Part shown: positions 1-64,000 of the stretch, piece after piece
Layout of the letters: the number at the start of each line of letters is the position of its first letter
Position numbering within the stretch: the stretch's first letter is position 1
Origin: an uncultured Lachnospiraceae bacterium
GTDB lineage: Bacteria; Bacillota; Clostridia; Oscillospirales; CAG-272
Reading direction: 5' to 3'
DNA length: 64,000 bases
Assembly (NCBI GenBank): GCA_964568425.1
Contig: CAZMPO010000007.1
Coordinates: forward strand, 1-64,000
The notes under the pieces: model-generated
Seen by the model: the letters and a program-made list of their open reading frames with translations, nothing else
Databases searched by the model: none
What the model was told of the DNA's origin: nothing
Position numbers and translations under genes: made by a program

Positions 1-31
1 AGTCTTGAAAATTTTTTGTTTTTTCATGTGT

Positions 32-289
32 CTACTCTAAGGGGATTATATCAAAATAGTGATGCTCTTCTCTTTTTTTCATATAATTTGGACATGAAGC
101 CACTAAAATATCTTTCATATCAATTTCAAACGCTATGCTTTTATCGGAAGTCCTTACCACAAGTACCTTTTTACTATAATCATCAATTATGAGAACATAG
201 CACCTATCATCCTCAAAATCATTTTTTGAAGATCTGTGCAAATATGCATGGAATCCGTTATTTAACATATTATTGGTAATAATTGCCAT
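32..289 (-). CDS. hypothetical small protein
   Basis: 85-aa ORF in AT-rich region; no recognisable motif. Confidence 0.25.
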   Translation of the reverse strand: MAIITNNMLNNGFHAYLHRSSKNDFEDDRCYVLIIDDYSKKVLVVRTSDKSIAFEIDMKDILVASCPNYMKKREEHHYFDIIPLE

Positions 290-728
290 ATTGTTTCCTC
301 GATTTATTTAAATCTCGCCACCAGCCCATTCCTTTCTGCATAGACATTCCAAACATAAAGAATCGCATCCAGAAGCGTTTCCATTGCGAGCGGTAAGCTC
401 CTACAATTTCATTGAATTAATGCTTTTCTGAACAGTCCTCGTGCCATAATAGAAGCCGCCTCGCTTACTTATTTATTTTTGACACTTGAATCAACCCCAA
501 AATATAAGATTGCTTGAACCTATATCTTTGTTTTTATCATCATAGGATCTATAATCGCCGAAGAATTTCGGTTCACTATGCCTAATTTTCTTCAGTTATT
601 ATGATAATGGTTGTATCCACCAAACGATTCGGTACGTCTACCACCAATCTTTTTACCGTGCTGTTCATAATATTTTATTGTTTCTAATAGACATCTTTCG
701 CTGCAACATTTCCTGAACATCGTCCAAC

Positions 729-1109
729 TCATCTTCTGCAGTTATTATCTACTACCTCATAGAAGAATCTTTTCTTTTCGTTTTCTGTTAATCTCTCATA
801 TCCGTATAATAGTATACGGGTTTGTATTTCGTTAACTGTCTTCTTGCCAAGATTACGGATTCGAGACAGTTCCTCTCTTCTTATGCAGTCGATAATGTCA
901 CCGATCGTAAACAATCCGGCACGTTTCAAAGCATTCATCGCTCTTACCGAAAATTCGATGTTATCCACCCCGGTATCGCAAGCCTTTTTGCTAAACGGAA
1001 CATTCACTTTCACACTCTTTCCGAATGCTCCATAAAGTGTGGGGATCAGTCCGTTTCCATTTGCCGATTTGTACAGTTCGATTACAACTTCATCTTTTCT
1101 CATTTGCAT
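729..1109 (-). CDS. RNA polymerase alpha-subunit C-terminal-domain-like (HhH) protein
   Basis: Segment NALKRAGLFTIGDII...ELSRIRNLGKKTVNEI resembles the alpha-CTD helix-hairpin-helix of RpoA; standalone 126 aa. Confidence 0.5.
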   Translation of the reverse strand: MQMRKDEVVIELYKSANGNGLIPTLYGAFGKSVKVNVPFSKKACDTGVDNIEFSVRAMNALKRAGLFTIGDIIDCIRREELSRIRNLGKKTVNEIQTRILLYGYERLTENEKKRFFYEVVDNNCRR

Positions 1110-1123
1110 GCTCTCCTAACATA

Positions 1124-1585
1124 TCATTTTTCGGGGATGATAGATCCTTTAATGACATCGAGAACAGAGTTAGCATTGATTGAGGTGATTCCGGGCACTT
1201 CCTTGTATATCTTAGTTACAAAGTTTCGCATTGTCTTCACGTCGGGTGCAAGACAGATTGCGACTAAATGACAGTTATTACCCGTAGTATGTACGATAGT
1301 CACGGTTTCCGGAGATTCCGCAAATATTCGTTTGCATTCATCAAAGCTATCCGGCTTTGTTTCGATGTTTGTTACAAAGGTCATCGTTTCGGGTGCCGCT
1401 TGCGGATCTATAATGGCTTTATAGCCCTTGATGATCCCTTGGCGTTCCAGAGAGGTAATTCTTGTTTTCACGGCGGTGCGTGAAAGACCGACTCGATCTC
1501 CAATTTCTGTATATCCTATTCTCGCATCTTCGAGCAACAGGTTGATTATTTGATTGTCTATCGCATCAAGACTGTCTATATGCAT
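1124..1585 (-). CDS. Lrp/AsnC family transcriptional regulator
   Basis: N-terminal HTH (LDAIDNQIINLLLEDARIGYTEIGDRVGLSRTAVKTRI) plus C-terminal RAM-like domain, 153 aa. Confidence 0.85.
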   Translation of the reverse strand: MHIDSLDAIDNQIINLLLEDARIGYTEIGDRVGLSRTAVKTRITSLERQGIIKGYKAIIDPQAAPETMTFVTNIETKPDSFDECKRIFAESPETVTIVHTTGNNCHLVAICLAPDVKTMRNFVTKIYKEVPGITSINANSVLDVIKGSIIPEK

Positions 1586-1703
1586 TGCTTACCTCCAACC
1601 GAAACATTGTCATCCAAGTCGGTGCATGCTCCCGACTTCTGTTGACATTTATATTATACCACGATCTTAACGATATTTCAACAGCTGAGCTTGCATTGCG
1701 TAT

Positions 1704-2720
1704 TCATATTGTTGCAAATTGCACATTGTAATCGCTGTCAATATTCGTATTGCAATTAGATGGATCATTGCACCACACTTCTGCTGCCCTCTCACACATT
1801 TTCTCAATATAATCTCTGCGTTTCAACGTATCAAGCCACTCTGTCGGGATGTCATCATAACCGTAGAGCGCACCTGCAAGACCACCCGCAACAGCAGCAA
1901 CAGTATCGGAGTCATCACCGAGATTGACCGCCTTTAATACACAATCTTTATAGTTATCCGTGGTAAGTAGACACCACACCGCCCCTTCAAGAGTATCTAC
2001 CACATAACCTGTGCTTTTGATATCATCGCATTGCAATTCAACAAAACTGTCCGCAAACAATCTTTGATAGTGATGGTACTCGGTACTATTTACATATCGA
2101 CACTTCGCCATGTTCAATGCAAGCTTGATGGATTCTTTGCTTGGTACATCAAGCAAATGAAACAGAATCAGCGCATAGATCTTACAGCAGAGCCTTGAGC
2201 GTTCGTGCGCGTGAGTTAAAGCAGATGCTTTTTCAATTATCGCTTCCCACTCGGATCTTACTTTTCGATTACACCAAGCTATCAAAGCAAACGGATGAAT
2301 GCGCATCAAAGAGCCGTTGCCATTGGAACGTTCTCCCGTTAATCCGCATTCCTCGACGGGCTTGTGATATGCAAAATAGTTGTCGATGGCATAGCTGCAA
2401 GTGTTGCCGACATCGAACATTTCGCCCGTCGGCGTGTACTCGTCATCATAATACCACTCGCCAAACTTAACCATTATATCATCGAAATCCACCTTGCCAC
2501 TCGCAAGGCTATCGAGTGCGGCAAGCGACATACTTGTGTCATCCGACCAAGATCCCGCAGGATAAGGATATGTGCCGTAGCCGACCATATCCGTAACCGG
2601 CTTTGCGGCAAGTTCATCCCTCTCGCAAAACTCTACGGGCACACCGAGTGCATCGCCGATCGCATGACCAAGCATTACGGCTTTTATTTTTTGTTTTATC
2701 TTATTCATACTTACCACCAT
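1704..2720 (-). CDS. ADP-ribosylglycohydrolase family protein (DraG/ARH-like)
   Basis: Motifs GHAIGDALGVPVEF, GSWSDDTSM, GNGSLMR, GDDSDTVAAVAGGLAGALYG typical of the ADP-ribosylglycohydrolase fold; alternative start at 2708. Confidence 0.85.
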   Translation of the reverse strand: MVVSMNKIKQKIKAVMLGHAIGDALGVPVEFCERDELAAKPVTDMVGYGTYPYPAGSWSDDTSMSLAALDSLASGKVDFDDIMVKFGEWYYDDEYTPTGEMFDVGNTCSYAIDNYFAYHKPVEECGLTGERSNGNGSLMRIHPFALIAWCNRKVRSEWEAIIEKASALTHAHERSRLCCKIYALILFHLLDVPSKESIKLALNMAKCRYVNSTEYHHYQRLFADSFVELQCDDIKSTGYVVDTLEGAVWCLLTTDNYKDCVLKAVNLGDDSDTVAAVAGGLAGALYGYDDIPTEWLDTLKRRDYIEKMCERAAEVWCNDPSNCNTNIDSDYNVQFATI

Positions 2721-2956
2721 CTTTTAGGGCAAATCCACGCGAGAAACAGTATGGCACCCACGAATAGAAACTCTAAAATTTGATACAGTACAGCCAAGAT
2801 AAGCACAACTGCAACCGCAGCAACCGTATAGAGCAGAACCTTTTTCAAGGTGCTCCAAAATTTGTTCTTGCGGATAGAGTTATCTGTCTTTCTTTCATTT
2901 GTGTTTATCGCGTTCATTCCGTTGCCCTCTCTTTTCATTTTTATTTTGCAATCCAA
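2711..2956 (-). CDS. small membrane protein (2 TM helices)
   Basis: 81-aa ORF with hydrophobic C-terminal half; overlaps the ARH gene start by 10 nt (coupling). Confidence 0.35.
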   Translation of the reverse strand: MDCKIKMKREGNGMNAINTNERKTDNSIRKNKFWSTLKKVLLYTVAAVAVVLILAVLYQILEFLFVGAILFLAWICPKRWW

Positions 2957-3098
2957 TTATAGCGCGTATTGTGTCCGATAAGCCGAACAGTTACGGTCAA
3001 TTTATTATACCACCTCCATTATTTCGCTTGAAAATTTCGGGGGATTTACAAACCACAAAAAAATTCAATCCATTTGAAAAGTGTGGTATAATATATAT

Positions 3099-3739
3099 TT
3101 AGGCTTTGTCGTCATCTTCCTCGAGATACTTTTCAAGGTCCATCGCATCGGCTTGACAAGCTCTGACCGCTGTGATTGCTTCGCTCATTGCATAATAACT
3201 CCTGCCAACTCCTTCCTTGGTTTGACGGTAATTCGCGGCACGTTCACGGCGAATGCCAATGTTCTCGGCAGTTTCAACGGCATCAATGTTAGCCGCAAGA
3301 AAGATAAACTCCCAACCGTATTTCTCTGTCTGTCGTTTAATTTTTGCCTTGATCTCCGCACTTGAATAGTGGTGGCTTCATTCTCCATTCCATCGGTTGT
3401 AATAATGAAGATGGTATGCTCGGGAACGTCCTCGGGGCGCGCGTACTTATGTATGTTTCCAATATGATGGATAGCACCGCCGATTGCATCGAGAAGTGCC
3501 GTGCAACCGCGCACTTGATAATCGTTTCGTGTCATCGGCTTGATTTCGGATATATCCACTCTGTCGTGGATTACCTCGCTGTAATTATCGAAAAGCACGG
3601 TGGAAACGAAAACCTTGCCTTCCTGTTCCTTCTGATTTTCAATAGTAGAATTGAAGCCGCCGATGGTGTCAGCCTCGAAGCCGGACATAGAGCCGCTTCT
3701 GTCAAGGATAAATACGAGTTCAGTAATGTTGTTTTTCAT
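3099..3739 (-). pseudogene. vWA (von Willebrand factor A) domain protein with apparent frameshift near 3355-3365
   Basis: N-terminal MIDAS motif LVFILDRSGSMSG and ...IFIITTDGMENE. After about 3360 the ORF runs on as low-complexity read-through, while the -1/+1 frame continues with a conserved-looking tail AEIKAKIKRQTEKYGWEFIFLAANIDAVETAENIGIRRERAANY... ending at a TAA around 3099-3101. Confidence 0.6.
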
Positions 3740-3746
3740 AATAAAA

Positions 3747-3796
3747 ACCTCCCTTTGTTTTTGTGCCTTTAGTATAGCACTTTCAAAGGGAGGTTT
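3747..3796 (-). terminator. rho-independent terminator-like hairpin after the island operon
   Basis: CCTCCCTTTG...CAAAGGGAGG stem followed by a T-run on the minus strand; the GGGAGG also serves as the RBS of the vWA gene. Confidence 0.4.
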
Positions 3797-3816
3797 GGTC
3801 GCTTGACGAGGGACTT

Positions 3817-4182
3817 TTATTTAATCAATCTTGTATTCCATTCAGTTTCCTTGAAACCAACAAGTACAAAATCATCACCAATAAGCAACGGACGTTTCAC
3901 AAGCATGCCGTCACTTGCAAGAAGTTTCAATATTTTGTCCTCGGTCATAGTGGAAATCTTATTTTTAAGGTCAAGGGACTTATAGAGCAATCCACTTGTA
4001 TTAAAGAACTTTTTGAGTGGTAATCCGCTTTTCTTATGCCATTCCGTTAACTCATCGAGTGTGGGATTATCGAGCTTAATATCTCTAAACTCATATTCAA
4101 TTTGATTATCGTCGAGCCACTTTCTTGCCTTTTGACAAGTGGTACACTTGGTGTAACATATAAATTTAATCATAGTTCTCAA
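3817..4182 (-). CDS. ArsC/Spx family protein (thioredoxin-fold, CxxC)
   Basis: N-terminal CTTC redox motif and overall ArsC/Spx/YffB-like length and pattern; ATGA overlap with the upstream Macro gene. Confidence 0.7.
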   Translation of the reverse strand: MRTMIKFICYTKCTTCQKARKWLDDNQIEYEFRDIKLDNPTLDELTEWHKKSGLPLKKFFNTSGLLYKSLDLKNKISTMTEDKILKLLASDGMLVKRPLLIGDDFVLVGFKETEWNTRLIK

Positions 4183-5207
4183 ACTCCTAACAGTTGTTGA
4201 TCAAACTCAAACAACGCTTCATTGATTTCAAAAATATCATAATTGCCGTTATGGATAAAGTATCTAATAATCTTATCAAACACCTTGCTCCTTGACAAAG
4301 TAAATCCTGCGGTTGCAAGCAATTCTTGTGTTGTATCCATATCAAGCTGCAAGGAAATTGCAAAGGCAATCACGGTTTGCTTTGACGGCTTGTAGTCTTT
4401 ATTGCTCTTGATTTTAGAGAAGGTTCGCTTGTCCACGTTTGCCTTCTTGTAGCATTCTACATCGGTCATACCGCTTTCGCCAATGAGGTCAAAAAGCATT
4501 TTCCCGAAGCTTCTGTCCATCTGCTTCATATACTCACGTAAGGATTTACCCGCAGCGGAACTCGTTTCCCGTTTACGCGGCATCATAGCATCGGCACACA
4601 TAGGTGCTTGGATACACTTTGCCATTGGCATCTCATCTACGCTACTGTCAAACGCCTCATAGAAATCTTCATCGTGCTCGTCTACGTATTCATCATTGAT
4701 AAACTCTTGAATATCACTAAAGAGCTTCTGGCTGAAGGAATACGATTCCTTATCGAACACGCAAAGATAAACTGTCAATTCGTGGTCAAACAGAAATTCC
4801 GTAATCGTTTGAATAGCGAATTTGAGGACTTGATCCTTCGGGTATCCGTAAACGCCCGAACTAATCAGAGGGAAAGCAACCGAATGGCAACCGCTTTTCA
4901 CAGCAAGCTTTAACGATTCAATATAGCAAGATCGTAATATAATACTCTCGCCAACCAAACCGCCGCGCCATACGGGACCGGAAGTATGAATCACGTACTT
5001 GCAGGGCAAGCCGTATGCACCCGACAACTTTGCTTGACCAAGCCCAAGCGGAGCAAGCTTGGCGCATTCCGCGTCAAGCTCTGCTCCTGCGATGGTATGT
5101 ATAGCGAGATCTACGCCACTATAACCGACCATTTCTTCATTGGTCGTGTTTACAATGGCATCCACTCGCATTTTCGTGATGTCTTGTCTGATAATTTGTA
5201 GTGGCAA
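4179..5207 (-). CDS. Macro domain protein (ADP-ribose binding/hydrolysing) with C-terminal XRE-like HTH domain
   Basis: Macro motifs VDAIVNTTNEEM, GVDLAIH, YVIHTSGPVW, AFPLISSGVYGYP; C-terminal ~120 aa with HTH-like segment MTDVECYKKANVDKRTFSKIKSN. Confidence 0.8.
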   Translation of the reverse strand: MPLQIIRQDITKMRVDAIVNTTNEEMVGYSGVDLAIHTIAGAELDAECAKLAPLGLGQAKLSGAYGLPCKYVIHTSGPVWRGGLVGESIILRSCYIESLKLAVKSGCHSVAFPLISSGVYGYPKDQVLKFAIQTITEFLFDHELTVYLCVFDKESYSFSQKLFSDIQEFINDEYVDEHDEDFYEAFDSSVDEMPMAKCIQAPMCADAMMPRKRETSSAAGKSLREYMKQMDRSFGKMLFDLIGESGMTDVECYKKANVDKRTFSKIKSNKDYKPSKQTVIAFAISLQLDMDTTQELLATAGFTLSRSKVFDKIIRYFIHNGNYDIFEINEALFEFDQQLLGV

Positions 5208-5217
5208 TCAATTCACC

Positions 5218-8200
5218 TCACTCTTTGTCGGATTTCAAAATTTCTTGTATCTCCGCTATATGCGTTTGTCCGAAAATAATATCGTCATTTCCAATTCTAA
5301 CGACAATAGGGTGATTTACATTGGCATCAGTGCGCAAAATTTCATTATGGAACTGTTCTCGAATGCTATCATTCTCGCGAAGCTCCTCAAAATGCTTGCT
5401 ACATACTAAGCATAGCGCAATGCCGCACTCGTGCCAATAAAACTTAGGTGCTTTAAGTATATTGTTGACTTCCATATACTTAACATCTTTGGCTTCTCGG
5501 CACATTTGGCAAACGCAATATCCGGCTTCGGGTTGGTATCTTCTTAATGCAAGAGCACGAATATCGTGATTGTCAATCAAAAATTCGTTGCCTCTACCAT
5601 TTTGCGGCACTCCATAAGAAACAATACGTTCAACCGGTCGCTTTTCGATTTTGATACAATTGTTTAGAACATCTTGCATATGCCGTCTAAAATTGAACTG
5701 ATTGGGAATGGGCTGATTAAGTACGCTTTTATCATAATCAATCGTTGTCGCCGTTAATCCACCCAAACGATATTCCGTAATCAGCTCGGGAGCTATGAAG
5801 CCCGCTCTTTTACATCTCTCCAAAATCTCAAAGCCGTTTTGCATATGCTCATCTTGCAATGATTCAATATCTTCATCGGTCAAATCATCTTCGACATCCA
5901 AATCATCGTAATGAACCTCGGTAATGTTTTTGCATCTTATAAATCGCGCAAAGGCTTCGCATTCCTTGCTTGCAATATGAGCAGGAAGCAGTTCTCCGAA
6001 GAAGTATCCTTCTTGCTCGTTGCTTACATATACCTTTCCACGTCGAATTTCGCCAAGCTCATTCTTAAGCGGGATGACATTGGCATTTGCAAAAAGGTCA
6101 TTTTGACAACCGAAAAGCATCTGCTTGTTACCGCTAAATTCAGCCAACAAATAGGCATACAATCGAGCATTCTCCATTGTTCTGATGTTTTCCATTAGCT
6201 TTTCACGATAATTTGCTAATTCAATCTGTCCTGTCAGCTCACTTATATCCTCGCCAAATATACCTTCGCATACCTTTTTCTCTAACAAGTGCGTAGCAAG
6301 AATATAGCAATTTGAAGATGAAATCGTACAGTTAGGCTTTATATACAGTCGATCCTCACATTCATCCCAACTAACATATCGGATAACACCTTTTTGCTCT
6401 GCATAAACAGGAACGATCTCTAACTCGCGCAGCATAGATTGCTCATTATCCAAATCATCGCTATGCTCATACAAGTAAGAGAACATCAATTTCCTAAATT
6501 CATCGTCGGTAATGTTTGCCTCGTAAACGCGTCTTAAAGCGCATACTACGCCGTGAACATTCATTACACCAACGCTTAATGCATTCAATTCAGCCTCATA
6601 TTGCTTTTCCTTTGCCTTGACTATTTCGCTCAACGACCTTCCTATATTCTGATTACCATCTAAACAGTAGCTTAACACATCGGGAATGCGAACCACTCGT
6701 GTATCGGAAGGTTTAGCAAGAATCGTTGAATTATAAGTTTGTAAGAATGTAGAGCGTCTGAGCTTTGAAAGCAGATCAATTTTATTCAAGCTATCCTCAG
6801 AGAAAATATCCGTCGAATATGTAGTGCCTTCTCTCTTGATATGCAAGAAGCGAAGCACGTCAATACCTTCGCTCTTTGCCAAGGTTTCGATAGCTGTTTG
6901 GATTGCAACATATACCTCAGCAGTTACATAATCATTCCAACGATTATTTATTAAATGATCGCGCGAGGTTGTCAACTCAAACGGAGCATCGATAATCATA
7001 GGAACTCTTATTTTCACCTGCGTAGGCAATCCCGCATACAAATAGCAGTTGTTGGCTTCTTTTCCCGATTGGATATAGCAAACTACCTTCTGCTTTTTGT
7101 CTATACGACGCTGCTGATTTTCGCGTTCAGAAACAATAGAATTATCCGATACCTCAAAGCAATGTGTTACGATCTTGTATTCATAGACCTTATCATTCAC
7201 CTTGATACATCGAATGTTTCCGTCATCTTCGATGCGAATTTCAAAATCACCCAACTTTAAGTAGCGCAACTTTCGTAAACAAAGACACAAGCGCAGAACC
7301 TTTTCCTCCGTAAAGAAGTCCTTTTTTAACGGCTTTTTCAATTCAAAGGTCATTCTCGTGCCTTGGAATGGCTCTTTTTTATCAGAGGGCAACACGGGAA
7401 TGGTCGGTGCTTTATCAGCCAACATAAAACGAAAATGTCCGCTATGAATATAGACCTTGCTTGCAACCGCAAATACCGCTTTGAATCCAACGCCCTTTTC
7501 TCCGATTTCAGGCATTTTTCTGTCAGAAACAAGTATTTGCTTTTTCGTGGATTCTCCAATTGACGTAATTGCTCTAACGTTTTCACGAGTAAATCCTATT
7601 TCATTGTATCGAGTGAATATTTTAGAAAAGTCATCGGATACAGTTAAAACAAAACTTGGCTTAACACCTTCTGCATAAGAGCAGTCATCCGCATTTTGTA
7701 AAAGCTCATTTATGTACCTTTCCGAGTCCATTCCCGCATCATTGATCAGATTGATATACCGCCTATACGCTTCGGGACCTAATGCACTTTGAATCGTCTT
7801 TCTTGTTGCTCGAAGCAACTTCATATACTCAAAAGGCTCCATATCCTCATTCGCGGCATTCAACTGATTTGACGCATTTTTGAATCGCAGGTTCATCGAC
7901 AAGGTACAATTCTTGTCTATCAGTTCGCAGAACTCCGACAATGAAGTAATTCTATGCTGTGCACTTAAAAATAGAATATTATCACACGCAAAGAAAAAGC
8001 GCTCGTTTTCTATCGGCAAATAGCAACACCTATAACCGATTCTTCTAAAGTAAATCCCCGCATTTTTGTTAAAGTCAGATTCATCAAGTCCTAATTCGCC
8101 ATTTTCAACGAATCGAACATCTTGAATATCAAGAGATTGAATATTTGCTTGAAGCGAAGGCAACTGCATCTTTTTGATCTGTTCGGTAAAGTGCTTTTGA

Positions 8201-9942
8201 AAAGCCGACAAGCATTTTTCATATTTTGCAAATACCGTTATCTGCTCAGCACTAAACGTTTTCTTTCCCATAGCTTCAATCATCTTATCAAACGAAAACG
8301 ATTCTATGTTTGATAAAACATCAAGGATAGCATCCGAATCCGTAAGTACAGACATTGCTCGGTTAAACAACCGCACATTGACATCTGAAATTGTACTTAT
8401 ACCGGGATTTTTATTTCTTGATCGAGCGTCAGGAAGAAATAGCTCGCGCGTTTCTCCAAGCAACAAATATGTGCTCTCGGGTTGCGGTACATCTTCATTT
8501 GATCGGAACATAAACACCTTTTCAGCCGGCAAGAAATTGTTCTCTACCGTATAGAAAATCGGCAATTCGAAAAGTATTTCGCCCTTAAAAATGTTTTGTT
8601 GCAAACAAATGATCGTGTCCACATCTGCTTCAAATATGTACTTGCTTTTGTAAGGTAGATAGTTAATTATATTCTCCTTTACCTTTCGAGAGAAATCCAT
8701 ATAGGATTCTTTTAGCATAGTAGCAAAGGACGAGCAACTATGCTTAAACCAAGCATTATTGCTTTGGGAATCAACAAACTCTCTTGAGCCGCCAAGTTTA
8801 AACGGGATATGGCAAGCCATAGGCATAGGAACCTTTATCTGCGTAGGCAAAAACGAGTATAACGAACCCATTTTTATAGAATTTTCGTCATACAAAAAAT
8901 CCACAGAGGGAAAAACGATCTGCATATACATTTTCTTTTCTGCAAATGCTGTTTTTGCTCCATAACGCGATACACACATATCTCTGTTATAGATAATCTG
9001 CTTGGTATATCTTGTGCAATCAATTTCTTGGATTATGGGCTTGTCATTTTGACTGTGATAATCGCGCAAATCAACCGACAAATGAACGTCGGTTTCTATT
9101 TGCAATTCCGATCCAAGAACAGGAGCACTTCTTGACACCTTAAATGTTAAACTGCGTAAAGAATCGAAATACAAATGCAGTTTGGTAAGCTTATTTAAGA
9201 ACAGTAGCGGGTTCTGATTAAACAAAGATTCCTTATTGTGATATTTACGAACAAATTCGTCATAAATTCCCTTAACCTTCATTGGTTCAACAAAAAGCGT
9301 TAAGCGCGTTCCGCTAACTTCTTCAAAGTTTTCGTACGCAGGCTCGGGAATGGTAAAATTGTTTTTATACAATTCAAATGAGAATTTACCGCTTTGAATC
9401 AGAACTTTATCCGCTACGCCAAAAACTGATTTGAAACCTATGCCTTTTTCACCGATTTCAACCTTATCCGAGGAAACATTTTTAGCCGCCTCGGCAATAC
9501 CCGTAATGGCAAAGACATTAAATGGAGTAAATCCCGTTTCGTTATATGTCAGAACTATTTTTCCGTTATTGTAATCAGTTTGAACGTCCAATTCAACACG
9601 GCTGTGATCTGCATAATCGCAGTCATCTACGTTTTGAATCAATTCAAACAAAAACCTTAACGGCGTAGAATATACACCATCTTCACCAACCGAAAGAAGG
9701 GATTCAAGCAAGGCGGGATAATTATCACCCTTTAATTTGTCATCCTCTGCAAGAGAGGTGCGAAACAACTTCAAGAGTTCAACATACATCTTATGCTCGT
9801 CAATGCTCGCCAAATCACCAACCGAAAAAGCGCGTAGTGCTTCACGCAAATCGGTCTTTTGGTGATTGTTCATACTTCGAGAGTCGTAATTATGATATTT
9901 TGTTTTTAAGTCGAGTATTTTACTCATTTTCTTACCTCTCAA
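5218..9942 (-). CDS. large protein with two sacsin/NOV-like GHKL (HSP90-like) ATPase modules and Cys-rich C-terminal domain (possibly NOV_C/DUF3883-like)
   Basis: Two Bergerat-fold motif sets: ELIQNVDDCDY...GEKGIGFKSVFGV and ELLQNADDCSY...GEKGVGFKAVFAV. C-terminus has CVCQMC...CGIALCLVC. Start overlaps the upstream helicase gene by 11 nt. Confidence 0.75.
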   Translation of the reverse strand: MRGKKMSKILDLKTKYHNYDSRSMNNHQKTDLREALRAFSVGDLASIDEHKMYVELLKLFRTSLAEDDKLKGDNYPALLESLLSVGEDGVYSTPLRFLFELIQNVDDCDYADHSRVELDVQTDYNNGKIVLTYNETGFTPFNVFAITGIAEAAKNVSSDKVEIGEKGIGFKSVFGVADKVLIQSGKFSFELYKNNFTIPEPAYENFEEVSGTRLTLFVEPMKVKGIYDEFVRKYHNKESLFNQNPLLFLNKLTKLHLYFDSLRSLTFKVSRSAPVLGSELQIETDVHLSVDLRDYHSQNDKPIIQEIDCTRYTKQIIYNRDMCVSRYGAKTAFAEKKMYMQIVFPSVDFLYDENSIKMGSLYSFLPTQIKVPMPMACHIPFKLGGSREFVDSQSNNAWFKHSCSSFATMLKESYMDFSRKVKENIINYLPYKSKYIFEADVDTIICLQQNIFKGEILFELPIFYTVENNFLPAEKVFMFRSNEDVPQPESTYLLLGETRELFLPDARSRNKNPGISTISDVNVRLFNRAMSVLTDSDAILDVLSNIESFSFDKMIEAMGKKTFSAEQITVFAKYEKCLSAFQKHFTEQIKKMQLPSLQANIQSLDIQDVRFVENGELGLDESDFNKNAGIYFRRIGYRCCYLPIENERFFFACDNILFLSAQHRITSLSEFCELIDKNCTLSMNLRFKNASNQLNAANEDMEPFEYMKLLRATRKTIQSALGPEAYRRYINLINDAGMDSERYINELLQNADDCSYAEGVKPSFVLTVSDDFSKIFTRYNEIGFTRENVRAITSIGESTKKQILVSDRKMPEIGEKGVGFKAVFAVASKVYIHSGHFRFMLADKAPTIPVLPSDKKEPFQGTRMTFELKKPLKKDFFTEEKVLRLCLCLRKLRYLKLGDFEIRIEDDGNIRCIKVNDKVYEYKIVTHCFEVSDNSIVSERENQQRRIDKKQKVVCYIQSGKEANNCYLYAGLPTQVKIRVPMIIDAPFELTTSRDHLINNRWNDYVTAEVYVAIQTAIETLAKSEGIDVLRFLHIKREGTTYSTDIFSEDSLNKIDLLSKLRRSTFLQTYNSTILAKPSDTRVVRIPDVLSYCLDGNQNIGRSLSEIVKAKEKQYEAELNALSVGVMNVHGVVCALRRVYEANITDDEFRKLMFSYLYEHSDDLDNEQSMLRELEIVPVYAEQKGVIRYVSWDECEDRLYIKPNCTISSSNCYILATHLLEKKVCEGIFGEDISELTGQIELANYREKLMENIRTMENARLYAYLLAEFSGNKQMLFGCQNDLFANANVIPLKNELGEIRRGKVYVSNEQEGYFFGELLPAHIASKECEAFARFIRCKNITEVHYDDLDVEDDLTDEDIESLQDEHMQNGFEILERCKRAGFIAPELITEYRLGGLTATTIDYDKSVLNQPIPNQFNFRRHMQDVLNNCIKIEKRPVERIVSYGVPQNGRGNEFLIDNHDIRALALRRYQPEAGYCVCQMCREAKDVKYMEVNNILKAPKFYWHECGIALCLVCSKHFEELRENDSIREQFHNEILRTDANVNHPIVVRIGNDDIIFGQTHIAEIQEILKSDKE

Positions 9943-12900
9943 TAGTCAGAACACCGTTTGCAATCAACGATGTATGAATATCTGCTTGTCCTGCTTTTTT
10001 CTTGATGGAGGCTACCTTTGCCTCGTATGCTTCGGTTGCACCGTCAAGCATAGATTGGTACATACGAATCAAGTTCATTTCTACCGCATTGTCAATCTGT
10101 GTTTCAAGACTTACCTTGCGATTGATATAGTTGTTGCGGATGCTTTCAAGCTTATAGTTCGCCATTGTATCAACCGACTCTTGGTGCTTCTTGCGCTCCG
10201 CAAACAAAGCAACGATCTGTTTTTCTTCAAGCTTGCCCCAAGCACTCGCATTGATGCTTGGTATCGTACGTGCTTCTTCTGCAGTTTGGAGAATTTCTGT
10301 CAATTCCGCTGCAACCACATCATTTTCACATACTGGTACAATCTTGAAACATGGATTGAGTCCTATGTAGTTCCAAGCATAAACCGAGAAATGATATGTG
10401 CCCGCCGGCAAAAAATCGGAACTGTATCTTAAATTGATATACGAGGTTTGATTTGTGGCGTAATACTGCGCAGCTTGTCTTACAAGAGGATGTACTGCCG
10501 TAATAAAAAACGCTTTTCTATCTTTTTCTGCGGCTTCCGAGTCAAACGTAATCGCATGATTGGGGTTTTTATCCTTCAAATAGTTATCCCAATCCCTCTT
10601 TGTAGAGGAACGAATGGTAGAAAGCTTCTTGAAATCTTCTCTCAGTGCTTCACGGGCAAGCTTATTCAAACGCAGAGTTTTTATCTCGGATTCGCCCAAA
10701 ATGTAATTACCAACGCCAAGACGGTCATTCAAGTATCTTGTAACCAAATACTGCAATCCCGTCGGACTCAACCAAGGGCTTTCCGCTTCTTGGATTTCTT
10801 GGGAAGTGTGGTATCCCGAAAGGTCAAAGCCAAACAGTTCCTTTTCCTCGTCCTCGAGCTTGTTAAGTTCTTGCACACGTCTGACCTCATTATCAGCCAT
10901 CTGTTCAAGCTTGCTTCTGCGTTCTTCATCGGTAAGCGTAGCATTTACCGCAATCTTTTCGACCTGTGCACCGATCTCGCTGAGTATTTCTTCACATTCA
11001 CCGATGCTCTTTTCAAAAATACCAATACGGAGCAGGCAACGCTCATAAATATCCGCATCAACGGTGTTATTCGTGATTACGTTGTAAATGTTTACAACCT
11101 CACTCTTTTGTCCACGACGGTCAATTCTACCGATTCTTTGTTCAATGCGCATCGGGTTCCATGGCAAATCATAGTTAATCATCATATCACAGAACTGATA
11201 GTCAAGACCTTCCGAGCCAACTTCGGTAAAGAGCAGAATATCAATGGCATTTTCATCTTCCTTGGGTAACTCAAATTGCCTACGAAGCTCGTAACGCACA
11301 TCATCCTTAACACTACCGTCAATTTGTTCCACGCGCAATCCTTCATCACGTAGTTTCTTCTTCAAATATGCAAGCGTATGGCGGAAGGTGCTGAACAAAA
11401 TGATTTTATTATTTTCGGCGGTTTGCTTTTCCTTGATGATTTCAAGCACGCTATCGAATTTCGGATCTTCCTCGGGGAGCGAATCTGCCAATTCAAGCAC
11501 GTGACTTGCCATTGCCGAAAGAGTGGAACTATCGTAGTCGCTCAACTTTGCATTATCTACATCGTCCTCCGAGTCGGCTTCAAGCTGCACCAAGCGTCTT
11601 TCAAGAATATCACGCACATAAGGAGCAAGACCAAAGATACAGCTTGCCGCTTGTCTGCGTATAGTGCTCATCATAAAGGGCACAGAGCATACATTGTGAA
11701 GCGTTGAAAGTGCAGCATACTCGAAAGCGAGCAATTCGTTGTGCAATTTTGCCTGCTCGGGCGTGAAATCGCTTGCGATAGTATGCGTTCTTCTGACACA
11801 GAAATCTTGAATATCACGACGCCTTGTGCGGTTTAACATCGTTGCAAAGCCGTGAAGCGACTCTACATCAGAAATCAGCTTTACGCGATCTTCGCGCGAC
11901 AAGTTTTCCTCTGAAAGCTTTTTCAACACTTCTGCATACAAGGGGTTCTTTGCAATTACATTTACACCCCACTGAGTCTGCAATACGCCTTTGAGTTCCT
12001 CGGATGCCGCAAGCTGCCATCCTTCCGCCGCACCACGAATAATATGAGAGCAACGTGAAATATACTCGTTTGGTTTAGACATTGTAACAAACGTGTCTTT
12101 ATCAATTACAACGTCGGGGCGCAATACGTTGAGTAGCGTAAAGAGGTCATTATCACCCGTCTGAAGCGGCGTAGCAGTAAGCATAACGACCGCGTCCGCG
12201 TGCTCACAGAAATACTTAACACACTTGTAGGCAAACGCCTTTTCTTTATCCATACTTCCGTTACGGATATGGTGCGCTTCATCAATGATGACTAAATCAA
12301 AGTGAGGGGCGGGATCTAAGTCAAATAAACCGTACGATTTTCCTTTTTTACCTTCTTCGCCTTGATAGACTCGGCTATCCAAAATAGAATAAGGAATAAT
12401 GGTTTTGTTATAGCGAATAGGCCATTCTCCGTCCCTATCTGTATCCGAAATAATTTGACGAAGCTCTTGTCCCGTAACGGGAACAAATTCCTCATCAAAA
12501 CGCTTCATTTCATTTTCCCATTTGCGTTCCGTTACAAGAGGCTTGGGGCAAATGATAAGCACGTTTTCAAGCTCGTTACGAGCCTCCAACTCTTTGATAA
12601 TCAAGCCTGCTTCAATCGTTTTACCGACACCAACGCTATCCGCAATCAAAATGCGAGGTTCGTCAGCCTTGATAAGCTTCAGCGCAGGTCTGAACTGATA
12701 CGGCACAAAATCAATTCTTGCGGCATTCAAAGAATAAAGATTGCCGGCAGAGGGATTGTTGATTTGATATGCCGTCAAATAACTTTGCAGAGTAGCCAAA
12801 TCAACCCAATTATAGTTTTGGCGTTCTTCAACCAATGCAATCTGTCCCGAATAAAAGGTCTTGGTTTCGCCGTTTACGAAAACTTCGTATTTTTTGATTT

Positions 12901-13522
12901 CGCCAAGATCTGTTACCGAGCATACCATTCCCTTAACATCGGGGTTTCCAATCAAATACACCTTGCTCATAGCCGCAATGTCATCCGTGTTGACGGTTTC
13001 CGTTGAAACGGGTTCCGTAATAGACTCATTTTCTTGCACCGATTCAATTTGGATATTCGAGCCTTGTACCGCTTGCATAAAACGGTCTACATCGTCAAGC
13101 ACATTCAAAGGAGCTTCAAGCCAAGAAAGAAAGGCGTGAAGCGTATTGATGTCATAAACAACGGTATCCTTATCTGCCATTCCGCTACTATAATGCGCCC
13201 AACGATTTCTGACCTTCTGCATTTCTCTTACGCACTCTCGGTCTTTCGTGGGAAGATATGCAAAGTTGCGCATAGCATACCACGACTTATCCGTAATTCT
13301 GAGAAGGGCAGCCAAATCAAAATCCGAAAGATTGCTGTATTGGTTGTTCTCGGCAATCTCTCGCTGATTATAACTCAAATTAGATATGACACATTCCTGC
13401 CACCAATTCTCGGACACCTTGGGAAGCATTTTATCAAGCCAAGATTCCAATAGCTTTGCGGCAGTATGTAAAAATTCATTTATTTTTCCAACAACTTCAA
13501 TATTGTGCATAACGCTCTCCAA
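9932..13522 (-). CDS. Swt1-like HEPN domain fused to SNF2-family (SWI2/SNF2) helicase
   Basis: N-terminal ~140 aa with HEPN Rx4H motif (KVRNRWAHYS). Helicase motifs GVGKTIEAGLI (I), DLVIIDEAHHIRN (II), MLTATPLQ (III), LLFTEVGSEGLDYQ and QRIGRIDRRGQ (V-VI). Confidence 0.85.
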   Translation of the reverse strand: MESVMHNIEVVGKINEFLHTAAKLLESWLDKMLPKVSENWWQECVISNLSYNQREIAENNQYSNLSDFDLAALLRITDKSWYAMRNFAYLPTKDRECVREMQKVRNRWAHYSSGMADKDTVVYDINTLHAFLSWLEAPLNVLDDVDRFMQAVQGSNIQIESVQENESITEPVSTETVNTDDIAAMSKVYLIGNPDVKGMVCSVTDLGEIKKYEVFVNGETKTFYSGQIALVEERQNYNWVDLATLQSYLTAYQINNPSAGNLYSLNAARIDFVPYQFRPALKLIKADEPRILIADSVGVGKTIEAGLIIKELEARNELENVLIICPKPLVTERKWENEMKRFDEEFVPVTGQELRQIISDTDRDGEWPIRYNKTIIPYSILDSRVYQGEEGKKGKSYGLFDLDPAPHFDLVIIDEAHHIRNGSMDKEKAFAYKCVKYFCEHADAVVMLTATPLQTGDNDLFTLLNVLRPDVVIDKDTFVTMSKPNEYISRCSHIIRGAAEGWQLAASEELKGVLQTQWGVNVIAKNPLYAEVLKKLSEENLSREDRVKLISDVESLHGFATMLNRTRRRDIQDFCVRRTHTIASDFTPEQAKLHNELLAFEYAALSTLHNVCSVPFMMSTIRRQAASCIFGLAPYVRDILERRLVQLEADSEDDVDNAKLSDYDSSTLSAMASHVLELADSLPEEDPKFDSVLEIIKEKQTAENNKIILFSTFRHTLAYLKKKLRDEGLRVEQIDGSVKDDVRYELRRQFELPKEDENAIDILLFTEVGSEGLDYQFCDMMINYDLPWNPMRIEQRIGRIDRRGQKSEVVNIYNVITNNTVDADIYERCLLRIGIFEKSIGECEEILSEIGAQVEKIAVNATLTDEERRSKLEQMADNEVRRVQELNKLEDEEKELFGFDLSGYHTSQEIQEAESPWLSPTGLQYLVTRYLNDRLGVGNYILGESEIKTLRLNKLAREALREDFKKLSTIRSSTKRDWDNYLKDKNPNHAITFDSEAAEKDRKAFFITAVHPLVRQAAQYYATNQTSYINLRYSSDFLPAGTYHFSVYAWNYIGLNPCFKIVPVCENDVVAAELTEILQTAEEARTIPSINASAWGKLEEKQIVALFAERKKHQESVDTMANYKLESIRNNYINRKVSLETQIDNAVEMNLIRMYQSMLDGATEAYEAKVASIKKKAGQADIHTSLIANGVLTIER

Positions 13523-13530
13523 TCAAAAGA

Positions 13531-13719
13531 TTATTTCTCAGCTGCATTTCCTGCTTTTACCCAAGCAACAACCTCGGACACCTTAAATTTCCAAAGACGT
13601 CCAACCTTTGAAGCAGGCATATTACGCTTTGCGATCCATACGAGCACGGTATCGCGGCTAACGCCGAGGTGCTCCATGATCTCTTTGAGTGAATACCATC
13701 TTTCCGTTTCGTTAATCAT
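13531..13719 (-). CDS. AlpA/excisionase-family HTH DNA-binding protein
   Basis: 62-aa protein [37 protein letters not shown] typical of the MerR-superfamily HTH_17 (Xis/AlpA); sits 9 nt upstream of the helicase gene. Confidence 0.7.
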
Positions 13720-13749
13720 TTCAATTCTCCTTCGGCAAAAAGATACAAT

Positions 13750-13778
13750 TATTTACTCTATTATACTATAATATCATC
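13750..13778 (-). promoter_or_regulatory. consensus sigma-A-type promoter for the island operon
   Basis: Minus-strand TTGACA, 17-nt spacer, TATAAT; about 30 nt upstream of an AAGGAG RBS and the ATG at 13719. Confidence 0.5.
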
Positions 13779-14154
13779 AATTTGTCAATCAGTTATGATA
13801 GCTTATCGTCGGTTTATAACGGTTTATTCGTAAATGGAAAAGACAGCGATTTTTTCTCCGCCGAGTGCTCATTCAGTTAAGTTTTCAATAGCGATTCGCA
13901 TACCGAGTTTAAGAGCACACTTGAAGATATGAACTGGTTCTTCTATCCTTTCGATATACAATATACACCAAATAGCATGAATTGTCAAGAGGCTGAGAGG
14001 ATTTTTTAAAATTAATTATGGATTTTCCCTTAATTTGTAAAAGTACACCTTTCAAAACGGTAGAAAATGGTTTTGGGTACGCTTTGAACATACATAGAGT
14101 TTTATCTTCAAGAATTGAACGCAAAACAAGCGATAAACGGGAGGAATGCTGAAA

Positions 14155-15453
14155 ATGGCTATTGTTGAGGTTATAAAATACAATGGTAAACCCGATGTAT
14201 TTGCGTGGAAGTACCCTAGCGAGGAACTTGGAACATGGACGCAACTGATTGTAAATGAATCTCAAGAAGCAGTTCTTGTAAAAAGCGGCAATGTTCTCGA
14301 TGTGTTTGGTAGCGGACGACATACGCTCGATACAGCAAACATTCCCATTCTGAGCAAAATAATCAATCTTCCGTTTGGAGGAAGAAGTCCGTTTACAGCC
14401 GAGGTATGGTACATCAATAAGGGCTACAATCTAGATATTAAATGGGGAACACCCACTCCAATTCAAATTCAAGACCCCAAATATGGTATTTTTGCTCCGG
14501 TCTGCTCAAATGGTGCATTCGGCATACATGTCTCGGACTCGAAAAAATTTTTAATAAAGCTCGTGACAACGATGCCAACATTCGATACCAATACCATTAC
14601 AAAATACTTCAGAAGCCTTTTTGTAACAAAAGTAAAGGATGCGATCTCTGCGTATTTGGTACATAAGCAGATAAGCATTTTGGAAATAAACGCATACATT
14701 GACGAGCTGTCTCAGCACATGAAGGAAAGAATTCAGCCTGCAATGGATGATTATGGTATCGAGCTCATATCCTTCTATGTAAACGAGATAAGCGTGCCCG
14801 AAGACGATACAGCTGTCCAGAAACTGAAAGATGCCCTTTCAAAGAGAGCGGAGATGAATATTATTGGCTATAGTTATCAGCAAGAACGTTCTTTTGATAC
14901 CCTCGAAGGTGCCGCGAAGAACAGCGGTTCAGCCGGAGCTCCGCTTATGAGTGCTGGACTGGGAATTGGAATGGGATTTGGCATGGGACGAGGCGTTGGA
15001 AAAGGATTTGGTAACATGGCACAAGAAATTCAAGTAAACAGCTCCAATGAAAGCACTAAGGAATGCCCAAAATGCTACACGCAGATCCAGCAAAATCAAA
15101 GATTTTGCGGATACTGCGGATATGATACCGAAAAGAAGTCAAAGAAATCTGCCTCTTTGATCTGTTCTTTTTGCAATCACATAATAACTGAGACAACCAA
15201 ATTTTGCCCCGAATGTGGAAGAAAGATCGACCATTGCCCAAATTGCGGAAGTGATATGGCAGATAACGCAACAAAGTGCAACAGTTGCGGCTATGAAAAA
15301 CTGCCGATTTGTCCCAAGTGTGGTGCCGAAATCTCAAGCAAATCTAAATTCTGTCCCGAATGCGGGGCTGTTCTGACAAAATGTTGCCCGAAATGCAATT
15401 CACCAATTGATGGTGTCAAGAAATTCTGCCCTGAATGCGGCGAAAAACTGTAA
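14155..15453 (+). CDS. SPFH/band-7 domain protein (COG4260-like) with five C-terminal zinc-ribbon repeats
   Basis: N-terminal MAIVEVIKYNGKPDVFAWKYP... SPFH-like core; C-terminal repeats CPKC/CPEC...CxxC x5; the ORF could also start at 14146. Confidence 0.65.
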   Translation: MAIVEVIKYNGKPDVFAWKYPSEELGTWTQLIVNESQEAVLVKSGNVLDVFGSGRHTLDTANIPILSKIINLPFGGRSPFTAEVWYINKGYNLDIKWGTPTPIQIQDPKYGIFAPVCSNGAFGIHVSDSKKFLIKLVTTMPTFDTNTITKYFRSLFVTKVKDAISAYLVHKQISILEINAYIDELSQHMKERIQPAMDDYGIELISFYVNEISVPEDDTAVQKLKDALSKRAEMNIIGYSYQQERSFDTLEGAAKNSGSAGAPLMSAGLGIGMGFGMGRGVGKGFGNMAQEIQVNSSNESTKECPKCYTQIQQNQRFCGYCGYDTEKKSKKSASLICSFCNHIITETTKFCPECGRKIDHCPNCGSDMADNATKCNSCGYEKLPICPKCGAEISSKSKFCPECGAVLTKCCPKCNSPIDGVKKFCPECGEKL

Positions 15454-15467
15454 AGGAGCATGTACAA

Positions 15468-16166
15468 ATGAGCAGAAGAATTAAAATGTTTTTGGCAAGC
15501 GGTGTTACCGTGCTTCTTGCCACGGTGATCATCTCACTGATCTGTATAGATGAGTGGCACGGGTTAACGAATTGGGCGTTTGTCACGATGTTGTGGTCAG
15601 AAATTGTATTGTTCGGTGGTTCGATCTTTATAGAATGGTTTGCGGAAAGATCCAAACAGATTTTTGCAAGGTCACTGCTTTATTCTGTTATTATAACCTA
15701 TTCAACGATCAACTTTTTGATTTCCGTTTTTTACATGATATTGTTGAAAGAAGCGGCTACCTCTTTTACCGTTATGCAAGTGATCATGTTAGCAAGTGCA
15801 TCGATAGGCATTGCCGTTTCGCTGGGGGTGAGCAAAGGCGTACAAAAATCAAACATTCGCACCGCAAAGGCGGTTGCAAATACCGAGGCGATGATTGAAC
15901 GACTGAACAAATTAGCTCTTCGTCCGGAATGTGAGCATTTTGTCTCATCCCTAAAAAAACTGAGTGATGATTTGCGATTTACTGACATTTCAAAAGTCGT
16001 TGCAGAGGACAGTAAAATTTCCAATGCTATCTCTGTCATCGAAATTGAGACCGACAGTACAGACGGATTTGACAATAAAAAAATCGAAGCAGCGTTGATT
16101 CGCCTTAATTCGCTGATCTTACAAAGAAAAGTTTCGGTAAGCACAGCCAATAAAGGTAAAATTTAA
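15468..16166 (+). CDS. membrane protein (3-4 TM helices) of unknown function
   Basis: AGGAG RBS then ATG at 15468; hydrophobic N-terminal half and coiled/charged C-terminal half. Confidence 0.45.
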   Translation: MSRRIKMFLASGVTVLLATVIISLICIDEWHGLTNWAFVTMLWSEIVLFGGSIFIEWFAERSKQIFARSLLYSVIITYSTINFLISVFYMILLKEAATSFTVMQVIMLASASIGIAVSLGVSKGVQKSNIRTAKAVANTEAMIERLNKLALRPECEHFVSSLKKLSDDLRFTDISKVVAEDSKISNAISVIEIETDSTDGFDNKKIEAALIRLNSLILQRKVSVSTANKGKI

Positions 16167-16190
16167 TTTCATTTAATCAGGAGAAACGAT

Positions 16191-16805
16191 ATGAACAAAT
16201 CCAAAGTAGCAATAGCATTAACTAAAACAGTCAGCGTCGTGCAAATGACGATCGGCGTTTTTTTGGTATTCATGTTTAGCATTTGTGCAATTGTATGTTT
16301 ATTAGACAAAGAATTTATGGAAGATTCGGGCGTAAGTTTCTTGATATGCTGCTTAGTTATAGTTGCGTTTGCCGTTTGGCTTATAATTCTTTCCGCGAAA
16401 AAAGCTGCGTTAATAAACAAATTCAAAAAATATGTTGCGGCTGTTTCCAACGACCCTAACGGCTATATTCCCGACATCGCCGCTTCATTAGGTGCATCCG
16501 AAAACGAAGTTAAGAAAAACCTTGAACTAATGATCAAGAAAAACTTTTTTGCAAATGCGTTTGTTGATCAAAATTCTAATTGCATTGTGATTGCGAACAG
16601 ACAAAGTTTCGCTGCTAATAAAGCCTCCCAACCGCAGACACAGTCAGCCGCATATGCTCCACCCCGAGTTGCTTTGCAGACAGCAGAGATGGTAACCATC
16701 AAGTGTAAAGGCTGCGGCGGCATTAACACAATACCAAAAGGTGTAGTTGTTGAGTGTGATTATTGCGGGTCCTCTATTAAAGGTGAGCAAAAACAAGTTT
16801 TTTAA
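16191..16805 (+). CDS. membrane protein with C-terminal zinc ribbon
   Basis: Two TM helices N-terminal; C-terminal CKGCGG...CDYCG zinc ribbon. Confidence 0.45.
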   Translation: MNKSKVAIALTKTVSVVQMTIGVFLVFMFSICAIVCLLDKEFMEDSGVSFLICCLVIVAFAVWLIILSAKKAALINKFKKYVAAVSNDPNGYIPDIAASLGASENEVKKNLELMIKKNFFANAFVDQNSNCIVIANRQSFAANKASQPQTQSAAYAPPRVALQTAEMVTIKCKGCGGINTIPKGVVVECDYCGSSIKGEQKQVF

Positions 16806-16818
16806 CTTGACACAACGC

Positions 16819-16862
16819 AAAACACCGATCAGAGATCCCTCTCCGATCGGTGTTTTGGTTTT
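16819..16862. terminator. bidirectional rho-independent terminator / island boundary
   Basis: AAACACCGATC...GATCGGTGTTT stem followed by TTTTGGTTTTT; coincides with a sharp GC-content rise. Confidence 0.55.
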
Positions 16863-17404
16863 TACATCCCTGCTTGTTTACCGAGGGTGTAGGCGTCAAT
16901 CATGGCTTTGGTGTCTTTGACCTTGCCCTTTTCGTAGACGCCCATGCCGTAGACTATACCTTTTTCTTTTGCGCCTTCGATGCAGTCTGCGTAGCCGCGG
17001 AGGCAGGCGATGGTGGTCTCTGCCGCTGATCTGTCCTCATCGGCGGCGGTGACTATGTAGTAAAGCTCTTTATCCCTGACCTCGAGCCAGCGTGCGACCG
17101 TTCTGTCGATCACCGCCTTCAGCTGTGCATCTATCGAATAGAAATAAACCGGGGTTGCGAAGACGAGCACGTCCGCATCGATCATTTTCTGCAGTATCTC
17201 CGCCATATCGTCGCGGATGACGCAGACCCCGCTTTCTTTGCAGGCATAGCATGCGCGGCAATAGCCTATATTTTTCTCGGCGACGCGTATCTTTTCGACA
17301 TCATTGCCGCTCTCGAGTGCGCCTCTTATAAATTCATCGCAAAGGATATCCGAATTGCCGCCCTTTCTGGGGCTGCCCGACAGGATCAATATTTTCTTAC
17401 TCAT
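16862..17404 (-). CDS. flavodoxin-like fold NAD(P)H-dependent FMN reductase family protein
   Basis: MSKKILILSGSPRKGGNSD...ADVLVFATPVYFYS; the 233-aa track ORF is an N-terminal run-on, true start at the MSKK codon. Confidence 0.8.
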   Translation of the reverse strand: MSKKILILSGSPRKGGNSDILCDEFIRGALESGNDVEKIRVAEKNIGYCRACYACKESGVCVIRDDMAEILQKMIDADVLVFATPVYFYSIDAQLKAVIDRTVARWLEVRDKELYYIVTAADEDRSAAETTIACLRGYADCIEGAKEKGIVYGMGVYEKGKVKDTKAMIDAYTLGKQAGM

Positions 17405-17414
17405 GATGTCCTCC

Positions 17415-18302
17415 TCACCAATTCTTCTTTTCTTTTGACAGATCCTGCGTCTTTTTGCGCTCTTCCACCATGCGGCAGAACCACTCGACCATATTCGGGT
17501 CGGTATGCGAGAAAAAGGAGGACTGTTTCTTATCAAGTGCCGAAATTGCCGCCATATCCTCATCGGTCAGGCTGAAATCGAACACATTGAAGTTTTCTTC
17601 CATGCGCTCTCTATGCGTGGATTTGGGAATCACGATCACGCCGCGCTGAATATGCCAGCGGAGGATGACCTGTGCCGCGCTTTTGCCGTATTTCTTACCG
17701 ATGGCAACGAGCTCGGGGATCTCGAACATGCCTCCCCTGCCCTCGCCGAAGGGTGCCCATGCCTCGACGCGGACGCCGTATTTTTCATGCCAGGCAAGAT
17801 TTTCGGTCTGCTGATGATGCGGATGCAGTTCGATCTGATTGACCATAGGCTTTACACGCGCGAAATTTGCGATATCGACCATGCGGTCGGTATAGAAATT
17901 GGATATGCCGATCGCGCGGAGCTTGCCCATATCATAAAGCTCCTCCAGCGCACGGTATGCGCCGTAAACATCGTTAAAAGGCTGATGAAGAAGGCAGAGG
18001 TCGAGATAATCGGTCTTCAGCTTCCTCATTGACTCAAGCACCGACGCCTTACACGCATCGTATCCGTAATGCTCGATCCAGACCTTTGTAGTCAGAAAGA
18101 TCTCCTCTCTCGGTATGCCGCTTTTTACAATGGCATCTCCGACCTCTTCTTCATTGAAGTAGGACTGTGCGGTATCGATCGAGCGATAGCCGACCCTCAG
18201 TGCATCCAAAACGCACCTCTCGCACTCATCCCTTGTGACCTGATAGACGCCGTAGCCGAGGACGGGCATCTTGACGCCGTTGTAAAGTGTTACGTATTCC
18301 AT
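17415..18302 (-). CDS. aldo/keto reductase
   Basis: AKR signature GYRSIDTAQSY, LDLCLLHQP, IPKSTHRERMEENF. Confidence 0.9.
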   Translation of the reverse strand: MEYVTLYNGVKMPVLGYGVYQVTRDECERCVLDALRVGYRSIDTAQSYFNEEEVGDAIVKSGIPREEIFLTTKVWIEHYGYDACKASVLESMRKLKTDYLDLCLLHQPFNDVYGAYRALEELYDMGKLRAIGISNFYTDRMVDIANFARVKPMVNQIELHPHHQQTENLAWHEKYGVRVEAWAPFGEGRGGMFEIPELVAIGKKYGKSAAQVILRWHIQRGVIVIPKSTHRERMEENFNVFDFSLTDEDMAAISALDKKQSSFFSHTDPNMVEWFCRMVEERKKTQDLSKEKKNW

Positions 18303-18314
18303 AAAAATTTCTCC

Positions 18315-18374
18315 TTGACAAAATTTTCTTTCCGTTGTATAATATTATACAAGTTAAAGTTGACTTTAAGTCAA
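18315..18374 (+). promoter_or_regulatory. sigma-A-like promoter (TTGACA-17-TATAAT) plus palindromic operator TTGACTTTAAGTCAA upstream of the merR-family gene
   Basis: TTGACA 18315-18320, TATAAT 18338-18343, perfect 7-1-7 palindrome at about 18360-18374 in the divergent AKR/MerR intergenic region. Confidence 0.45.
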
Positions 18375-18423
18375 GTACTTTGTCAGAAAATTTACAAAAT
18401 CTCGAATATTTCGGAGGGAATTT

Positions 18424-18870
18424 ATGTCATACACTATCGGAGAGATGGCGAAACGGCTGGGTGTCGCGCCGTCAACACTGCGTTATTACGACAAGGAGGG
18501 TCTGCTCCCCTTTGTCGAGCGATCGGGTGGCGGCATACGAGTGTTCAAGGAGGAGGACTACGAGTGGCTGATGATCATAAAATGCCTGAAAAAGACGGGC
18601 ATGCCGCTTTGTGACATCAGAGAGTTTGTCATGATGGCGATGGAGGGGGACAACACGATCGAGGGGCGGCTTGCACTCATAAGCAAGCAAAAGGAATCGA
18701 TCGAGCGGCGACTTGACGAGCTGTCGGGCGTTCACCGTGTGCTCGCATACAAAAAGTGGTATTACGAGGTGGCAAAAAAAGAAGGCAGTACACAGATCCC
18801 GAAAAACATGACATCTGACGATCTGCCGCCCGAGTTTCGCGAGATAAGAAAAATGCTTCGAGGAGAATAA
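18424..18870 (+). CDS. MerR family transcriptional regulator
   Basis: YTIGEMAKRLGVAPSTLRYYDKEGLL HTH followed by a coiled-coil; divergent from the AKR gene. Confidence 0.85.
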   Translation: MSYTIGEMAKRLGVAPSTLRYYDKEGLLPFVERSGGGIRVFKEEDYEWLMIIKCLKKTGMPLCDIREFVMMAMEGDNTIEGRLALISKQKESIERRLDELSGVHRVLAYKKWYYEVAKKEGSTQIPKNMTSDDLPPEFREIRKMLRGE

Positions 18871-19010
18871 GCGATACATACCGGATCTAAAAGCATATAC
18901 GCAATTTATTTTATTAATTTTGTGTTAACAAGTGTCGATTTGTATTGAAATTACCGAAAAAAAATGTATAATCTATGGTATATGAAAAAAAGCTAAATGG
19001 AGGAAACACA

Positions 19011-21074
19011 ATGCATTTATTTTCATTAAAAAAAACAAAGGCAACCATGCTCACAATTTTATCGGCGGCGATGCTTTTGACATCCTGCTCGGGTGGCACA
19101 CCTGCCGAGACTACAAACAAAACGACAAGCAACACGACAAGCGCTGACGTGACGACGACCAATTCGCCAAGCGTCGATCCGACGACGCCCCCCTCTACCG
19201 AGGTAGGCAAAGGCGCGGTGAATTTTGCGGTAATAAGCGACGTTCACATCGGACGTACGGGACTTGAAAAGTCCCCCGACGACAAATTCGCCGACGCACT
19301 TGACATCATCGGCGAGAAATTAAAGTCGCCCGACGCCATCCTTGTTGTCGGCGATCTCACCGAAAACGGAGAGGACAATCAGTACAGGACTTACAATAAT
19401 GTAGTCAAAAAGCACCTTCCCGAGGGCACTGTCCTTGCATCCGTCATGGGCAACCACGAGTACCACAGAAACGGTCACACCGCAAGCGAGAAGGAATGCC
19501 AGGACGCGTACAAGAAGTTCTGCGGCGATCTTCACACCGACACGGTCATAAACGGTGTTCACATGATCGGTCTGTCGCCTCTGACGCTCATGGGCGACTA
19601 CACGGCGGCGACAAATTATCTTGACAAGCAGGTCCGTGCCGCGGCTGCGGAAGACCCCAACATGCCGATATTTGTCTACACGCACTGGGGATTTAGCGAG
19701 GTCTATGACAGAGACAACGCGACATTCGGCAAAAAGCTAAACTCTCTCTTGAAGGAATTTCCCCAGATCATCGCTTTTTCGGGACACATGCACTATGCGC
19801 TCAACGACCCGAGAACGATCTGGCAGAAGGACATAACGACCATACAGACATCGACGGTCGGCTCTGATTTCTGGAACTACAGATATCTCGACCCCATCCA
19901 GCCCGACGGCGCGGGAACAGCATCTCAGGGACTGTTCGTTTCGGTCAGTGAGGAAAAGGTAGTCACCGTTGTGCGTTACGATTTCACGAGAAACTGCGAG
20001 ATCGGCACTCCTTGGGTGATAAACACGCCCGAAATAGTAAAATCGACCGACAACTTCACCTACACCGAGGCAAAGCGTAAAGAAGCCGCAGCAGTTCCGA
20101 CATTTGTATCGGATGCGAAGATCACAGCTCTTGACGTGACTGCATCGGGCGCGAAGCTGAACTTCCCTGCCGCAACGGTCGTTGATAATGTCACCGACGG
20201 TTGCATCATCGGCTATCAGGTCGATGTCAAGGACAAGGAGAGCGGCACATCGTATTACAGCAAATACGTTCACAACGATTGGCAACTCATCCACGGTGAA
20301 AAGACCGAATTTACCGTCTCGGTCAGCGGACTTGACGCCGGCAAGGTCTACACGGTCAGCGTTGTCGCAAAATCGGCATGGGACAAAGAATCGACCGCAC
20401 TCACGGGCGAATTTGAAACTCTCGATGGCGGCACGGTCTCCTTCCCGAACAAGGTACTGAGTGTCGACTACTCATCCGGCTCTCCCGATGACAGTGCATC
20501 CGGCGTTTCGGCGATAGCTCAGGGCACTCCCGTGATCGGAGGCGGACATGCGACCTTCGACTCGACAAATTGCTACGGATACAAGCTCTCGGGCAACATG
20601 TTCGCATCGTTTGCCGACAGCTTTGCGCTTGAGGCGTTTGTTTACATCGAAAAAGATCAGGCGAAATATCCTTACGGATACACGACTCTCTTCGGCTGTG
20701 CGCAGTCGTCGGGATTTGACATGTGCCTGTACGAAAACGGCAAGGTCTCCTTTGACATGCACATAAACGGCGGATGGAAGACCATCGAGGTCGACGCGCC
20801 GACAGGCAAATGGGTACACATCGTCGCATCCTATGACGGCGCGACAATGCGTGTATTCTTTGACGGCAAGCTTGTTGAAAGTGCCTCCTGCACGGGCAAA
20901 GTGACAACGCCGAGTGCCGCATCGTCGGTATTCTATGTCGGCGCAGATGTTGACGGCTTCGGAAACGGCGAATATCCCGCAAAAATGCAGGTCGCATACA
21001 TCAGCCTCTACGACGACGGTCTCTCGCTCGATCAGGCATCACAGCTTTTCGCATCGAGTGCCGCAAAGTCTTAA
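19011..21074 (+). CDS. secreted lipoprotein: calcineurin-like metallophosphoesterase with C-terminal FN3/LamG-like (concanavalin-like) domains
   Basis: Signal peptide with lipobox LLTSCSG; phosphoesterase motifs ISDVHIG, VVGDLTENG, GNHEY, GHMH; C-terminal beta-rich region. Confidence 0.7.
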   Translation: MHLFSLKKTKATMLTILSAAMLLTSCSGGTPAETTNKTTSNTTSADVTTTNSPSVDPTTPPSTEVGKGAVNFAVISDVHIGRTGLEKSPDDKFADALDIIGEKLKSPDAILVVGDLTENGEDNQYRTYNNVVKKHLPEGTVLASVMGNHEYHRNGHTASEKECQDAYKKFCGDLHTDTVINGVHMIGLSPLTLMGDYTAATNYLDKQVRAAAAEDPNMPIFVYTHWGFSEVYDRDNATFGKKLNSLLKEFPQIIAFSGHMHYALNDPRTIWQKDITTIQTSTVGSDFWNYRYLDPIQPDGAGTASQGLFVSVSEEKVVTVVRYDFTRNCEIGTPWVINTPEIVKSTDNFTYTEAKRKEAAAVPTFVSDAKITALDVTASGAKLNFPAATVVDNVTDGCIIGYQVDVKDKESGTSYYSKYVHNDWQLIHGEKTEFTVSVSGLDAGKVYTVSVVAKSAWDKESTALTGEFETLDGGTVSFPNKVLSVDYSSGSPDDSASGVSAIAQGTPVIGGGHATFDSTNCYGYKLSGNMFASFADSFALEAFVYIEKDQAKYPYGYTTLFGCAQSSGFDMCLYENGKVSFDMHINGGWKTIEVDAPTGKWVHIVASYDGATMRVFFDGKLVESASCTGKVTTPSAASSVFYVGADVDGFGNGEYPAKMQVAYISLYDDGLSLDQASQLFASSAAKS

Positions 21075-22927
21075 GCGATTATTATACCGAGTTCTCGATC
21101 GATGATCGAGACGCGGCAGGGATCGATCGTTACCTCGACATCATCGCCGACCGAGACATCGATACCGCAAAGCAGGACGATCTTCCTGCCCGATATATCG
21201 ACCCTTACATATTTATGCGAGGTATAGTCAAGTATCTCGCAGACCCTTCCAATGACCCCCTCGCCCGAGGGGGTCATTTTTATCTCTGCCGCATCCGCGT
21301 CAAACACCATCTCAAGCTCGGTGCGAAAAACAGCGGTCGATCTTGTCGCAAAGAGTCTCTCGCACAGGGGACCGTTTGCGGATATTTTTTGTCCGCCCGA
21401 CAGCTTAAAATAAAAATCGACCGCTCGTCCCCTTTTTTCTTTGATGAGCCTGCAGATCAGCCGATCGGTCGTATCAAGCGGCACTATCCGACCGTTTGAA
21501 AGCGAGATCTTTCGCATATCGATGTCAAATCTCACCCTCTCGCCCACGCTCGGCGCGCGCTCTGTCAAAGAGGTCGCAAAAAGCGTCAGGTCGTCAAACG
21601 AGAGCACGACAAGTGCTCTTTCGCCGAAGGTCTCGATCCTTGCCACCGTCGCGACAGCATCCCCATGACAAAGCCTTACCGACGCGGTCGGGATCGAAAG
21701 TCGGAGATCATCGGCATCGGGGCAGGACAGTGCCGACGGAAGGGGGAATTTTTGCGAGCCGACAAGAAGCGTCCGATCGATAACCTTGCAGGGGAGCGTG
21801 GTTTCATTTGGTATGGGACGGCGAATGCTGACCTCGGTCTCTTTATCGAAAAAGTGAAGTCGTGAGATATCGAAAAGAAGTCCGACCCTCTCGCCGCGTG
21901 TCGGCGTTATGTCGGCATCGCACTTGACGCTCACTCGCTCACCGCCGCCCTCAAGCGTTGCCCACACGATACTCTCGCCTCCGAGTGCCTCGATCTGCGA
22001 GACGATCGCACAGACGGTACCGACTGCATCGCATGCCGTGATCACGATATCCTCGGGACGCGCTCCGACGACTACCCGTCGCTCGGTGTCGATATACTCA
22101 AGCGGTATCTTATCGAGTGCGGCGCGCTCGCAGGTGATCGCTTTGCCGCCATCAAGCAGTATATTGACCCTCTCGCCATCCTCTCGCAGCCTTGCATCAA
22201 GAAAATTCATGCGCGGAGTTCCGATAAATCCCGCGACGAAGATGTTTTCGGGATATTTATAAAGATTCATCGGACTGTCGATCTGCATGATGACCCCTGC
22301 GCGCATAACGACTATGCGACTGCCCATTGTCATCGCCTCGACCTGATCGTGCGTGACATAGATAAATGTCGTGCCAAGCCTTTCATAGAGGCGTGATATC
22401 TCCTCACGCATCGCGGCACGGAGCTTCGCGTCCAGATTGGAGAGCGGCTCGTCGAGCAAAAACACCTTGGGATCACGCACGATCGCACGCCCGAGTGCGA
22501 CACGCTGTCTCTGACCGCCCGACAGCGCCTTCGGCTTTCTCTCAAGATACTCGCCGATACCGAGTATCTCGGCTGCCTGCCTTACCCTTTGGTCTATATC
22601 GTCCTTTTTCATGTGCGCGGTCCGAAGCGGGAACGCCATGTTTTCGTAGACGGTCATGTGCGGATAGAGGGCGTAATTTTGAAACACCATCGCTATGTTG
22701 CGATCCTTCGGCTCAAGAGAGTTGACTACCCTGCCGTCGATCGACAGCTCGCCTGCGGTTATGTCCTCAAGCCCCGCGATCATGCGAAGCGTCGTTGATT
22801 TTCCGCATCCCGACGGTCCGACGAAAACGATAAATTCTTTATCCGCGATCTCCATTGAAAAATCGCTCACCGCCTTGACGTTTCCGTCGTACACCTTGAA
22901 TATATGCTTTAATGAAAGGCTTGCCAT
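21071..22927 (-). CDS. ABC transporter ATP-binding protein (MalK/UgpC-type, extended C-terminal TOBE-like region)
   Basis: Walker A GPSGCGKST, signature LSGGQRQRVA, Walker B FLLDEPLSNLD; 618 aa. Confidence 0.9.
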   Translation of the reverse strand: MASLSLKHIFKVYDGNVKAVSDFSMEIADKEFIVFVGPSGCGKSTTLRMIAGLEDITAGELSIDGRVVNSLEPKDRNIAMVFQNYALYPHMTVYENMAFPLRTAHMKKDDIDQRVRQAAEILGIGEYLERKPKALSGGQRQRVALGRAIVRDPKVFLLDEPLSNLDAKLRAAMREEISRLYERLGTTFIYVTHDQVEAMTMGSRIVVMRAGVIMQIDSPMNLYKYPENIFVAGFIGTPRMNFLDARLREDGERVNILLDGGKAITCERAALDKIPLEYIDTERRVVVGARPEDIVITACDAVGTVCAIVSQIEALGGESIVWATLEGGGERVSVKCDADITPTRGERVGLLFDISRLHFFDKETEVSIRRPIPNETTLPCKVIDRTLLVGSQKFPLPSALSCPDADDLRLSIPTASVRLCHGDAVATVARIETFGERALVVLSFDDLTLFATSLTERAPSVGERVRFDIDMRKISLSNGRIVPLDTTDRLICRLIKEKRGRAVDFYFKLSGGQKISANGPLCERLFATRSTAVFRTELEMVFDADAAEIKMTPSGEGVIGRVCEILDYTSHKYVRVDISGRKIVLLCGIDVSVGDDVEVTIDPCRVSIIDRELGIIIA

Positions 22928-22979
22928 CCCGTGTTCCTCTTATTTCTTTCTTTTATCTGTTTTCTCTGCCCTGTCTGCC

Positions 22980-23852
22980 CTATCCCTTGACCGCGCCGCC
23001 CGTCACGCCTTCGACATAATATTTCTGAAGCCACAAAAAGAGCAGTGTGATCGGCAGTGCCACAACGACCGCCGCCGCGCAAAATGTCGTGAAATAATCC
23101 TGTATCATCTCACGCTCCAGCCAGCGATACATCCCGAGCGACACGGTATACAGCCCCGTATCGGGGACGCCCGACATTATAAACGACACGAAGATATAGT
23201 CACACCATGGTGCGATAAAGCTGACGAGGACCGTGTAAACGACTATCGGCCCCGACAGCGGAAGCGATATCCTCCAAAATGTGGTCGCCCTGCTTGCACC
23301 GTCGATCCGTGCCGCCTCATCAAGCGAGCGCGGTATTGTGTCGAAAAAGCCCTTCGCGATATAATATCCGAGTGCCGCGCCTGCCGAATAGACGATAACG
23401 AGCGAGACAAGCGACTGATAATTTGTCGGAAGGATGATCTTTAGGAGGAAATACACCGCCGACATGCTCATAAATCCCGGGAACATGCCGAGTATCAGCA
23501 TCATGTTCATCATAGGTCTGCGAAAGGCAAATCTGACGCGCGAGAGCGCATACGCGGTTGCAAGCACAAACGCCGTGGTTATCAGCGTGGACACAAGCGA
23601 GACGAGCAGAGTGTTTGCGTACCATCTCGGGAACTGCGTCTCAAAAAAGAGCCGTTTGTAATTGTCGAGCGTCCATTTTTCGGGAAAGAAGCTCTGACTC
23701 CACGCGCCGGGCTCTGCTCGAAACGACTGCACAACAAGATATAAAAGCGGCAGGATCCACAGAGCCGAAAGGGTTGAGAGCGCAAGCTGACATATATGCG
23801 AGAGCCATCTTTTTTTGTTTTTCTTTATCCGCATCGTTGCCCCTTTGATCAT
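22980..23852 (-). CDS. carbohydrate (CUT1) ABC transporter permease, MalG/UgpE-like
   Basis: 6-TM permease with EAA-like loop ...ESARIDGASRATTFWRISLP. Confidence 0.85.
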   Translation of the reverse strand: MIKGATMRIKKNKKRWLSHICQLALSTLSALWILPLLYLVVQSFRAEPGAWSQSFFPEKWTLDNYKRLFFETQFPRWYANTLLVSLVSTLITTAFVLATAYALSRVRFAFRRPMMNMMLILGMFPGFMSMSAVYFLLKIILPTNYQSLVSLVIVYSAGAALGYYIAKGFFDTIPRSLDEAARIDGASRATTFWRISLPLSGPIVVYTVLVSFIAPWCDYIFVSFIMSGVPDTGLYTVSLGMYRWLEREMIQDYFTTFCAAAVVVALPITLLFLWLQKYYVEGVTGGAVKG

Positions 23853-25267
23853 TGAAAAGTATCCTCTCCCTTAACCGCCGACGAGCGGTTGTATACCGCA
23901 AGCGAGAATGTCGCCGATATCACGAACACAAGTATTCCGATCACCGAGGCGAGCTTGTAATCGCGATCGACTCCGAGTGAGAGCTTATACAGCCATGTGA
24001 TCAGCAGATCGGTGCCCTTTGCGCCCTTCGTGTATTTTAAGATATCTCCCGGTCCGCCGCCGCTCAGGAGATATATCACGTTGAAATTGTTGATATTTCC
24101 GATAAACTGCGTTATAAGATAGGGTCCCGTGACAAAAAGCATATACGGGAGGGTTATTTTGAAAAATCTCCTTGACGCTCCCGCGCCGTCGATGCGCGCG
24201 GACTCGTAAAGATCGGCAGGGATGTTCATCAAGATCCCACTGCACATGAGCATACTGTAGGGCACGCCTATCCACAAATTAACAAGGATGATACAGATCC
24301 TTGTCGTATTTATGTCGATGCCGAAGCGAAGGTGATATCCGAACAGCCGCTCGATAAGCAGTGTGATCATGCCGCCCCCGCCTCCCATAACGCCGCTTCC
24401 CGAATCGAGCATTTTCGACATGATAAGAAGCGATACAAACTGCGGCACGGCGATCGAGGTCGCAAACAGCGTCCGATAGAGCCGCTTGCACCTAACCCCT
24501 CTCGCTCCGATCAGCATCGCAAGCAGCATCCCGAAGAAATAGCTTGTAAATGTCGCGCAGACCGCCCAAACGAGCGTCCATGCGAGCACTCGCCAAAATG
24601 TTCCGCCAAGCTCCGAGCCGGGTGTAAAGAGCCCTGCGAAATTGTCAAATCCCACCCACGAAAAGAGTCGCTCGGGCACTTCATGCCCCGCATCGTAGTT
24701 TGTAAAGGCGATAAGGATCATCGAGATCAGCGGTATCACGGTAAATGCAAGCAGTCCGAGCAGTGGCAGAGACAAGAGTGTCAGGTGGAAATTTTTGTCC
24801 AGCAGACCGCCGAGCGTCTGTCTTGCCGTCGGGATGGGCGCGCCGATGTCCGAGAGCTCCTCCAGAGTATAGCTTTCTTTGACCGAGTTTAGATATATCG
24901 CCGCGAAAATGAGGGTTATCAGGATGGACAGTATGCCGTAAAGTACGATATGAAATGAATTATCGCCGACTATCTTGACATACTGCCCAAGCTCCTCGTC
25001 CCAGACATCCGAAATGTGCGTCTCGACCCTGCCGACCGTTCCGCCCGTGAAAAAATTCTCAAAGAACATCGAGAGATATCTGCCGCCGAATTTGACGATA
25101 TATAAAATATAAGCCGCCTGCGTCGCAAGATAGAGGGTTCCCTTGGCAAGCTGTCCGCGAAAGACATGCCCCACGCCCATCACGAGATAGGAGCATTTGG
25201 TCAAGAGATCTCCGTCCTTCAGCCCGACGAAAAACTGCCCTGTCTTCATTTTCTTATCTGTGCGCAC
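23849..25267 (-). CDS. carbohydrate (CUT1) ABC transporter permease, MalF/UgpA-like
   Basis: Multi-TM permease with ESARIDGAGASRRFFKITLP EAA motif; 4-nt overlap with the downstream permease. Confidence 0.85.
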   Translation of the reverse strand: MRTDKKMKTGQFFVGLKDGDLLTKCSYLVMGVGHVFRGQLAKGTLYLATQAAYILYIVKFGGRYLSMFFENFFTGGTVGRVETHISDVWDEELGQYVKIVGDNSFHIVLYGILSILITLIFAAIYLNSVKESYTLEELSDIGAPIPTARQTLGGLLDKNFHLTLLSLPLLGLLAFTVIPLISMILIAFTNYDAGHEVPERLFSWVGFDNFAGLFTPGSELGGTFWRVLAWTLVWAVCATFTSYFFGMLLAMLIGARGVRCKRLYRTLFATSIAVPQFVSLLIMSKMLDSGSGVMGGGGGMITLLIERLFGYHLRFGIDINTTRICIILVNLWIGVPYSMLMCSGILMNIPADLYESARIDGAGASRRFFKITLPYMLFVTGPYLITQFIGNINNFNVIYLLSGGGPGDILKYTKGAKGTDLLITWLYKLSLGVDRDYKLASVIGILVFVISATFSLAVYNRSSAVKGEDTFQ

Positions 25268-26532
25268 AGGGCATCAAGATAGCTTTGGAGCATCTCGTCG
25301 GTGATCTTGTCGCCGCTCGACTTTGCCTTAACTATCGGGCTGATGAGCGTTCCCATCGGCGTCCAATAATTTGCGGGCACGCTCTTTTGCGTGCGGTTAT
25401 GCTTCGCCTGTTCAAGCACGGCAGAGATGATCTTGTCGCCCGACACCTCATTCGATGCCGCCGCATTTTTGTTGGTCGGCGCAAATCCGCGCTCGCGAAA
25501 GCGGATAAGCTGATTTTGCTCGTTTGTCAGCCATGCCGCAAGCTTGTGCGCCTCACCTTTGTTTTTCGAAAATCCGTTCACTCCTATCAGCTTGTATCCC
25601 ATATAGCCCGACAGCTGTCTGTCCTCGCCGCCGATCTTGGCACTCGGAAGTGCACAGACGCCGAGATTTTCCTTGCCTATCGCACTCGAAAAGGCATCGG
25701 CGTTCCATGTTCCGCTGACAACTGCCGCCGCCTGCCCCGATCTGAGCGCAGAGAGCATTTTGCTGTCATCTGTCTGCACGACAAGTGCATCGTTTGAGAT
25801 ATATTTTCGCAATGCCTTCATGACGTCAAGTCCGCCCTCGCTGTTAAAATTGATCTTGACCGATCTTTCGACCATTGAGTCATCAAGCTCGACCTCGTAG
25901 TAAAGCTCGGGATCGGCAAAAAAGAAGGAGGAGAGATACCAGCCGTCATCGTTGAGCTTGAAATGAACGCTTTTTCCGACAGACCCTGCGGCGGCAAGCA
26001 GTGCATCGAGGGTCTTGATGTCGCCCTCGCCTAACACACGCTTGTCGTAATAAAGAAACGCGCAGTTGTCCGCCGTACAGGGGTATGCCCAGAGCTGATC
26101 CTGCCCCGACACATTCATGCTTGCCGCGCCGACCGACTCGGGAGAATTGATCTCTCTTACATTCTTTTCGATATCGCCGCCGACCCTTGCGAGTGCGCCG
26201 CCCGCGATCAGCTTTCCGAGCGCGTCACTTGCGAAGCTGTAAACATCGGGACCCGATTCGACATCGCCGAGCACCTTGTCGGGAGAGTCGGACTCGCCCT
26301 GCACGCCAAAGAGAAATTTATACTCATTTTGCTTATTTGCCTCGGCGTACGCACTGCACATCGACTTGAGCATGTCCATATCACGCTCCGCTCCCCAAAC
26401 GGTAAGCGTGTATTTTGTTTTTCCGCCGACATCGTCGTCGTTACCGTCATCCTTCTTACCGCAAGCGGACATCAAAAGTGCCACCGTCAAGAGTGCAAGC
26501 AGGCATTTTTTATATCTTTTCATTTTCGTCAT
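25246..26532 (-). CDS. ABC transporter extracellular solute-binding lipoprotein
   Basis: Signal peptide with lipobox LMSACGKK; SBP family-1-like size, 428 aa. Confidence 0.8.
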   Translation of the reverse strand: MTKMKRYKKCLLALLTVALLMSACGKKDDGNDDDVGGKTKYTLTVWGAERDMDMLKSMCSAYAEANKQNEYKFLFGVQGESDSPDKVLGDVESGPDVYSFASDALGKLIAGGALARVGGDIEKNVREINSPESVGAASMNVSGQDQLWAYPCTADNCAFLYYDKRVLGEGDIKTLDALLAAAGSVGKSVHFKLNDDGWYLSSFFFADPELYYEVELDDSMVERSVKINFNSEGGLDVMKALRKYISNDALVVQTDDSKMLSALRSGQAAAVVSGTWNADAFSSAIGKENLGVCALPSAKIGGEDRQLSGYMGYKLIGVNGFSKNKGEAHKLAAWLTNEQNQLIRFRERGFAPTNKNAAASNEVSGDKIISAVLEQAKHNRTQKSVPANYWTPMGTLISPIVKAKSSGDKITDEMLQSYLDALCAQIRK

Positions 26533-26713
26533 CCTTTCAAGACTTTTTCTTTCGCCATTAGCATTGACCTCTTTGACCTTCTTTATTCAAAAAAATAAAA
26601 CCGTCTCAAATGTCCGAAATGGCATTTGAGACGGAGATAATGTATGTACGGATAGGATGGGGAAATTATATCTGACGCCCGAGACCTCACGGTGCATGCC
26701 CCTTGTTATTCCC

Positions 26714-29269
26714 TCACGCTTTTTTCTTTTTCTTTATCACGATGACCGCGACTGCGACAGCGACAAGGCAAACGACACACGCGGATATGATGATCACGAC
26801 AGTCTTGCCGCCATCCGACTTATCGGGGGTCGAGACTGTCGGGACAGTCGGCTCTTCCGGCGGGAGAGGCTCGACATTTTCAACATTCAATGTAACGACC
26901 CTCGAATAGAGATCATACACATATGTGGAAGGTCTTGCGCATTTTGTTTTACTTCTGACCGTATAAGACACGGTATAGCTGCCCTCGGCGAAGGTCATGA
27001 CACCGTTTTCATATGTCACATTTTCGCCGCCCTCAAGGAATATCAGCTCGGAATTTGCATCTTCCGCGCCAAGGAGCGGAGTCTCGGTCCTGCCGTAGGT
27101 CAAAAGTGTCGCGCTCGGAGTGTGGGTCTCGCCAAATCCGATATCAAAAGACGTTCCGCCCGTTTCGATGCGTTTGCCGAAATCCTTGGCGGTGTCGCAG
27201 TAATTAGTTGTCAGACCGTTGTAGCCGTCAAGCAGGAATTTCGCCATGTTCATATCGTTTTCGAATGTCCACGGATAGACCATTATGCCGCGCATTGACG
27301 CCTGATAGATGAATTTCGAGTTGTGACCGGTGTAGAGCGGATTATAGGTCGTGCCGAGCGGCTGTATTGCCGAAAGCACACCCGTCACGGAATTTGCGCC
27401 CGTTCCGCTCACCTTGCTGTCGCAGAGATATCCGACAGACACCTCGGGGAAGACCTTCTTCATCTGCTTGACCTGTGCGGCATTGAAGGTGATGACGCTT
27501 ATCTGTCCCTGCATCTCGTATTCCTCGGTCAGCTCTTTAAGCTTTTGTACGATCTCGATGTTGGCACTCTTTATCTCGATAAAGATCTGCACATCCTTGC
27601 CCTTGAACTCCTCGTAATACTCACGCAGTGTGGGTATACGGCACTCCGAGTAAAGCTCGCTGTTCTCGTATCCCTTGTTGACGTAAAGTCTCTTAAGCTG
27701 TTTCAATGTTGACGATTCGACGCGCATATCTCTGTCGCAGGTGGCACCCGTCGTATCATTGTGCATGATGACTATCTCGCCGTCTTTGGTCAGATATATA
27801 TCGTTCTCGATAACATCCGCGCCGTTTTCGTAAGCGAGCTTTGCGCTTTCGAGCGTGTTTTCGGGTGCTTGCGACGGAAGTCCGCGATGTCCGACAATGA
27901 GGGGCGTGCGAACGAGCGTTTTTGAGGTGAAATAGGTTGCAGCCGTGGTTGCAAGGAGGGTGGTATTGCTCGATATCACGCCGTGCGCGCCCGAGACGAG
28001 CAGGTCAAATGCGTCTGCACTGCCGCGCATCTCATCTGCCGCCACCCAAACGGCGATCAGTCTGTCCTCGAGATACTTGACATTGTCACCGACTGCGCAA
28101 TTTTCGGGGATAACGACGATGCTTGCCATATTTGATGCCGCCGCACCGCGAATCTCGAGCAGATCGGCTGTTGTCAGCTCCTCTGCCGATCTGTATTTTT
28201 CGGCAAGATCGAGCACGCCGCGAATATAGTCGGTCTCTTTGCGCACCTTGGCGACAAGTGCGGGATCGGAGGACATGACAAAAGCATCGCGAAGTCCTGT
28301 CTCGGCGATAAATGCAACAAGACTGTCTGCCGCTGCCTCGGATGAAACGACATAGGTCGGCATTATGGTGTTTTCGAGTCTGTCGAGCACCGAGACCGCA
28401 TCGGCAAATTCGTTTTGCATGCTGCTGTCGCAGAGTTTTTTGTTTTCGTTAAAATAAAAGATCAGATTTGCGGGCTTTTCGGCGGCAGAGAGCACCCTGT
28501 CAAGATCAGCCTCACTTCCCACACACTCGCTGAAGGTCATCCCGCCGATGATCTTGGTCTCGCTTTGTGCAAGGGTCGAAAAATCGCGCGGCTTTACCTC
28601 ATTGCTGATAAGCTCGGTCACCTTTATGCTATCGACCTTCATAACGCAGTGGTTTGCCTGAAGACCGACAGCACCCTCGCGATAGGTCTCAACGCCCTTT
28701 CTGTCGATAAGCTCCTCGCCGTTTATCGAGTATGTGACATGCGTACCGCTTGCCTCGACCTTGATGTCGTAAAACTTATCGGCTGTGATCTTTTCCGAAA
28801 AAGATGCCGTTTCGGGGACATTCCAGCCATTTGACTGTGTGCGCTCGGCAAACTCGATACCGTTTGAGAGGGTGGCGTTTTGACGCACGCACATCTGATA
28901 GTAAGGGAAGTTGCTCCTTTGGACGCGATACATTATCGAGCACCATCTCGAATCGTTTTCGGGGGACTCGATGGTCGCGCTGATCTCAATGCGATAATCA
29001 CCGCGAGTGTCAAGCGACTTAGGCAGGAGAAGGCGGACGGATTCGCGTCCGCGCGCGTCGAGACAGAGTACGCCGTCCTCGACCTTTATGCGGTCTGCGC
29101 CCTCAACGGCGCGATAATCCTCCGACAGTCCGCTTGAGAAATCGTCCTCAAGCAGTACCTCGCCGACCTGATATTCGGCGGCGGATACCATGGACATCGG
29201 AAGTGTAACAACAAGAGCCGCCGCGGCAAGCAATGCCGACAGCAGACTTAAAATTTTTTGTGATCTCAT
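26714..29269 (-). CDS. membrane-anchored extracellular glycerophosphodiester phosphodiesterase (GDPD) family protein
   Basis: N-terminal signal peptide, GDPD motif PLIVGHRGLPSQAPENTLESAKLAYENGADVIENDIYLTKDGEIVIMHND, C-terminal TM anchor plus KKKKK. Confidence 0.75.
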   Translation of the reverse strand: MRSQKILSLLSALLAAAALVVTLPMSMVSAAEYQVGEVLLEDDFSSGLSEDYRAVEGADRIKVEDGVLCLDARGRESVRLLLPKSLDTRGDYRIEISATIESPENDSRWCSIMYRVQRSNFPYYQMCVRQNATLSNGIEFAERTQSNGWNVPETASFSEKITADKFYDIKVEASGTHVTYSINGEELIDRKGVETYREGAVGLQANHCVMKVDSIKVTELISNEVKPRDFSTLAQSETKIIGGMTFSECVGSEADLDRVLSAAEKPANLIFYFNENKKLCDSSMQNEFADAVSVLDRLENTIMPTYVVSSEAAADSLVAFIAETGLRDAFVMSSDPALVAKVRKETDYIRGVLDLAEKYRSAEELTTADLLEIRGAAASNMASIVVIPENCAVGDNVKYLEDRLIAVWVAADEMRGSADAFDLLVSGAHGVISSNTTLLATTAATYFTSKTLVRTPLIVGHRGLPSQAPENTLESAKLAYENGADVIENDIYLTKDGEIVIMHNDTTGATCDRDMRVESSTLKQLKRLYVNKGYENSELYSECRIPTLREYYEEFKGKDVQIFIEIKSANIEIVQKLKELTEEYEMQGQISVITFNAAQVKQMKKVFPEVSVGYLCDSKVSGTGANSVTGVLSAIQPLGTTYNPLYTGHNSKFIYQASMRGIMVYPWTFENDMNMAKFLLDGYNGLTTNYCDTAKDFGKRIETGGTSFDIGFGETHTPSATLLTYGRTETPLLGAEDANSELIFLEGGENVTYENGVMTFAEGSYTVSYTVRSKTKCARPSTYVYDLYSRVVTLNVENVEPLPPEEPTVPTVSTPDKSDGGKTVVIIISACVVCLVAVAVAVIVIKKKKKA

Positions 29270-29463
29270 GATATTTTCCTTTCAACAGATCGAAAATAAT
29301 TTTTGTTTACATAATTATAACACTTTTCTCCGCATTTGTCAATTACTTTTCTTTGAATGGTTGAAAATTTCATTATTATGTGGTACAATGGATTAAGCCA
29401 ATCGTAAAAGTCGAATTTGATAAAAAGCCGGCTTTTACAAACATCAAAAGGAGAACAGACAAA

Positions 29464-29913
29464 ATGAACAACACCATCATCCGCAGGATAAACGAGGGCG
29501 ACCGCGAGAGCTTTCTTGAAATGAGCCGCGAATTTTACTCGTCGGATGCTGTTTTGCACGAAATTCCAAACTCATACCACGAGCGCGCCTTTGACGAGCT
29601 CATGCGCTCGGGGGATTATCTGATATGTTATATATTCGAGAAAGACGGTGCGGCGGTCGGATACGCAATGCTGAACAAAATGTTCATGCACGAATGCGGC
29701 GGCATCGTCCTCTGGGTAGAGGAGCTTTATATAAGAGAGAGCTGTCGCGGCATGGGGCTCGGGCACGAATTTTTCTCATTCCTTGAGCAAAACGAATCGG
29801 CATCGAGATATCGCCTTGAGGTCGAGCCCGAAAATCTGCGCGCCCGTTCGCTCTACGAAAGGCTCGGGTACGAGACGCTCCCCTACATGCAGATGATCAA
29901 GGACAACAAATAA
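29464..29913 (+). CDS. GNAT family N-acetyltransferase
   Basis: Acetyl-CoA binding motif RGMGLGHEFFSFLEQ; AGGAG RBS before the ATG at 29464. Confidence 0.8.
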   Translation: MNNTIIRRINEGDRESFLEMSREFYSSDAVLHEIPNSYHERAFDELMRSGDYLICYIFEKDGAAVGYAMLNKMFMHECGGIVLWVEELYIRESCRGMGLGHEFFSFLEQNESASRYRLEVEPENLRARSLYERLGYETLPYMQMIKDNK

Positions 29914-29917
29914 GCCA

Positions 29918-31126
29918 TCAGAAGGATATCAGCTCATCAAATGCCTTTATGGCGTAGCTGTCGGTCATTCCCGATATGTAATCGATTATCGCCCGGTAGT
30001 AGATCTGTGCGCTCTCAAGCCTTGAGAACATCGGCGCAGAGGCGTATTCGGGGTGAGGCGAAAAGAGGCAGAAGCGATCAAGCCAATCGGCAAACGACCT
30101 GCAAAGCTCGCCGCCCCGCCGTCTGTTTGCGCGAAGGTTCGCAAGCGTCTTTTCGGGACATTCGGGATCGTACGCGTCACGGAGCTTTTTGAAGAGCGAG
30201 CTTATCACAAGCTCCGAGTAATGATCGAACGTGTCAAGCTCGGGGCTTTTATATATGTATTCATAGTTGAAGCGTTTTATTTCGTTCATCATGGCAAGCA
30301 TCTCGTCGCTAAGGCAGATCCCGCGCTCGGGCGAGCTGTTTTTGCAAATATCGTACACGAAATCGTTTATCAGCACTGTCGTATTGGCAATATCGCCCTT
30401 TATTATCTTGCTGAGCTTTTCCTTATCGTCTCGCGAAAGAAAGCCGAGTCTGAGCGCATCCTCGATATCTCGCCCGAGGTAGGCGATCTTGTCGGAGATC
30501 TTGACAACGCACCCCTCCCATGTGGACGGCTGATAAAGTCCGGGGCGGACAAAATCATCGAGCGATATCTGCTCGGACCTCGGGAAAATGCCGTTTTCGT
30601 CGACCTCGCCGCAGTGGGATATTATTCCGTCGCGCACCGCGAAGGTGAGATCGAGCGGACGGTATGTGCCGTGATCGTCCTCGAGCATCTCAAAATGATC
30701 GACGATCCGCAGTCCGTGCCTTTCATGCCAAAAGCTCTCGCCGACATGTTCTTTCGACAGATCGTTGATTATCCGCTCGCCCTTATGCCCGAACGGTGCG
30801 TGCCCGAGGTCGTGGGCAAGCGAGATCGCCCTTGTCAGCTCACGCGACAGACCAAGGCTGGTGGCGATGGTCTCGCTGACCGACTCGACATGCGAAACAT
30901 GCTCCATACGCGTGCAGATGTGGTCATTGCCGACATTGTAAAAGACCTGAGTCTTATGCTTTAGGCGTCTGTAGGCAAGGCAATGAAGGGTGCGAGTGTA
31001 ATCTCTGACGAAGGGCGAGCGCACATCCCCCTCGCGATCATAGAGGGGCACAAGTCGAGCTGTCGCCCTCTCGTAATCGGGATTTTCGGGGAGCATTGCC
31101 TGCTCGTAAAAGCGCGGATAAGTCAT
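29918..31126 (-). CDS. dGTPase-like HD-domain deoxynucleoside triphosphate triphosphohydrolase
   Basis: HD motif SLAHDLGHAPFGH...; ~400 aa dGTP triphosphohydrolase-like; start uncertain (31126 or 31219). Confidence 0.75.
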   Translation of the reverse strand: MTYPRFYEQAMLPENPDYERATARLVPLYDREGDVRSPFVRDYTRTLHCLAYRRLKHKTQVFYNVGNDHICTRMEHVSHVESVSETIATSLGLSRELTRAISLAHDLGHAPFGHKGERIINDLSKEHVGESFWHERHGLRIVDHFEMLEDDHGTYRPLDLTFAVRDGIISHCGEVDENGIFPRSEQISLDDFVRPGLYQPSTWEGCVVKISDKIAYLGRDIEDALRLGFLSRDDKEKLSKIIKGDIANTTVLINDFVYDICKNSSPERGICLSDEMLAMMNEIKRFNYEYIYKSPELDTFDHYSELVISSLFKKLRDAYDPECPEKTLANLRANRRRGGELCRSFADWLDRFCLFSPHPEYASAPMFSRLESAQIYYRAIIDYISGMTDSYAIKAFDELISF

Positions 31127-31241
31127 ATGGTCGATCTTCCTTTCGTTGGTTTTTTGTCCTTTATCCGATAAAAAGCAGAAAGAGGTCATCTCGAATGCAC
31201 CATGCAATGCACGGCGCATTTGAGAGACCTCTTGTTATTTG

Positions 31242-31946
31242 TTATCTTCTTCTGTTATTGCGATTTCCGCCGATGATGATAAGCAGGCGGATAAGCTGCA
31301 TGATCGAGACCGCGAGAGCGGCGACATAGGTCATCGCGGCGGCAGAGAGCACCCGACGCGCGCCTGTCAGCTCGTCACCGTGAAGTATGCCGTCCTCCTC
31401 GATGGTCGCGAGAGCGCGACGGCTTGCGTTAAACTCGGTCGGGAGCGTAACAAGCTGGAAAAGCGTGCTGAGTCCGAAGCAGGCGGCACCGACATAAGCG
31501 ACAATGACGAAAAACTCGCCCGCGTAAGCGAACACGCAACCGATCAGGATAAGCGGCATTGCGAGCTTTGACCCTATGTTGGTTATCGGAACGATCGCCG
31601 AGCGGATCTTTATCGGAAGATAGCCTGTCGCGTGCTGGATCGCGTGACCGCATTCGTGCGCCGCGACGCCGATGGCGGCAGTCGAGGACGAGCCGTAAAC
31701 GCTGTCCGACAGCCTGATCACGTCGTTTTTGGGGTCATAATGGTCGGTCAGCTTGCCCGAAACGCGTTCTATGCGAATGTGATAAAGCCCGTTATCGTCC
31801 AAAATGCGACGAGCGACCTGTGCGGCGGTGTATCCGCGCACGAGCTGTTTGCTGTATTTTTCAAATGTGGAATCGACCCTCGCCGATGCGATCATCGCAA
31901 ATATGACCGCCGGAAGGACGAAAACGATGTAGGTAATATCTATCAT
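31242..31946 (-). CDS. membrane zinc metallopeptidase family protein (HExxH)
   Basis: HECGHAIQH motif with flanking TM segments. Confidence 0.65.
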   Translation of the reverse strand: MIDITYIVFVLPAVIFAMIASARVDSTFEKYSKQLVRGYTAAQVARRILDDNGLYHIRIERVSGKLTDHYDPKNDVIRLSDSVYGSSSTAAIGVAAHECGHAIQHATGYLPIKIRSAIVPITNIGSKLAMPLILIGCVFAYAGEFFVIVAYVGAACFGLSTLFQLVTLPTEFNASRRALATIEEDGILHGDELTGARRVLSAAAMTYVAALAVSIMQLIRLLIIIGGNRNNRRR

Positions 31947-32058
31947 ACGAAAAATCCCTTTCGTGTGTTATCTTTCCTCTATTGTACCACATTCGCGCGA
32001 GTTTTGCATGAGTTTTCTGTGTTGATTTTGTGAATTTTTTCCACACCTGTCCCGTAAA

Positions 32059-33234
32059 TCAATCATACTTGCCGTTTATGATCTTTTCAAGCGCGGCGAT
32101 ATTCTTGTCGAAGTTGAGCGAGAGGACAGACATACCGTGTATCGTCGAATACTTCCAGCTTCCGTCAACGGGAAGGCGGTAGGATTTTATCTCATACGAA
32201 AGATATGTCGGTGCTTTTGTAAGGAGTGCGAGCATCTCATTGCTGCTTATATTGGTGGTGACCTGCGGCAAAAATTCGTCGAGCAGACCGCCTATCTCGA
32301 AGACGCTCAGCCCTTGCAGCTTGTCAAAGAGCAGATTCATGACCTTTCTCTGTCTGAGGGTACGCGCGAAATCACCGCCCTCGCCGTCGAGCGAGATATA
32401 TCGACAGCGGCAATAATTCAGCGCGTGTTTGCCGTCAAGGTGGACCATCCCGGGGGACGCCGAGCCTTCAAGACCGACGAACTCGATCTCAGCCTTTGAA
32501 AGGTTGACGTCAATGCCGCCCATATAATCGATAATATTCTCAAATCCCGAGAAATTTATCCTTACATACTGATCGATCTGAATGTTGAAATTTTCTTTTA
32601 TCGTTTTGGTCAAAAGTGACACACCGCCTGCGGCATACGCGGCATTTATGCGGTTATAGCTGTCAATGACCGGTATATGAAGGTAGATGTCGCGCAAAAA
32701 CGAGGTCATGATGATCTGCCCGGTCTTCTCGTTGATCGTCACGAGCATCATCGTGTCCGATCGACCGCGATCGCTTGCCGTGCGCGCGTCCGTGCCGATC
32801 AGCAGGATGTTTCTGATATGACCTCCGAACTGCATCCCCTTGTCGTTATCGATCTTCGGGGGCGTATACGGCGGTGCCGTCGTCGTCGCGGGGGGCGGCG
32901 TTGTTGTCGGAGCCTGACCTCCCGTCGTCGGACCGGTTATCGGAGCCTGATCACCGGTCGTCGGCAGATCGGTGATCGGGACGCTCGGCGGCACGATCGG
33001 CAGATCGGTGATCGGCAGATCGTCGGTCTCAAACGGAATGTCGTATATGATCTCCTCGGTCGTTGCCGTCGGAGGAATGTAATTTATCTTTCCGTAGTAA
33101 TGGCGGTAGATCGAGTAGGCGGCGATCAAAAGGCACAAAATGAGACAGATGATCACTATACCGATAATGGCAAGGATCTTTGCGATCTTTTTGCCGACGC
33201 TCTGTTTTTCTTTCTCTGATCTTGTTTTGCTCAA
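32059..33234 (-). CDS. LCP (LytR-CpsA-Psr) family protein
   Basis: N-terminal TM anchor, Pro/Thr-rich linker, LCP core ILLIGTDARTASDRGRSDTMMLVTIN. Confidence 0.8.
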   Translation of the reverse strand: MSKTRSEKEKQSVGKKIAKILAIIGIVIICLILCLLIAAYSIYRHYYGKINYIPPTATTEEIIYDIPFETDDLPITDLPIVPPSVPITDLPTTGDQAPITGPTTGGQAPTTTPPPATTTAPPYTPPKIDNDKGMQFGGHIRNILLIGTDARTASDRGRSDTMMLVTINEKTGQIIMTSFLRDIYLHIPVIDSYNRINAAYAAGGVSLLTKTIKENFNIQIDQYVRINFSGFENIIDYMGGIDVNLSKAEIEFVGLEGSASPGMVHLDGKHALNYCRCRYISLDGEGGDFARTLRQRKVMNLLFDKLQGLSVFEIGGLLDEFLPQVTTNISSNEMLALLTKAPTYLSYEIKSYRLPVDGSWKYSTIHGMSVLSLNFDKNIAALEKIINGKYD

Positions 33235-33415
33235 AAAAATGCGCTCCTTTCGCCGATCGCTCGGGCGTTTGTTTCTTCTAACTTTATTATTTTACCACTC
33301 AAATGTGAATAAATCAAGCATTTTTGCCGATACATCTTGACATATCGGGCAAATTGTGTTAAAATAATGACAGTTCGGACAAACATCCGACGCCGAAAGG
33401 AGCACACACGACCAC

Positions 33416-34354
33416 ATGGATCTCGGTCACGTTATACTTCACGCACTCGCCGACTCGGCGATGATACTTCCGATCCTGCTTCCGATCTGCTTCTTGATCG
33501 AGTGGATAGAGTACAAAAAATACACCGCGCTCGAAAATTCACGCCTTCTCTGCGGCAGGCTCTCGCCGCTTATCGGTGGGCTTTTCGGCTCGATACCCCA
33601 ATGCGGATTTTCTGTTGCCGCGACCGATCTTTTCGCAGGCGGCTCGCTCTCGGCAGGTGCGCTCGTCGCGGTCTACATTGCGACATCCGACGAGGCGATC
33701 CCGATAATGCTCTCGCGCCCCGACAGGCTTGCCGACATGCTCGCTTTGATACTAACAAAGCTTATCGTCGGAATTTTTGCGGGATACATCACAATGGCAC
33801 TGCTTGACAGGCATCGAGTCCACAAGCACGCCGATCACCGTGATCACGATCACGAGCACAAGCACGGGCACGAGCACGAGCACGAGGAGCACATCCACGA
33901 AAAGCCGCACTCGCACGCATCGATCGGCTGTTGCAAGCACGAGATCGAGGGCGGTCATTTTGAATGGAAGCATCCGATATTCCACTGTGCAAAGATATTT
34001 TTCTATGTTCTCTGTGTCAATTTCGCGATGGGGGCACTTATCGAGCTTGTCGGCGAGGACAGGCTTGTTATATTCCTCGGGCAGAGCGAATGGTTACAGC
34101 CGATACTTGCCTCTCTTGTCGGACTGATCCCGAACTGCGCATCCTCCGTCGTTCTGACCGAGCTTTACCTGCTCGATGGTCTGACATTCGGTGCGGTCGT
34201 CTCGGGGCTGTCGGTCAATGCGGGGCTTGGGCTGATGGTGCTTTACAAGGAGAATTCACGCATAAAAGAGAACATCTCGATCACCGCACTGGTCATGTTT
34301 TTCGGGCTTTTTGCGGGATATTTGCTCACTTTGTTCGCCCACATCGTCGCCTGA
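33416..34354 (+). CDS. polytopic membrane permease with His-rich cytoplasmic loop (putative metal-ion transporter)
   Basis: Two repeated halves each with IPxC(G/A)SS; central loop HKHADHRDHDHEHKHGHEHEHEEHIHEKPH. Confidence 0.5.
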   Translation: MDLGHVILHALADSAMILPILLPICFLIEWIEYKKYTALENSRLLCGRLSPLIGGLFGSIPQCGFSVAATDLFAGGSLSAGALVAVYIATSDEAIPIMLSRPDRLADMLALILTKLIVGIFAGYITMALLDRHRVHKHADHRDHDHEHKHGHEHEHEEHIHEKPHSHASIGCCKHEIEGGHFEWKHPIFHCAKIFFYVLCVNFAMGALIELVGEDRLVIFLGQSEWLQPILASLVGLIPNCASSVVLTELYLLDGLTFGAVVSGLSVNAGLGLMVLYKENSRIKENISITALVMFFGLFAGYLLTLFAHIVA

Positions 34355-34482
34355 CTGAAAATTTCTAAAAAAAATTGCAATTTTTAATACTTTTTTTCAT
34401 AAAAGTACTTGATATTTCCGTCGTAATGTGGTAAGATTATTATCGCAAAAAACAGCTTAAATTTTATATGAGGTGAAAACAC

Positions 34483-35793
34483 ATGTCTATGTACAACAAA
34501 AAGACAATCGAAGACATTGACGTATCCGGCAAGCGTGTTCTTGCAAGATGCGATTTCAACGTTCCCATGAAGGACGGCGTCATTACCGATGACAAGAGGA
34601 TCGTCGGCGCGCTTCCTACGATCAACTATCTGGCAGACCACGGTGCGGCAGTTATCCTCTGCTCCCATATGGGTCGCCCTCACAATATCTTCAACGAGAA
34701 GCTCAAGCTCGACAAGAAGGAGCTTAAGAAGATCGCCGCTCTTCCCGAGGATCAGCAGGAGGCAGCAAAGGCAGCCGCTCTCGAAAAGGCTAAGAACGAT
34801 GTCAAGAAGCTCTCGCTTGCCCCCGTTGCCGCTCGCATCTCCGAGCTTTGCGGCAAGGAAGTCATCATGGCAAAGGATGTTATCGGTCCCGATGCAAAGG
34901 CAAAGGCTGCCGCTCTGAAGCCCGGTCAGATCCTTATCCTCGAGAACGTTCGTTTCCACGAGGAAGAGGAAAAGAACGATCCCGCATTTGCAAAAGAGCT
35001 TGCATCCATGGCTGACATTTACGTAAACGATGCATTCGGCACAGCTCACCGTGCTCACGCATCGACCGCAGGTGTTGCAGACTATCTCCCTGCCGTATGC
35101 GGCTACCTTATTCAGAAAGAGATCTCGGTAATGGGCGATGCTCTTGCAGATCCCAAGCGTCCCTTCGTTGCAATTCTCGGCGGCGCAAAGGTCTCTGACA
35201 AGATCGGCGTTATCGAAAATCTGCTTGACAAGGTCGACACGCTCATCATCGGCGGCGGTATGGCTTACACATTCTACCGTGCAATGGGCAAATCGATCGG
35301 CACATCGATCTGCGAGAACGACAAGGTCGATCTTGCACGCGATATCATGGACAAGGCTCACGCAAAGGGCGTAAACCTTCTCCTCCCCGTTGACAACATG
35401 ATCGCTACCTCCTACTCCGAGGATGCCGTATTCATGGAAATGGATTCGGACGCACTTCCCGACGGCTGGATGGGACTTGACATCGGTCTCAAGACCCAGG
35501 AGCTCTACTCCAAGTCGCTCAAGGGCGCAGGCACCATCGTATGGAACGGTCCGATGGGCGTTTCCGAATGGAAGAATTTCGCATCCGGCACGATCGCTGT
35601 CGCAACCGCAGTTGCAGAGGCGACAGACGAGGGTGCTATCTCGATCATCGGCGGCGGTGATTCGGCGGCTGCAGCCGAGAATCTCGGCTTTGCCGACAGA
35701 ATGACCCACATTTCGACAGGCGGCGGCGCATCGCTCGAGTTCCTTGAGGGCAAGGATCTCCCCGGCATCGCATGCCTCAACGACAAAGACTGA
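34483..35793 (+). CDS. pgk: phosphoglycerate kinase
   Basis: RCDFNVPM, hinge and C-terminal GGGASLE motifs; carries a ~40-aa Lys/Ala-rich insertion. Confidence 0.95.
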
Positions 35794-35818
35794 GATCGGA
35801 CCTTGGAGGATATATAAA

Positions 35819-36586
35819 ATGAGCGCAAGAAAAAGAAGACCCGTCATTGCGGGAAACTGGAAAATGAATCTTACCCCCTCGCAGGCAAAGGAATTTGCCG
35901 CTGATCTCTTCGAGCATGTCAAGGGCAGACGCAGTTGCGACATCGTCGTCTGCGTTCCCGCGATCGACATTCCCGTCGTGGCAAAGGTCCTTGCGGGCAC
36001 TGCCGTAAAGGTCGGCGGACAGAACGTCCACTACGAGAAAAAGGGCGCATACACCGGCGAGATCTCGGCTGAGATGCTCGTTGATGCAGGTGCAAAATAT
36101 GTTGTTATCGGTCACAGCGAACGCCGTCAGTATTTCGGCGAGACCGACGAAACGGTCAACCTTCGCACCAAGGCTGCAATTAACAGCGATCTTACCGCCA
36201 TCGTTTGCGTCGGTGAGCTGCTCGCAGAGCGCGAGGCAGGCATCACGAGCGAGGTCGTCGCAAGACAGGTAAAGCTTGCCCTTGCAGGCATTCCCGCCGA
36301 GAAGATGAACCGCGTTATCATCGCTTACGAGCCTGTATGGGCTATCGGCACAGGCAAGACCGCAACAGCCGAGCAGGCTGAGGAGGTCTGCGCTTTCATC
36401 AGATCGACGGTCGCATCGCTCTACAGCAAGTCTCTGGCACGTCAGCTGATCGTCCTCTACGGCGGTTCGATGAACGCAGGCAATGCGGCAGAACTGCTCG
36501 CGATGGAGAACATCGACGGCGGTCTGATCGGCGGAGCATCGCTCAAGGCTGATGCGTTTGCAACGATCGTTGAAGCCGCACAGTAA
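35819..36586 (+). CDS. tpiA: triose-phosphate isomerase
   Basis: IAGNWKMN, VIGHSERR, AYEPVWAIGTGKTA motifs; GGAGG RBS. Confidence 0.95.
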   Translation: MSARKRRPVIAGNWKMNLTPSQAKEFAADLFEHVKGRRSCDIVVCVPAIDIPVVAKVLAGTAVKVGGQNVHYEKKGAYTGEISAEMLVDAGAKYVVIGHSERRQYFGETDETVNLRTKAAINSDLTAIVCVGELLAEREAGITSEVVARQVKLALAGIPAEKMNRVIIAYEPVWAIGTGKTATAEQAEEVCAFIRSTVASLYSKSLARQLIVLYGGSMNAGNAAELLAMENIDGGLIGGASLKADAFATIVEAAQ

Positions 36587-36599
36587 TTTCATCTGATCT

Positions 36600-36632
36600 A
36601 CGGGGAGGGATTCGGCAACGGATCGCTCCCCG
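36600..36632 (+). terminator. rho-independent terminator-like hairpin after tpiA
   Basis: ACGGGGAG...CTCCCCGT stem followed by TTTGT. Confidence 0.45.
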
Positions 36633-36663
36633 TTTGTACACAAACGAAAGGATTATGACTAAT

Positions 36664-37197
36664 ATGAACATATGGCACGACATAGATCCCGACAGAGTCC
36701 ACCCCGAAGATTTTTACGCGGTCATCGAGATCCCGAAGGGATGCAAGAACAAATACGAGCTTGACAAAGAGACCGGATTTCTGAAGCTCGATCGAATACT
36801 CTACACCGCAACTCACTATCCCGCAAACTACGGATTCATTCCGCGCACATACGCAGATGACGGTGACCCGCTTGACGTTCTGATACTCTGCAGTGAGTCG
36901 ATCACGCCGCTCACCCTCGTGCACGCCTATCCGATCGGCGTCATACGCATGATGGACAACGGAAAGCTTGACGAGAAGATCATCGCCATCCCCTTCTCCG
37001 ACCCCACATACAACGGTTACCGCTCCATATTTGCACTTCCACGCCATGTCTACGAGGAGATGCAACACTTTTTCACCGTCTACAAAACGCTTGAGCACAA
37101 GGAAACGGTAGTCAACAACGTCGGCGACGAGCGAGACGCCGCCAAGATCATCGCCGCCGCGATCGAAAATTACAACAAAACCTACGGTGCAGAGTAA
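36664..37197 (+). CDS. ppa: inorganic pyrophosphatase (family I)
   Basis: YAVIEIPKG...KYELDKETG...DGDPLDVL motifs; alternative start 36655. Confidence 0.9.
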   Translation: MNIWHDIDPDRVHPEDFYAVIEIPKGCKNKYELDKETGFLKLDRILYTATHYPANYGFIPRTYADDGDPLDVLILCSESITPLTLVHAYPIGVIRMMDNGKLDEKIIAIPFSDPTYNGYRSIFALPRHVYEEMQHFFTVYKTLEHKETVVNNVGDERDAAKIIAAAIENYNKTYGAE

Positions 37198-37224
37198 AAT
37201 CGAGGACGGGCGATCACACCCGCA

Positions 37225-37277
37225 ACAAAAAATCTGTCTCAATTGCCGCCCTTCGGCGATTGAGACAGATTTTTTTG
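37225..37277. terminator. bidirectional rho-independent terminator between convergent ppa and the GH gene
   Basis: A-run, 16-18 bp stem AATCTGTCTCAATTGCCG / CGGCGATTGAGACAGATT, T-run. Confidence 0.6.
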
Positions 37278-37282
37278 GATTT

Positions 37283-38362
37283 TTATTCCTTTGTAAGCTC
37301 TTTGATCAGTTCGATCTCCTGTGGATCGTACGGTGTATGATCCTCTCTGAAAAGGTCGTGCTGCCATTTTGTGTAGTCAAGCTCGGGGCGCGCGGCTTTA
37401 AGCCACTCCCAAGGGAGATAAAACTGTGAATATCCCGCGACAAGTCCCCAGTTGAAGCTTGCGATCTGCTTTTCCCGATAGAAGGGGAGCTGATCGGCGA
37501 TATTGTTGTCGAGTATGCGGTGAAGCCACTCGGTGTTTGCCATCGGGCGACCCTCTTTTTCAAGCTCGGAAACGATATTTTTGACCTTCCAAAAGGGCTC
37601 GTAGTCATGGAAGCTCACGATATCCGACAGGTCAACGGCAAGCTTTTGTATCGGGGAGAGCTTTGCCTCGGGATCTGCGCCGTAATCGTCCGAATAGCTC
37701 CATGCGCCGACGGTCAGCGGTGCTGTCGGCTCATATTCGCGCGCGATCTCGAAGGTGCGTTTGAGATAGGGCACGCTCATTTCCTCTCTCTTGCTGTTGC
37801 CCGGCTCGTTCCAAAGATCCCAGATAACTATCCTCTCGTCCTTGGCGAAGCGTCCGAAAATGTCGCGGAGATACTGCTCACAGATCGGTCGCCACTCGGG
37901 CTCGTCCCAGAGTATCCATCCCTTTGCGTCCTTGGGCGGTGTGATATGTGCGCTGTTTCTGTGTCCGCCGTGGCATCCGACATCGTAATGTCCATGCCCG
38001 GGTGTCGGCTTTGGTATCTCGATCTTCTCGGGGCGACCGAACGAGACACAATCGTTGAAGAGCACGGGCATCACCGACAGTCCGTGCGAGTAAAAGAGTC
38101 CCAGCACGCGATCGATCCTGTCAAGGCAGACGCCTCTCTCGTGATACCAGCTGTCGAACGGAAACCAGATTCGAACGCTGTTAAATCCGATCGAACGCGC
38201 AAGCTCCATTTCGCTCTCGAGTGTCGGAAGCATCTCTTCAAGCGTGTCATCCTTCCACATTGACAGCACGGGTGTCTGCGAGGGCACGAAATTGCAGCCG
38301 ACGATCCACGGTCTGCTGTTCCAATATTCCCACGCTTTTTCTTTTGTCCATCTTTCTTTCAT
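37283..38362 (-). CDS. glycoside hydrolase, GH5-like (cellulase-family) cytoplasmic enzyme
   Basis: (beta/alpha)8-type pattern with NEP catalytic motif (WNEPGNS); start uncertain (38362 or 38404). Confidence 0.55.
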   Translation of the reverse strand: MKERWTKEKAWEYWNSRPWIVGCNFVPSQTPVLSMWKDDTLEEMLPTLESEMELARSIGFNSVRIWFPFDSWYHERGVCLDRIDRVLGLFYSHGLSVMPVLFNDCVSFGRPEKIEIPKPTPGHGHYDVGCHGGHRNSAHITPPKDAKGWILWDEPEWRPICEQYLRDIFGRFAKDERIVIWDLWNEPGNSKREEMSVPYLKRTFEIAREYEPTAPLTVGAWSYSDDYGADPEAKLSPIQKLAVDLSDIVSFHDYEPFWKVKNIVSELEKEGRPMANTEWLHRILDNNIADQLPFYREKQIASFNWGLVAGYSQFYLPWEWLKAARPELDYTKWQHDLFREDHTPYDPQEIELIKELTKE

Positions 38363-38558
38363 AGATAAAGCTCCTTTCGAGGTTTGTTGTATGCATTTTA
38401 CCATATTTCACCACGATTGTCAAGTATGTTCTTGGCAGGGCGGAATTTTTTGTGATAGAATTTCGACGATCACGGCAATTTGCATACGATGGATATTTCC
38501 GCAAGGTCGACTGCTCTCACTCAAGCAAGGCAGTTCCAAACATGCAGAGCTTCCTTGT

Positions 38559-39203
38559 TTATTCGATTTTTTCAATAAGATCTTCAACATCGCAATAAAG
38601 CACCTTTGCGAGCGTGACGATATGCTCTGTCGCGGCGCGGTTTATGTTTTTTTGGCATTGCTCATATTGCTGAATGGTGCGTAACGGAATGCCCGACAGC
38701 TGTGCAAGCTTGCGTTGGCTCAGACCGACCGCAAGGCGTCGCATTTTGAGATTTGTTTCAGGCTTTGCCGATTTATACATCTCGTTCATCTTATCGACAA
38801 ATTGCCGAATATCCATTTCATGATAGGGCGAGTAAAGGGCGCGAACATCTCTGATGGGAACAGACCGCACGATCTCCTCGAAGGTTAAGGATGTTGCCCA
38901 CTGATAGTAAGCAAGTGCCCAGCCGGTCCAATATTCCGCACTTCGATCGATCGTGTATCTCGGCTTTACGCGATCGATCGAAATTTCCGCACGCACAAGC
39001 ACCTCATAAGCAAGCTCCACGCCCGACATACCGACGGTGAGTGTAAAATCACCATCGCCGAAGCGTTTCGCGACCCCCGAGCGTATGAACAGATCAAAAA
39101 AATCGGCAATATCATATTTCAGATCATAAACCGCAAAATCAAGCATGCGCCCAAGGGCGGTGCGAGCTTTTTCAAGATAGACCTTATCGTAAGCGCGCAT
39201 CAT
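38559..39203 (-). CDS. DUF3791-like domain fused to C-terminal XRE-family HTH
   Basis: C-terminal LKMRRLAVGLSQRKLAQLSGIPLRTIQQYEQ HTH; overlaps the DUF3990 gene by 20 nt. Confidence 0.55.
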   Translation of the reverse strand: MMRAYDKVYLEKARTALGRMLDFAVYDLKYDIADFFDLFIRSGVAKRFGDGDFTLTVGMSGVELAYEVLVRAEISIDRVKPRYTIDRSAEYWTGWALAYYQWATSLTFEEIVRSVPIRDVRALYSPYHEMDIRQFVDKMNEMYKSAKPETNLKMRRLAVGLSQRKLAQLSGIPLRTIQQYEQCQKNINRAATEHIVTLAKVLYCDVEDLIEKIE

Positions 39204-39867
39204 CCGGCATCATCTCCTCGTCCATGATCTGCGCAATGTACAGATCGCCGCGCTGACGGCGGTTTCGCTCACCGCTGAAATATTCGTTTCGTGCATCTCT
39301 GTCACGCGAGCTTTTCCGAGGGTACCACTCGCTGCTCTTTGCGACCTCAAATCCGACGAACCGTAATTTTTCGAATGACGCCCTGCTCTTTAAGACAAAT
39401 TGTTGACCGAGCTTGCCGAGGTACATCGCGTTGCCGAGTTGTCGATAGGAGATCGTACCGTTTATAAAATCCTGCGCAAACGAAAAATAGCTGTCGTCGG
39501 CGCGATATCCGATTATTACATCATAATTTTCGTAATCTACCGCAAAATTTGCAAGCAAATATTCCTTTGCCTCAAGCGAAAGTCCCGACGGGACATCAAA
39601 TTCGCGATTTTTCAGCAGGATCGCGAGCCAATGCAGAAGACAATACTCGGGCGATCTGAGATCAAGCATCCGCATTCCGCTGCACTCAAGCTCATAACAG
39701 TTTGCATAGCCGTCCCGATCTTTACAAACGCCCCATTCCTTTGCCATCTCAAGGCTTTCTGTACAATAAAAGCCGATACCGTAGTCGTTGTAAGCCTTAC
39801 CGTAACCATAGATCGGCTTCTCAACGATATTCGCCGAGCCATGATAGAGCCTTTTGATCATAAGCAT
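39184..39867 (-). CDS. DUF3990 family protein
   Basis: Hallmark LYHGS...YGKAYNDYGIGFYCTESLEMAKEWG. Confidence 0.65.
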   Translation of the reverse strand: MLMIKRLYHGSANIVEKPIYGYGKAYNDYGIGFYCTESLEMAKEWGVCKDRDGYANCYELECSGMRMLDLRSPEYCLLHWLAILLKNREFDVPSGLSLEAKEYLLANFAVDYENYDVIIGYRADDSYFSFAQDFINGTISYRQLGNAMYLGKLGQQFVLKSRASFEKLRFVGFEVAKSSEWYPRKSSRDRDARNEYFSGERNRRQRGDLYIAQIMDEEMMPDDARLR

Positions 39868-39965
39868 GACCGCCTTTCTTTATATTTTCTTGTGTTTATT
39901 ATACTCCCAAAGGAGTAGTTTGTCAACAATTCGGGCGAAGTTCACAAAAATGTTACACTCATTTT

Positions 39966-39996
39966 AACAAAAAAAGAGGCACGCCTACTGTTGCCT
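39966..39996. terminator. bidirectional terminator hairpin
   Basis: AAAAAAGAGGCA-loop-TGCCTCTTTTTT. Confidence 0.55.
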
Positions 39997-40008
39997 CTTT
40001 TTTGTCTT

Positions 40009-41409
40009 TCATCCCGCGCCGAGTATGACGCTTGACTCGCCTGTGGCGGAGTCATAGTTTGCGATATATTTTTTTAGCAAAATGATGTCGGCGGAGGTTA
40101 TTTTGCCGTCGCCGTTAGCATCGCCGTTGCCGGGGATGACGATGCTTGAAGTGCCCGTTTTGCCGTCGTAATTGGCGATATACTTTTTGAGCAAAATGAC
40201 ATCGGCGGAGGTGATCATGCCGTCGCCGTTGGCATCGCCGTATTTTATCGGTGCGAATTTGCGTATCTCGCAGTCGCTTGAATACGGCTCATCTCCGACA
40301 AGATACTCGATAAAGCCGTCCCTTGCGAGCAGGGCGAATATCGAACCGTCGGAGCAGGTCAGCACGCACTCCGACCTGCCGCTTTTGACATCGAGCGAGT
40401 ATATGCCGTCGGGACCGTTATAATATAGCTTACCGCCGTATGCGCAGACACCGGCGAATTTGTCGACATAGTAGCTGAACGCACCGGCATACCAAATATC
40501 ATCTACTGTAAATACTGTGCGTTTTGTGCGATTTTTGGTGTCTATCTCGCAGATATTACCATTTCTATCGGCAAAATACCACCTGCCGTTAAGCCATCCG
40601 CCCGAATTTTCGAAGTTCTCGAGAAGATCGCCGCAATAATCGGTATCGCAGGGATGATCGGAGACCCAATCGTGATACCCGAGCTTTTTCATCTCGGCAT
40701 CCGAACGAAGGAAGTACGCCTTGGACGCGTGTGACAGCCTATCGGGGATCCATTCAGCCCACGTGGTATCGACATTGTACCACTTGCCGTCGATCTTGAC
40801 TATATTCCACACATGATTCATCGCCGACGAGGTCGCATATCCGACGCTCATGCCGAGGCGTTGGAGAATTATCGCGTAAAGCTGTGAATATGCATTGCAG
40901 ACACCTCTGCCGTTTGCGAGCAGTTCGTTTGCGCGGTAATATTCAAAATCGGTATCGTATTCGAAATTCGTGCACAGATATTCAAACATCCAGAGTGCCT
41001 TGTCGATATCCTTTGTGATATCGCTCGGCATCGCGGAGATGATCTTCCCTATCTCAGCATCTGCGGCGGCGATCTCGGAACTGTCGGCGGTATATGATAT
41101 CCTCAGCGTCGTAACTCTGCCGTTCGAGGGAAAATAGGAATATGATCTGCTGCCGACATAGTAAAACTCGGGGTTCTTTAACAGCTCGTCAAAGATCTCG
41201 TTCAGCTCATCGATGGTGACATTGTACTCATACATTTGCAAGTCGGTGTCAAGCTTCTCTATAGCGGTGATTATCGCCGCCCTTGCGGTGGTCTTTGATC
41301 TTGCCGCTGCGGTTTGCGAGGTCTCGATCGCCGATATCGGCATATATGACACAGCGACCGCCGATGCGACAAGGAGAGTCGCGACAGACCTTTTTATGAG
41401 GTTTTTCAT
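40009..41409 (-). CDS. secreted transglutaminase-like cysteine protease domain protein with C-terminal type-I dockerin
   Basis: Signal peptide from MKNLIKR; TGase-like core GVCNAYSQ...HVWN...D; two dockerin repeats GDANGDGMITSADVILLKKYI / GDANGDGKITSADIILLKKYI. Confidence 0.75.
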   Translation of the reverse strand: MKNLIKRSVATLLVASAVAVSYMPISAIETSQTAAARSKTTARAAIITAIEKLDTDLQMYEYNVTIDELNEIFDELLKNPEFYYVGSRSYSYFPSNGRVTTLRISYTADSSEIAAADAEIGKIISAMPSDITKDIDKALWMFEYLCTNFEYDTDFEYYRANELLANGRGVCNAYSQLYAIILQRLGMSVGYATSSAMNHVWNIVKIDGKWYNVDTTWAEWIPDRLSHASKAYFLRSDAEMKKLGYHDWVSDHPCDTDYCGDLLENFENSGGWLNGRWYFADRNGNICEIDTKNRTKRTVFTVDDIWYAGAFSYYVDKFAGVCAYGGKLYYNGPDGIYSLDVKSGRSECVLTCSDGSIFALLARDGFIEYLVGDEPYSSDCEIRKFAPIKYGDANGDGMITSADVILLKKYIANYDGKTGTSSIVIPGNGDANGDGKITSADIILLKKYIANYDSATGESSVILGAG

Positions 41410-41426
41410 GGCATAAACAAATCTCC

Positions 41427-42500
41427 TTATTTTGAAAGCCCTTCCTCGCAGTAAAGACAGCGGAGCGAGCCGTCGACCTCCTTGAAAAGAGGCGCGAGCT
41501 CCTGCTCGCATGTGAAGATACAGCGCGGATTTTGGCATGTGTGCTCGGATGTGACAAGATTCGAGCGGTCGATCGGCATCGGTCTGCCGTCGGCAAGCGA
41601 AAGCATCTTTAGGATAAGTGCCATGCGCATATACTTGCCGTTTTCGACCTGCTTGAAGTAGCATGCGCGCGGATCGTCATCGATGGCGACCGATATCTCG
41701 TTAACTCTTGGAAGCGGATGGAGCACCGACATGTCACTCTTTGCAAAACTCATTTTATCGGCGGTGAGTATATAGCTGTCCTTGAGGCGAAGATATTCGT
41801 CCCTGTCCTCAAATCTCTCCTGCTGAACTCTCGTCATGTAAAGAACATCGAGATCTGCCATTGCATGGACAAGGTCAGAGTCTTCCTCGAAGGCAACTCC
41901 GCCGCTTACCATCTCATTTTTGACATAATCGGGAAGTGCAAGCTCGCGGGGCGAGATCAGGACGAATTTGATACCCTCATATCTGCTCATCGCGCGGATA
42001 AGCGAATGGACGGTCCTGCCGTATTTGAGATCACCGCAAAGACCGATAGTCAGATCGGAAAGTCTTCCCTTTTCGCGCCTGATGGTCAAAAGATCGGCAA
42101 GCGTCTGGGTCGGGTGGCAATGTCCGCCGTCGCCCGCGTTGATCACGGGAATGCGCGCATTTGATGCGGCAACGAGTGCCGCACCCTCTTTGGGGTGGCG
42201 CATTGCGATGATATCGGCGTAACAGCTGATCACCTTCGATGTATCGGCAACGCTCTCGCCCTTTGATGCGGACGAGCTTGCCGCCGCCGAAAATCCGATC
42301 ACATTGCCGCCAAGCTCATACATTGCCGCCTCAAAGCTGAGTCGCGTCCTTGTAGACGGCTCGAAAAAGAGGGTCGCGAGCTTTTTGCCCTCGCAGACAT
42401 GCGCATATTTCTGCGGATTTTCGATAATATCAAGGGCGGTCGAAATAAGCCCGTTGATCTCGTCCACCGACAGGTCGGTAATATCAATAATGCTTCTCAT
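41427..42500 (-). CDS. pyrB: aspartate carbamoyltransferase catalytic chain fused to PyrI-like zinc-binding domain
   Basis: STRTR and HPTQ ATCase motifs; C-terminal ~60 aa with CQNPRCI...CLYCE four-Cys zinc domain. Confidence 0.9.
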
Positions 42501-42522
42501 GGTTATCCTTTCTTGGGGTCGA

Positions 42523-43179
42523 TCAGACTTTTGCGCCGTATGTTTCGAGATATTTCTTTATTCTCGCCACATTTTCGGCATTTTTGGGGTCTTCTTCGAG
42601 ATACTCGATGATATCGTAGACATCAACGACCGAATATACGGGGAATCCGAACTCCTCGCCGACCTCAGCCATTGCCGACTTTTCGCCAAGTCCCTTTTCC
42701 ATGCGATCGACCATGACAAATGTTGCCGCGACCTTGACGCCCTCAAGCTTTGAAAGTATCGCCATGCTCTCGCGGATGGCGGTGCCTGCGGTGATGACAT
42801 CCTCGACGATCACGACCTCGTCGCCCGATTTCGGCTTATATCCGACGAAAACGCCGCCCTCACCGTGATCCTTTTCCTCCTTGCGGTTGAAGAAGAAGGG
42901 CAGGTCAAGTCCGTGATCTGTGAGTGCGCAGGAGACCGATACGGCGATCGGAATGCCCTTATACGCCGGTCCGAAAAGGACGGCATTCTTCTGACCGAGC
43001 TTTTCTGTATATGCTTTTGCGTAGAACTCTCCGAGGCGAGATATCTGCACGCCCGTCTTTATCTCACCCGCATTGATGAAATAAGGTATCTTTCTGCCGC
43101 TTTTTGCGGTGAAATCGCCGAATTTGAGCACTCCCGCGCTCTCCAAAAACTGTATAAATTCTCTCTTGTAGTTTTCCAT
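42523..43179 (-). CDS. pyrE: orotate phosphoribosyltransferase
   Basis: PRPP-binding [14 protein letters not shown]; start at MENYKREF. Confidence 0.9.
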
Positions 43180-43190
43180 TTTAATTCTCC

Positions 43191-43988
43191 TTAACAAATG
43201 TGAAATTTATCGTCCTCTGTAAGGCCGAGCAGATCTATGGCACGCTCGAAGATCGGCTTTGCCCTATCAAGCGACCTCGGATGATGTGCATCCGAGCCCA
43301 TGTAGAATTTGCAACCGTTGGCTTTGGCTATTCTGTATATACGGAGCACTGTGTCGGTCTCCTCGTCGGAAAATCTCATATCGTCGGCATTAAGTTCAAT
43401 ACCGACACCGACCTCTGCCGCTTTTTTGAAGAGACTGTTCATTTTATCCTCAGGCAAAAGCTCCAGCACCTTCAGAAAATCGCTTCGATCTCTTGCGATA
43501 AGTCCGCACGTCAGGTGTGCAAGACCGATTTTTTTGAACGGCAGGTCATAGCTCAAAAAAGCCTCAAACCGTTCGACCCAAGCCCTTGCCTTCGCTTCGG
43601 GGCTTGCAGCCTCCTGCTTGGTGATCGCAAAGCCCTCCATATGAAAATGCGTCAGCGGAACAACAACAAAGTCAAGCGTATCATAATCCTCGGGGTTAAG
43701 TGCTATGATGTGGGAATTGTGCATCTCGGTCTCGACACCGAAAAGAAAATTCACACCATCGCACTGCGGCAAAGGCAAAGACTGCCTTGTGTACTCAAGG
43801 GTCTGATGCTTATACCAATCGCTTGAGGCTACCGTGGTAACATTCCAACAGTGATCGGTAAGCACAATGGTTTTAAGACCGTTGTCTACAGCATATTTCA
43901 AGATCCGCTCAGGCGTCTGCTCAGGGTCGCGGGAGCAGAGCGACAGCTTCGAATGAATATGCAGATCGTTATCCCATATGTATCGCAT
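43191..43988 (-). CDS. PHP-domain (polymerase/histidinol phosphatase-like) metal-dependent phosphoesterase
   Basis: N-terminal DLHIHS..., internal H/D metal ligands; embedded in the pyr operon. Confidence 0.65.
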   Translation of the reverse strand: MRYIWDNDLHIHSKLSLCSRDPEQTPERILKYAVDNGLKTIVLTDHCWNVTTVASSDWYKHQTLEYTRQSLPLPQCDGVNFLFGVETEMHNSHIIALNPEDYDTLDFVVVPLTHFHMEGFAITKQEAASPEAKARAWVERFEAFLSYDLPFKKIGLAHLTCGLIARDRSDFLKVLELLPEDKMNSLFKKAAEVGVGIELNADDMRFSDEETDTVLRIYRIAKANGCKFYMGSDAHHPRSLDRAKPIFERAIDLLGLTEDDKFHIC

Positions 43989-44000
43989 TATTATTTCTCC

Positions 44001-44705
44001 TTAATCGCAGAACTCCCTGACACAACGCTCGTATGCGGCAACAGGATCATCGGCGGCGGTTATCGGGCGTCCGACAACTATGTAATCGGAGCCGATCTTT
44101 TTAGCCTCGGAGGGCGTCATTACCCTCTTTTGGTCACCAACATCGCCGTCGGCAAAACGCACACCGGGGGTGACGGTCAGGAAATTTTCACCGCAGACCT
44201 CGTGTACCTTGCCTGCCTCAAGCGGCGAGCAAACGACGCCGTCAAGACCTGCGATCTTGGCGTTGTGGGCATAGTGCATAACGACGCGGTCGATAGGCTC
44301 TTTTATGAGAAGATCCTTCTCCATTCTCTCCTGATCGGTCGAGGTCAGCTGTGTGACCGCGATAAGAAGGGGTCTTGTTCCGTCGGGACGGGTAAGTCCT
44401 TCAAGTGCCGCCTCCATCATGGAGATCGTGCCGCCTGCGTGAAGGTTACAGATATCAACATCAAGGCGCGAGAGCACCGACATCGCCTTTTTGACGGTAT
44501 TCGGGATATCGTGAAGCTTAAGATCAAGGAAGATCTTATGTCCGCGACGCTTGATCTCCTTGACGATCGCAGGACCTTCCGCGTAGAAAAGCTCCATTCC
44601 GATCTTTACAAACGGCTTTCTGCCGCAATTTTCGAATTTGTCAAGAAATTCGTAGGTTTTTTCTGCGCTCGAAAAGTCGCAGGCAACAATTACATCTTTA
44701 CCCAT
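44001..44705 (-). CDS. pyrF: orotidine 5'-phosphate decarboxylase
   Basis: VIVACDF...KIGMELF...FLDLKLHDIPNTV motifs. Confidence 0.9.
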   Translation of the reverse strand: MGKDVIVACDFSSAEKTYEFLDKFENCGRKPFVKIGMELFYAEGPAIVKEIKRRGHKIFLDLKLHDIPNTVKKAMSVLSRLDVDICNLHAGGTISMMEAALEGLTRPDGTRPLLIAVTQLTSTDQERMEKDLLIKEPIDRVVMHYAHNAKIAGLDGVVCSPLEAGKVHEVCGENFLTVTPGVRFADGDVGDQKRVMTPSEAKKIGSDYIVVGRPITAADDPVAAYERCVREFCD

Positions 44706-45624
44706 TACATGCTCCTATTATATCACTTAAATTTTCAATTTTGTATTTTTCCATAACTAAAGGGAGATCCTCGATTATATTCTTGCAGGCAAACGGATCG
44801 ACGAGATTGGCAGCTCCGACCTCGACAGCACTCGCTCCCGCGAGCATCATTTCAATGACATCCTCGGCACTTGAAACGCCGCCCATACCGACGACCGGGA
44901 TACCCACCGCATTTGCGACCTGATAAACCATGCGAACTGCCACCGGGAATATGGCAGGACCCGAAAATCCGCCCATTTTGTTGGCGATTATCGGCTTTTT
45001 CGTTCTCAGATCTATTCGCATGCCGAGCATCGTGTTGATCAGACTGATGCCGTCCGCGCCCGCATCCTCGCACGCCTTTGCGATCGATACGATATCGGTC
45101 ACATTTGGCGAGAGCTTGATGATCAGCGGTTTCTTTGTGACCGCTCTGACCGCCTTTGTCACCGATGCGGCGGCGTGCGGATCTGTTCCGAAGCTCATTC
45201 CGCCGCCGTGAACATTCGGGCAGCTGACATTGACCTCTATCCATCCGACCTGCTCGCAGGCGTCGATCTTCTCGCAGGTATATGCGTAATCATCGATCGA
45301 AAATCCGCTGACATTCGCCATGACCTTTTTGTTAAAGCACTTTGCAAGCCTTGGAAGCTCGTTTGATATTACGCTGTCCACACCGGGGTTTTGCAGTCCG
45401 ACCGCGTTTATCATGCCCGATGTACACTCAGCGATCCTCGGCGTGGGATTGCCGAATCGCGGCTCTTTTGTCGTACCCTTGAAGGAAAAGGTTCCGAGTA
45501 TGTTTATATCGTAGAGCTCGGCAAACTCATATCCGTAGCCGAATGTACCCGAGGCGGGAATTATCGGATTGTCGAGCGTTATGCCGCAAAGATCCACCTT
45601 CATGTCTTTATTCATTACTGCCAC
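44698..45624 (-). CDS. pyrD: dihydroorotate dehydrogenase (class 1B) catalytic subunit
   Basis: NPIIPASGTFGYG...NAVGLQNPG motifs. Confidence 0.9.
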   Translation of the reverse strand: MAVMNKDMKVDLCGITLDNPIIPASGTFGYGYEFAELYDINILGTFSFKGTTKEPRFGNPTPRIAECTSGMINAVGLQNPGVDSVISNELPRLAKCFNKKVMANVSGFSIDDYAYTCEKIDACEQVGWIEVNVSCPNVHGGGMSFGTDPHAAASVTKAVRAVTKKPLIIKLSPNVTDIVSIAKACEDAGADGISLINTMLGMRIDLRTKKPIIANKMGGFSGPAIFPVAVRMVYQVANAVGIPVVGMGGVSSAEDVIEMMLAGASAVEVGAANLVDPFACKNIIEDLPLVMEKYKIENLSDIIGACNG

Positions 45625-46346
45625 AGGATCTCCTCCTTTTTCATCACCGGACCGTCCTTGCAGATCCGCTTATTACCGGTCAGCGTCTTACAGGAGCATC
45701 CCATGCACGCGCCGAAGCCGCAGCCCATTCTTTCCTCAAAGCTCATTTGACCGAGCGTCTCGGTCGCACGCCACAGAGCCTTGAGCATCGGCTCGGGTCC
45801 GCATGCGTAGAAATAGCTGTAATCGGCAGGCAGAGCATCGGTCACAAATCCGGCAACACCATAGCTTCCGTCGACCGTCGCGACGGTGACATCGCAACCG
45901 AGATCGGCGAACTCTTTTTCGTAAAAAATCTCGCTCGCCTTGTTAAATCCGAGCACTACCGACACACGAAGTCCCTTTGCGCGCAGTTCCTTTGCGAGCA
46001 TATAGAGCGGAGGGACGCCGACACCGCCGCCGACAAGGAGCGGATGGTCGCCCGAGAGGCTCATATCGTAGCCGTTGCCGAGCCCCGTCAAGAGATCGAG
46101 CTTTTGACCCCGACACATTTTTGACATTTGCTCTGTTCCCTTGCCGACGACCTTATAGATAAGCGTCAGCAGGTCGCCGCAGACATCGCAGACCGATATC
46201 GGGCGGCGAAGATAGAGTCCGTCAAGCCTTATATTGACAAACTGTCCGGGTGCGGTTATCGCCGATGTATCGCCGATCAGTGTCATTTTGAACACATCTG
46301 CGGTCAGCGGCAGATTTTCCCTTATTTCAAATATTGTTTGATTCAT
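45615..46346 (-). CDS. pyrK: dihydroorotate dehydrogenase electron-transfer subunit
   Basis: FAD/NAD-binding fold plus C-terminal 2Fe-2S Cys cluster CGFGACMGCSC. Confidence 0.9.
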   Translation of the reverse strand: MNQTIFEIRENLPLTADVFKMTLIGDTSAITAPGQFVNIRLDGLYLRRPISVCDVCGDLLTLIYKVVGKGTEQMSKMCRGQKLDLLTGLGNGYDMSLSGDHPLLVGGGVGVPPLYMLAKELRAKGLRVSVVLGFNKASEIFYEKEFADLGCDVTVATVDGSYGVAGFVTDALPADYSYFYACGPEPMLKALWRATETLGQMSFEERMGCGFGACMGCSCKTLTGNKRICKDGPVMKKEEILWQ

Positions 46347-46411
46347 GATATTTCCTCATAAAATGATGTAAGTGCACAGGATCTGGGATATCGCAATATC
46401 TTACGCAAAAC

Positions 46412-49400
46412 TTACGAATCTATCGTCGATATGGTAAGTGTCGTCTCCTCAAGGACATCGAGCAGAACTCGGACGGTGTCGAGGGATGTGAAGATCGTAA
46501 CATTGTTTTCGGTCGCGAGGCGGCGGATGGTGTGTCCGTCGCTTGCCTGCGAGAGTGCGCCGATATCGCGTGTGTTGATGACATATGCGATGTGACCCTG
46601 TCTGATCGCGTCGGGGATCTCCTCGCTTCCGCTTGCTATCTTTGCAAGAATGTGTGTGCGGATGCCGTTCTCTTTAAGGAAGAGTGCCGTGCCGCGAGTT
46701 GCCAGAATGTTAAATCCGAGATTGTAGAAACGGCGTATGAGCGGCAGAGCCTCCGCTTTATCCTTATCGGCAACGGTAACGAATACCGAGCCGTAATTTT
46801 GCAGTCTCGTGCCCGATGCCTGAAGTGCTTTATAAAGTGCGCGGTTGAGCTTGTTGTCATAGCCGATCGCCTCACCGGTCGACTTCATCTCGGGGGACAG
46901 ATAAGCATCAAGTCCCTTGATCTTATTGAAGGAGAATACCGGCACTTTTACATAGAAGCGTTTCTTTTCCTCGGGATAGATATCGAATATACCCTGCTCC
47001 TTGAGCGTCTTGCCGAGTATTACCTCGGTAGCGATATCCGCAAGGCTGTAGCCTGTCGACTTTGAAAGGAAGGGGACGGTACGCGACGAGCGCGGGTTTA
47101 CCTCGATGACATAAACATCCTCATGCTCATCAACTATGAACTGAATATTGTAAAGTCCGACGATGCCTATGCCGAGTCCGAGCTTTTTGGCATACTGAAG
47201 AATTATTCCCTTGACCTTGTTCGAGATGCTGAAGGTCGGATAAACACTGATCGAGTCGCCCGAGTGGATGCCGGTACGCTCGACAAGCTCCATGATTCCG
47301 GGGACGAATACGTCTCTGCCGTCGCAGATGGCATCGACCTCGACCTCCTTGCCCTGAATGTACTTATCTACAAGCACGGGTCTGTCGGCGTCGATCTCGA
47401 CCGCCGTCTTAAGATAGTGGCGAAGTCCTTCCTCGCTGGCGACGATCTGCATTGCTCTGCCGCCGAGCACGAACGAGGGACGAACGAGCACGGGATATCC
47501 GATCTCGGCTGCCGCCTTGACGCCGTCCTCGATCTTTGTAACCGCTCTGCCCTTGGGTTGAGGGATGTGCAAACTTTCGAGTATCTTCTCGAAGCTGTCG
47601 CGGTTCTCGGCGCGATCGATCGCCTCGCAATCGGTGCCGATGATCTTGACGCCGCGGCGCATGAGCGGCTCGGCGAGATTTATGGCAGTCTGCCCGCCGA
47701 GCGATGCGATAACGCCCTCGGGGCACTCGTAATCGACGATAGCCATGACATCCTCGGGCGTCAGCGGCTCGAAGTAGAGCTTATCGGCGGTGGTGTAGTC
47801 GGTGGATACCGTCTCGGGGTTGTTGTTAATGATTATCGACTCGTAGCCCGAGCGACCGATGGTCTGAACGGCATGCACGGTCGAGTAGTCGAACTCGACG
47901 CCCTGTCCGATACGGATAGGTCCTGCACCAAGCACGACGATCTTCTTTTTATCGGTGAGGATCGACTGATTTTCGCCACTGTAGGACGAGTAGAGATATG
48001 CGATATATTTTCCGGTATGCAGTGTGTCGACCATGCGGAACACCGGGGTAATGCCCTCTTTTTTGCGGAGCGCGTACAGCTCGGTCTCGCTTACCTTCCA
48101 AACGGACGAGATATATTTATCCGAAAATCCGAGCTTTTTTACATAGCGGAGGGTGGGAACATCCATCCGATTTGCGGCAAGGTTGTGCTCTGCATCGACG
48201 ATCTTCTTATAGGACTCGAGGAAAAGCTCTGTGACCATCGTCGCACGGTGAAGTTCTTCGATGCTCACACCGCGACGGAGAAGCTCAAACATTGCAAAGA
48301 CATTATCGTCGCGGAACTCGCTGACATAGTCAAAGAGCTGATCGACCGAATAATTATCAAATTTCGGGAGATAGAAGTGCGAAACGCCGATCTCAAGTGA
48401 GCGAACCGACTTGAGCAGGCACTCCTCGAGAGTAGAGCCGATACCCATGACCTCGCCTGTCGCCTTCATCTGTGTACCGAGTGTGTTTGACGCGTCGGAG
48501 AATTTATCAAATGGGAATCTGGGGAATTTGGCGACTATATAGTCAAGTGACGGCTCGATTGCCGCAGTGCCGCCCGCGACCGGGATCTCCTCAAGAAGCA
48601 TGCCGAGTGCGATCTTTGCGGTGACTCTTGCTATCGGATATCCGCTTGCCTTGGATGCAAGTGCCGACGAGCGCGACACGCGAGGGTTGACCTCGATGAG
48701 ATAATATTTGCTCGATGTCGGGTCAAGTGCGAACTGCACGTTACAGCCGCCCTCGATCTTCAGCTCGCGGATGATCTTTATCGCGCTGTCGTTGAGCATC
48801 TTTTTATCGGCATCCGAGAGTGAAAGGATGGGCGCAACCACTATGCTGTCGCCCGTATGAACGCCGACAGGGTCAATATTTTCCATTCCGCAGATGGTGA
48901 TGGCGTTGTCTGCCGAGTCGCGCATTACCTCAAATTCGATCTCTTTATAGCCCTTTACACTCTTTTCGATAAGCACCTGATGCACGGGTGAGAGCTTGAA
49001 GGCGTTCATGCCGATCTCGATCAGCTCGTCCTCGTTGTTCGCAAATCCGCCGCCCGTGCCGCCAAGGGTGAATGCGGGGCGAAGCACTACGGGGTAGCCG
49101 ATCTCCTCTGCCGCCTTTTTTGCCTCGTCAAGGCTGTATGTGATCTTCGAGGGGATGACGGGCTCGCCGATCGACTCGCACATTTCTTTGAACAGCTCGC
49201 GATCCTCGGCGCGCTCGATCGACTCGCTCGATGTGCCGAGAAGCTGTACATTACATTCGCGCAGGACCCCCTTCTTTTCAAGCTGCATGGCGAGGTTGAG
49301 TCCGGTCTGTCCTCCGATTCCGGGGACGATCGCGTCGGGACGCTCATAGCGCAGTATTTTCGCGATATATTCAAGTGTCAGAGGCTCCATGTAGACCTTA

Positions 49401-49585
49401 TCGGCGATCGACGTATCTGTCATAATGGTCGCGGGGTTGGAATTGCAGAGTATTACCTCGTATCCTTCCTCCTTAAGCGCAAGACATGCCTGCGTGCCTG
49501 CGTAGTCAAATTCGGCTGCCTGACCGATGACAATCGGTCCCGAGCCTATGATCAGAACTTTTTTGATATCTTTTCTCTTTGCCAT
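46412..49585 (-). CDS. carB: carbamoyl-phosphate synthase large subunit
   Basis: 1057 aa, duplicated ATP-grasp halves, KKVLIIGSGPIVIGQAAEFDYAG start. Confidence 0.95.
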   Translation of the reverse strand: MAKRKDIKKVLIIGSGPIVIGQAAEFDYAGTQACLALKEEGYEVILCNSNPATIMTDTSIADKVYMEPLTLEYIAKILRYERPDAIVPGIGGQTGLNLAMQLEKKGVLRECNVQLLGTSSESIERAEDRELFKEMCESIGEPVIPSKITYSLDEAKKAAEEIGYPVVLRPAFTLGGTGGGFANNEDELIEIGMNAFKLSPVHQVLIEKSVKGYKEIEFEVMRDSADNAITICGMENIDPVGVHTGDSIVVAPILSLSDADKKMLNDSAIKIIRELKIEGGCNVQFALDPTSSKYYLIEVNPRVSRSSALASKASGYPIARVTAKIALGMLLEEIPVAGGTAAIEPSLDYIVAKFPRFPFDKFSDASNTLGTQMKATGEVMGIGSTLEECLLKSVRSLEIGVSHFYLPKFDNYSVDQLFDYVSEFRDDNVFAMFELLRRGVSIEELHRATMVTELFLESYKKIVDAEHNLAANRMDVPTLRYVKKLGFSDKYISSVWKVSETELYALRKKEGITPVFRMVDTLHTGKYIAYLYSSYSGENQSILTDKKKIVVLGAGPIRIGQGVEFDYSTVHAVQTIGRSGYESIIINNNPETVSTDYTTADKLYFEPLTPEDVMAIVDYECPEGVIASLGGQTAINLAEPLMRRGVKIIGTDCEAIDRAENRDSFEKILESLHIPQPKGRAVTKIEDGVKAAAEIGYPVLVRPSFVLGGRAMQIVASEEGLRHYLKTAVEIDADRPVLVDKYIQGKEVEVDAICDGRDVFVPGIMELVERTGIHSGDSISVYPTFSISNKVKGIILQYAKKLGLGIGIVGLYNIQFIVDEHEDVYVIEVNPRSSRTVPFLSKSTGYSLADIATEVILGKTLKEQGIFDIYPEEKKRFYVKVPVFSFNKIKGLDAYLSPEMKSTGEAIGYDNKLNRALYKALQASGTRLQNYGSVFVTVADKDKAEALPLIRRFYNLGFNILATRGTALFLKENGIRTHILAKIASGSEEIPDAIRQGHIAYVINTRDIGALSQASDGHTIRRLATENNVTIFTSLDTVRVLLDVLEETTLTISTIDS

Positions 49586-49636
49586 TTTCTTTTCTCCTCC
49601 GACTTTTTAGTATGTTGATTTGTTTGACAGTATATA

Positions 49637-50869
49637 TTAATTTTTGATGTAAACTGTTTTTCGATCGCAAACGGTCGCGAGCGCGCATCCCCAAAGCTCT
49701 CTGCCCTCGAACGGCGTCGCTCTGCCCATTGACAGGAATTTCGTGGGGTCGACCGTAAATTTTTCGCCGAGATCCCACACCGTAAAGCTGTCACCGAGCG
49801 GTATGCCGAAGATCTTTCGCGGATTTGTCGCCATAAGCTCCACAAGGCGATCGAGCGTTATCACGCCGCCCCTGACAAGTCCCGAATAAAGGGATGCAAA
49901 AGCGGTTTCGAGACCGACGATCCCGAACGACGAGCCCTTAAGTCCGCGCGATTTTTCGTCTGCGCTGTGCGGGGCGTGATCGGTGGCGATCATATCGATC
50001 GTGCCGTCGACAATTCCCTCGACAAGTGCCGCTCGATCGTCCGCCGAGCGAAGCGGCGGGTTCATTTTGAATCTGCCGTCCTCACGAAGATCGCCCTCGT
50101 CAAGAAGCAGGTAATGGGGTGCTGTCTCGCAGGTTACGGGAAGTCCTTCCGCCTTTGCCGCGCGGATAAGCTCGACGCTCTCGCGGCAGGATATGTGGCA
50201 AACGTGATATCGGCAACCGTTCTCGCGGACAAGCTCGATATCGCGCTTTATCGGTCCCCATTCACTCTCCGAGCAAATGCCCGAGTGTCCGTGCTCTGCG
50301 GCGTATTTGCCGTCGTGGATATAACCGCCGCGGAGCAGGCTGTTATCCTCACAATGCGCGACGATCATCTTCCCGAGTGCCTTTGCGCGATGCATTGCCT
50401 CGAGCATCAGCCCTCGATCCTGCACGCCCCTGCCGTCATCCGAAAACGCGATGGCATACGGGGCAAGTGCCTCCATGTCCGAGAGTGTCTCACCCATCTG
50501 ACCGACGGTTATCGCGGCGTATGGGTGGATGTTTATATTTGATCTCTTTGCCGCCTCAAGAACGCTTTCCATGTGCGGGAGCGAGTCGGGCACGGGCGAG
50601 AGGTTCGGCATGGTGCAAACGTCGGTGTAACCGCCATGAGCGGCGGCAGCGGATCCGCTTGCCACCGTCTCTTTATAAGAAAAACCCGGTTCACGAAAAT
50701 GCACATGCACATCGCAAAAACCGGGAAAGATACAACAATCAGACACCGACGAAAAAAGAGATTGATCAAATGAAGAAAAATAGTGCACAGCAAAATCTTC
50801 AGCCTCGGGATATTGTTCGAAACCGGAGATCGTGATCTGCTTTTTATTTTCCGACATGATGGTCTTCAT
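49637..50869 (-). CDS. pyrC: dihydroorotase
   Basis: FCDVHVHFREPG metal-binding motif, DHAPH. Confidence 0.9.
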   Translation of the reverse strand: MKTIMSENKKQITISGFEQYPEAEDFAVHYFSSFDQSLFSSVSDCCIFPGFCDVHVHFREPGFSYKETVASGSAAAAHGGYTDVCTMPNLSPVPDSLPHMESVLEAAKRSNINIHPYAAITVGQMGETLSDMEALAPYAIAFSDDGRGVQDRGLMLEAMHRAKALGKMIVAHCEDNSLLRGGYIHDGKYAAEHGHSGICSESEWGPIKRDIELVRENGCRYHVCHISCRESVELIRAAKAEGLPVTCETAPHYLLLDEGDLREDGRFKMNPPLRSADDRAALVEGIVDGTIDMIATDHAPHSADEKSRGLKGSSFGIVGLETAFASLYSGLVRGGVITLDRLVELMATNPRKIFGIPLGDSFTVWDLGEKFTVDPTKFLSMGRATPFEGRELWGCALATVCDRKTVYIKN

Positions 50870-50898
50870 ATGAAGGGCTACCTTTCAAATCTTGTTTC

Positions 50899-50927
50899 TA
50901 TCTTGAGTATTATATCACATAATTCGA
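50899..50927 (-). promoter_or_regulatory. consensus sigma-A-type promoter upstream of pyrC
   Basis: Minus-strand TTGACA, 17-nt spacer, TATAAT about 25-30 nt upstream of the pyrC RBS. Confidence 0.5.
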
Positions 50928-51166
50928 GATTTGTCAACCAAAAAAATATACGAGCTTGACAAAACTTTTTATCCGTGTTATGGTTATCTTTGATAAAAGG
51001 GGCAAGGAAGAGGGATGGGGCATAGGTATAGCCGCACCCGTGGGGCGTGAGCACCGCATCTTTGGCAATTGGGGTATGATATATCGGCGAAATAAATAAT
51101 CAATTACCCCCGTGTGGGTACACCGCGAATAAATTCGAGGTGTACCCAAAACGTAAACATGTTTTC

Positions 51167-52840
51167 TCAGAAAAGCCCGGATATCTTGCCGTTTTCATCG
51201 ACATCGATGCGTTCTGCGGCAGGGGATTTGGGAAGTCCCGGCATGGTCAAGATGTCGCCTGTCATTACGACCACAAATCCCGCACCTGCGGACACCTTGA
51301 CATTTTTGACGGTGACCGTAAATCCGGTCGGTGCGCCGAGCTTTGTCGGGTCATCCGAGAAGCTGTACTGCGTCTTGGCGATGCAAACGGGCAGTCCGCC
51401 GAAGCCGAGTGCCTCAAGCTCGGCGATCTGCTTCTTTGCGGCAGGGGTATAGGTTACCGCATCTCCGCCGTAAACGCGTTTTACGACATTCTCGATCTTT
51501 TGCTCGATGGTCTCATCAAGCTCATAGGAGAACTTAAAGTTCGGGGTCTCCTCCTCGCAAAGGCGAACGACCTCATTTGCAAGTGCGACTCCGCCCTCGC
51601 CGCCCTTGGCGTGAACATCCGAAAGGACGGTATTTACGCCGAGCGAGCGGCATTTTTCGATGATAAAGCCGATCTCGGCATCGGTATCGGTCGGGAAACG
51701 GTTGATCGCCACGACGCAGGGCAGACCGTAGACGTTTTTGATATTCGAAACATGGCGAAGAAGGTTGGGGACGCCTGCCTCGAGGGCGGATATATTCTCG
51801 TTTGCAAGCTCTTTTTTGTCCATGCCGCCGTGCATCTTAAGTGCGCGAACGGTTGCAACGATGACGACCGCATCGGGGGTAAGTCCTGCCATGCGGCACT
51901 TGATATCGAGGAATTTCTCCGCGCCGAGATCCGCGCCGAAGCCTGCCTCGGTGACCGTATAATCGCCCATTTTGAGTGCAAGACGCGTCGCCATGACCGA
52001 GTTACAGCCGTGTGCGATATTTGCAAAAGGTCCGCCGTGAACGAATGCGGGCGTTCCCTCAAGAGTTTGCACGAGGTTCGGCTTTATCGCATCCTTGAGA
52101 AGTGCGGTCATTGCGCCGACCGCCTTGAGATCGGACGCGGTCACGGGTTCACCCGAGTATGTATAGCCGACAATTATCCTGCCAAGTCGCTCTTTGAGAT
52201 CGGAGATCGAGCTTGCAAGGCAGAAAACAGCCATTATCTCGGATGCCACGGTGATGTCAAAGCCATCCTCACGCGGAACACCGTTTGCCTTGCCGCCCAT
52301 TCCGTCGACGATAAAGCGAAGCTGTCTGTCGTTCATATCGACACAGCGTTTCCATGTGATGCGGCGAACGTCTATTCCGAGGGCATTTCCCTGCTGAATG
52401 TGGTTGTCAAGCATTGCGGCAAGCAGATTGTTTGCCGCGCCGATTGCGTGAAAATCGCCCGTAAAATGGAGATTTATATCCTCCATGGGCACGACCTGCG
52501 CATATCCGCCGCCTGCCGCGCCTCCCTTGACTCCGAACACGGGACCGAGCGAGGGCTCGCGAAGTGCCACGGTGACCTCCTTGCCGATCTTTGCAAGTCC
52601 GTCGGCAAGTCCTATCGTTGTGGTAGTCTTTCCCTCGCCTGCGGGTGTGGGAGTTATCGCCGTAACAAGCACGAGCTTGCCGTTCTTTCGCTTGCTTGAA
52701 AGGAGCGAAAGATCGACCTTTGCTTTATATTTGCCGTACTGCTCGATATCATCGGGCGAAAGGTGCGCCTTTGCGGCGATCTCGGTAATGGGTCTCATTT
52801 CGCACTGCTGTGCGATCTCAATATCGGTAAGGTGTGCCAT
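51167..52840 (-). CDS. fhs: formate--tetrahydrofolate ligase
   Basis: 557 aa; [16 protein letters not shown]-loop; FTHFS family. Confidence 0.95.
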
Positions 52841-52873
52841 GATCGGATCTCCTTTTTTATATTATCAATCTTT

Positions 52874-55800
52874 TTATATTTTTTTGAAGTACTTTACAGC
52901 CGCCTCGAACATGCGAATGTCATACTCGCCGAGGACGTTTTTGTAAAGACCGCCACCGACACGCTCGCTGTGTCCCATCTTGCCGAGCACGCGTCCGTCG
53001 GGCGAGGTGATGCCCTCGATCGCGCACATCGATCCGTTGGGATTGAAGTCGACATCCATCGTCGCTCTGCCGTCGAGATCGACATACTGCGTCGCGATCT
53101 GCCCGTTTTCGGCAAGCCTTTCGATAAGTGCCTCGTCGGCGATGAAGCGACCCTCGCCGTGCGATATCGGCACATTGTAAACATCACCGACATTTGTCAG
53201 CGACAGCCACGGGCTCTTATTGGACGAAACGCGGGTGCGAACGATCCTTGACTGGTGGCGCGAAATGTTGTTAAATGTGAGCGTCGGGCAGTGCTCGTCG
53301 GTATCGATGATCTTACCGTACGGAACAAGTCCGAGCTTTATAAGTGCCTGGAAGCCGTTGCAGATACCGCACATCAGACCGTCGCGCCTCTCAAGAAGAT
53401 CTGTGACTGCCTCTTTGATCTGCGCATTTCTGAAAAATGCCGTGATGAACTTAGCCGAACCATCCGGTTCGTCACCGCCCGAAAATCCGCCGGGGATGAA
53501 TATCATCTGACACTCGGAGATCTTTTTTGCCACCTCGTCGACACTGCGCACAACATCGGCGGCGGTCAGATTGCGAATAACGGCAATTTCTGCCTCCGCT
53601 CCTGCAGCCATTACCGCGCGAGCCGAGTCGTATTCGCAGTTCGTGCCCGGGAATACGGGGATGAGCACCTTCGGACGTGCCACAGCCACCGCAGGTGCAA
53701 AACGGCTGTTTTCTGTCATTTTATATGTGAAATTCTCTGCTTTTTCCTCTTTTTCGCTCGTTTTTGTGGGATATACGTCTTCAAGCGTCGCACTGTTGAG
53801 CCTAAGCAGTTCATCGATGGTGACTCTGTCGCCGTCAAGATCGATCACGCCGTCATCGGTCGTATGACCGAGCTTCACCGTGCCGCGGACATTCACATCC
53901 TCGGTCAGCTCGGCGATGATAAAGCCCCAAAGTGAGGGCAGATGCCACTGTCCTTCGAGTCCCGAGTTGCTCTTAAAGCCGATGCCGTTTCCAAAGGACA
54001 TGTTCATGATGCCCTCGCCGATACCGTGCTCGACAGCCCACGCCGCCTTGACCTTGCCCTCTTTGCAAAGCTCATGGAAGGCATCCCATGATGCCCTAAG
54101 GCTCTCGGCACTCTCATCTGCCGCACCGAAGAGGTACACCGGGTGTCCTGCCGCCTTAAATTCGGGCGAGATGACCGCTCCTTTATCGATGGGAGCAATG
54201 GCGAACGAAATGAGCGTCGGCGGAACGTCCCTGTCAAGGAAACTGCCCGACATGGAGTCCTTGCCGCCGATTGCAGCCGCACCGAGCTCCAGCTGTGCAT
54301 CGAGTGCACCGAGCAGTGCCGAAAAGGGTTTGCCCCAACGGGTCGGCTCGGTTCTGAGCTTTTCAAAAAATTCCTGGAGCGACAGATACGCGCCGTGATA
54401 GTCCGCGCCTGTTGCGACAAGTTTTGCAACCGAGGTATAAACTGCGGCATGCGCGCCGATGTAGGGATCAACGCTCAGCAGATCGGGGTCACATCCGAAT
54501 GCCATAACACTTGCGGTATCGGTCGACTGCCCCGGGAGTGTCGGGAGCACTGCCGCCATCGACTGCGTCGGGGTGAGTTGGCGTTTGCCGCCGTAGGGCA
54601 TGAGCAGAGAGCCCGCACCGATGGTAGAGTCAAAACGCTCGACAAGTCCTCGACGGCTTGCTGTATGAAGATCGGACGCCATTTCGCGCAGATCGCCGTA
54701 AAGTGCCCTCGAAAGTGCCGAAAGGTCTTTCTTATCGATCTTGACCGACGCGTGCTTTGTCGCGCCGTTCGTGTTCAGGAAATCGCGTGAAAGATCGGCG
54801 ATGACAGCACCGTTCCATGTCATGACCATGCGTGCCTTTTTTGTTACAACGGCGACGCGATACGCCTCGAGATTTTCGCTCTCGGCAAGGGATATGAATT
54901 TATCGGCATCCTCGGGTGCGACGACGACCGCCATGCGCTCCTGAGACTCGGAGATCGCAAGCTCGGTGCCGTCAAGACCGTCATATTTTTTGCGAACAGC
55001 GTCAAGATCGATGCGAAGTCCGTCGGCAAGCTCGCCGATGGCGACCGAAACGCCGCCTGCGCCGAAGTCATTGCAACGCTTGATCATGCGCGTGACCTCG
55101 CCGTTTCTGAAAAGACGCTGGATCTTGCGCTCCTCGGGGGCGTTGCCCTTCTGAACCTCGGACGCCATGGTGGCAAGCGACTTCGCATCGTGGCTCTTGG
55201 ATGAGCCTGTCGCACCGCCGATACCATCCCTGCCCGTTCTGCCGCCGAGCAATATTACCACATCACCGGGCGCAGGGCACTCGCGGCGGACATTGCATGC
55301 AGGCACTGCGGCAACGACCGCGCCGCACTCAAGTCGTTTTGCAACAAATCCGTCGTGATAAAGCTCAGCCACATGTCCCGTGGCAAGCCCGATCTGGTTG
55401 CCGTAGGACGAATATCCTGCGGCTGCCGTTCTGCATATCGTTCGCTGAGGCAGTTTGCCGGGGACAGTCTCGGAAAGAGGTGTTCTCGGATCTCCCGCGC
55501 CGGTAACGCGCATTGCCTGATGAACATAGGCGCGTCCCGAGAGCGGATCGCGGATGCAACCGCCGATACAGGTCGCCGCGCCGCCAAATGGCTCGATCTC
55601 GGTCGGATGGTTGTGCGTCTCGTTCTTAAACATGAGCAGCCAATCCTCGTCCCTGCCGTCGACCTTGGCGTTAACATGGATGGAGCAGGCGTTGATCTCC
55701 TCGCTCTCGTCAAGCTCGGGCAGAAGTCCGCGCTTTTTCAGCACCTTTGTGCCGATGGTCGCGATGTCCATCAGTGTCTGCGGACGCTTTGCCGCTCTTT

Positions 55801-56578
55801 CCTCTCCGTACACCTCAACACGCGCCTTGAGATAACGTTCATACGCCGCCTGTACTGCCGCATCGTCGATCTTCACCTCGTCGATGTGGGTCGAGAAGGT
55901 GGTGTGGCGGCAGTGATCCGACCAATATGTGTCGACCACGCGAATTTCGGTGATCGTCGGGTCGCGATGCTCGCTGTCGATAAAATAATTCTGCAAAAAC
56001 TTAAGATCGTCAAGATCCATGGCAAGTCCGAGATCATCGAGCAGTGCGGAAAGCTCTCCCTCGTCCATTTTCGTAAATCCATCGATGGTGGCGACGCGCT
56101 CGGGAGCGGTGTGTTTTGCCTCGAGCGATGTCGGCAGGTCGAGGGACGCCTCGCGCGACTCGACCTTGTTTATGATATGCGCACGAATGGCGTCGAGATC
56201 GCCCTCGGCAAGTGTTCCGTAGAGGGCATAGACCTTCGCCGAGCGCACGATCGGACGCTCACCGCCCGAGATTATCTGTATGCACTGTGCCGCGCTGTCG
56301 GCTCTCTGATCAAACTGACCGGGGAGCGGCTCGACCGCAAAAAGCCGATCGGCATCGGTCGGGAGAGAGGTAGATGTGATATCGAGCTGAGGCTCCGAAA
56401 ATACGGTCTTTACCGCATAATCAAAGAGTTCGGGCGTGATATTCTCAACATCGTAGCGATTGAATATTCTGACCGATTTGATGCCGCAGATCCCGAGAAG
56501 TCCCGAGATATCGGACATAAGCGATGCCGCCTCGTGGGCAAGCTCCTTCTTTTTTTCTACATATATTCTATAAACCAT
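52874..56578 (-). CDS. purL: phosphoribosylformylglycinamidine synthase (single-chain large form with C-terminal glutaminase domain)
   Basis: 1234 aa; PurL AIRS-like repeats plus C-terminal PurQ-like GATase domain (GICNGFQ). Confidence 0.95.
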   Translation of the reverse strand: MVYRIYVEKKKELAHEAASLMSDISGLLGICGIKSVRIFNRYDVENITPELFDYAVKTVFSEPQLDITSTSLPTDADRLFAVEPLPGQFDQRADSAAQCIQIISGGERPIVRSAKVYALYGTLAEGDLDAIRAHIINKVESREASLDLPTSLEAKHTAPERVATIDGFTKMDEGELSALLDDLGLAMDLDDLKFLQNYFIDSEHRDPTITEIRVVDTYWSDHCRHTTFSTHIDEVKIDDAAVQAAYERYLKARVEVYGEERAAKRPQTLMDIATIGTKVLKKRGLLPELDESEEINACSIHVNAKVDGRDEDWLLMFKNETHNHPTEIEPFGGAATCIGGCIRDPLSGRAYVHQAMRVTGAGDPRTPLSETVPGKLPQRTICRTAAAGYSSYGNQIGLATGHVAELYHDGFVAKRLECGAVVAAVPACNVRRECPAPGDVVILLGGRTGRDGIGGATGSSKSHDAKSLATMASEVQKGNAPEERKIQRLFRNGEVTRMIKRCNDFGAGGVSVAIGELADGLRIDLDAVRKKYDGLDGTELAISESQERMAVVVAPEDADKFISLAESENLEAYRVAVVTKKARMVMTWNGAVIADLSRDFLNTNGATKHASVKIDKKDLSALSRALYGDLREMASDLHTASRRGLVERFDSTIGAGSLLMPYGGKRQLTPTQSMAAVLPTLPGQSTDTASVMAFGCDPDLLSVDPYIGAHAAVYTSVAKLVATGADYHGAYLSLQEFFEKLRTEPTRWGKPFSALLGALDAQLELGAAAIGGKDSMSGSFLDRDVPPTLISFAIAPIDKGAVISPEFKAAGHPVYLFGAADESAESLRASWDAFHELCKEGKVKAAWAVEHGIGEGIMNMSFGNGIGFKSNSGLEGQWHLPSLWGFIIAELTEDVNVRGTVKLGHTTDDGVIDLDGDRVTIDELLRLNSATLEDVYPTKTSEKEEKAENFTYKMTENSRFAPAVAVARPKVLIPVFPGTNCEYDSARAVMAAGAEAEIAVIRNLTAADVVRSVDEVAKKISECQMIFIPGGFSGGDEPDGSAKFITAFFRNAQIKEAVTDLLERRDGLMCGICNGFQALIKLGLVPYGKIIDTDEHCPTLTFNNISRHQSRIVRTRVSSNKSPWLSLTNVGDVYNVPISHGEGRFIADEALIERLAENGQIATQYVDLDGRATMDVDFNPNGSMCAIEGITSPDGRVLGKMGHSERVGGGLYKNVLGEYDIRMFEAAVKYFKKI

Positions 56579-56618
56579 GTTTCTTATGACTTTCCTTTCA
56601 AACCTTCAAATTATATTC

Positions 56619-57893
56619 TCAGGCTTTATCACCAAGAGCCGCGAGTGCCCTTTTTCCGATATCATGTCGGCAAAAGCTGTTGTCAAATTTTATCCTTGAC
56701 ACCTTTTCGTAGGATGCCTTGATCGCCTCACAAAGCGTCGGTCTGACGCTCGTGACGCCGAGCACGCGTCCGCCGTTTGTTACAAGGTGTCCGTTTGACA
56801 GAGCCGCCCCTGCGACATAAACGGAGTCCGCTATGTCATCGGGGATCTCTATCTCAAAGCCCTTTTCGTAGGAGGCAGGGTAGCCGTTTGATGCCATGAT
56901 GACACAGCAGGCGGACTCATTCGAAAATTCGACCGACACATCGGACAAGGTCTCGTTTGTCACCGCCATCATGATGCTAAGCAGATCGGTCTTCAAAAGA
57001 GGGAGCACGACCTGAGTCTCGGGGTCGCCGAATCGGCAGTTGTACTCGATCACCTTCGGTCCGTCCTTTGTGATCATGAGGCCGAAATAGAGGCAACCCT
57101 TGAACGTCCTGCCCTCCGCTCTCATCGCTTCAATGGTCGGGACAAATATCTTTTTCATGCACTCATCAGCCACGGCGTTTGTATAATACGGGTTCGGTGC
57201 GACCGTGCCCATTCCGCCGGTGTTAAGTCCGCGATCGTTGTCAAGTGCACGCTTATGGTCCATCGACGAGACCATCGGAACGACCGTCTTGCCGTCGGTA
57301 AAGGAGAGCACCGACACCTCGGGACCTTCGAGGAACTCCTCGATAACGATCTCCTTGCCGCTCTCGCCGAATTTTCTGTCCTTCATTATCGAGACGACCG
57401 CATCCCTTGCCTGATCTCGCGTCTCGGCGATTATGACACCCTTTCCGAGTGCCAGCCCGTCCGCCTTGATGACGGTCGGCAGAGGTGCGCTCTCGACATA
57501 GGCAAGTGCCGCCTCGGGATCCGAGAAGACCTCGTATCGAGCGGTCGGAATGCCGTATTTTTTCATAAGATCCTTCGAAAAGACCTTACTGCCCTCGATT
57601 ATCGCCGCCGCCCGTCTCGGGCCGAAGCAGGGTACGCCGACCTCTTCGAGACGATCGACAAGCCCGAGGACAAGCGGGTCATCGGGCGCAACGATCGCGT
57701 AGTCGATCTTGTTTTCGACCGCGAACGAAACTATGGCATCAAGATCGGTCGCCTTTATATCAACGCACACGGCATCAGCGGCGATCCCCCCGTTCCCGGG
57801 CAGAGCAAACACCCGCTCGACCGATCTGTTTTCTCTGATTTTCTTTATAATGGCGTGCTCTCGCCCACCGGAACCGATTACTAATAAATTCAT
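56619..57893 (-). CDS. purD: phosphoribosylamine--glycine ligase
   Basis: MNLLVIGSGGREHAI start, ATP-grasp. Confidence 0.95.
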   Translation of the reverse strand: MNLLVIGSGGREHAIIKKIRENRSVERVFALPGNGGIAADAVCVDIKATDLDAIVSFAVENKIDYAIVAPDDPLVLGLVDRLEEVGVPCFGPRRAAAIIEGSKVFSKDLMKKYGIPTARYEVFSDPEAALAYVESAPLPTVIKADGLALGKGVIIAETRDQARDAVVSIMKDRKFGESGKEIVIEEFLEGPEVSVLSFTDGKTVVPMVSSMDHKRALDNDRGLNTGGMGTVAPNPYYTNAVADECMKKIFVPTIEAMRAEGRTFKGCLYFGLMITKDGPKVIEYNCRFGDPETQVVLPLLKTDLLSIMMAVTNETLSDVSVEFSNESACCVIMASNGYPASYEKGFEIEIPDDIADSVYVAGAALSNGHLVTNGGRVLGVTSVRPTLCEAIKASYEKVSRIKFDNSFCRHDIGKRALAALGDKA

Positions 57894-57920
57894 GTTTTAC
57901 CTCCTTGGGAAGGGGAAATT

Positions 57921-57987
57921 AGATACAAGATACGAGATACAAGATACAAGATACTTATTTGTGCGGACTTGGTTGTTCAGCTTTCTG
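57921..57987 (+). repeat. five tandem heptamers (AGATACA/AGATACG/AGATACT) plus left copy of a 47-bp direct repeat
   Basis: 57921-57955 heptamer array; 57941-57987 AAGATACAAGATACTTATTTGTGCGGACTTGGTTGTTCAGCTTTCTG repeated at 58384-58430 with 1 mismatch. Confidence 0.8.
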
Positions 57988-58011
57988 TTTGTGGGTGAAT
58001 TTTTGAGCTTA

Positions 58012-58362
58012 TTATTCTTGCACCGTTTTTATGGCTGAGGTCAACATGGAGATCAGATCTTTGCAATCGCTGATTATGGAATTGAAAAGATTGGTCGGGA
58101 TGTAGTCGGATGAATGCAAAAGTTCAAGCCAATAGATGGTCTCAGCCGCTTCTTTTCGTGCTATTTGCAGTTTTGCGACAAAATCCTTTCGACTGCTCCC
58201 ATAGACCGCTTCCGTAATATTAGCACCAATACTCGTCCCACTGCGCAGTATTTGATTTGACATAACATACTCCCGATGTTCCTTGCAAAGGTACTTGTAC
58301 AGACTGACAATCCGCTTTGCAAACTCCATACTTTTCGCCTTCAACAAACTATCAACAGACAT
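58012..58362 (-). CDS. four-helix-bundle protein (23S rRNA intervening-sequence protein family)
   Basis: EFAKRIVSLYKYL...RSGTSIGANITEA...ARKEAAETIYWLEL typical of the TIGR02436/PF05635 family; inserted between purD and purH. Confidence 0.7.
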   Translation of the reverse strand: MSVDSLLKAKSMEFAKRIVSLYKYLCKEHREYVMSNQILRSGTSIGANITEAVYGSSRKDFVAKLQIARKEAAETIYWLELLHSSDYIPTNLFNSIISDCKDLISMLTSAIKTVQE

Positions 58363-58377
58363 AAAACCCCCGAAGTA

Positions 58378-58430
58378 AGATATAAGATACAAGATACTTA
58401 TTTATGCGGACTTGGTTGTTCAGCTTTCTG
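58378..58430 (+). repeat. right copy of the 47-bp direct repeat with partial heptamers
   Basis: Sequence identity to 57941-57987. Confidence 0.8.
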
Positions 58431-58515
58431 CATGCAGAGAGATAATACAAAATACAAAAAATACAAGCTATTATAAAATATCGGACGCTGAAGAAAGAAG
58501 CTTTAGCGAACAAAT

Positions 58516-58549
58516 ATCTTGTATCTCGTATCTTGTATCTTGTATCTCC
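58516..58549 (-). repeat. inverted copy of the heptamer array (AGATACA/AGATACG x4-5)
   Basis: ATCTTGTATCTCGTATCTTGTATCTTGTATCTCC is the reverse complement of the 57921-57955 array; abuts the purH stop codon. Confidence 0.8.
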
Positions 58550-59734
58550 TCAGTGGTGGAACAATCTCATTCCGGTAAATGCCATGGCTATGTTGTATTT
58601 GTTGCAGCAATCGATGACTATATCGTCGCGGATGGAGCCGCCGGGTTCGGCTATGTAGGAGACGCCGCTGCGTTTGGCGCGCTCGATGTTGTCGTCGAAC
58701 GGGAAGAATGCATCCGAACCGAGGCTGACACCGTCCAGTGTGTCAAGATATGCCCTCTGCTCGTCGCGTGTAAACGGTTCGGGACGAGTGGTGAAATATT
58801 TCTGCCAAATGCCGTCCGCGCAGACATCCTCTTCATTTTGATTGATATATCCGTCGATCACGTTGTCGCGATCGGCTCTGCCCATGCCCTCCTTGAATGG
58901 GAGCGAGAGGACCTTGTCATGCTGACGAAGCTGCCATGTATCCGCTTTCGTGCCTGCAAGACGCGTGCAATGAATACGCGACTGCTGACCCGCGCCGACG
59001 CCGATCGCCTGACCGTCGTATGCATAGCAGACCGAGTTGGACTGAGTATATTTAAGAGTGATCAGCGAAATGATAAGATCGCGCACGGCACTCTCGGGGA
59101 GCTCCTTGTTTTCGGTCACAACATTTGAAAGAAGCTCTGCGTTGATCGCAAAATTGTTCCTTCCCTGCTCAAAGGTTATGCCGAAGACCTCTTTGGTCTC
59201 CTTTTCGGCAGGGGTGTAGTCGGGATCGATCTTTACGATGTTATAATTGCCGCGACGCTTGCCCTTTAAGATCTCGAGTGCCTCGGGCTCGTAACCGGGG
59301 GCGATAATGCCGTCGGACACCTCTCTTGCGATAAGCTTTGCGGTCGTCACATCGCAAACATCCGACAGCGCGATCCAGTCGCCGAAGGAGGACATGCGGT
59401 CGGTTCCTCTTGCTCTCGCATAAGCACAGGCAAGCGGCGAATCGTCAAGACCCTCGATATCATCGACAAAGCATGCCTTTTTCAGCTTTTCGGGAAGCTT
59501 CGTTCCGACTGCCGCCGAGGTCGGGCTGACATGCTTAAACGAGGTCGCCGCGGGCATACCGAGCACCGCTTTAAGCTCTCTGACGAGCTGCCATGAATTG
59601 AATGCATCAAGGAAGTTGATATAGCCGGGTCTGCCGCAAAGGATCTCGATCGGGAGATCGCTGTCGTCCTTCATATATATTCTCGAAGGCTTTTGGTTGG
59701 GGTTACAGCCGTATTTCAGCTCAAATTCTTTCAT
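58550..59734 (-). CDS. purH: AICAR transformylase (PurH formyltransferase domain only, no IMP cyclohydrolase/MGS domain)
   Basis: 394 aa matching the C-terminal AICARFT part of bifunctional PurH. Confidence 0.85.
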   Translation of the reverse strand: MKEFELKYGCNPNQKPSRIYMKDDSDLPIEILCGRPGYINFLDAFNSWQLVRELKAVLGMPAATSFKHVSPTSAAVGTKLPEKLKKACFVDDIEGLDDSPLACAYARARGTDRMSSFGDWIALSDVCDVTTAKLIAREVSDGIIAPGYEPEALEILKGKRRGNYNIVKIDPDYTPAEKETKEVFGITFEQGRNNFAINAELLSNVVTENKELPESAVRDLIISLITLKYTQSNSVCYAYDGQAIGVGAGQQSRIHCTRLAGTKADTWQLRQHDKVLSLPFKEGMGRADRDNVIDGYINQNEEDVCADGIWQKYFTTRPEPFTRDEQRAYLDTLDGVSLGSDAFFPFDDNIERAKRSGVSYIAEPGGSIRDDIVIDCCNKYNIAMAFTGMRLFHH

Positions 59735-59745
59735 TTCGGTGCTCC

Positions 59746-60462
59746 TTATTTGTTTTTATTTACTATTCTTGACTCGAAATTGCCGGTTTCGAGGTCTATA
59801 TATCTCACAAAAAGCGAGACCTTGTTGTCGGCGTTGAGACCGTCCCAGATAAGATCGGTCATTTCGTCAATGCCGAGATCGGGGAGCTCAAGTGTCTTCG
59901 GCTCGCCCTCGAAGCTCGGGAGCGGCGATCCGTCGCCCATATAGGTATGGATGAACTTCGCTCTGCCGCACGCGGGCGTATTGTAGGCAAATGTATATCT
60001 CTGACAGGATGTCGGGTCACCCTCTGCCGATTTGATGATCGAGAGTGCGAAATTCATAAGTCCCGACTCGTGATGAACGATGCCCGAGATGCGCGGAGTG
60101 TAGTTCGGCGCGTCATCCTCAAATTCGCGAGTGCGCAGTGCCTGCTCGAAGGTCATCTGCCTGTCCATCAGCTCGTAGATAGTATCGGTCTGATCGCCGT
60201 TGGTGACGATCGTTTTGTTGCCGAGCACGCGAACGGGTGCGTAGATGATGAGGTGGGGATCGACCATCTTGGACGGGTCGAACGCCTCTGTTCTTATGCC
60301 GTCACCCTCGGTCACGAAAACGCGATTGCGGCTGTTTTCGCTTCTTCCCATGATAAAATAAGCGATTATCGCCGACTTTCCGTCGACACTTCTGCCGACC
60401 ATTATTCCTCTGCCGTGATAGGACAGAGATCTGAGCTCACCCTCAAGATTTCTTATTTCCAT
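59746..60462 (-). CDS. purO: IMP cyclohydrolase, PurO-like
   Basis: ~238 aa in the pur operon directly upstream of the AICARFT-only purH; PurO-like size and position. Assignment is inferential. Confidence 0.6.
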   Translation of the reverse strand: MEIRNLEGELRSLSYHGRGIMVGRSVDGKSAIIAYFIMGRSENSRNRVFVTEGDGIRTEAFDPSKMVDPHLIIYAPVRVLGNKTIVTNGDQTDTIYELMDRQMTFEQALRTREFEDDAPNYTPRISGIVHHESGLMNFALSIIKSAEGDPTSCQRYTFAYNTPACGRAKFIHTYMGDGSPLPSFEGEPKTLELPDLGIDEMTDLIWDGLNADNKVSLFVRYIDLETGNFESRIVNKNK

Positions 60463-60478
60463 TTTGCATTCCCTTCGA

Positions 60479-61105
60479 TTAATTATTAATGTATACCCGA
60501 CCATCCGTGATGGTCAGCTTGTCGTCGCAGAAAAGCCTTACCGCCATCGGAAGTATCTTCCATTCGGCATTTTCCATTATTCGGCGCTGGAGCGTCTCGG
60601 GGGTATCATCGTCCATGACCTCGACCGCCTTTTGAAGTATGATCGGACCTGCGTCGCACTCGGCGGTAACAAAATGCACGGTCGCACCCGATACCTTGAC
60701 TCCCTTTGCAAGGACCGCCTCGTGAACATGAAGTCCGTAAAAGCCCTTGCCGCAAAAGGATGGAATGAGCGCAGGATGGACATTTATCATCCTGCCCGAA
60801 AACGCATCGCAGACACTGCCGTCGAGGATGGTCATAAATCCCGCGTAGACAACAAGATCCGCGCCCTCCAAGGTCAGCCTGTCACACATCGCTCTGCTGT
60901 AATCGGCGACAGAGGCGTACTCTGCGCGAGGGAGGACTATCGTCTTTATCCCTGCGTTTTTTGCTCGCTCAAGGGCATAAACGCCCGATTTTGAAGAAAT
61001 AACGGCGGTTATTTTTCCGTTTCCGAGCTCACCGCGAGCCTCTGCATCAATAAGTGCTTGAAGATTGGTCCCGCCACCCGAGACCAAGACAACGATTTTT
61101 TTCAT
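60479..61105 (-). CDS. purN: phosphoribosylglycinamide formyltransferase
   Basis: MKKIVVLVSGGGTNLQALID, HVHEAV... formyltransferase motifs. Confidence 0.9.
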   Translation of the reverse strand: MKKIVVLVSGGGTNLQALIDAEARGELGNGKITAVISSKSGVYALERAKNAGIKTIVLPRAEYASVADYSRAMCDRLTLEGADLVVYAGFMTILDGSVCDAFSGRMINVHPALIPSFCGKGFYGLHVHEAVLAKGVKVSGATVHFVTAECDAGPIILQKAVEVMDDDTPETLQRRIMENAEWKILPMAVRLFCDDKLTITDGRVYINN

Positions 61106-61120
61106 AATATTATACACCAA

Positions 61121-62161
61121 TCAGTCGATTATAACGCCCTCGTCGGAGCGAACGACACTGCCGATGATGTAGGCGTCCTCGCCTGCCTCGCGAAGTATCG
61201 AGAGTGCCTTTTCGGCATCCTCTGCGGCGACCGTGACGCTCATGCCGACGCCCATGTTAAAGGTGTTGAACATATCGTGATCGGATATGCCGCCGACCTT
61301 TCTGATAAGCTCGAATATCGGGAGGATCTTAAGAGATGCTCTGTCGACCTTTACCGAGTATCCGTCGGGCAGCGCGCGCGGAATGTTTTCGTAAAATCCG
61401 CCGCCGGTGATGTGGGATACCGCCTTGACGCTCACCTTTTCAAAGAGCGCGAGCATAGATTTAACATATATCTTGGTCGGCGTAAGAAGCACCTCGCCGA
61501 GCGATCTGCCGTCAAGCTCGGGGACGGGCGCGGACAGATCGGCGTTTTCGATATCAAACACGCGGCGAACGAGCGAAAATCCGTTCGAGTGCACGCCCGA
61601 GGATGCAAGCGCAATAACGACATCGCCCTCTTTTACGCTGTTTTTGTCGAGTATTTTCTTTTTGTCAACAACACCCGTGCTGTAGCCCGCCAGATCATAG
61701 TCGTCCTCAGCCATAAGCCCGGGGTGCTCGGCAGTCTCGCCGCCGATAAGCGCACAACCCGCGCGGACGCAACCCTCGGCAACACCGCCGACGATCGAGG
61801 CGATCTTTTCGGGAACATTCTTTCCGCAAGCAATATAATCAAGGAAGAAAAGTGGCTTTGCGCCGCAACAGATTATATCATTGACGCACATGGCAACGCA
61901 GTCGATACCGATCGTATCATGCTTGTCCATCAGCATGGCAAGTCTTATCTTGGTGCCGACACCGTCGGTTCCCGATACGAGCACAGGCTCGTCGATGCCA
62001 CCAAGGTCAAGCCCGAAGCATCCGCCAAATCCGCCTATATCATCAAGGCAACCGGCGGTCTTCGTTCTTGCAATGTGACCCTTCATCAGCTCTACCGAGC
62101 GATAGCCTGCGGTAATATCGACGCCCGCCTTTGCGTAGCTGTCCGATCTTGAATTTTTCAT
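61121..62161 (-). CDS. purM: phosphoribosylformylglycinamidine cyclo-ligase (AIR synthetase)
   Basis: YAKAGVDI start, AIRS N- and C-terminal domains. Confidence 0.95.
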   Translation of the reverse strand: MKNSRSDSYAKAGVDITAGYRSVELMKGHIARTKTAGCLDDIGGFGGCFGLDLGGIDEPVLVSGTDGVGTKIRLAMLMDKHDTIGIDCVAMCVNDIICCGAKPLFFLDYIACGKNVPEKIASIVGGVAEGCVRAGCALIGGETAEHPGLMAEDDYDLAGYSTGVVDKKKILDKNSVKEGDVVIALASSGVHSNGFSLVRRVFDIENADLSAPVPELDGRSLGEVLLTPTKIYVKSMLALFEKVSVKAVSHITGGGFYENIPRALPDGYSVKVDRASLKILPIFELIRKVGGISDHDMFNTFNMGVGMSVTVAAEDAEKALSILREAGEDAYIIGSVVRSDEGVIID

Positions 62162-62207
62162 AGTAAAGTTTTCCTTTCGGTAAATTATAGGCGTTCTTCA
62201 ATTGATA

Positions 62208-62520
62208 GCGTTTTGACGTTTCGCTCTGCGAATGCCGTCCCTCGGACGGCAAGTCAAAACTTCGGCAAATTACAGCCCTTCTGTATTTGATGGCGTTTTG
62301 ACGTTTCGCTCTGCGAATGCCGTCCCTCGGACGGCAAGTCAAAACTTCGGCAAATTACAGCCCTTCTGTATTTGATGGCGTTTTGACGTTTCGCTCTGCG
62401 AATGCCGTCCCTCGGACGGCAAGTCAAAACTTCGGCAAATTACAGCCCTTCTGTATTTGATGGCGTTTTGACGTTTCGCTACGCGAATGCCCTCCCTCGG
62501 AGGGCAAGTCAAAACTTCGG
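62208..62520. repeat. four tandem copies of an 85-bp hairpin-forming repeat between purM and purF
   Basis: Copies start at 62208, 62293, 62378, 62463. Each carries nested inverted repeats GTTTTGAC...GTCAAAAC and CCGTCC-ctcg-GACGG. Copy 4 has the compensatory variant CCCTCC-ctcg-GAGGG. Confidence 0.9.
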
Positions 62521-62521
62521 T

Positions 62522-62550
62522 AAAGGATAAAAGCTTCGCTTTTATCCTTT
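62522..62550 (-). terminator. perfect 13-bp hairpin overlapping the purF stop codon
   Basis: AAAGGATAAAAGC-ttcg-GCTTTTATCCTTT. Confidence 0.4.
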
Positions 62551-63966
62551 ACCGTTCCAGCAATAGGTACAAAGATCGCATTCGGGGAGACCGATGGCTT
62601 TGATTATGCCCTCAAGCGATTGGAACTCAAGGCTGTCAAATTTGAATTTCTTGCAGATCTCGCGGCGAAGTGCTCTGCCGCGCTCGGTCCTGCCGTCCGA
62701 ATACTCGTCGATATGCTCAAATCCGACCTCGCCCTCAAGCTCCATGATCACGCGGCGCGCGATCAGCTCCATGTTGTTTGTCGAACGCGAGAAATTCAGA
62801 TATTTGCATCCGAACATGATCGGCGGACACGCAGAACGCATGTGGACCGATTTTGCTCCGTTTTCATAAAGGAAATCGACCGTTTCCTTAAGCTGTGTAC
62901 CGCGGACGATCGAATCATCCACAAAAAGCAGATTTTTGTCCTTTATGTAATCATGAACGGGTATCTGCTTCATTTTTGCGACCTTGTTACGCTCGGTTTG
63001 GTTGTTCGGCGTAAAGCTTCTCGACCAGGTGGGCGTATATTTGATAAAGGCGCGCGCGAATTTTTTGCCGCTCTCGTTCGAGTACCCGATCGCATGCGGC
63101 GTTCCCGAATCGGGGACGCCTCCGACATAATCGACCTCGGCGTCAAATCCGTTTTCTCGGTCGTATGCCGCCATGATCTCGCCGTTGCGGCAACGCATCG
63201 CCTCAACATTGACGCCCTCGTATGTGGCGGTCGGGTAGCCGTAATAGCTCCACAAAAAGGCACAGACCTTCTTCTTTTTGCCGGGCTCTTTAAGCCTTGT
63301 CAGCGTGTCTGGCGTTATCTCGACGATCTCGCCCGGACCGAGCTCATATTCGTCGGTATATCCGAGTTTTTGGTAAGCGAACGACTCAAAGGACACCGCG
63401 TATCCGCTCTCGCCCTTGCCGACAAGCAGCGGCAGTCTGCCGACCTTGTCGCGTGCGGCGATTATCGAGCCGTCACTTGTCAGCAGCAGTATCGAGCATG
63501 TGCCCTCGATAATGCTCTGTGCATAGGCTATGCCGCTTGCAAAATCTTCCTTTTGATTGATAAGCGCGGCAACAAGCTCGGTCGTGTTGATCGCACCGCC
63601 GGTCATCGCGTCAAAATAGCCGCCGGGAAGATCGAGACAGAGTTTTATCAGCTGCTCGGCGTTGTTTATGATACCGACAGTCGATATCGCGTATGTGCCG
63701 AGTTTTGATCTTATCAGCATGGGCTGAGGGTCGGTGTCGCTGATGCAACCGATCGCAGACGTGCCCTTCATTTCCTCGAAAATATGCTCGAATTTCGTGC
63801 GAAACGGCGAATTTTCGATGCTGTGTATCTTCCTTTGCAGACCTATCTCTTTATCGTATGCCGCAAGTCCGCCGCGGCGAGTTCCGAGGTGCGAATGATA
63901 ATCGACTCCGAAAAAGACGTCAAGGAGGCAATCTTCTCTTGACGCAATTCCAAAAAATCCTCCCAT
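62542..63966 (-). CDS. purF: amidophosphoribosyltransferase-like protein (PurF homolog; N-terminus MGGFFG lacks the Ntn Cys)
   Basis: PRTase motifs TGVPDSG and LLFVDDSIVRGTQ; C-terminal Cys cluster CxxC; reading frame is open to the window edge upstream. Confidence 0.8.
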   Translation of the reverse strand: MGGFFGIASREDCLLDVFFGVDYHSHLGTRRGGLAAYDKEIGLQRKIHSIENSPFRTKFEHIFEEMKGTSAIGCISDTDPQPMLIRSKLGTYAISTVGIINNAEQLIKLCLDLPGGYFDAMTGGAINTTELVAALINQKEDFASGIAYAQSIIEGTCSILLLTSDGSIIAARDKVGRLPLLVGKGESGYAVSFESFAYQKLGYTDEYELGPGEIVEITPDTLTRLKEPGKKKKVCAFLWSYYGYPTATYEGVNVEAMRCRNGEIMAAYDRENGFDAEVDYVGGVPDSGTPHAIGYSNESGKKFARAFIKYTPTWSRSFTPNNQTERNKVAKMKQIPVHDYIKDKNLLFVDDSIVRGTQLKETVDFLYENGAKSVHMRSACPPIMFGCKYLNFSRSTNNMELIARRVIMELEGEVGFEHIDEYSDGRTERGRALRREICKKFKFDSLEFQSLEGIIKAIGLPECDLCTYCWNGKG

Positions 63967-64000
63967 TTGATGTGCCCCCGAGAATCAGGCAAAGAAGAGC

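Follow-up and report, generated by a model that had tools for sequence, protein, structure and literature searches.

A conserved HEPN–SNF2 and double sacsin-type GHKL gene pair as a candidate defence module in an uncultured Lachnospiraceae bacterium

We describe a pair of neighbouring minus-strand genes in a 64,000-nt stretch of DNA from an uncultured Lachnospiraceae bacterium, analysed as a whole and called here the window. On its sequence, the first gene product is predicted to be a RapA/DrmD-like SNF2 dsDNA translocase with an N-terminal Swt1-type HEPN domain, and the second carries two sacsin-type GHKL ATPase modules. These two genes, and only these two, form the conserved unit. We think it probable, well short of certain, that they constitute a self-contained, horizontally mobile two-gene defence module acting against phages or other invading DNA.

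All three minus-strand ORFs reported in a preliminary description of this DNA (1574, 1196 and 62 aa) are present where it had placed them. The SNF2 gene most likely starts at ATG 13510, with the ribosome-binding site GGAGAG upstream, giving a protein of 1192 aa (its homologues measure 1191–1195 aa), and the GHKL gene at ATG 9927, with GAGAGG upstream, giving 1569 aa, matching P0001 and L009. Because the starts are reset in this way, the junctions become gaps of about 20 nt (HTH/SNF2) and 4 nt (SNF2/GHKL). The tight spacing behind the earlier proposal of translational coupling is thus retained, whereas its 9-nt gap and 11-nt overlap give way to these values. The proposed TTGACA-17-TATAAT promoter is the sole 12/12 consensus match within positions 1..14400. 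A second promoter-like sequence, matching at 11/12 positions, occurs at 13988..13960. The suggested AT-rich island is borne out by a GC content of ~0.40 from position 1 to ~17000 against ~0.52 in the remainder of the window; the left end of the island falls beyond the window. Scans of the window for tRNA genes and Rfam families returned no match and gave no integration-site clue.

Table 1. Coordinates of the features discussed in the text. Motif positions in the SNF2 protein refer to the 1192-aa protein; residues of the GHKL protein refer to the 1574-aa ORF.
Feature	Position	Strand	Size, residues or parts	Basis
HTH_17 ORF	13531..13719	-	62 aa	ORF list
HEPN-SNF2 ORF	9932..13522	-	1196 aa, from TTG 13522	ORF list
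GHKL ORF	5218..9942	-	1574 aa, from TTG 9942	ORF list
HEPN-SNF2 gene	9932..13510	-	1192 aa, from ATG 13510	
Double sacsin-type GHKL ATPase gene	5218..9927	-	1569 aa, from ATG 9927	
Sigma-70-type consensus promoter	13760..13788	-	TTGACA 13788-13783, 17 nt, TATAAT 13765-13760	read in sequence
Swt1-type HEPN domain	13163..13450	-	residues 21-116	Pfam PF18731, 7.9e-10
Rx4H motif RNRWAH	13193..13210	-	residues 101-106	
SNF2 ATPase core	11111..12652	-	SNF2-rel_dom 287-591, Helicase_C 684-800	Pfam
GHKL module 1	8197..9708	-	residues 79-582	PADLOC TmtA PDLC03966, 215 bits
GHKL module 2	6406..7728	-	residues 739-1179	PADLOC TmtA PDLC03972, 215 bits
C-terminal region of GHKL protein	5221..6390	-	residues 1185-1574; helical domain, then HNH-fold zinc ribbon ~5221..5535	
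Macro-domain protein with C-terminal HTH-like region	4179..5207	-		Pfam Macro, 1e-34
ArsC/Spx-family protein	3817..4182	-	4-nt overlap with macro gene	Pfam ArsC, 2.7e-16

The HEPN, SNF2 and GHKL motifs quoted earlier are all present in the translations, and Pfam agrees with the domain calls: HEPN_Swt1, SNF2-rel_dom and Helicase_C in the first large protein, two SACS matches and HATPase_c_3 in the second, and HTH_17 in the small one. The HEPN match, at 39.5 bits, exceeds its cut-off of 27.5, and the AF2 model of this segment is a helical bundle with a pLDDT of about 80–88. Outside the HEPN domain the model of the SNF2 protein is poor (mean pLDDT 64), and given this low confidence the full-length model served only for the HEPN segment and for the comparison with RapA. 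In that model a small beta-rich region precedes the ATPase core. The motor carries GVGKT at residue 294 and DEAHH at residue 410, as well as TATP and QRIGRIDRRG, and conservation of its helicase motifs reaches at least 90% in close relatives; distant ones also retain them to a large extent. Its closest solved relative is RapA, both by sequence (1.7e-35) and by fold (6bog, E=1.8e-19), and the Foldseek alignment to full-length RapA spans about 1086 columns, most of the SNF2 protein.

The HEPN domain is the system's only intact predicted nuclease domain, and its conservation is uneven. Among the 37 close homologues with an aligned N-terminus, 31 keep both the arginine and the histidine of the motif; in the other six these residues are degenerate, and the GHKL partners of those six look intact. 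The loss in 6/37 suggests that HEPN RNase activity is dispensable in some lineages, or that another effector exists. More distant SNF2–GHKL pairs have no HEPN domain at all.

Both modules of the partner protein carry a recognisable Bergerat fold. The core of module 1 (residues 96–186; Pfam SACS 3e-15) contains ELIQNVDD at 100–107, YNETGF, and GEKGIGFKS at 164–172, while module 2 contains ELLQNADD at 746–753, YNEIGF, and GEKGVGFKA at 814–822, and scores 104 bits against the NCBIfam P_loop_sacsin cut-off of 50. The two modules align to each other as an internal duplication (45% identity over 132 aa, E=2e-25), and the heads also align to Hsp90 N-domains. In both heads ExxxNxxD, YNExGF and GEKGxGFK are invariant in 16 diverse homologues, including E100/N104/D107 and G164-xx-G167-x-G169 of module 1 and their module-2 equivalents; motifs I–III are intact in each head, consistent with a predicted active ATPase. 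Compared in the same loci, the GHKL partner is only ~38% identical where the SNF2 motor is ~70% identical, and the most variable part of the GHKL protein is formed by the helical regions between the modules. This faster divergence and the variability of the inter-module regions would fit a role as sensor or as inhibitor target.

The preliminary description had also noted a Cys-rich C-terminus. A CxCxxC...CxxC cluster is indeed present close to the end of the GHKL protein, but the identity of the region had been overlooked: the tail is an HNH fold without catalytic histidines. Aligned with McrA, EVHHV becomes EVNNI and CPNCH becomes CLVCS, so that the general-base histidine and the metal-binding histidine after CxxC are both replaced, and the substituting residues, N1493 and S1515, do not vary within the clade. 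A search of the last 500 aa with NOV_C gave no match even at E<=0.1. We considered whether HEPN-less relatives keep an active HNH domain instead, and rejected this idea, as at least one catalytic histidine is missing in those relatives too. The sole sequence that may keep both catalytic histidines, L084, bears a HEPN domain.

In the neighbourhood comparison the HEPN-SNF2 and double-GHKL genes emerge as a conserved pair, inherited together. The SNF2 gene adjoins the GHKL gene in 50 of the 57 loci having a close GHKL homologue, and in 23/23 of those with at least 3.7 kb of flank on both sides, a set that reaches as low as 33% GHKL identity; this synteny speaks for an obligate SNF2 partner. Most of the intergenic distances fall between -14 and +10 nt, and the pair is retained even where its order is reversed (L033, L035) or where it is interrupted (L021). 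Adjacency is also seen in relatives of 25–30% identity from Bacilli, delta-proteobacteria and Methanosarcinales. Conversely, in a check starting from SNF2, each of three abundant homologue clusters is followed directly by a SACS-domain gene on the downstream side. The best relative is L009, from an uncultured Ruminococcus MAG, with 94% identity. With 369 clusters at the 50% identity level among 1.84 billion representatives, the family is small, and its distribution is patchy; gut Clostridia of humans and animals commonly carry it, and conjugative elements bear close relatives. A megablast search of E. coli genomes gave no match, as did a phage collection; IMG/VR viral contigs yielded three loci, and a plasmid collection only distant DUF3883/HNH proteins (Sulfuricurvum, haloarchaea).

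The small upstream gene, contrary to what had been suggested, does not belong to the conserved system. Homologues were found only in L009 and in L008, where the gene lies downstream of the pair and heads another operon, and a search across related loci for any conserved small gene upstream of the pair found none. A three-gene operon as the conserved unit was dropped on this ground in favour of the two-gene core. The 62-aa protein matches Pfam HTH_17 (5.6e-13) and the NCBIfam "excise" domain (46 bits, over its cut-off), and scores 56 bits against MAD1 of MADS, under the cut-off of 80. For the authors of MADS, the mandatory genes are MAD6-8, whereas MAD1 is accessory, a "widespread regulator" (10.1101/2023.03.30.534895). 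We regard this HTH_17/excisionase-family protein as probably a lineage-specific, portable operon regulator, not a core component; together with the consensus promoter it would supply local transcription control, outside the conserved machine.

Downstream, the macro-domain gene begins at a TTG 10 nt past the GHKL stop with its own ribosome-binding site (GAGGTGA), and no terminator lies in the interval. It is probably co-transcribed with the pair, as a facultative neighbour outside the core; three of the 25 non-redundant loci have macro homologues close to the pair. The ArsC/Spx gene, which is not conserved with the pair, is probably the end of the same transcript. By Pfam, the neighbours in the window comprise Macro, ArsC, ADP-ribosylglycohydrolase, AsnC and SPFH. 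The flanks of related loci are variable and rich in defence and mobile-element genes: they hold Type I R-M, GmrSD, AbiEii, a PDC-S68 helicase, WYL regulators, integrases, relaxases and transposases, and no flanking family occurs in more than 5 of the 25 non-redundant loci. We note that these are descriptive counts over the 25 loci, not an enrichment against a genome background.

GHKL ATPases work by ATP-driven dimerisation of their heads, and HEPN RNases need dimerisation. In the scheme that we propose for a defence module, protein A (HEPN-SNF2) and protein B (double GHKL) would form a complex with three activities: (I) ATP binding would close the two GHKL heads on each other within one chain; (II) the apparently dead HNH finger and the variable helical regions may bind DNA or a phage-derived cue; and (III) the SNF2 motor would track along DNA. 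The heads of Hsp90, MutL and MORC dimers close on ATP binding. Recognition of an invader would bring HEPN domains together as an active RNase, which could then cut phage or host RNA and so halt the infection, with growth arrest as the probable price. The sense-and-abort architecture suggested in the preliminary description is likewise hypothetical.

A more speculative version, to which we give little weight, is that of a transcription-coupled immune RNase. The docking site of RapA on RNA polymerase is the RNA exit channel and, since the helicase is RapA-like nearly throughout, the HEPN domain could ride the polymerase and cleave nascent transcripts, with the GHKL/HNH protein licensing it only on foreign or aberrant DNA. 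If true, this would be a first mechanism for Tiamat-family ATPases and a bacterial counterpart to the nuclear RNA surveillance of eukaryotes, in which the Swt1 HEPN acts.

Several other explanations must be weighed against an autonomous defence module. The pair might be an accessory or second-line module of an R-M system, aiding a Type III-like Mod/Res, in which case the copy in the window would be an orphan that either cooperates with R-M genes located elsewhere or does not work. The most abundant SNF2 relatives (64–66% identity) lie in an ICE cassette of Type III MTase, Res-like helicase, HEPN-SNF2 and single-module TmtA-like GHKL genes, and in Bacillus/Lysinibacillus (L064, L068, L071) Type III Mod and/or Res homologues stand directly upstream of SNF2 and GHKL; the position of some distant pairs directly after Type III-like Mod/Res is a hint of a helper role for a restriction system. 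GHKL+SNF2+HNH operons have moreover been assigned to R-M systems by Iyer et al. 2008 (PMC2292703). However, the 25 non-redundant double-module loci have no conserved methyltransferase or Res (2 of the 122 flanking ORFs are N6_Mtase, and three loci have Type I R-M), tblastn with the Mod/Res of L064 and L085 as queries found no match in the window or in the double-module loci, and the window clade has an intact predicted nuclease domain of its own in HEPN. We consider the accessory role rather unlikely.

Alternatively, the module may serve the element that carries it, by excluding rival plasmids or ICEs, by addiction-like maintenance, or by countering host defences. The pair often lies beside relaxases, T4SS coupling proteins, Mob_Pre, serine recombinases and transposases, and, as described above, it is rare on viral contigs and absent from the phage collection. 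The mobile-element context does not discriminate, however, because ICEs commonly carry defence systems. Against service to the carrier, the homology is to the anti-phage proteins TmtA and DrmD, and at many loci (e.g., L005) the neighbours are R-M or Abi genes and the fetched flank has no called transfer genes; we judge it improbable.

A housekeeping function, combining RapA-like RNA polymerase recycling with an Hsp90/sacsin-like chaperone, has in its favour that RapA is the closest solved relative, that the heads resemble those of Hsp90, and that eukaryotic sacsin is a chaperone (PMC3710099). Yet the scores against NCBIfam RapA (NF003426; 206 bits, cut-off 576) and HtpG (34 bits, cut-off 371) are far under the equivalog cut-offs, the family is small and patchy and sits here in an AT-rich island, with variable mobile flanks, and HEPN and HNH-derived domains are typical of conflict systems; we hold this very improbable. 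Equally remote, and already strongly disfavoured, is the idea that a Tiamat (TmtA) gene happens to neighbour the remnant of a DrmD-like helicase, as two independent single-gene systems: in PADLOC one gene does match TmtA and the other DrmD, and Tiamat is regarded as a single-gene system, but the pair is adjacent in every fully flanked locus and in relatives of 25–30% identity, its junctions are 0–10 nt, and NOV_C, which most solo GHKL proteins have, is missing from the SNF2-linked ones tested.

This locus shows a whole sister radiation of Tiamat-type ATPases, one in which NOV_C is gone and an SNF2 gene is adjacent, often with a HEPN domain. This nuclease swap, in cis in one case and in trans in the other, is a testable handle on how sacsin-type GHKL proteins couple ATP use to nuclease activation. 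The duplicated head, which echoes the repeated modules of human sacsin, may be a covalent pseudo-dimer and, if so, a natural experiment on GHKL dimerisation. Since the family is common in gut Clostridia and its close relatives travel on conjugative elements, it may influence gut phage and plasmid dynamics.

The pair shares parts with several known systems. E. coli RapA (HepA), as the closest solved structure, is an RNA-polymerase-associated SNF2 ATPase, but it is a core housekeeping gene product with neither HEPN domain nor GHKL partner. Gao_Hhe, a single-gene HEPN–helicase–Vsr endonuclease system, offers a second point of comparison. Like the MTES_1575-type Swt1-family proteins (PMC3710099, Tables 1 and 2), it fuses a HEPN domain of the Swt1/Abi2 family to a helicase; compared by description only, these differ in joining an SF1-type helicase and Vsr in a single polypeptide, with no SNF2 and no GHKL. 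Iyer, Abhiman & Aravind 2008 predicted that prokaryotic operons of MORC/paraMORC GHKL, SWI2/SNF2 and HNH proteins are R-M-like (PMC2292703), a paper in which sacsin-type proteins are not mentioned. Those operons resemble the present pair in combining GHKL, an SFII/SNF2 helicase and an HNH-type domain in mobile, R-M-associated settings, whereas here the GHKL is of the sacsin/TmtA type, the HNH domain is fused to it and looks dead, and a HEPN domain sits on the helicase. Eukaryotic sacsin, the parallel drawn in the preliminary description, likewise has sacsin-type Hsp90-like ATPase modules in repeated form, and its functional unit includes a HEPN domain (PMC3710099). The HEPN families differ, however: that of sacsin is HEPN-T (PF05168), in cis and C-terminal, in a protein that, with additional UBL and DnaJ domains, functions as a chaperone, while the one described here is of the Swt1 type (PF18731) on a separate SNF2 protein. 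The likeness is a resemblance only, convergent or modular, rather than evidence of orthology.

Closer kinship is found among named defence systems. The DNA had been said to match no such system, and this stands for DISARM, Druantia, Zorya, Hachiman and Gabija; what had been missed is the relation to TmtA (Tiamat), at 215 bits per module. For the helicase, the best PADLOC and NCBIfam match is DrmD of class 1 DISARM, which shares the RapA-like ATPase core (PDLC02623, 360 bits over 72–870 of 1040; NF038317, 302 bits). The NF038317 score nevertheless lies under the equivalog cut-off of 610, NF038318 reaches 144 against 950, and the alignment begins at residue 238 of the protein, so that HEPN lies outside the matched part. 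The DISARM genes drmA, drmB (DUF1998), drmC (PLD) and drmMI/methyltransferase were found neither in the window nor in related loci, nor are DISARM families among the recurrent flank families of the 25 related loci. Searches for MADS gave no mad match for the GHKL protein and none among the 25 best-scoring families of the SNF2 protein.

Tiamat was reportedly validated as an anti-phage gene by Millman et al. in 2022. The name is absent from the preprint of Millman et al. (10.1101/2022.05.11.491447), and our description of its domains draws on PADLOC and Pfam results, bioRxiv 2024.10.26.620412 and general knowledge; a literature search found no mechanism for Tiamat, and no publication describing the present pair. 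The window protein and TmtA (PADLOC PDLC03964-03972) share the N-terminal sacsin/NO VEIN-type GHKL head and about 400 aa after it, and both, at about 1500 aa, are large and occur in defence islands. In contrast to a bona fide TmtA, such as that of L075 (23–1649 of 1655 covered, 754 bits), the window protein covers 32–36% of any TmtA profile (28–557/1655; 40–502/1302), has two heads where TmtA has one, lacks the NOV_C/DUF3883 PD-(D/E)XK nuclease and ends in the degenerate HNH domain, and proteins of its type are partnered by an SNF2 gene. Solo GHKL relatives show the reverse pattern: NOV_C is present in 6/9 and an SNF2 neighbour in 0/9, whereas none of the SNF2-linked relatives tested has NOV_C. 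These counts come from Pfam scans, used in place of local phmmer/hmmsearch with the NOV_C region of L075, which found only three solo proteins. Judged by these profile comparisons, annotation tools might label the GHKL protein Tiamat; we place it in the wider radiation of the Tiamat family, yet not as a canonical TmtA.

The three minus-strand reading frames claimed in the preliminary description are present, the motifs quoted for the helicase and the ATPase were all recovered in their translations, and the TTGACA-17-TATAAT promoter was confirmed as the sole perfect 12/12 match in 14.4 kb. The AT-rich setting also holds (~40% GC over positions 1 to ~17000; window ~52% GC). The reported 9-nt gap and 11-nt overlap are not borne out, because reassignment of the helicase and ATPase starts leaves gaps of ~20 nt and 4 nt. 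No terminator was found in the 10 nt between the ATPase stop and a following macro-domain gene, and five genes (HTH, helicase, ATPase, macro-domain and ArsC/Spx-like) are probably carried on one transcript.

Features of the window and of related loci from other genomes (L numbers)
Feature	Coordinates	Strand	Remarks
Promoter	13788..13760	-	
HTH_17 gene	13531..13719	-	62 aa
Helicase frame, as described	9932..13522	-	1196 aa
Helicase start, most likely	ATG 13510	-	RBS GGAGAG precedes; 1192 aa, length as in homologues
ATPase frame, as described	5218..9942	-	1574 aa
ATPase start, most likely	ATG 9927	-	RBS GAGAGG precedes; 1569 aa, same in homologue P0001 and in L009
Macro-domain gene	4179..5207	-	begins 10 nt past ATPase stop; own RBS; HTH-like C-terminus
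ArsC/Spx-like gene	3817..4182	-	4-nt overlap with macro-domain gene
MIDAS-motif ORF	3185..3739	-	184 aa
ADP-ribosylglycohydrolase gene	1704..2720	-	1.1 kb beyond ArsC/Spx-like gene
RNA_pol_A_CTD-fold gene; Lrp/AsnC gene	729..1109; 1124..1585	-	
SPFH/Band-7 and two membrane-protein genes	14146..16805	+	divergent from operon
PDC-S68-like helicase	L021:12724-16443		between the two pair genes
PDC-S68-like helicase	L023:613-4335		
PDC-S68-like helicase	L024:672-4358		
PDC-S68-like helicase	L088:14138-17582		
PDC-S68-like helicase	L084:13249-16794		
Operon under HTH_17 homologue	L008:13259-15214		
GHKL-SF1 helicase fusions	L079:7896-12953; L082:7935-13910		
ICE-borne cassette (example)	L085:1558-15043		

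Clostridia and Negativicutes of the gut and rumen hold many full-length homologues of both large proteins; the nearest named record, 94% identical, is an uncultured Ruminococcus MAG. The two genes do co-occur. Among 57 fetched loci that hold a close ATPase homologue, the HEPN-SNF2 gene adjoins the ATPase gene in 50, the other seven all missing sequence on at least one side; where both flanks reach 3.7 kb or more, it does so in 23 of 23 loci. Distances between them are mostly -14 to +10 nt, and the pair is retained where its order is flipped (L033, L035) and where a helicase gene is inserted between its members (L021). Starting from the helicase instead, each of three abundant homologue clusters has a SACS-domain gene directly downstream. 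The two genes make up a module that is inherited together, translationally coupled and horizontally mobile.

The HTH gene, previously counted as a member of the system, is not conserved, with homologues in L009 and L008 only. That of L008, 74% identical to the window's protein, lies downstream of the pair and heads a different operon, which suggests that defence cassettes carry the gene as a portable leader or regulator; the L008 operon opens with a PAPS-reductase/DndC-like protein of 571 aa. [quoted passage not shown] A WYL/WCX regulator occupies this position in L048, and a search across loci found no other recurring small upstream gene.

Pfam assigns to the helicase the domains HEPN_Swt1 (residues 21-116), SNF2-rel_dom and Helicase_C. 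Its top defence-library match is DrmD, the SNF2 helicase of class 1 DISARM (PADLOC PDLC02623, 360 bits), followed by RapA; it resembles both, yet falls under the equivalog thresholds (NCBIfam DrmD, 302 bits vs cut-off 610; RapA, 206 vs 576). Fusion of Swt1-family HEPN domains to helicases has precedent (PMC3710099). The nearest solved structure, by sequence and by fold, is RapA (6bog, E=1.8e-19 over ~1086 columns), the full-length model being of low confidence and its HEPN segment well predicted. Gao_Hhe is presumably a further precedent for the fusion.

The ATPase carries two sacsin-type Bergerat modules (Pfam SACS; NCBIfam P_loop_sacsin) that form an internal duplication (45% identity, 132 aa, E=2e-25). 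Each separately matches the PADLOC profiles of TmtA, the protein of the single-gene anti-phage system Tiamat, at 215 bits, over the N-terminal third of the profile only; solved relatives by sequence are limited to Hsp90 N-domains. The Cys-rich C-terminus reported earlier exists, and its identity is that of an HNH-derived zinc ribbon. The C-terminal 390 residues have a confident predicted fold (pLDDT 90), for which Foldseek by itself gave no significant match; a profile built from 18 diverse relatives matches the HNH domains of McrA (E=1.3e-5), TagI, IscB and Cap5. Since the catalytic residues are replaced in the alignment (McrA EVHHV vs EVNNI; CPNCH vs CLVCS), the ribbon most likely has no nuclease function. 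The clade shows no variation at N1493 and S1515, and 369 clusters at 50% identity, out of 1.84 billion representatives, make up the domain family.

ExxxNxxD (motif I), YNExGF and GEKGxGFK are invariant in both GHKL heads (16 sequences, down to 38% identity), and close relatives show at least 90% conservation of the helicase motifs, which are also largely kept in distant relatives; all NTPase sites of the pair are under purifying selection. The HEPN R and H are both retained in 31 of 37 close homologues with an alignable N-terminus. In the other six (L023, L028, L031, L040, L041, L056) the Rx4H motif is degenerate (e.g., VCNNWSY, VCNSWVN or VENRWLY at SNF2 residues ~100-106), which, judged from these residues, implies that some lineages have lost the RNase activity; helicase and ATPase partner look intact in these loci. 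The motor diverges far more slowly than the ATPase (~70% vs ~38% identity in the same loci), whose helical regions after each head vary most.

An SNF2 gene also directly precedes the gene of distant single-head ATPase relatives (25-30% identity) in Bacillus, Lysinibacillus, Paenibacillus, Clostridium, Proteiniclasticum, Chlorobiaceae, delta-proteobacteria and Methanosarcinales, with HEPN detectable in L072 and L084 only. None of ten SNF2-linked proteins tested has NOV_C (DUF3883), the TmtA nuclease domain; they share the HNH-like tail in its place, at least one catalytic His being gone in all but L084. The nine relatives without an SNF2 neighbour resemble canonical Tiamat, six with NOV_C/DUF3883 and two with a fused SF1 helicase, and one (L075) matches a TmtA profile along its whole length (754 bits). 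The fusions, in L079 and L082, end in an Upf1-like SF1 helicase (AAA_11/AAA_12), not NOV_C, a third way to combine a sacsin-type head with a helicase.

The helicase relatives found in greatest number share 64-66% identity with the window's protein and belong to an ICE-borne cassette, very abundant in gut metagenomes (L085-L090) and flanked by T4SS coupling-protein or relaxase genes. In order, it encodes HTH_26 and PC4-like proteins, a Type III methyltransferase, a Res-like helicase (YagJ domain), HEPN-SNF2 and a single-head TmtA-like ATPase (1130-1168 aa), and it closes with a WYL regulator or an SF1 helicase. It appears to be related to the window's system, with four to six genes. Type III Mod/Res also lies upstream in Bacillus-type loci, and because some branches are thus linked to Type III R-M, the pair might be a helper of a restriction system; we consider this improbable, and the double-head clade, window included, has no conserved methyltransferase.

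Among 122 ORFs flanking 25 non-redundant double-head loci, every family is confined to five loci or fewer. Those that recur are Type I R-M, PDC-S68, Macro, AbiEii, resolvases, integrases, Mob_Pre and transposases, and single loci carry Type I R-M, GmrSD, relaxases or prophage fragments. The pair is rare on viral contigs (three loci), and the phage collection yielded no match. It shows homology to defence proteins, and its surroundings vary and hold many defence and mobile-element genes. The window has no copy of the PADLOC candidate PDC-S68 (SF1, RecD/Pif1-like helicase, ~1230 aa), which directly adjoins the pair in several loci that have diverged deeply and may be either an optional third component or an often co-located system. 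Macro homologues lie near the pair in three of the 25 loci (L009, L023, L036), above chance by a rough estimate, and an accessory or counter-counter-defence role tied to ADP-ribose is possible.

We also note other genes in the AT-rich island. The divergent genes encode an SPFH/Band-7 protein (435 aa, five C-terminal zinc ribbons) and membrane proteins of 243 and 204 aa without Pfam match, the second ending CxxC...CxxC, and may be another accessory or defence-like module. The ORF with a vWA-type MIDAS motif (DRSGSM), no Pfam match and an odd C-terminus is probably a truncated or frameshifted vWA remnant. A stand-alone 126-aa RNA_pol_A_CTD-fold protein, an unusual small RpoA-CTD paralogue, sits beside the Lrp/AsnC regulator.

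In sum, a role of the pair in defence against phages or mobile elements is likely, and the two-gene defence module as a whole is the explanation we favour, somewhat less firmly. Helicase and ATPase would form a complex in which ATP binding closes the two GHKL heads within one chain (single-head relatives would dimerise instead), DNA or a cue being bound by the dead HNH finger together with the variable helical segments, and the SNF2 motor would translocate on dsDNA. The HEPN domain, as sole intact predicted nuclease, could be the effector RNase, switched on by induced dimerisation in an abortive or dormancy-type defence. We hold this specific mechanism only tentatively. The main caveats to the reading are the six degenerate HEPN motifs, the distant pairs without HEPN altogether and the link of some branches to Type III R-M.

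The observation in the preliminary description is confirmed and its interpretation supported in part. The HEPN families differ, so the likeness to sacsin is one of architecture alone (PMC3710099). A GHKL ATPase, SNF2 helicase and HNH design was predicted in 2008 for MORC/paraMORC families in R-M contexts (PMC2292703), and the pair's modules are already tied to defence by specialists; our literature search found no publication on the HEPN-SNF2 and sacsin-type pair or on the TmtA mechanism, on which the pair offers a clean, widespread and experimentally tractable handle. That the locus is not DISARM stands, the remaining DISARM genes being missing; that it belongs to no named system needs qualifying, since the ATPase falls in the radiation around TmtA. 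It departs from TmtA in three defining features: the profile is matched over part of its length, the NOV_C nuclease is missing, and synteny argues against a single-gene organisation. The locus is best seen as one in which a Tiamat-related GHKL ATPase acts with an SNF2 motor, the nuclease having shifted to the motor as a HEPN domain.

Follow-up and report, generated by a model that had tools for sequence, protein, structure and literature searches.

A giant gene and its helicase neighbour

The window, a 64,000-nucleotide stretch of DNA from an uncultured Lachnospiraceae bacterium, carries a giant gene directly preceded by a gene for an SNF2-family helicase (Table 1), and this cassette lies in a low-GC island (0.38−0.44 vs. 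about 0.52). Homologues of the giant protein begin at an ATG at position 9927 (M6), which probably represents the start of the reading frame and would give a protein of 1569 aa. The helicase stop codon is located 4 nt before this ATG. Further upstream, a promoter-like site is a candidate for the operon promoter, and the region contains no more such sites than expected from shuffled sequence. On the other side lies a Macro-domain gene; among the loci searched, such a gene was found only at L009, L029 and L038, and it is an occasional accessory outside the conserved cassette.

Table 1. Coordinates of the cassette, its domains and adjacent features in the window
Feature	Position	Strand	Details
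Macro-domain protein, 342 aa	4179..5207	minus	Pfam Macro 1e-34; 10 nt downstream of giant gene
Giant two-module sacsin/Hsp90-type protein	5218..9942	minus	1574 aa counted from TTG
C-terminal Cys-rich domain (aa 1441-1574)	5221..5622	minus	CxxC...CxxC treble-clef-like finger, then conserved terminal motif
Family-specific region before tail (aa 1061-1440)	5623..6762	minus	Largely helical
Module 2 (aa 730-1060), second ATPase + middle domain	6763..7755	minus	E746-x3-N750-x-D752-D753; lid box G814-E-K-G817-V-G819-F820 (GEKGxGF 814-820); R994 in SRD motif
Inter-module linker (aa 441-729)	7756..8622	minus	Mixed alpha/beta
Module 1 (aa 85-440), Bergerat ATPase domain + Hsp90-like middle domain	8623..9690	minus	E100-x3-N104-x-D106-D107; lid box G164-E-K-G167-I-G169-F170 (GEKGxGF 164-170); R387 in SRE motif
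HEPN_Swt1 + SNF2-family helicase, 1196 aa	9932..13522	minus	DrmD/RapA-like; Pfam, PADLOC, NCBIfam
SNF2 ATPase core of helicase (aa 281-804)	11111..12682	minus	
HEPN_Swt1 domain of helicase (aa 25-120)	13163..13450	minus	R-x4-H motif RNRWAH, aa 105-110 (nt 13193-13210)
Promoter-like site	13760..13788	minus	TTGACA-17-TATAAT, 12/12 consensus match; ~240 nt upstream of helicase gene

Two sacsin/Hsp90-type ATPase modules in one polypeptide

The original prediction had placed two complete sets of Bergerat motifs in a single polypeptide and assigned them to sacsin-like GHKL ATPases, and domain annotation together with an AlphaFold model bears out both points. The two sets are present at a spacing of 646 residues. 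In an alignment of 121 family sequences, the motif residues of both modules, including the catalytic Glu, the Mg-binding Asn and the Gly-rich lid box, as well as the middle-domain Arg, show at least 95% conservation; within their S-R-E/D motifs, R387 and R994 do not vary. A conserved arginine of the middle domain is known from sacsin (R474) and Hsp90 (R380) (PMC9880540), and based on this work and the resemblance of the motifs, R387 and R994 may be equivalent to these two residues.

Both Pfam SACS (PF25794; 57.1 bits vs. a cutoff of 32.8) and NCBIfam P_loop_sacsin (NF047352; 104.5 bits vs. 50) matched in two stretches of the protein. The structural model, which covers aa 6-1200 (pLDDT 84.6, pTM 0.56), yielded 418 PDB matches at E ≤ 1e-3, and the best 50 of these all belong to the Hsp90 family, not to MutL, MORC or gyrase B. 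Using Foldseek, Hsp90, TRAP1 and HtpG were found at E 1e-10 and probability 1.0 over ~500 columns corresponding to the N-terminal and middle domains, with low pLDDT in the loops preceding the lid boxes, as expected for lids. Both modules thus display motif I, the Gly-rich lid box and a Bergerat fold with a transducer/middle domain. The two halves also align with each other (45% identity over 132 aa, E 8e-25, plus a second collinear block), and their profile-profile comparison reached a probability of 100% (E 5e-42). Chance matches of the motifs without a GHKL fold are refuted by the fold and profile evidence, the motif conservation and the half-to-half alignment; we found no point supporting such a reading and regard it as practically excluded. 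Profiles and structure prediction confirm two genuine sacsin/Hsp90-type GHKL modules, for both of which an ATPase role is predicted, although it is debated whether sacsin-type domains bind ATP (PMC9880540). The linker between them matched no known family.

Tandem modules of this kind had been considered rare in bacteria, which is only partly right, since the two-module family comprises hundreds of members in roughly 50 Bacillota species. Similarly, the proposed mirroring of the sacsin repeats holds insofar as in both cases a single giant chain contains more than one sacsin-type Hsp90-like module. However, the two modules share 45% identity with each other but show only marginal similarity to sacsin (lizard sacsin, PDB 5v47, the only sequence hit, E 0.0026): the duplication is independent of the repeats in sacsin, a parallel, lineage-specific event. 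Eukaryotic sacsin, alongside which plant NO VEIN is grouped, combines three Hsp90-like repeat regions with DnaJ and HEPN domains. The giant protein shares with it the conserved middle-domain Arg and an association with HEPN, but lacks Ubl and DnaJ domains; its HEPN is of the Swt1 type and resides on a separate SNF2 protein, and its setting is that of prokaryotic conflict systems rather than proteostasis.

A Cys-rich tail in place of a nuclease

The family-specific region preceding the tail showed no significant fold match. In the tail itself, the Cys-rich stretch spans aa 1476-1514, with C1478, C1481, C1511 and C1514 invariant and C1476 at least 90% conserved in the family alignment, and is followed by the conserved terminal motif F-G-Q-T-H-I-A-E-I-Q-E-I-L. 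This tail is restricted to proteins carrying sacsin-type modules. Zinc binding, as anticipated for the Cys-rich C-terminus, is very likely given the five conserved cysteines. The restriction-endonuclease-like (NOV_C/DUF3883) identity suggested for the same region did not hold: a check for a PD-(D/E)xK domain revealed neither a Pfam match (NOV_C/DUF3883 or HNH) nor a restriction-endonuclease fold in the tail, which rules out NOV_C/DUF3883.

An HNH origin is weakly suggested, as both the paired cysteines and a strand-strand-helix arrangement agree with the HNH (beta-beta-alpha-Me) scaffold; matches to a true HNH tail (hhalign E 0.07) and to Hpy99I, the best Foldseek hit (E 0.24), are weak. The catalytic His (first H of H-N-H) is absent from the tail. 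The aligned position is occupied by N1494, a residue shared by at least 95% of the two-module family, whereas the same position is variable (A/V/C/N) in the sister group. The tail looks like a non-catalytic Cys4 treble-clef finger, and profile and fold searches detected no recognisable nuclease anywhere in the giant protein.

The partner helicase and its linkage to the giant gene

Pfam assigned HEPN_Swt1 (8e-10), SNF2-rel_dom (1e-17) and Helicase_C (9e-22) domains to the upstream protein, whose best profile matches are PADLOC DrmD (7e-108) and RapA (1.3e-60). Across 41 orthologues, conservation of Walker A, DEAH and motif VI is 90% or higher. The resemblance to DrmD raised DISARM as a candidate, which we rejected: the helicase scored 302.5 bits against NCBIfam DISARM_DrmD, far under the cutoff of 610, it carries an N-terminal HEPN_Swt1 domain, and neither DrmA, DrmB, DrmC nor a methylase was found within about 10 kb of the cassette. 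The R-x4-H dyad of the HEPN domain is intact in the window. Because 6/41 orthologues have lost it and a further two (L039 and L068) lack the entire domain, HEPN is not a universal effector; no other nuclease was found to stand in for it.

A helicase gene was present in 50 of 57 two-module loci, immediately upstream in 46, immediately downstream in two and nearby in another two, and the remaining seven loci without a helicase in view are all cut by contig ends. Conversely, all metagenome loci anchored on the helicase (80/80) had a sacsin-type gene at a distance of at most 300 nt. The helicase is thus a near-obligate neighbour of the giant gene.

The cassette occurs in gut and rumen Bacillota, in defence islands, on mobile elements and on prophage-like contigs, including IMG/VR contigs. 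Its flanks contain type I R-M, GmrSD, McrBC, Vsr, AIPR, AbiEii and PLD-helicase genes as well as relaxases, recombinases and prophage genes, and at L026 the helicase and ATPase genes are separated by an inserted PDC-S68 defence candidate. The original prediction had mentioned neither this defence-island context nor the HEPN-SNF2 partner, nor the homology to TmtA described below.

Comparison with Tiamat TmtA

The Tiamat anti-phage system (TmtA) was reportedly described by Millman et al. in 2022. It is a validated system whose mechanism is listed as unknown (PMC12926258). With the PADLOC TmtA models (PDLC03964-03972) as reference, the giant protein matched at best with 3e-64, and it shares with TmtA the sacsin-type N-terminal ATPase and middle-domain module and the defence-island habitat. 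Both halves match only the N-terminal ~500 profile positions (aa 79-582, which includes the first part of the linker, to 28-557/1655; aa 739-1179 to 40-502/1302). In contrast, canonical relatives (e.g. L076, L006, L007, L008) have one module followed by ~1000 more profile positions, end in a NOV_C or HNH nuclease and match the models over 800-1600 positions (L076, 23-1649/1655; L008, 27-1335/1486). The giant protein instead contains two copies of the module, with a Cys4 finger where TmtA has its nuclease; a whole-profile match, a C-terminal nuclease (NOV_C/DUF3883 PD-(D/E)xK or HNH) and a single-gene organisation, as in TmtA, were not found. The Cys tail and the helicase partner are shared by a single-module sister form, which is the commoner of the two. 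Among the helicase-linked relatives with one module, some (L074, for instance) match a TmtA profile over almost its full length.

The strength of the PADLOC match and the definition of Tiamat as a single-gene system would fit an ordinary TmtA beside a DrmD-like helicase from a separate, co-located defence system, and since defence genes cluster in islands, adjacency alone can be coincidence. We consider this improbable, as the linkage holds in both directions and almost without exception over 33-94% identity and with changing flanks, the two genes lie end to end with gaps or overlaps of 2-4 nt, the nuclease of canonical TmtA is lacking and only about one third of the profile is covered, in two copies.

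Proposed function of the cassette

On balance, we favour the interpretation that the locus holds a derived, internally duplicated and nuclease-less variant of a Tiamat-like two-gene cassette, in which a HEPN_Swt1-SNF2 helicase followed by a TmtA-like sacsin/Hsp90-type ATPase would form an ATP-driven anti-phage or anti-plasmid machine. From an ancestral unit of ATPase and Hsp90-like middle domain, tandem duplication would have produced the two modules, and a non-catalytic zinc finger would have replaced the C-terminal NOV_C or HNH nuclease. The giant protein may act as sensor or clamp, with both ATPase modules closing on each other in cis and thereby replacing the dimerisation needed by Hsp90, MutL and MORC ATPases. 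The zinc finger and the conserved terminal helix could contact nucleic acid or the helicase, the SNF2 motor would translocate on invader DNA, and its HEPN RNase domain would provide the effector activity in most lineages.

There is precedent for such pairs. In R-M-like systems, GHKL ATPases and SNF2 helicases share operons (Iyer, Abhiman & Aravind 2008, PMC2292703); MORC/paraMORC ATPases occur there with SF-II (incl. SWI2/SNF2) helicases and HNH or REase nucleases, and ATP-driven DNA looping or clamping has been proposed for them (PMC2292703). The cassette resembles these systems in placing a GHKL + S5-like ATPase beside an SNF2 helicase on mobile defence loci. It differs in that its GHKL modules belong to the Hsp90/sacsin branch and are duplicated, and in that it encodes no methylase or DNase, the only nuclease-type domain being the HEPN RNase on the helicase.

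Hsp90 and sacsin act as chaperones of proteins, so what is sensed could be a protein instead of DNA. The modules might then recognise a phage protein as a chaperone-like client, and ATP-driven remodelling would license the HEPN-SNF2 effector in the style of abortive infection, for which HEPN RNases are typical effectors (PMC3710099). The 50 best fold matches, all of them protein chaperones of the Hsp90 family, agree with this scenario. We nevertheless judge it unlikely, because in canonical relatives this module is fused to DNases (NOV_C, HNH), the near-obligate partner is a DNA translocase, a zinc finger stands in place of the DNase and HEPN is dispensable in about 20% of lineages.

SNF2 and GHKL pairs also function in eukaryotic silencing. 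Together with the lack of a recognisable DNase, the similarity of the partner to RapA and the presence of the cassette on mobile genetic elements, this could indicate a role outside immunity, i.e. a mobile-element or housekeeping module for DNA transactions or chromatin-like functions (silencing, replication-conflict resolution, inter-MGE competition) or a proteostasis chaperone. Such a role seems rather remote to us: the distribution is patchy, lies in low-GC islands and is consistent with horizontal transfer, core-genome conservation was not seen, known defence genes are neighbours, the giant protein is homologous to a validated anti-phage family and a HEPN RNase domain is present. We infer a defence function for the cassette.

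More tentatively, and with some doubt on our part, the HEPN-SNF2 helicase and the nuclease-less sacsin-type ATPase might constitute a distinct, so far undescribed two-gene immune system that accounts for a sizeable part of HMM-called "Tiamat", with the duplicated modules serving as an intramolecular ATP-gated clamp.

Implications

A large TmtA-like branch that is near-obligately coupled to an SNF2 translocase and no longer has a nuclease provides a concrete, testable model for Tiamat, in which an ATP-gated sensor or clamp cooperates with a motor and a HEPN effector. The same branch suggests that a two-gene system is being mislabelled as single-gene Tiamat by annotation tools. Through its tandem duplication, the family offers a natural experiment that asks if two ATPase domains must act together in Hsp90/sacsin-type ATPases. 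Sacsin-type domains are mutated in the human ataxia ARSACS, and a bacterial protein of simple build whose catalytic residues are invariant could contribute to resolving the debate on their ATPase activity. If true, the combination of repeated Hsp90-like modules and HEPN in bacterial conflict would give the domain logic of eukaryotic sacsin a precedent among prokaryotes.

Two ATPase modules of the sacsin/Hsp90 type

The original prediction placed two complete Bergerat motif sets about 640 residues apart in one polypeptide. Both are present in the giant protein, 646 residues apart, and both show at least 95% conservation across a family alignment of 121 sequences, as do R387 and R994, the arginines of the S-R-E/D motif that follows each ATPase domain. 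Pfam SACS and NCBIfam P_loop_sacsin each passed their curated cutoffs on two stretches, supporting the proposed assignment to GHKL/sacsin modules. The two halves share 45% identity across 132 aa (E 8e-25) plus a second collinear block, and a profile-profile alignment of half against half gave a probability of 100% (E 5e-42). A duplication reaching into the post-module regions was rejected: aa 441-729 and 1061-1440 show no significant similarity (E 0.086), so that at the sequence level the duplication is demonstrable only for the ATPase and middle domains.

The AlphaFold model of aa 6-1200 (pLDDT 84.6), in which two low-confidence loops fall at the ATP-lid positions, yielded 418 PDB matches at E ≤ 1e-3. 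The best 50 of these 418 were all Hsp90, TRAP1, Hsc82, HtpG or GRP94 (50/50 of the matches listed), with structural alignments of ~500 columns spanning the N-terminal and middle domains, and the model thereby agrees with the predicted fold. The sole PDB sequence match of the giant protein was lizard sacsin (5v47, E 0.0026). Whether sacsin-type domains bind ATP is under debate (PMC9880540).

Family and distribution

More than 590 homologues of the giant protein were found, the top 120 all measuring 1546-1593 aa. In a scan with one genome per species, which returned 258 relatives, the two-module form occurred in about 50 Bacillota species, its carriers being Oscillospiraceae, Lachnospiraceae, Ruminococcus, Christensenella, Peptococcus, Selenomonas and Phascolarctobacterium. 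HMMs built for this analysis recovered a five-part layout common to every two-module member. Three members are longer owing to inter-module linker insertions or an N-terminal extension (P0224, 2128 aa; P0243, 1844 aa; P0210, 1728 aa). Beyond the two-module form, identity falls to 25-30%, among single-module proteins of bacilli, proteobacteria and archaea. A profile of the C-terminal tail matched 375 cluster representatives, among them a sister group whose members have one module and measure about 1030-1290 aa, and all matches longer than 900 aa carry sacsin-type modules.

The cysteine-rich C-terminal tail

The tail had been suggested to be Zn-binding or NOV_C/DUF3883-like. Its Cys-rich, Cys4-finger-like character was retained: C1478, C1481, C1511 and C1514 are invariant in the family and C1476 nearly so. 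In the confident model of aa 1190-1574 (pLDDT 92), a Cys knuckle is followed by two strands and a helix beginning at the second CxxC, which is predicted to form a treble-clef-like arrangement. A NOV_C/DUF3883 domain and the PD-(D/E)xK signature sought in the C-terminal domain were both ruled out, as the tail had no Pfam match in the giant protein or in 34 family tails and no significant fold match (best Foldseek E 0.24). The top, non-significant Foldseek match was the beta-beta-alpha-Me enzyme Hpy99I.

An active HNH tail was also considered. A seemingly persuasive MAFFT alignment set the tail against a true HNH_2 domain from a Halorubrum relative, with N1494, at least 95% conserved in the two-module family, at the catalytic His position. 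However, the sister group varies at this position, and neither Pfam, the fold search nor hhalign against the genuine HNH tail (E 0.07, not significant) supported the alignment. Based on the hhalign result and the variable His position, we call the tail a putative non-catalytic Cys4 finger with possible HNH ancestry. Its best-conserved element is the terminal F-T-x-T-H-L-A-E-I-x-E-I-L motif; the terminal helix of the giant protein reads FTQTHIAEIQEIL.

A conserved pair with an SNF2 helicase

The gene upstream of the giant gene encodes a HEPN_Swt1 domain and an SNF2 helicase that is DrmD- and RapA-like. Membership of DISARM was rejected because the score lies under the cutoff and the other components are missing. 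Counted from the giant side over 57 two-module loci, the helicase lies immediately upstream in 46, immediately downstream in two (L034, L037) and nearby in two (L026, L060); it was not seen in 7/57, all of them truncated on one or both sides by the end of a contig. L034 and L037 (Clostridium sp. and Phascolarctobacterium MAGs) thus show the reversed order, giant gene then helicase. The pair is split by an inserted gene in L026 only, where a full-length PDC-S68 candidate defence gene (11682-15440; PADLOC E = 0, 5-1219/1221) lies between giant gene and helicase.

With the helicase as sole anchor, a metagenome scan yielded 80 loci. In each of the 80, a sacsin-type gene lies at most 300 nt downstream of the helicase; these partners are mostly single-module, only a few being two-module. 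Three sister-group proteins checked one by one were helicase-linked as well.

Conservation reaches 90% or more in the partner's SNF2 ATPase motifs, where K297 is a Walker A residue. The window's partner keeps an intact HEPN R-x4-H dyad, R105 and H110, but 6/41 orthologues have lost it (replaced in L030, L052, L040, L058, L014 and L029, e.g. by CNSWVN or ENRWLY), and the whole domain is missing in two more (L039, L068). The SNF2 motifs remain intact in these orthologues, which argues that HEPN catalysis is not universally required.

Relation to Tiamat

The PADLOC profiles of the anti-phage protein TmtA match the giant protein at 3e-64, each half covering only the first ~500 profile positions. 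Their coverage of five relatives suggests that canonical TmtA joins a single module to a nuclease through a long middle region. Published work treats Tiamat as a system of one gene, with a PD-(D/E)xK domain and a mechanism not yet known; the PADLOC umbrella already takes in some helicase-linked forms, such as L074.

Coverage of PADLOC TmtA profiles by relatives
Locus	Architecture	Profile match	E
Variovorax L076 (solo)	SACS + NOV_C	end-to-end, 23-1649/1655	1.5e-226
Halorubrum L008	SACS + HNH	27-1335/1486	2.8e-170
Sulfuricurvum L006	SACS + NOV_C	partial, about 600 positions	
Halobaculum L007	SACS + NOV_C	partial, about 1040 positions	
L074 (helicase-linked, single module)	SACS only	5-1151/1302	2e-148

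A further single-module TmtA-like group of about 1460-1530 aa (L061-L073; Bacillus, Lysinibacillus, Paenibacillus, Clostridium, Neobacillus) lacks a Pfam nuclease and ends in a tail with a different CxxC...C pattern. Its members lie directly downstream of an SNF2 helicase without HEPN, 29-31% identical to the window's partner, so the helicase link reaches past the Cys-tail clade.

Genomic setting

The flanks of the pair differ completely between loci and include type I R-M, GmrSD, McrBC, Vsr, AIPR, AbiEii, PLD-helicase, relaxase, recombinase and prophage genes. The giant protein also occurs on three IMG/VR contigs, with the full pair in both that have flanking sequence. In the window, the pair lies in a low-GC island (0.38-0.44 across roughly 1-16 kb, compared to about 0.52 elsewhere), whose minus strand carries a tight string of helicase, giant, macro-domain and ArsC-family genes. 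Since homologues of the giant protein begin at the ATG at 9927, the true product probably measures 1569 aa and starts 4 nt past the upstream stop codon.

Features of the low-GC island in the window
Feature	Position	Strand	Remarks
RNA polymerase alpha-subunit C-terminal domain protein	729-1109	-	stand-alone, 126 aa, mainly this domain (7e-16)
AsnC-type regulator	1124-1585		adjoins the preceding protein
ADP-ribosylglycohydrolase	1704-2720	-	Pfam 1.2e-73
vWA-domain-like ORF	3185-3739	-	opens like a vWA domain (VFILDRSGSM); no Pfam match
ArsC/glutaredoxin-family gene	3817-4182	-	start overlapped by stop of macro-domain gene
Macro-domain gene	4179-5207	-	342 aa, Pfam 1e-34; abuts giant gene
Giant gene	5218-9942	-	1574 aa, after helicase
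Helicase gene	9932-13522	-	1196 aa, first of string
Promoter-like site	13788-13760	-	perfect consensus match
Divergent cluster	14146-16805	+	
SPFH/Band-7 protein	14146-15453	+	heads divergent cluster; five or more zinc ribbons
Predicted membrane protein	15435-16166	+	no Pfam family
Predicted membrane protein	16191-16805	+	no Pfam family; ends in Zn-ribbon-like CxxC pair

The nearest genome match to the region is an uncultured Ruminococcus MAG (L009, 94% identity), and megablast of window positions 4000-14000 found nothing in any complete E. coli genome, so that an E. coli origin was rejected. No tRNA was found as an integration hallmark in window 1-30000. The macro-domain gene was ruled out as a core cassette component, being found in only three of the loci searched: at the same position in L009 (94% identity), about 450 nt downstream in L029 (36% identity) and elsewhere in the locus, on the opposite strand, in L038. 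A DarG-like reading of its product had no PADLOC match. The segment aa 170-342 (window 4179-4700, minus strand) matched neither Pfam nor PADLOC, and this C-terminal half contains a stretch that looks HTH-like by eye, MTDVECYKKANVDKRTFSKIK. The macro-domain protein and the ADP-ribosylglycohydrolase are two ADP-ribosylation-reversing enzymes of this island. The C-terminal third of the vWA-like ORF resembles out-of-frame sequence, and the ORF may be a frameshifted pseudogene.

Proposed mechanism and classification

Helicase and giant gene make up a conserved cassette of two genes, carried on mobile defence loci. The alignments indicate purifying selection on the catalytic residues of both ATPase modules and of the SNF2 motor, and the cassette contains no recognisable DNase. 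Dimerising GHKL ATPases and the operons in which Iyer et al. 2008 (PMC2292703) describe GHKL genes with SF-II helicases serve as models for a proposed mechanism, in which the giant protein would be an ATP-gated sensor or clamp whose two modules act in cis; it would cooperate with the SNF2 partner as DNA translocase, and the HEPN RNase borne on that translocase would serve as effector in most lineages. Either DNA or a phage protein might be the ligand, the modelled fold being chaperone-type.

No earlier description of an SNF2 plus sacsin-like pair was found in the searchable literature; the preprint of Millman et al. contains neither the word Tiamat nor the domain terms, and Anantharaman et al. 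2013 (PMC3710099) list a HEPN-SWI2/SNF2 fusion without a sacsin-like partner. The pair is best filed with the Tiamat-like and GHKL-plus-helicase conflict systems. It shares the sacsin-type module with Tiamat and is set apart by a module duplicated within one protein, a lost nuclease and a helicase as obligate partner.

Follow-up and report, generated by a model that had tools for sequence, protein, structure and literature searches.

Within enterobacterial operons, for example between malE and malF, REP elements and their BIME clusters form tandem hairpin units near stop codons, and their copy number varies among strains. They have been proposed to protect mRNA 3′ ends and to affect translation of the upstream gene, and we propose the same action for the spacer of 85-nt units described here. 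In Firmicutes, intercistronic stem-loops set segmental mRNA stability, as in B. subtilis cggR-gapA processing, where a stable structure stands between two cistrons of one transcript beside an A/U-rich single-stranded stretch. The MIRU-VNTR loci of Mycobacterium tuberculosis (discussed in PMC12548453 and PMC5056196) are 40-100-bp tandem repeats between operon genes with strain-polymorphic copy number, and pneumococcal BOX elements are modular, strongly folding intergenic repeats with an internal module of variable tandem number, boxB, whose copy-number variation serves MLVA typing (PMC3049150, PMC1315331). At quasipalindromes, template switching turns an inverted copy of adjacent sequence into a perfect stem and makes paired changes and small indels in one event (PMC8794818, PMC7202029, PMC7954356). 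All of these systems share the traits named here with the purF-purM junction of an uncultured Lachnospiraceae bacterium, which we describe below.

A spacer of four 85-nt units between purF and purM

The window, the whole 64,000-nt stretch of DNA analysed here, ends in a purine-biosynthesis cluster in which every gene lies on the minus strand (Table 1); the order of the operon is purE-purC-purF-spacer-purM-purN-IMP cyclohydrolase-purH. The purF-purM spacer is 380 nt long, and TRF reported a single array there (62176-62524, period 85, 4.1 copies, 95% matches, score 607), by far the strongest tandem repeat in the window. The first-pass annotation had described four tandem 85-bp units filling almost the entire spacer, which was borne out by the TRF period and copy number, by a covariance model that finds four full units, and by the 340 of 380 nt that these units take up. 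Read along the sense (minus) strand, the spacer consists of a hairpin at the purF stop (hairpin 1), the four 85-nt units U4 to U1, and the purM ribosome-binding site directly after U1. Two other tandem repeats, a 36-nt unit present 3.1 times with 78% matches (32907-33015) and the hexamer CACGAG repeated seven times (33845-33886), lie in or beside long ORFs (32059-33234 on the minus strand and 33416-34354 on the plus strand).

Table 1. Positions of the pur genes, the repeat units and the associated structures in the window
Feature	Position	Strand	Remarks
purL	52874-56578	minus	
purD	56619-57893	minus	
purH	58550-59734	minus	
IMP cyclohydrolase	59746-60504	minus	PF07826
purN	60479-61120	minus	
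purM (AIR synthase), downstream gene	61121-62161	minus	346-aa ORF; Pfam AIRS and AIRS_C on identical proteins
purM translation-initiation region	62162-62180	minus	Shine-Dalgarno AAAGGA 62177-62172; ATG 62161-62159; read from sequence
Right copy of 9-nt direct repeat TTTACCGAA	62176-62184	minus	end of U1 and purM leader
Unit U1, adjoins purM	62265-62181	minus	core as U2/U3; terminal-type tail into purM ribosome-binding site
Stem P1 (in U1)	62260-62253 with 62217-62210	minus	GUUUUGAC / GUCAAAAC, 8 bp
Stem P2 (in U1)	62251-62233	minus	UGCCGUCC-GAG-GGACGGCA, 8 bp, 3-nt loop
Stem P3 (in U1)	62232-62220	minus	UUCGC-NNN-GCGAA, 5 bp
Unit U2	62350-62266	minus	identical to U3
Unit U3	62435-62351	minus	inner stem CCGTCC/GGACGG; P3 loop AGA; internal-type tail with its own small hairpin
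Unit U4, adjoins purF	62520-62436	minus	inner stem CCCTCC/GGAGGG; P3 loop GUA; internal-type tail
Left copy of 9-nt direct repeat TTTACCGAA	62516-62524	minus	end of hairpin 1 and start of U4; direct-repeat family at 85-nt spacing
Hairpin 1	62518-62554	minus	perfect 17-bp stem, 62518-62534 with 62538-62554; GAA loop, apex GCGAAGC
purF stop codon TAA	62544-62542	minus	
purF (amidophosphoribosyltransferase), upstream gene	62542-63966	minus	474-aa ORF; homologues bear the same name

A 51-nt core occurs three times exactly in the array (0 expected in shuffles). U4 differs at four positions: a G->C / C->G double change and two substitutions in the loop of P3. Between cores, U2-U4 carry the same 34-nt stretch, the internal unit junctions read TTTGCCGAA, and the 29-nt tail of U1 departs from the internal tails at 8 of 29 positions. 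With U2 and U3 alike at every position, the exact copy number of four in the window depends on the source assembly. Logan contigs from two further samples (L004, L005 and L002, with an identical purF or purM protein, and with identical purF DNA in L004 and L005) break inside the array and confirm both the U4-type and the U1-type ends; as independent contigs, they support at least three units.

A consensus promoter/terminator scan found no sigma-70-like promoter in the spacer and no canonical terminator-like site in 61900-62800, and ARAGORN found no tRNA or tmRNA. In the close relatives L040 and L039, the leader upstream of purE, a region outside the window, carries a canonical TTGACA-17-TGgTATAAT promoter, a canonical intrinsic terminator and a ZMP/ZTP riboswitch (RF01750; L040 1335-1421, 65.9 bits; L039 1522-1607, 62.9 bits). 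Given a spacer with neither promoter nor canonical terminator and a promoter upstream of purE in relatives, the spacer must belong to the pur transcript.

Folding of the unit and of the hairpin at the purF stop

In each unit, the 51-nt core adopts a compact, Y-shaped three-way junction of the stems P1, P2 and P3, with 1, 0 and 2 unpaired nucleotides at the junction. As RNA, the unit has a minimum free energy of about -30 kcal/mol (z = -3.6), and the three-way junction is also the centroid structure; single-unit alleles from relatives adopt the same fold, internal units carry an extra small hairpin in the tail, and the RNA fold of the whole spacer reaches z = -8.7. The nested hairpins that had been predicted for the unit were therefore found by folding, with two corrections: the inner stem is an 8-bp helix closed by a GAG triloop (P2) rather than CCGTCC-ctcg-GACGG, and a second inner hairpin, P3, had been missed, which makes the unit a three-way junction. 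As single-stranded DNA, the unit folds with a dG of about -23 kcal/mol on both strands. Since the unit contains Watson-Crick pairs only and its two DNA strands fold equally readily, an RNA and a single-stranded DNA structure are indistinguishable for the unit itself.

Hairpin 1 overlaps the purF stop with perfect pairing, as had been noticed, and its stem is 17 bp long instead of the 13 bp first given. Its left arm includes the last purF codons and the TAA stop, and its right arm repeats this coding sequence in inverted orientation, the inverted repeat being 100% complementary (RNA dG -25.1 kcal/mol, z = -7.7). The left arm is homologous to the ancestral end of purF, for which outgroups read ...AACGGGAAGGAATAA and ...AACGGGAAAGAGTAA. 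Hairpin 1 is fully paired in five of five allele types, an allele that has lost most of the unit included, and it contains two compensatory pairs, both in one lineage (19 of 500 shuffles match). One of its changes, from C-G to U-G, retains pairing only in RNA of the sense strand. After hairpin 1 comes the short U run GAAGUUUUG; in the ZTP expression platform of a close relative, the stem is followed directly by UUUUAU. An intrinsic terminator was rejected, with 0 sites in 61900-62800 and GAAGUUUUG after hairpin 1.

The spacer could instead act as DNA, by offering regulator sites, either the 19-bp palindrome TGCCGTCC-GAG-GGACGGCA or the PurBox-like TTTRCCGAAG junctions, or an internal purM promoter. 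The palindromes are perfect, each junction has a CCGAA core with A/T-rich flanks that is similar to the PurBox of Firmicutes, AWWWCCGAACWWT (10-11 of 13 matches), and U1 contains a TATAAT 19 nt upstream of the purM start codon region. We consider such a DNA-level element very unlikely, however, because the spacer is without a sigma-70-like promoter and its TATAAT has neither a -35 element nor a TG extension, as opposed to the canonical operon promoter in L040; moreover, an operator changed in both half-sites would not regain binding, and the replacement of C-G by U-G in hairpin 1 agrees with pairing as RNA. The idea of a PurBox bound by PurR was dropped, as the operon is governed in close relatives by the ZTP riboswitch with no PurR-type leader and the spacer is promoter-less.

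The array varies in copy number within a narrow clade

Orthologous loci were gathered by exact-protein look-ups and by purM and purF homologue searches. The top purM match, P0001 (491 aa; L006 538-2013, ENA ERZ1029115), was set aside as irrelevant, lying on a contig that is GC-rich and bears no relation to the focal species; it has repeated AIRS and AIRS_C Pfam matches and may represent a partial internal duplication or a mis-assembly.

L001 and L003 (about 99.4% nucleotide identity to the window) contain one unit, in which P2 reads CCGTCC...GGAGGG with a G·G mismatch. One unit with perfect stems is present in L007-L011 (about 94-96% identity), and at least three units, with P2 as CCCTCC/GGAGGG, surround a 100-N gap in L012, the same locus as L031 (MAG GCA_964582375.1, uncultured Lachnospiraceae bacterium; about 88-94% identity). 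In L040-L045, from six samples and with purF 3.4% diverged, the spacer has shrunk to 75 nt (e.g. L040 4175-4249), which keeps hairpin 1 and only GAGTTTTGACTTGCC-TTTGG-GCATT of the unit. The purF tree places this remnant clade inside the unit-bearing lineages, which makes the remnant a derived deletion, and the loss of most of the module in a clade seen in six samples indicates that the junction structure is dispensable. The deletion allele and a multi-unit allele co-occur in one sequencing cohort (SRR141607xx). Further away, purF and purM overlap or lie 3 nt apart (L018 and L019-L024; about 73% identity, measured on L019), while a sister lineage (L039, L017 and L025, purF about 85% identical) carries an unrelated insert beginning (AGATACG)n. 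Every allele, and the sister lineage too, keeps the purM translation-initiation region.

Strains whose purF differs by 0.6-6% thus have a deleted remnant, one, at least three or four modules at the same locus, and the units are head-to-tail and within the 10-100-bp range, so the array is a bacterial minisatellite (VNTR) that is specific to this locus and has a structured repeat unit. The unit is young and confined to one narrow Lachnospiraceae clade and one locus.

In the sister lineage (L039 4426-4457; L017 1-103; L025 1-86), the purF stop is followed by three to four copies of AGATACG, and the purM side ends ...GAGATATCTTGTTTCCCATCCCC before the ribosome-binding site, resembling the right end of a heptamer-bounded cassette that precedes purD in the window. 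That cassette takes up about 630 bp of the minus strand (57911-58550), in the gap that separates the stop of purH (58550) from the start of purD (57893). It encodes a 116-aa PF05635 protein (23S_rRNA_IVP, four-helix bundle; 58012-58362, Pfam E = 1.8e-29) and is bounded by 36-61-nt terminal inverted repeats of heptamers, (AGATACA)x5 after purH and the inverted (TATCTTG)n twice, each inverted array being preceded by a 33-nt direct repeat. Its appearance is that of a small insertion, possibly mobile, placed exactly at an operon junction. With different inserts in two lineages, the purF-purM junction seems to be a recurrent insertion site.

Origin of the array and constraint on its core

Copies of the 9-nt repeat TTTACCGAA flank the module of single-unit alleles exactly 85 nt apart, and at this period they are a likely substrate for slippage or unequal recombination; the array accordingly is likely to grow and shrink by replication slippage or unequal recombination. 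The hairpins, for their part, appear to have arisen, and to stay perfect, at least partly by short-range template switching, since the right arm of hairpin 1 is the inverted purF 3′ end and since in L007 two paired changes in hairpin 1 are accompanied by a 7-nt insertion. A single short-range template switch can yield paired changes together with a small indel (PMC8794818, PMC7202029, PMC7954356). The two perfect states of P2, CCGTCC/GGACGG and CCCTCC/GGAGGG, and the natural intermediate CCGTCC/GGAGGG would fit the same process.

These observations also lend themselves to the main rival explanation, in which the whole spacer is a functionless by-product of mutation: palindromes made beside the purF stop by template switching, slippage of the hairpin-prone DNA between the 9-nt repeats and a drifting copy number, with gene separation as the only effect. 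The range from remnant to four modules among strains with 0.6-6% purF difference, the persistence of the deletion allele in two subclades, the inverted purF end in hairpin 1, the coupled changes of L007, the G·G intermediate and the fast divergence of the internal tails at 8 of 29 positions all agree with it, and there are documented cases of template switching that creates and 'compensates' hairpins (PMC8794818, PMC7202029, PMC7954356). We regard this explanation as possible, though on the whole unlikely, on account of the pattern of substitution described below.

Covariation contributes little to the question. The counts of constraint and covariation rest on about four independent lineages, all metagenome assemblies: across eight distinct units, 98.6% of stem cells are paired and one pair covaries, and 46 of 500 column shuffles score as well. 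This pair, in P2, is CG in three units, GC in three and an unpaired G·G in one allele (L001/L003). Both arms of the inner stem of the purF-proximal copy are indeed changed together, as the first-pass annotation had pointed out; its further step, to take this as covariation evidence of selection, is not supported by a single pair that 46 of 500 shuffles equal. One template switch can change both sides of a palindrome without any selection (PMC8794818, PMC7202029). Paired changes of this kind are weak evidence for a selected RNA structure, so the covariation argument is a weak one here.

Other evidence gives some signs that the unit core is under purifying constraint. The 56-nt core differs from that of the L007 lineage at 2 of 56 positions, against 15.6% at the 4-fold sites of purF and purM (binomial P = 0.005), and from that of the L012 lineage at 4 of 56, against 23.5% (binomial P = 0.001). 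Variable columns make up 3 of 42 paired and 16 of 43 unpaired positions (4 of 14 in the unpaired core and 12 of 29 in the tail; Fisher P = 0.0013); the P3 loop is AGA, GUA, GGA or AAA on an invariant P3 stem. Recent recombination as the cause of core conservation was excluded, because flanking coding bins show normal divergence. A mere by-product would leave unexplained that the core has diverged 3-5 times less than 4-fold sites, that stems vary less than loops and tails, and that hairpin 1 is perfect in every allele, the deletion allele included; template switching alone gives no lower substitution rate.

No dispersed or catalogued family was found for the unit

In the 64-kb window, blastn-short, nhmmer and the covariance model R1 with filters off detected the four units described and nothing else, and R1 matched only orthologous spacers when run on all 45 fetched loci. 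A strict pattern, GTTTTGACTTGCCN{20,40}GTCAAAAC, was used to scan larger collections: among 185,579 GTDB species genomes it gave nine matches, of which eight were chance and the only real one was the same locus in a sister-species MAG; four matches in JGI metagenomes were all chance, and there were none in viral contigs. Plasmids and phages gave no blastn match. Rfam 15 produced 0 matches over the whole window at gathering thresholds, and one 23-nt chance match in the spacer at E <= 10.

The route suggested at the outset, Rfam followed by a new covariance model across related genomes, has therefore shown a unit whose stems are conserved in a narrow clade only and that corresponds to no Rfam family. 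Absence of the unit and its stems from related genomes, or copy-number variation with no structural covariation, had been expected to speak against the proposal; the outcome is mixed, with unit and stems conserved within the narrow clade, and copy number varying with almost no structural covariation.

These searches bear on the idea that the unit is a member or remnant of a mobile or dispersed family (REP/BIME-, BOX- or MITE-like), which would have entered with a 9-bp target duplication, TTTACCGAA, before being multiplied in place. A single unit is flanked by 9-nt direct repeats, the spacer is absent in more distant relatives, the same junction of the sister lineage carries another insert bounded by heptamer arrays, and a cassette of that kind lies between purH and purD in the window. 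Such an origin is nevertheless quite improbable in our view, as three methods found no second copy in the window, only this locus was matched in the GTDB representative MAG (by a strict pattern in incomplete MAGs, so that a few diverged copies are possible), no plasmid or phage matched, and the unit, read from its sequence, has no terminal inverted repeats. A MITE was rejected in particular, since 9-nt direct repeats are present but the unit ends are not mutual inverted repeats. Of the three suggestions first made for the array, the REP-like element survives in a loose sense, as the behaviour is REP-like with no dispersed REP-type family, whereas a structured sRNA or an attenuator found no direct support in the form of an Rfam family, canonical terminator or promoter.

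An attenuator responding to a ligand or a protein, akin to a riboswitch or PyrR, might control read-through from purF to purM. The conserved three-way junction follows a strong hairpin and the short U run GAAGUUUUG, which also serves as the 5′ strand of P1, so that the two structures could in principle compete. We think this extremely unlikely: a junction with almost no unpaired nucleotides (1, 0 and 2) offers no plausible ligand pocket, there is no Rfam match even at E <= 10 and no canonical terminator, and a tuned switch would not tolerate a module that is deleted in one clade and multiplied in others.

Several other candidates were also discarded. A likeness to hammerhead ribozymes (CGAAAC...GUC) came without a CUGAUGA core or an Rfam match, the core and inverse-core motifs did not fit an integron attC site, a CRISPR array was excluded by 'spacers' that are identical in U2-U4 and by the single unit in many strains, and the small ORFs that span the units shift in frame and have no counterpart in single-unit alleles.

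A possible folded spacer in the pur mRNA

Taken together, the analysis leads us to a reading of which we are about half persuaded, namely that the array is a young, lineage-restricted, VNTR-like intercistronic mRNA spacer whose folded blocks uncouple purF from purM and act as a barrier to decay. Hairpin 1 and the Y-shaped modules would form stable folded blocks in the pur mRNA and would break the ancestral translational coupling of purF and purM. As an exonuclease barrier, they would protect the 3′ end of the purECF segment, and they might also protect the 5′ end of purM and the later genes after endonucleolytic cleavage in the A/U-rich tail. Alternatively, the blocks would mark out a processing site in that tail, in the manner of REP/BIME elements and intercistronic stem-loops of Firmicutes. 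The balance of expression between the two operon halves would be fixed in this way, whereas the precise module count is probably almost neutral.

A bolder version, which we hold to be rather improbable, makes the Y module a cis-acting RNA, for instance a site for an RNase or an RNA-binding protein, and its copy number a heritable, fast-mutating 'rheostat' of the purECF:purMN-H ratio, born de novo from coding sequence by template switching in one species cluster.

If the modules affect mRNA decay or translation, the alleles (0.4, 1, at least 3 and 4 modules) would constitute a natural allelic series for the tuning of gene ratios by intercistronic structure, and the locus would offer a dated case in which inverted and tandem duplication turned coding sequence into a structured RNA element. 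For practical purposes, the array can serve as a strain-typing marker and should be recognised as an assembly break point, at which MAG and Logan contigs break or carry gaps.

Relation to described repeats

REP elements, dispersed in hundreds of copies and moved by RAYT transposases, share a conserved GTAG, whereas the 85-nt unit is restricted to one locus, forms a three-way junction and has no sequence similarity to REP; its cores, as read from the sequence, do not start with GTAG. MIRUs are likewise dispersed, over about 40 loci, and contain short ORFs in phase with the flanking genes; the unit, in contrast, has a length not divisible by 3, no conserved ORF and a single Firmicute locus. BOX elements, with more than 100 dispersed copies and an A-B-C order of modules, have no sequence relation to it. 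Compared with structures of the cggR-gapA type, the one here is repeated and variable in number. Template switching differs in being a mutational mechanism and not a functional class, and it explains the origin and perfect pairing of the hairpins but not the below-neutral divergence of the core. In behaviour, the array is closest to REP/BIME clusters, MIRU-VNTR loci and variable boxB modules, although it is not dispersed and has neither an in-phase ORF nor the A-B-C module order; it is of a known kind, the hairpin-containing intergenic tandem repeats, rather than a new class of regulator.
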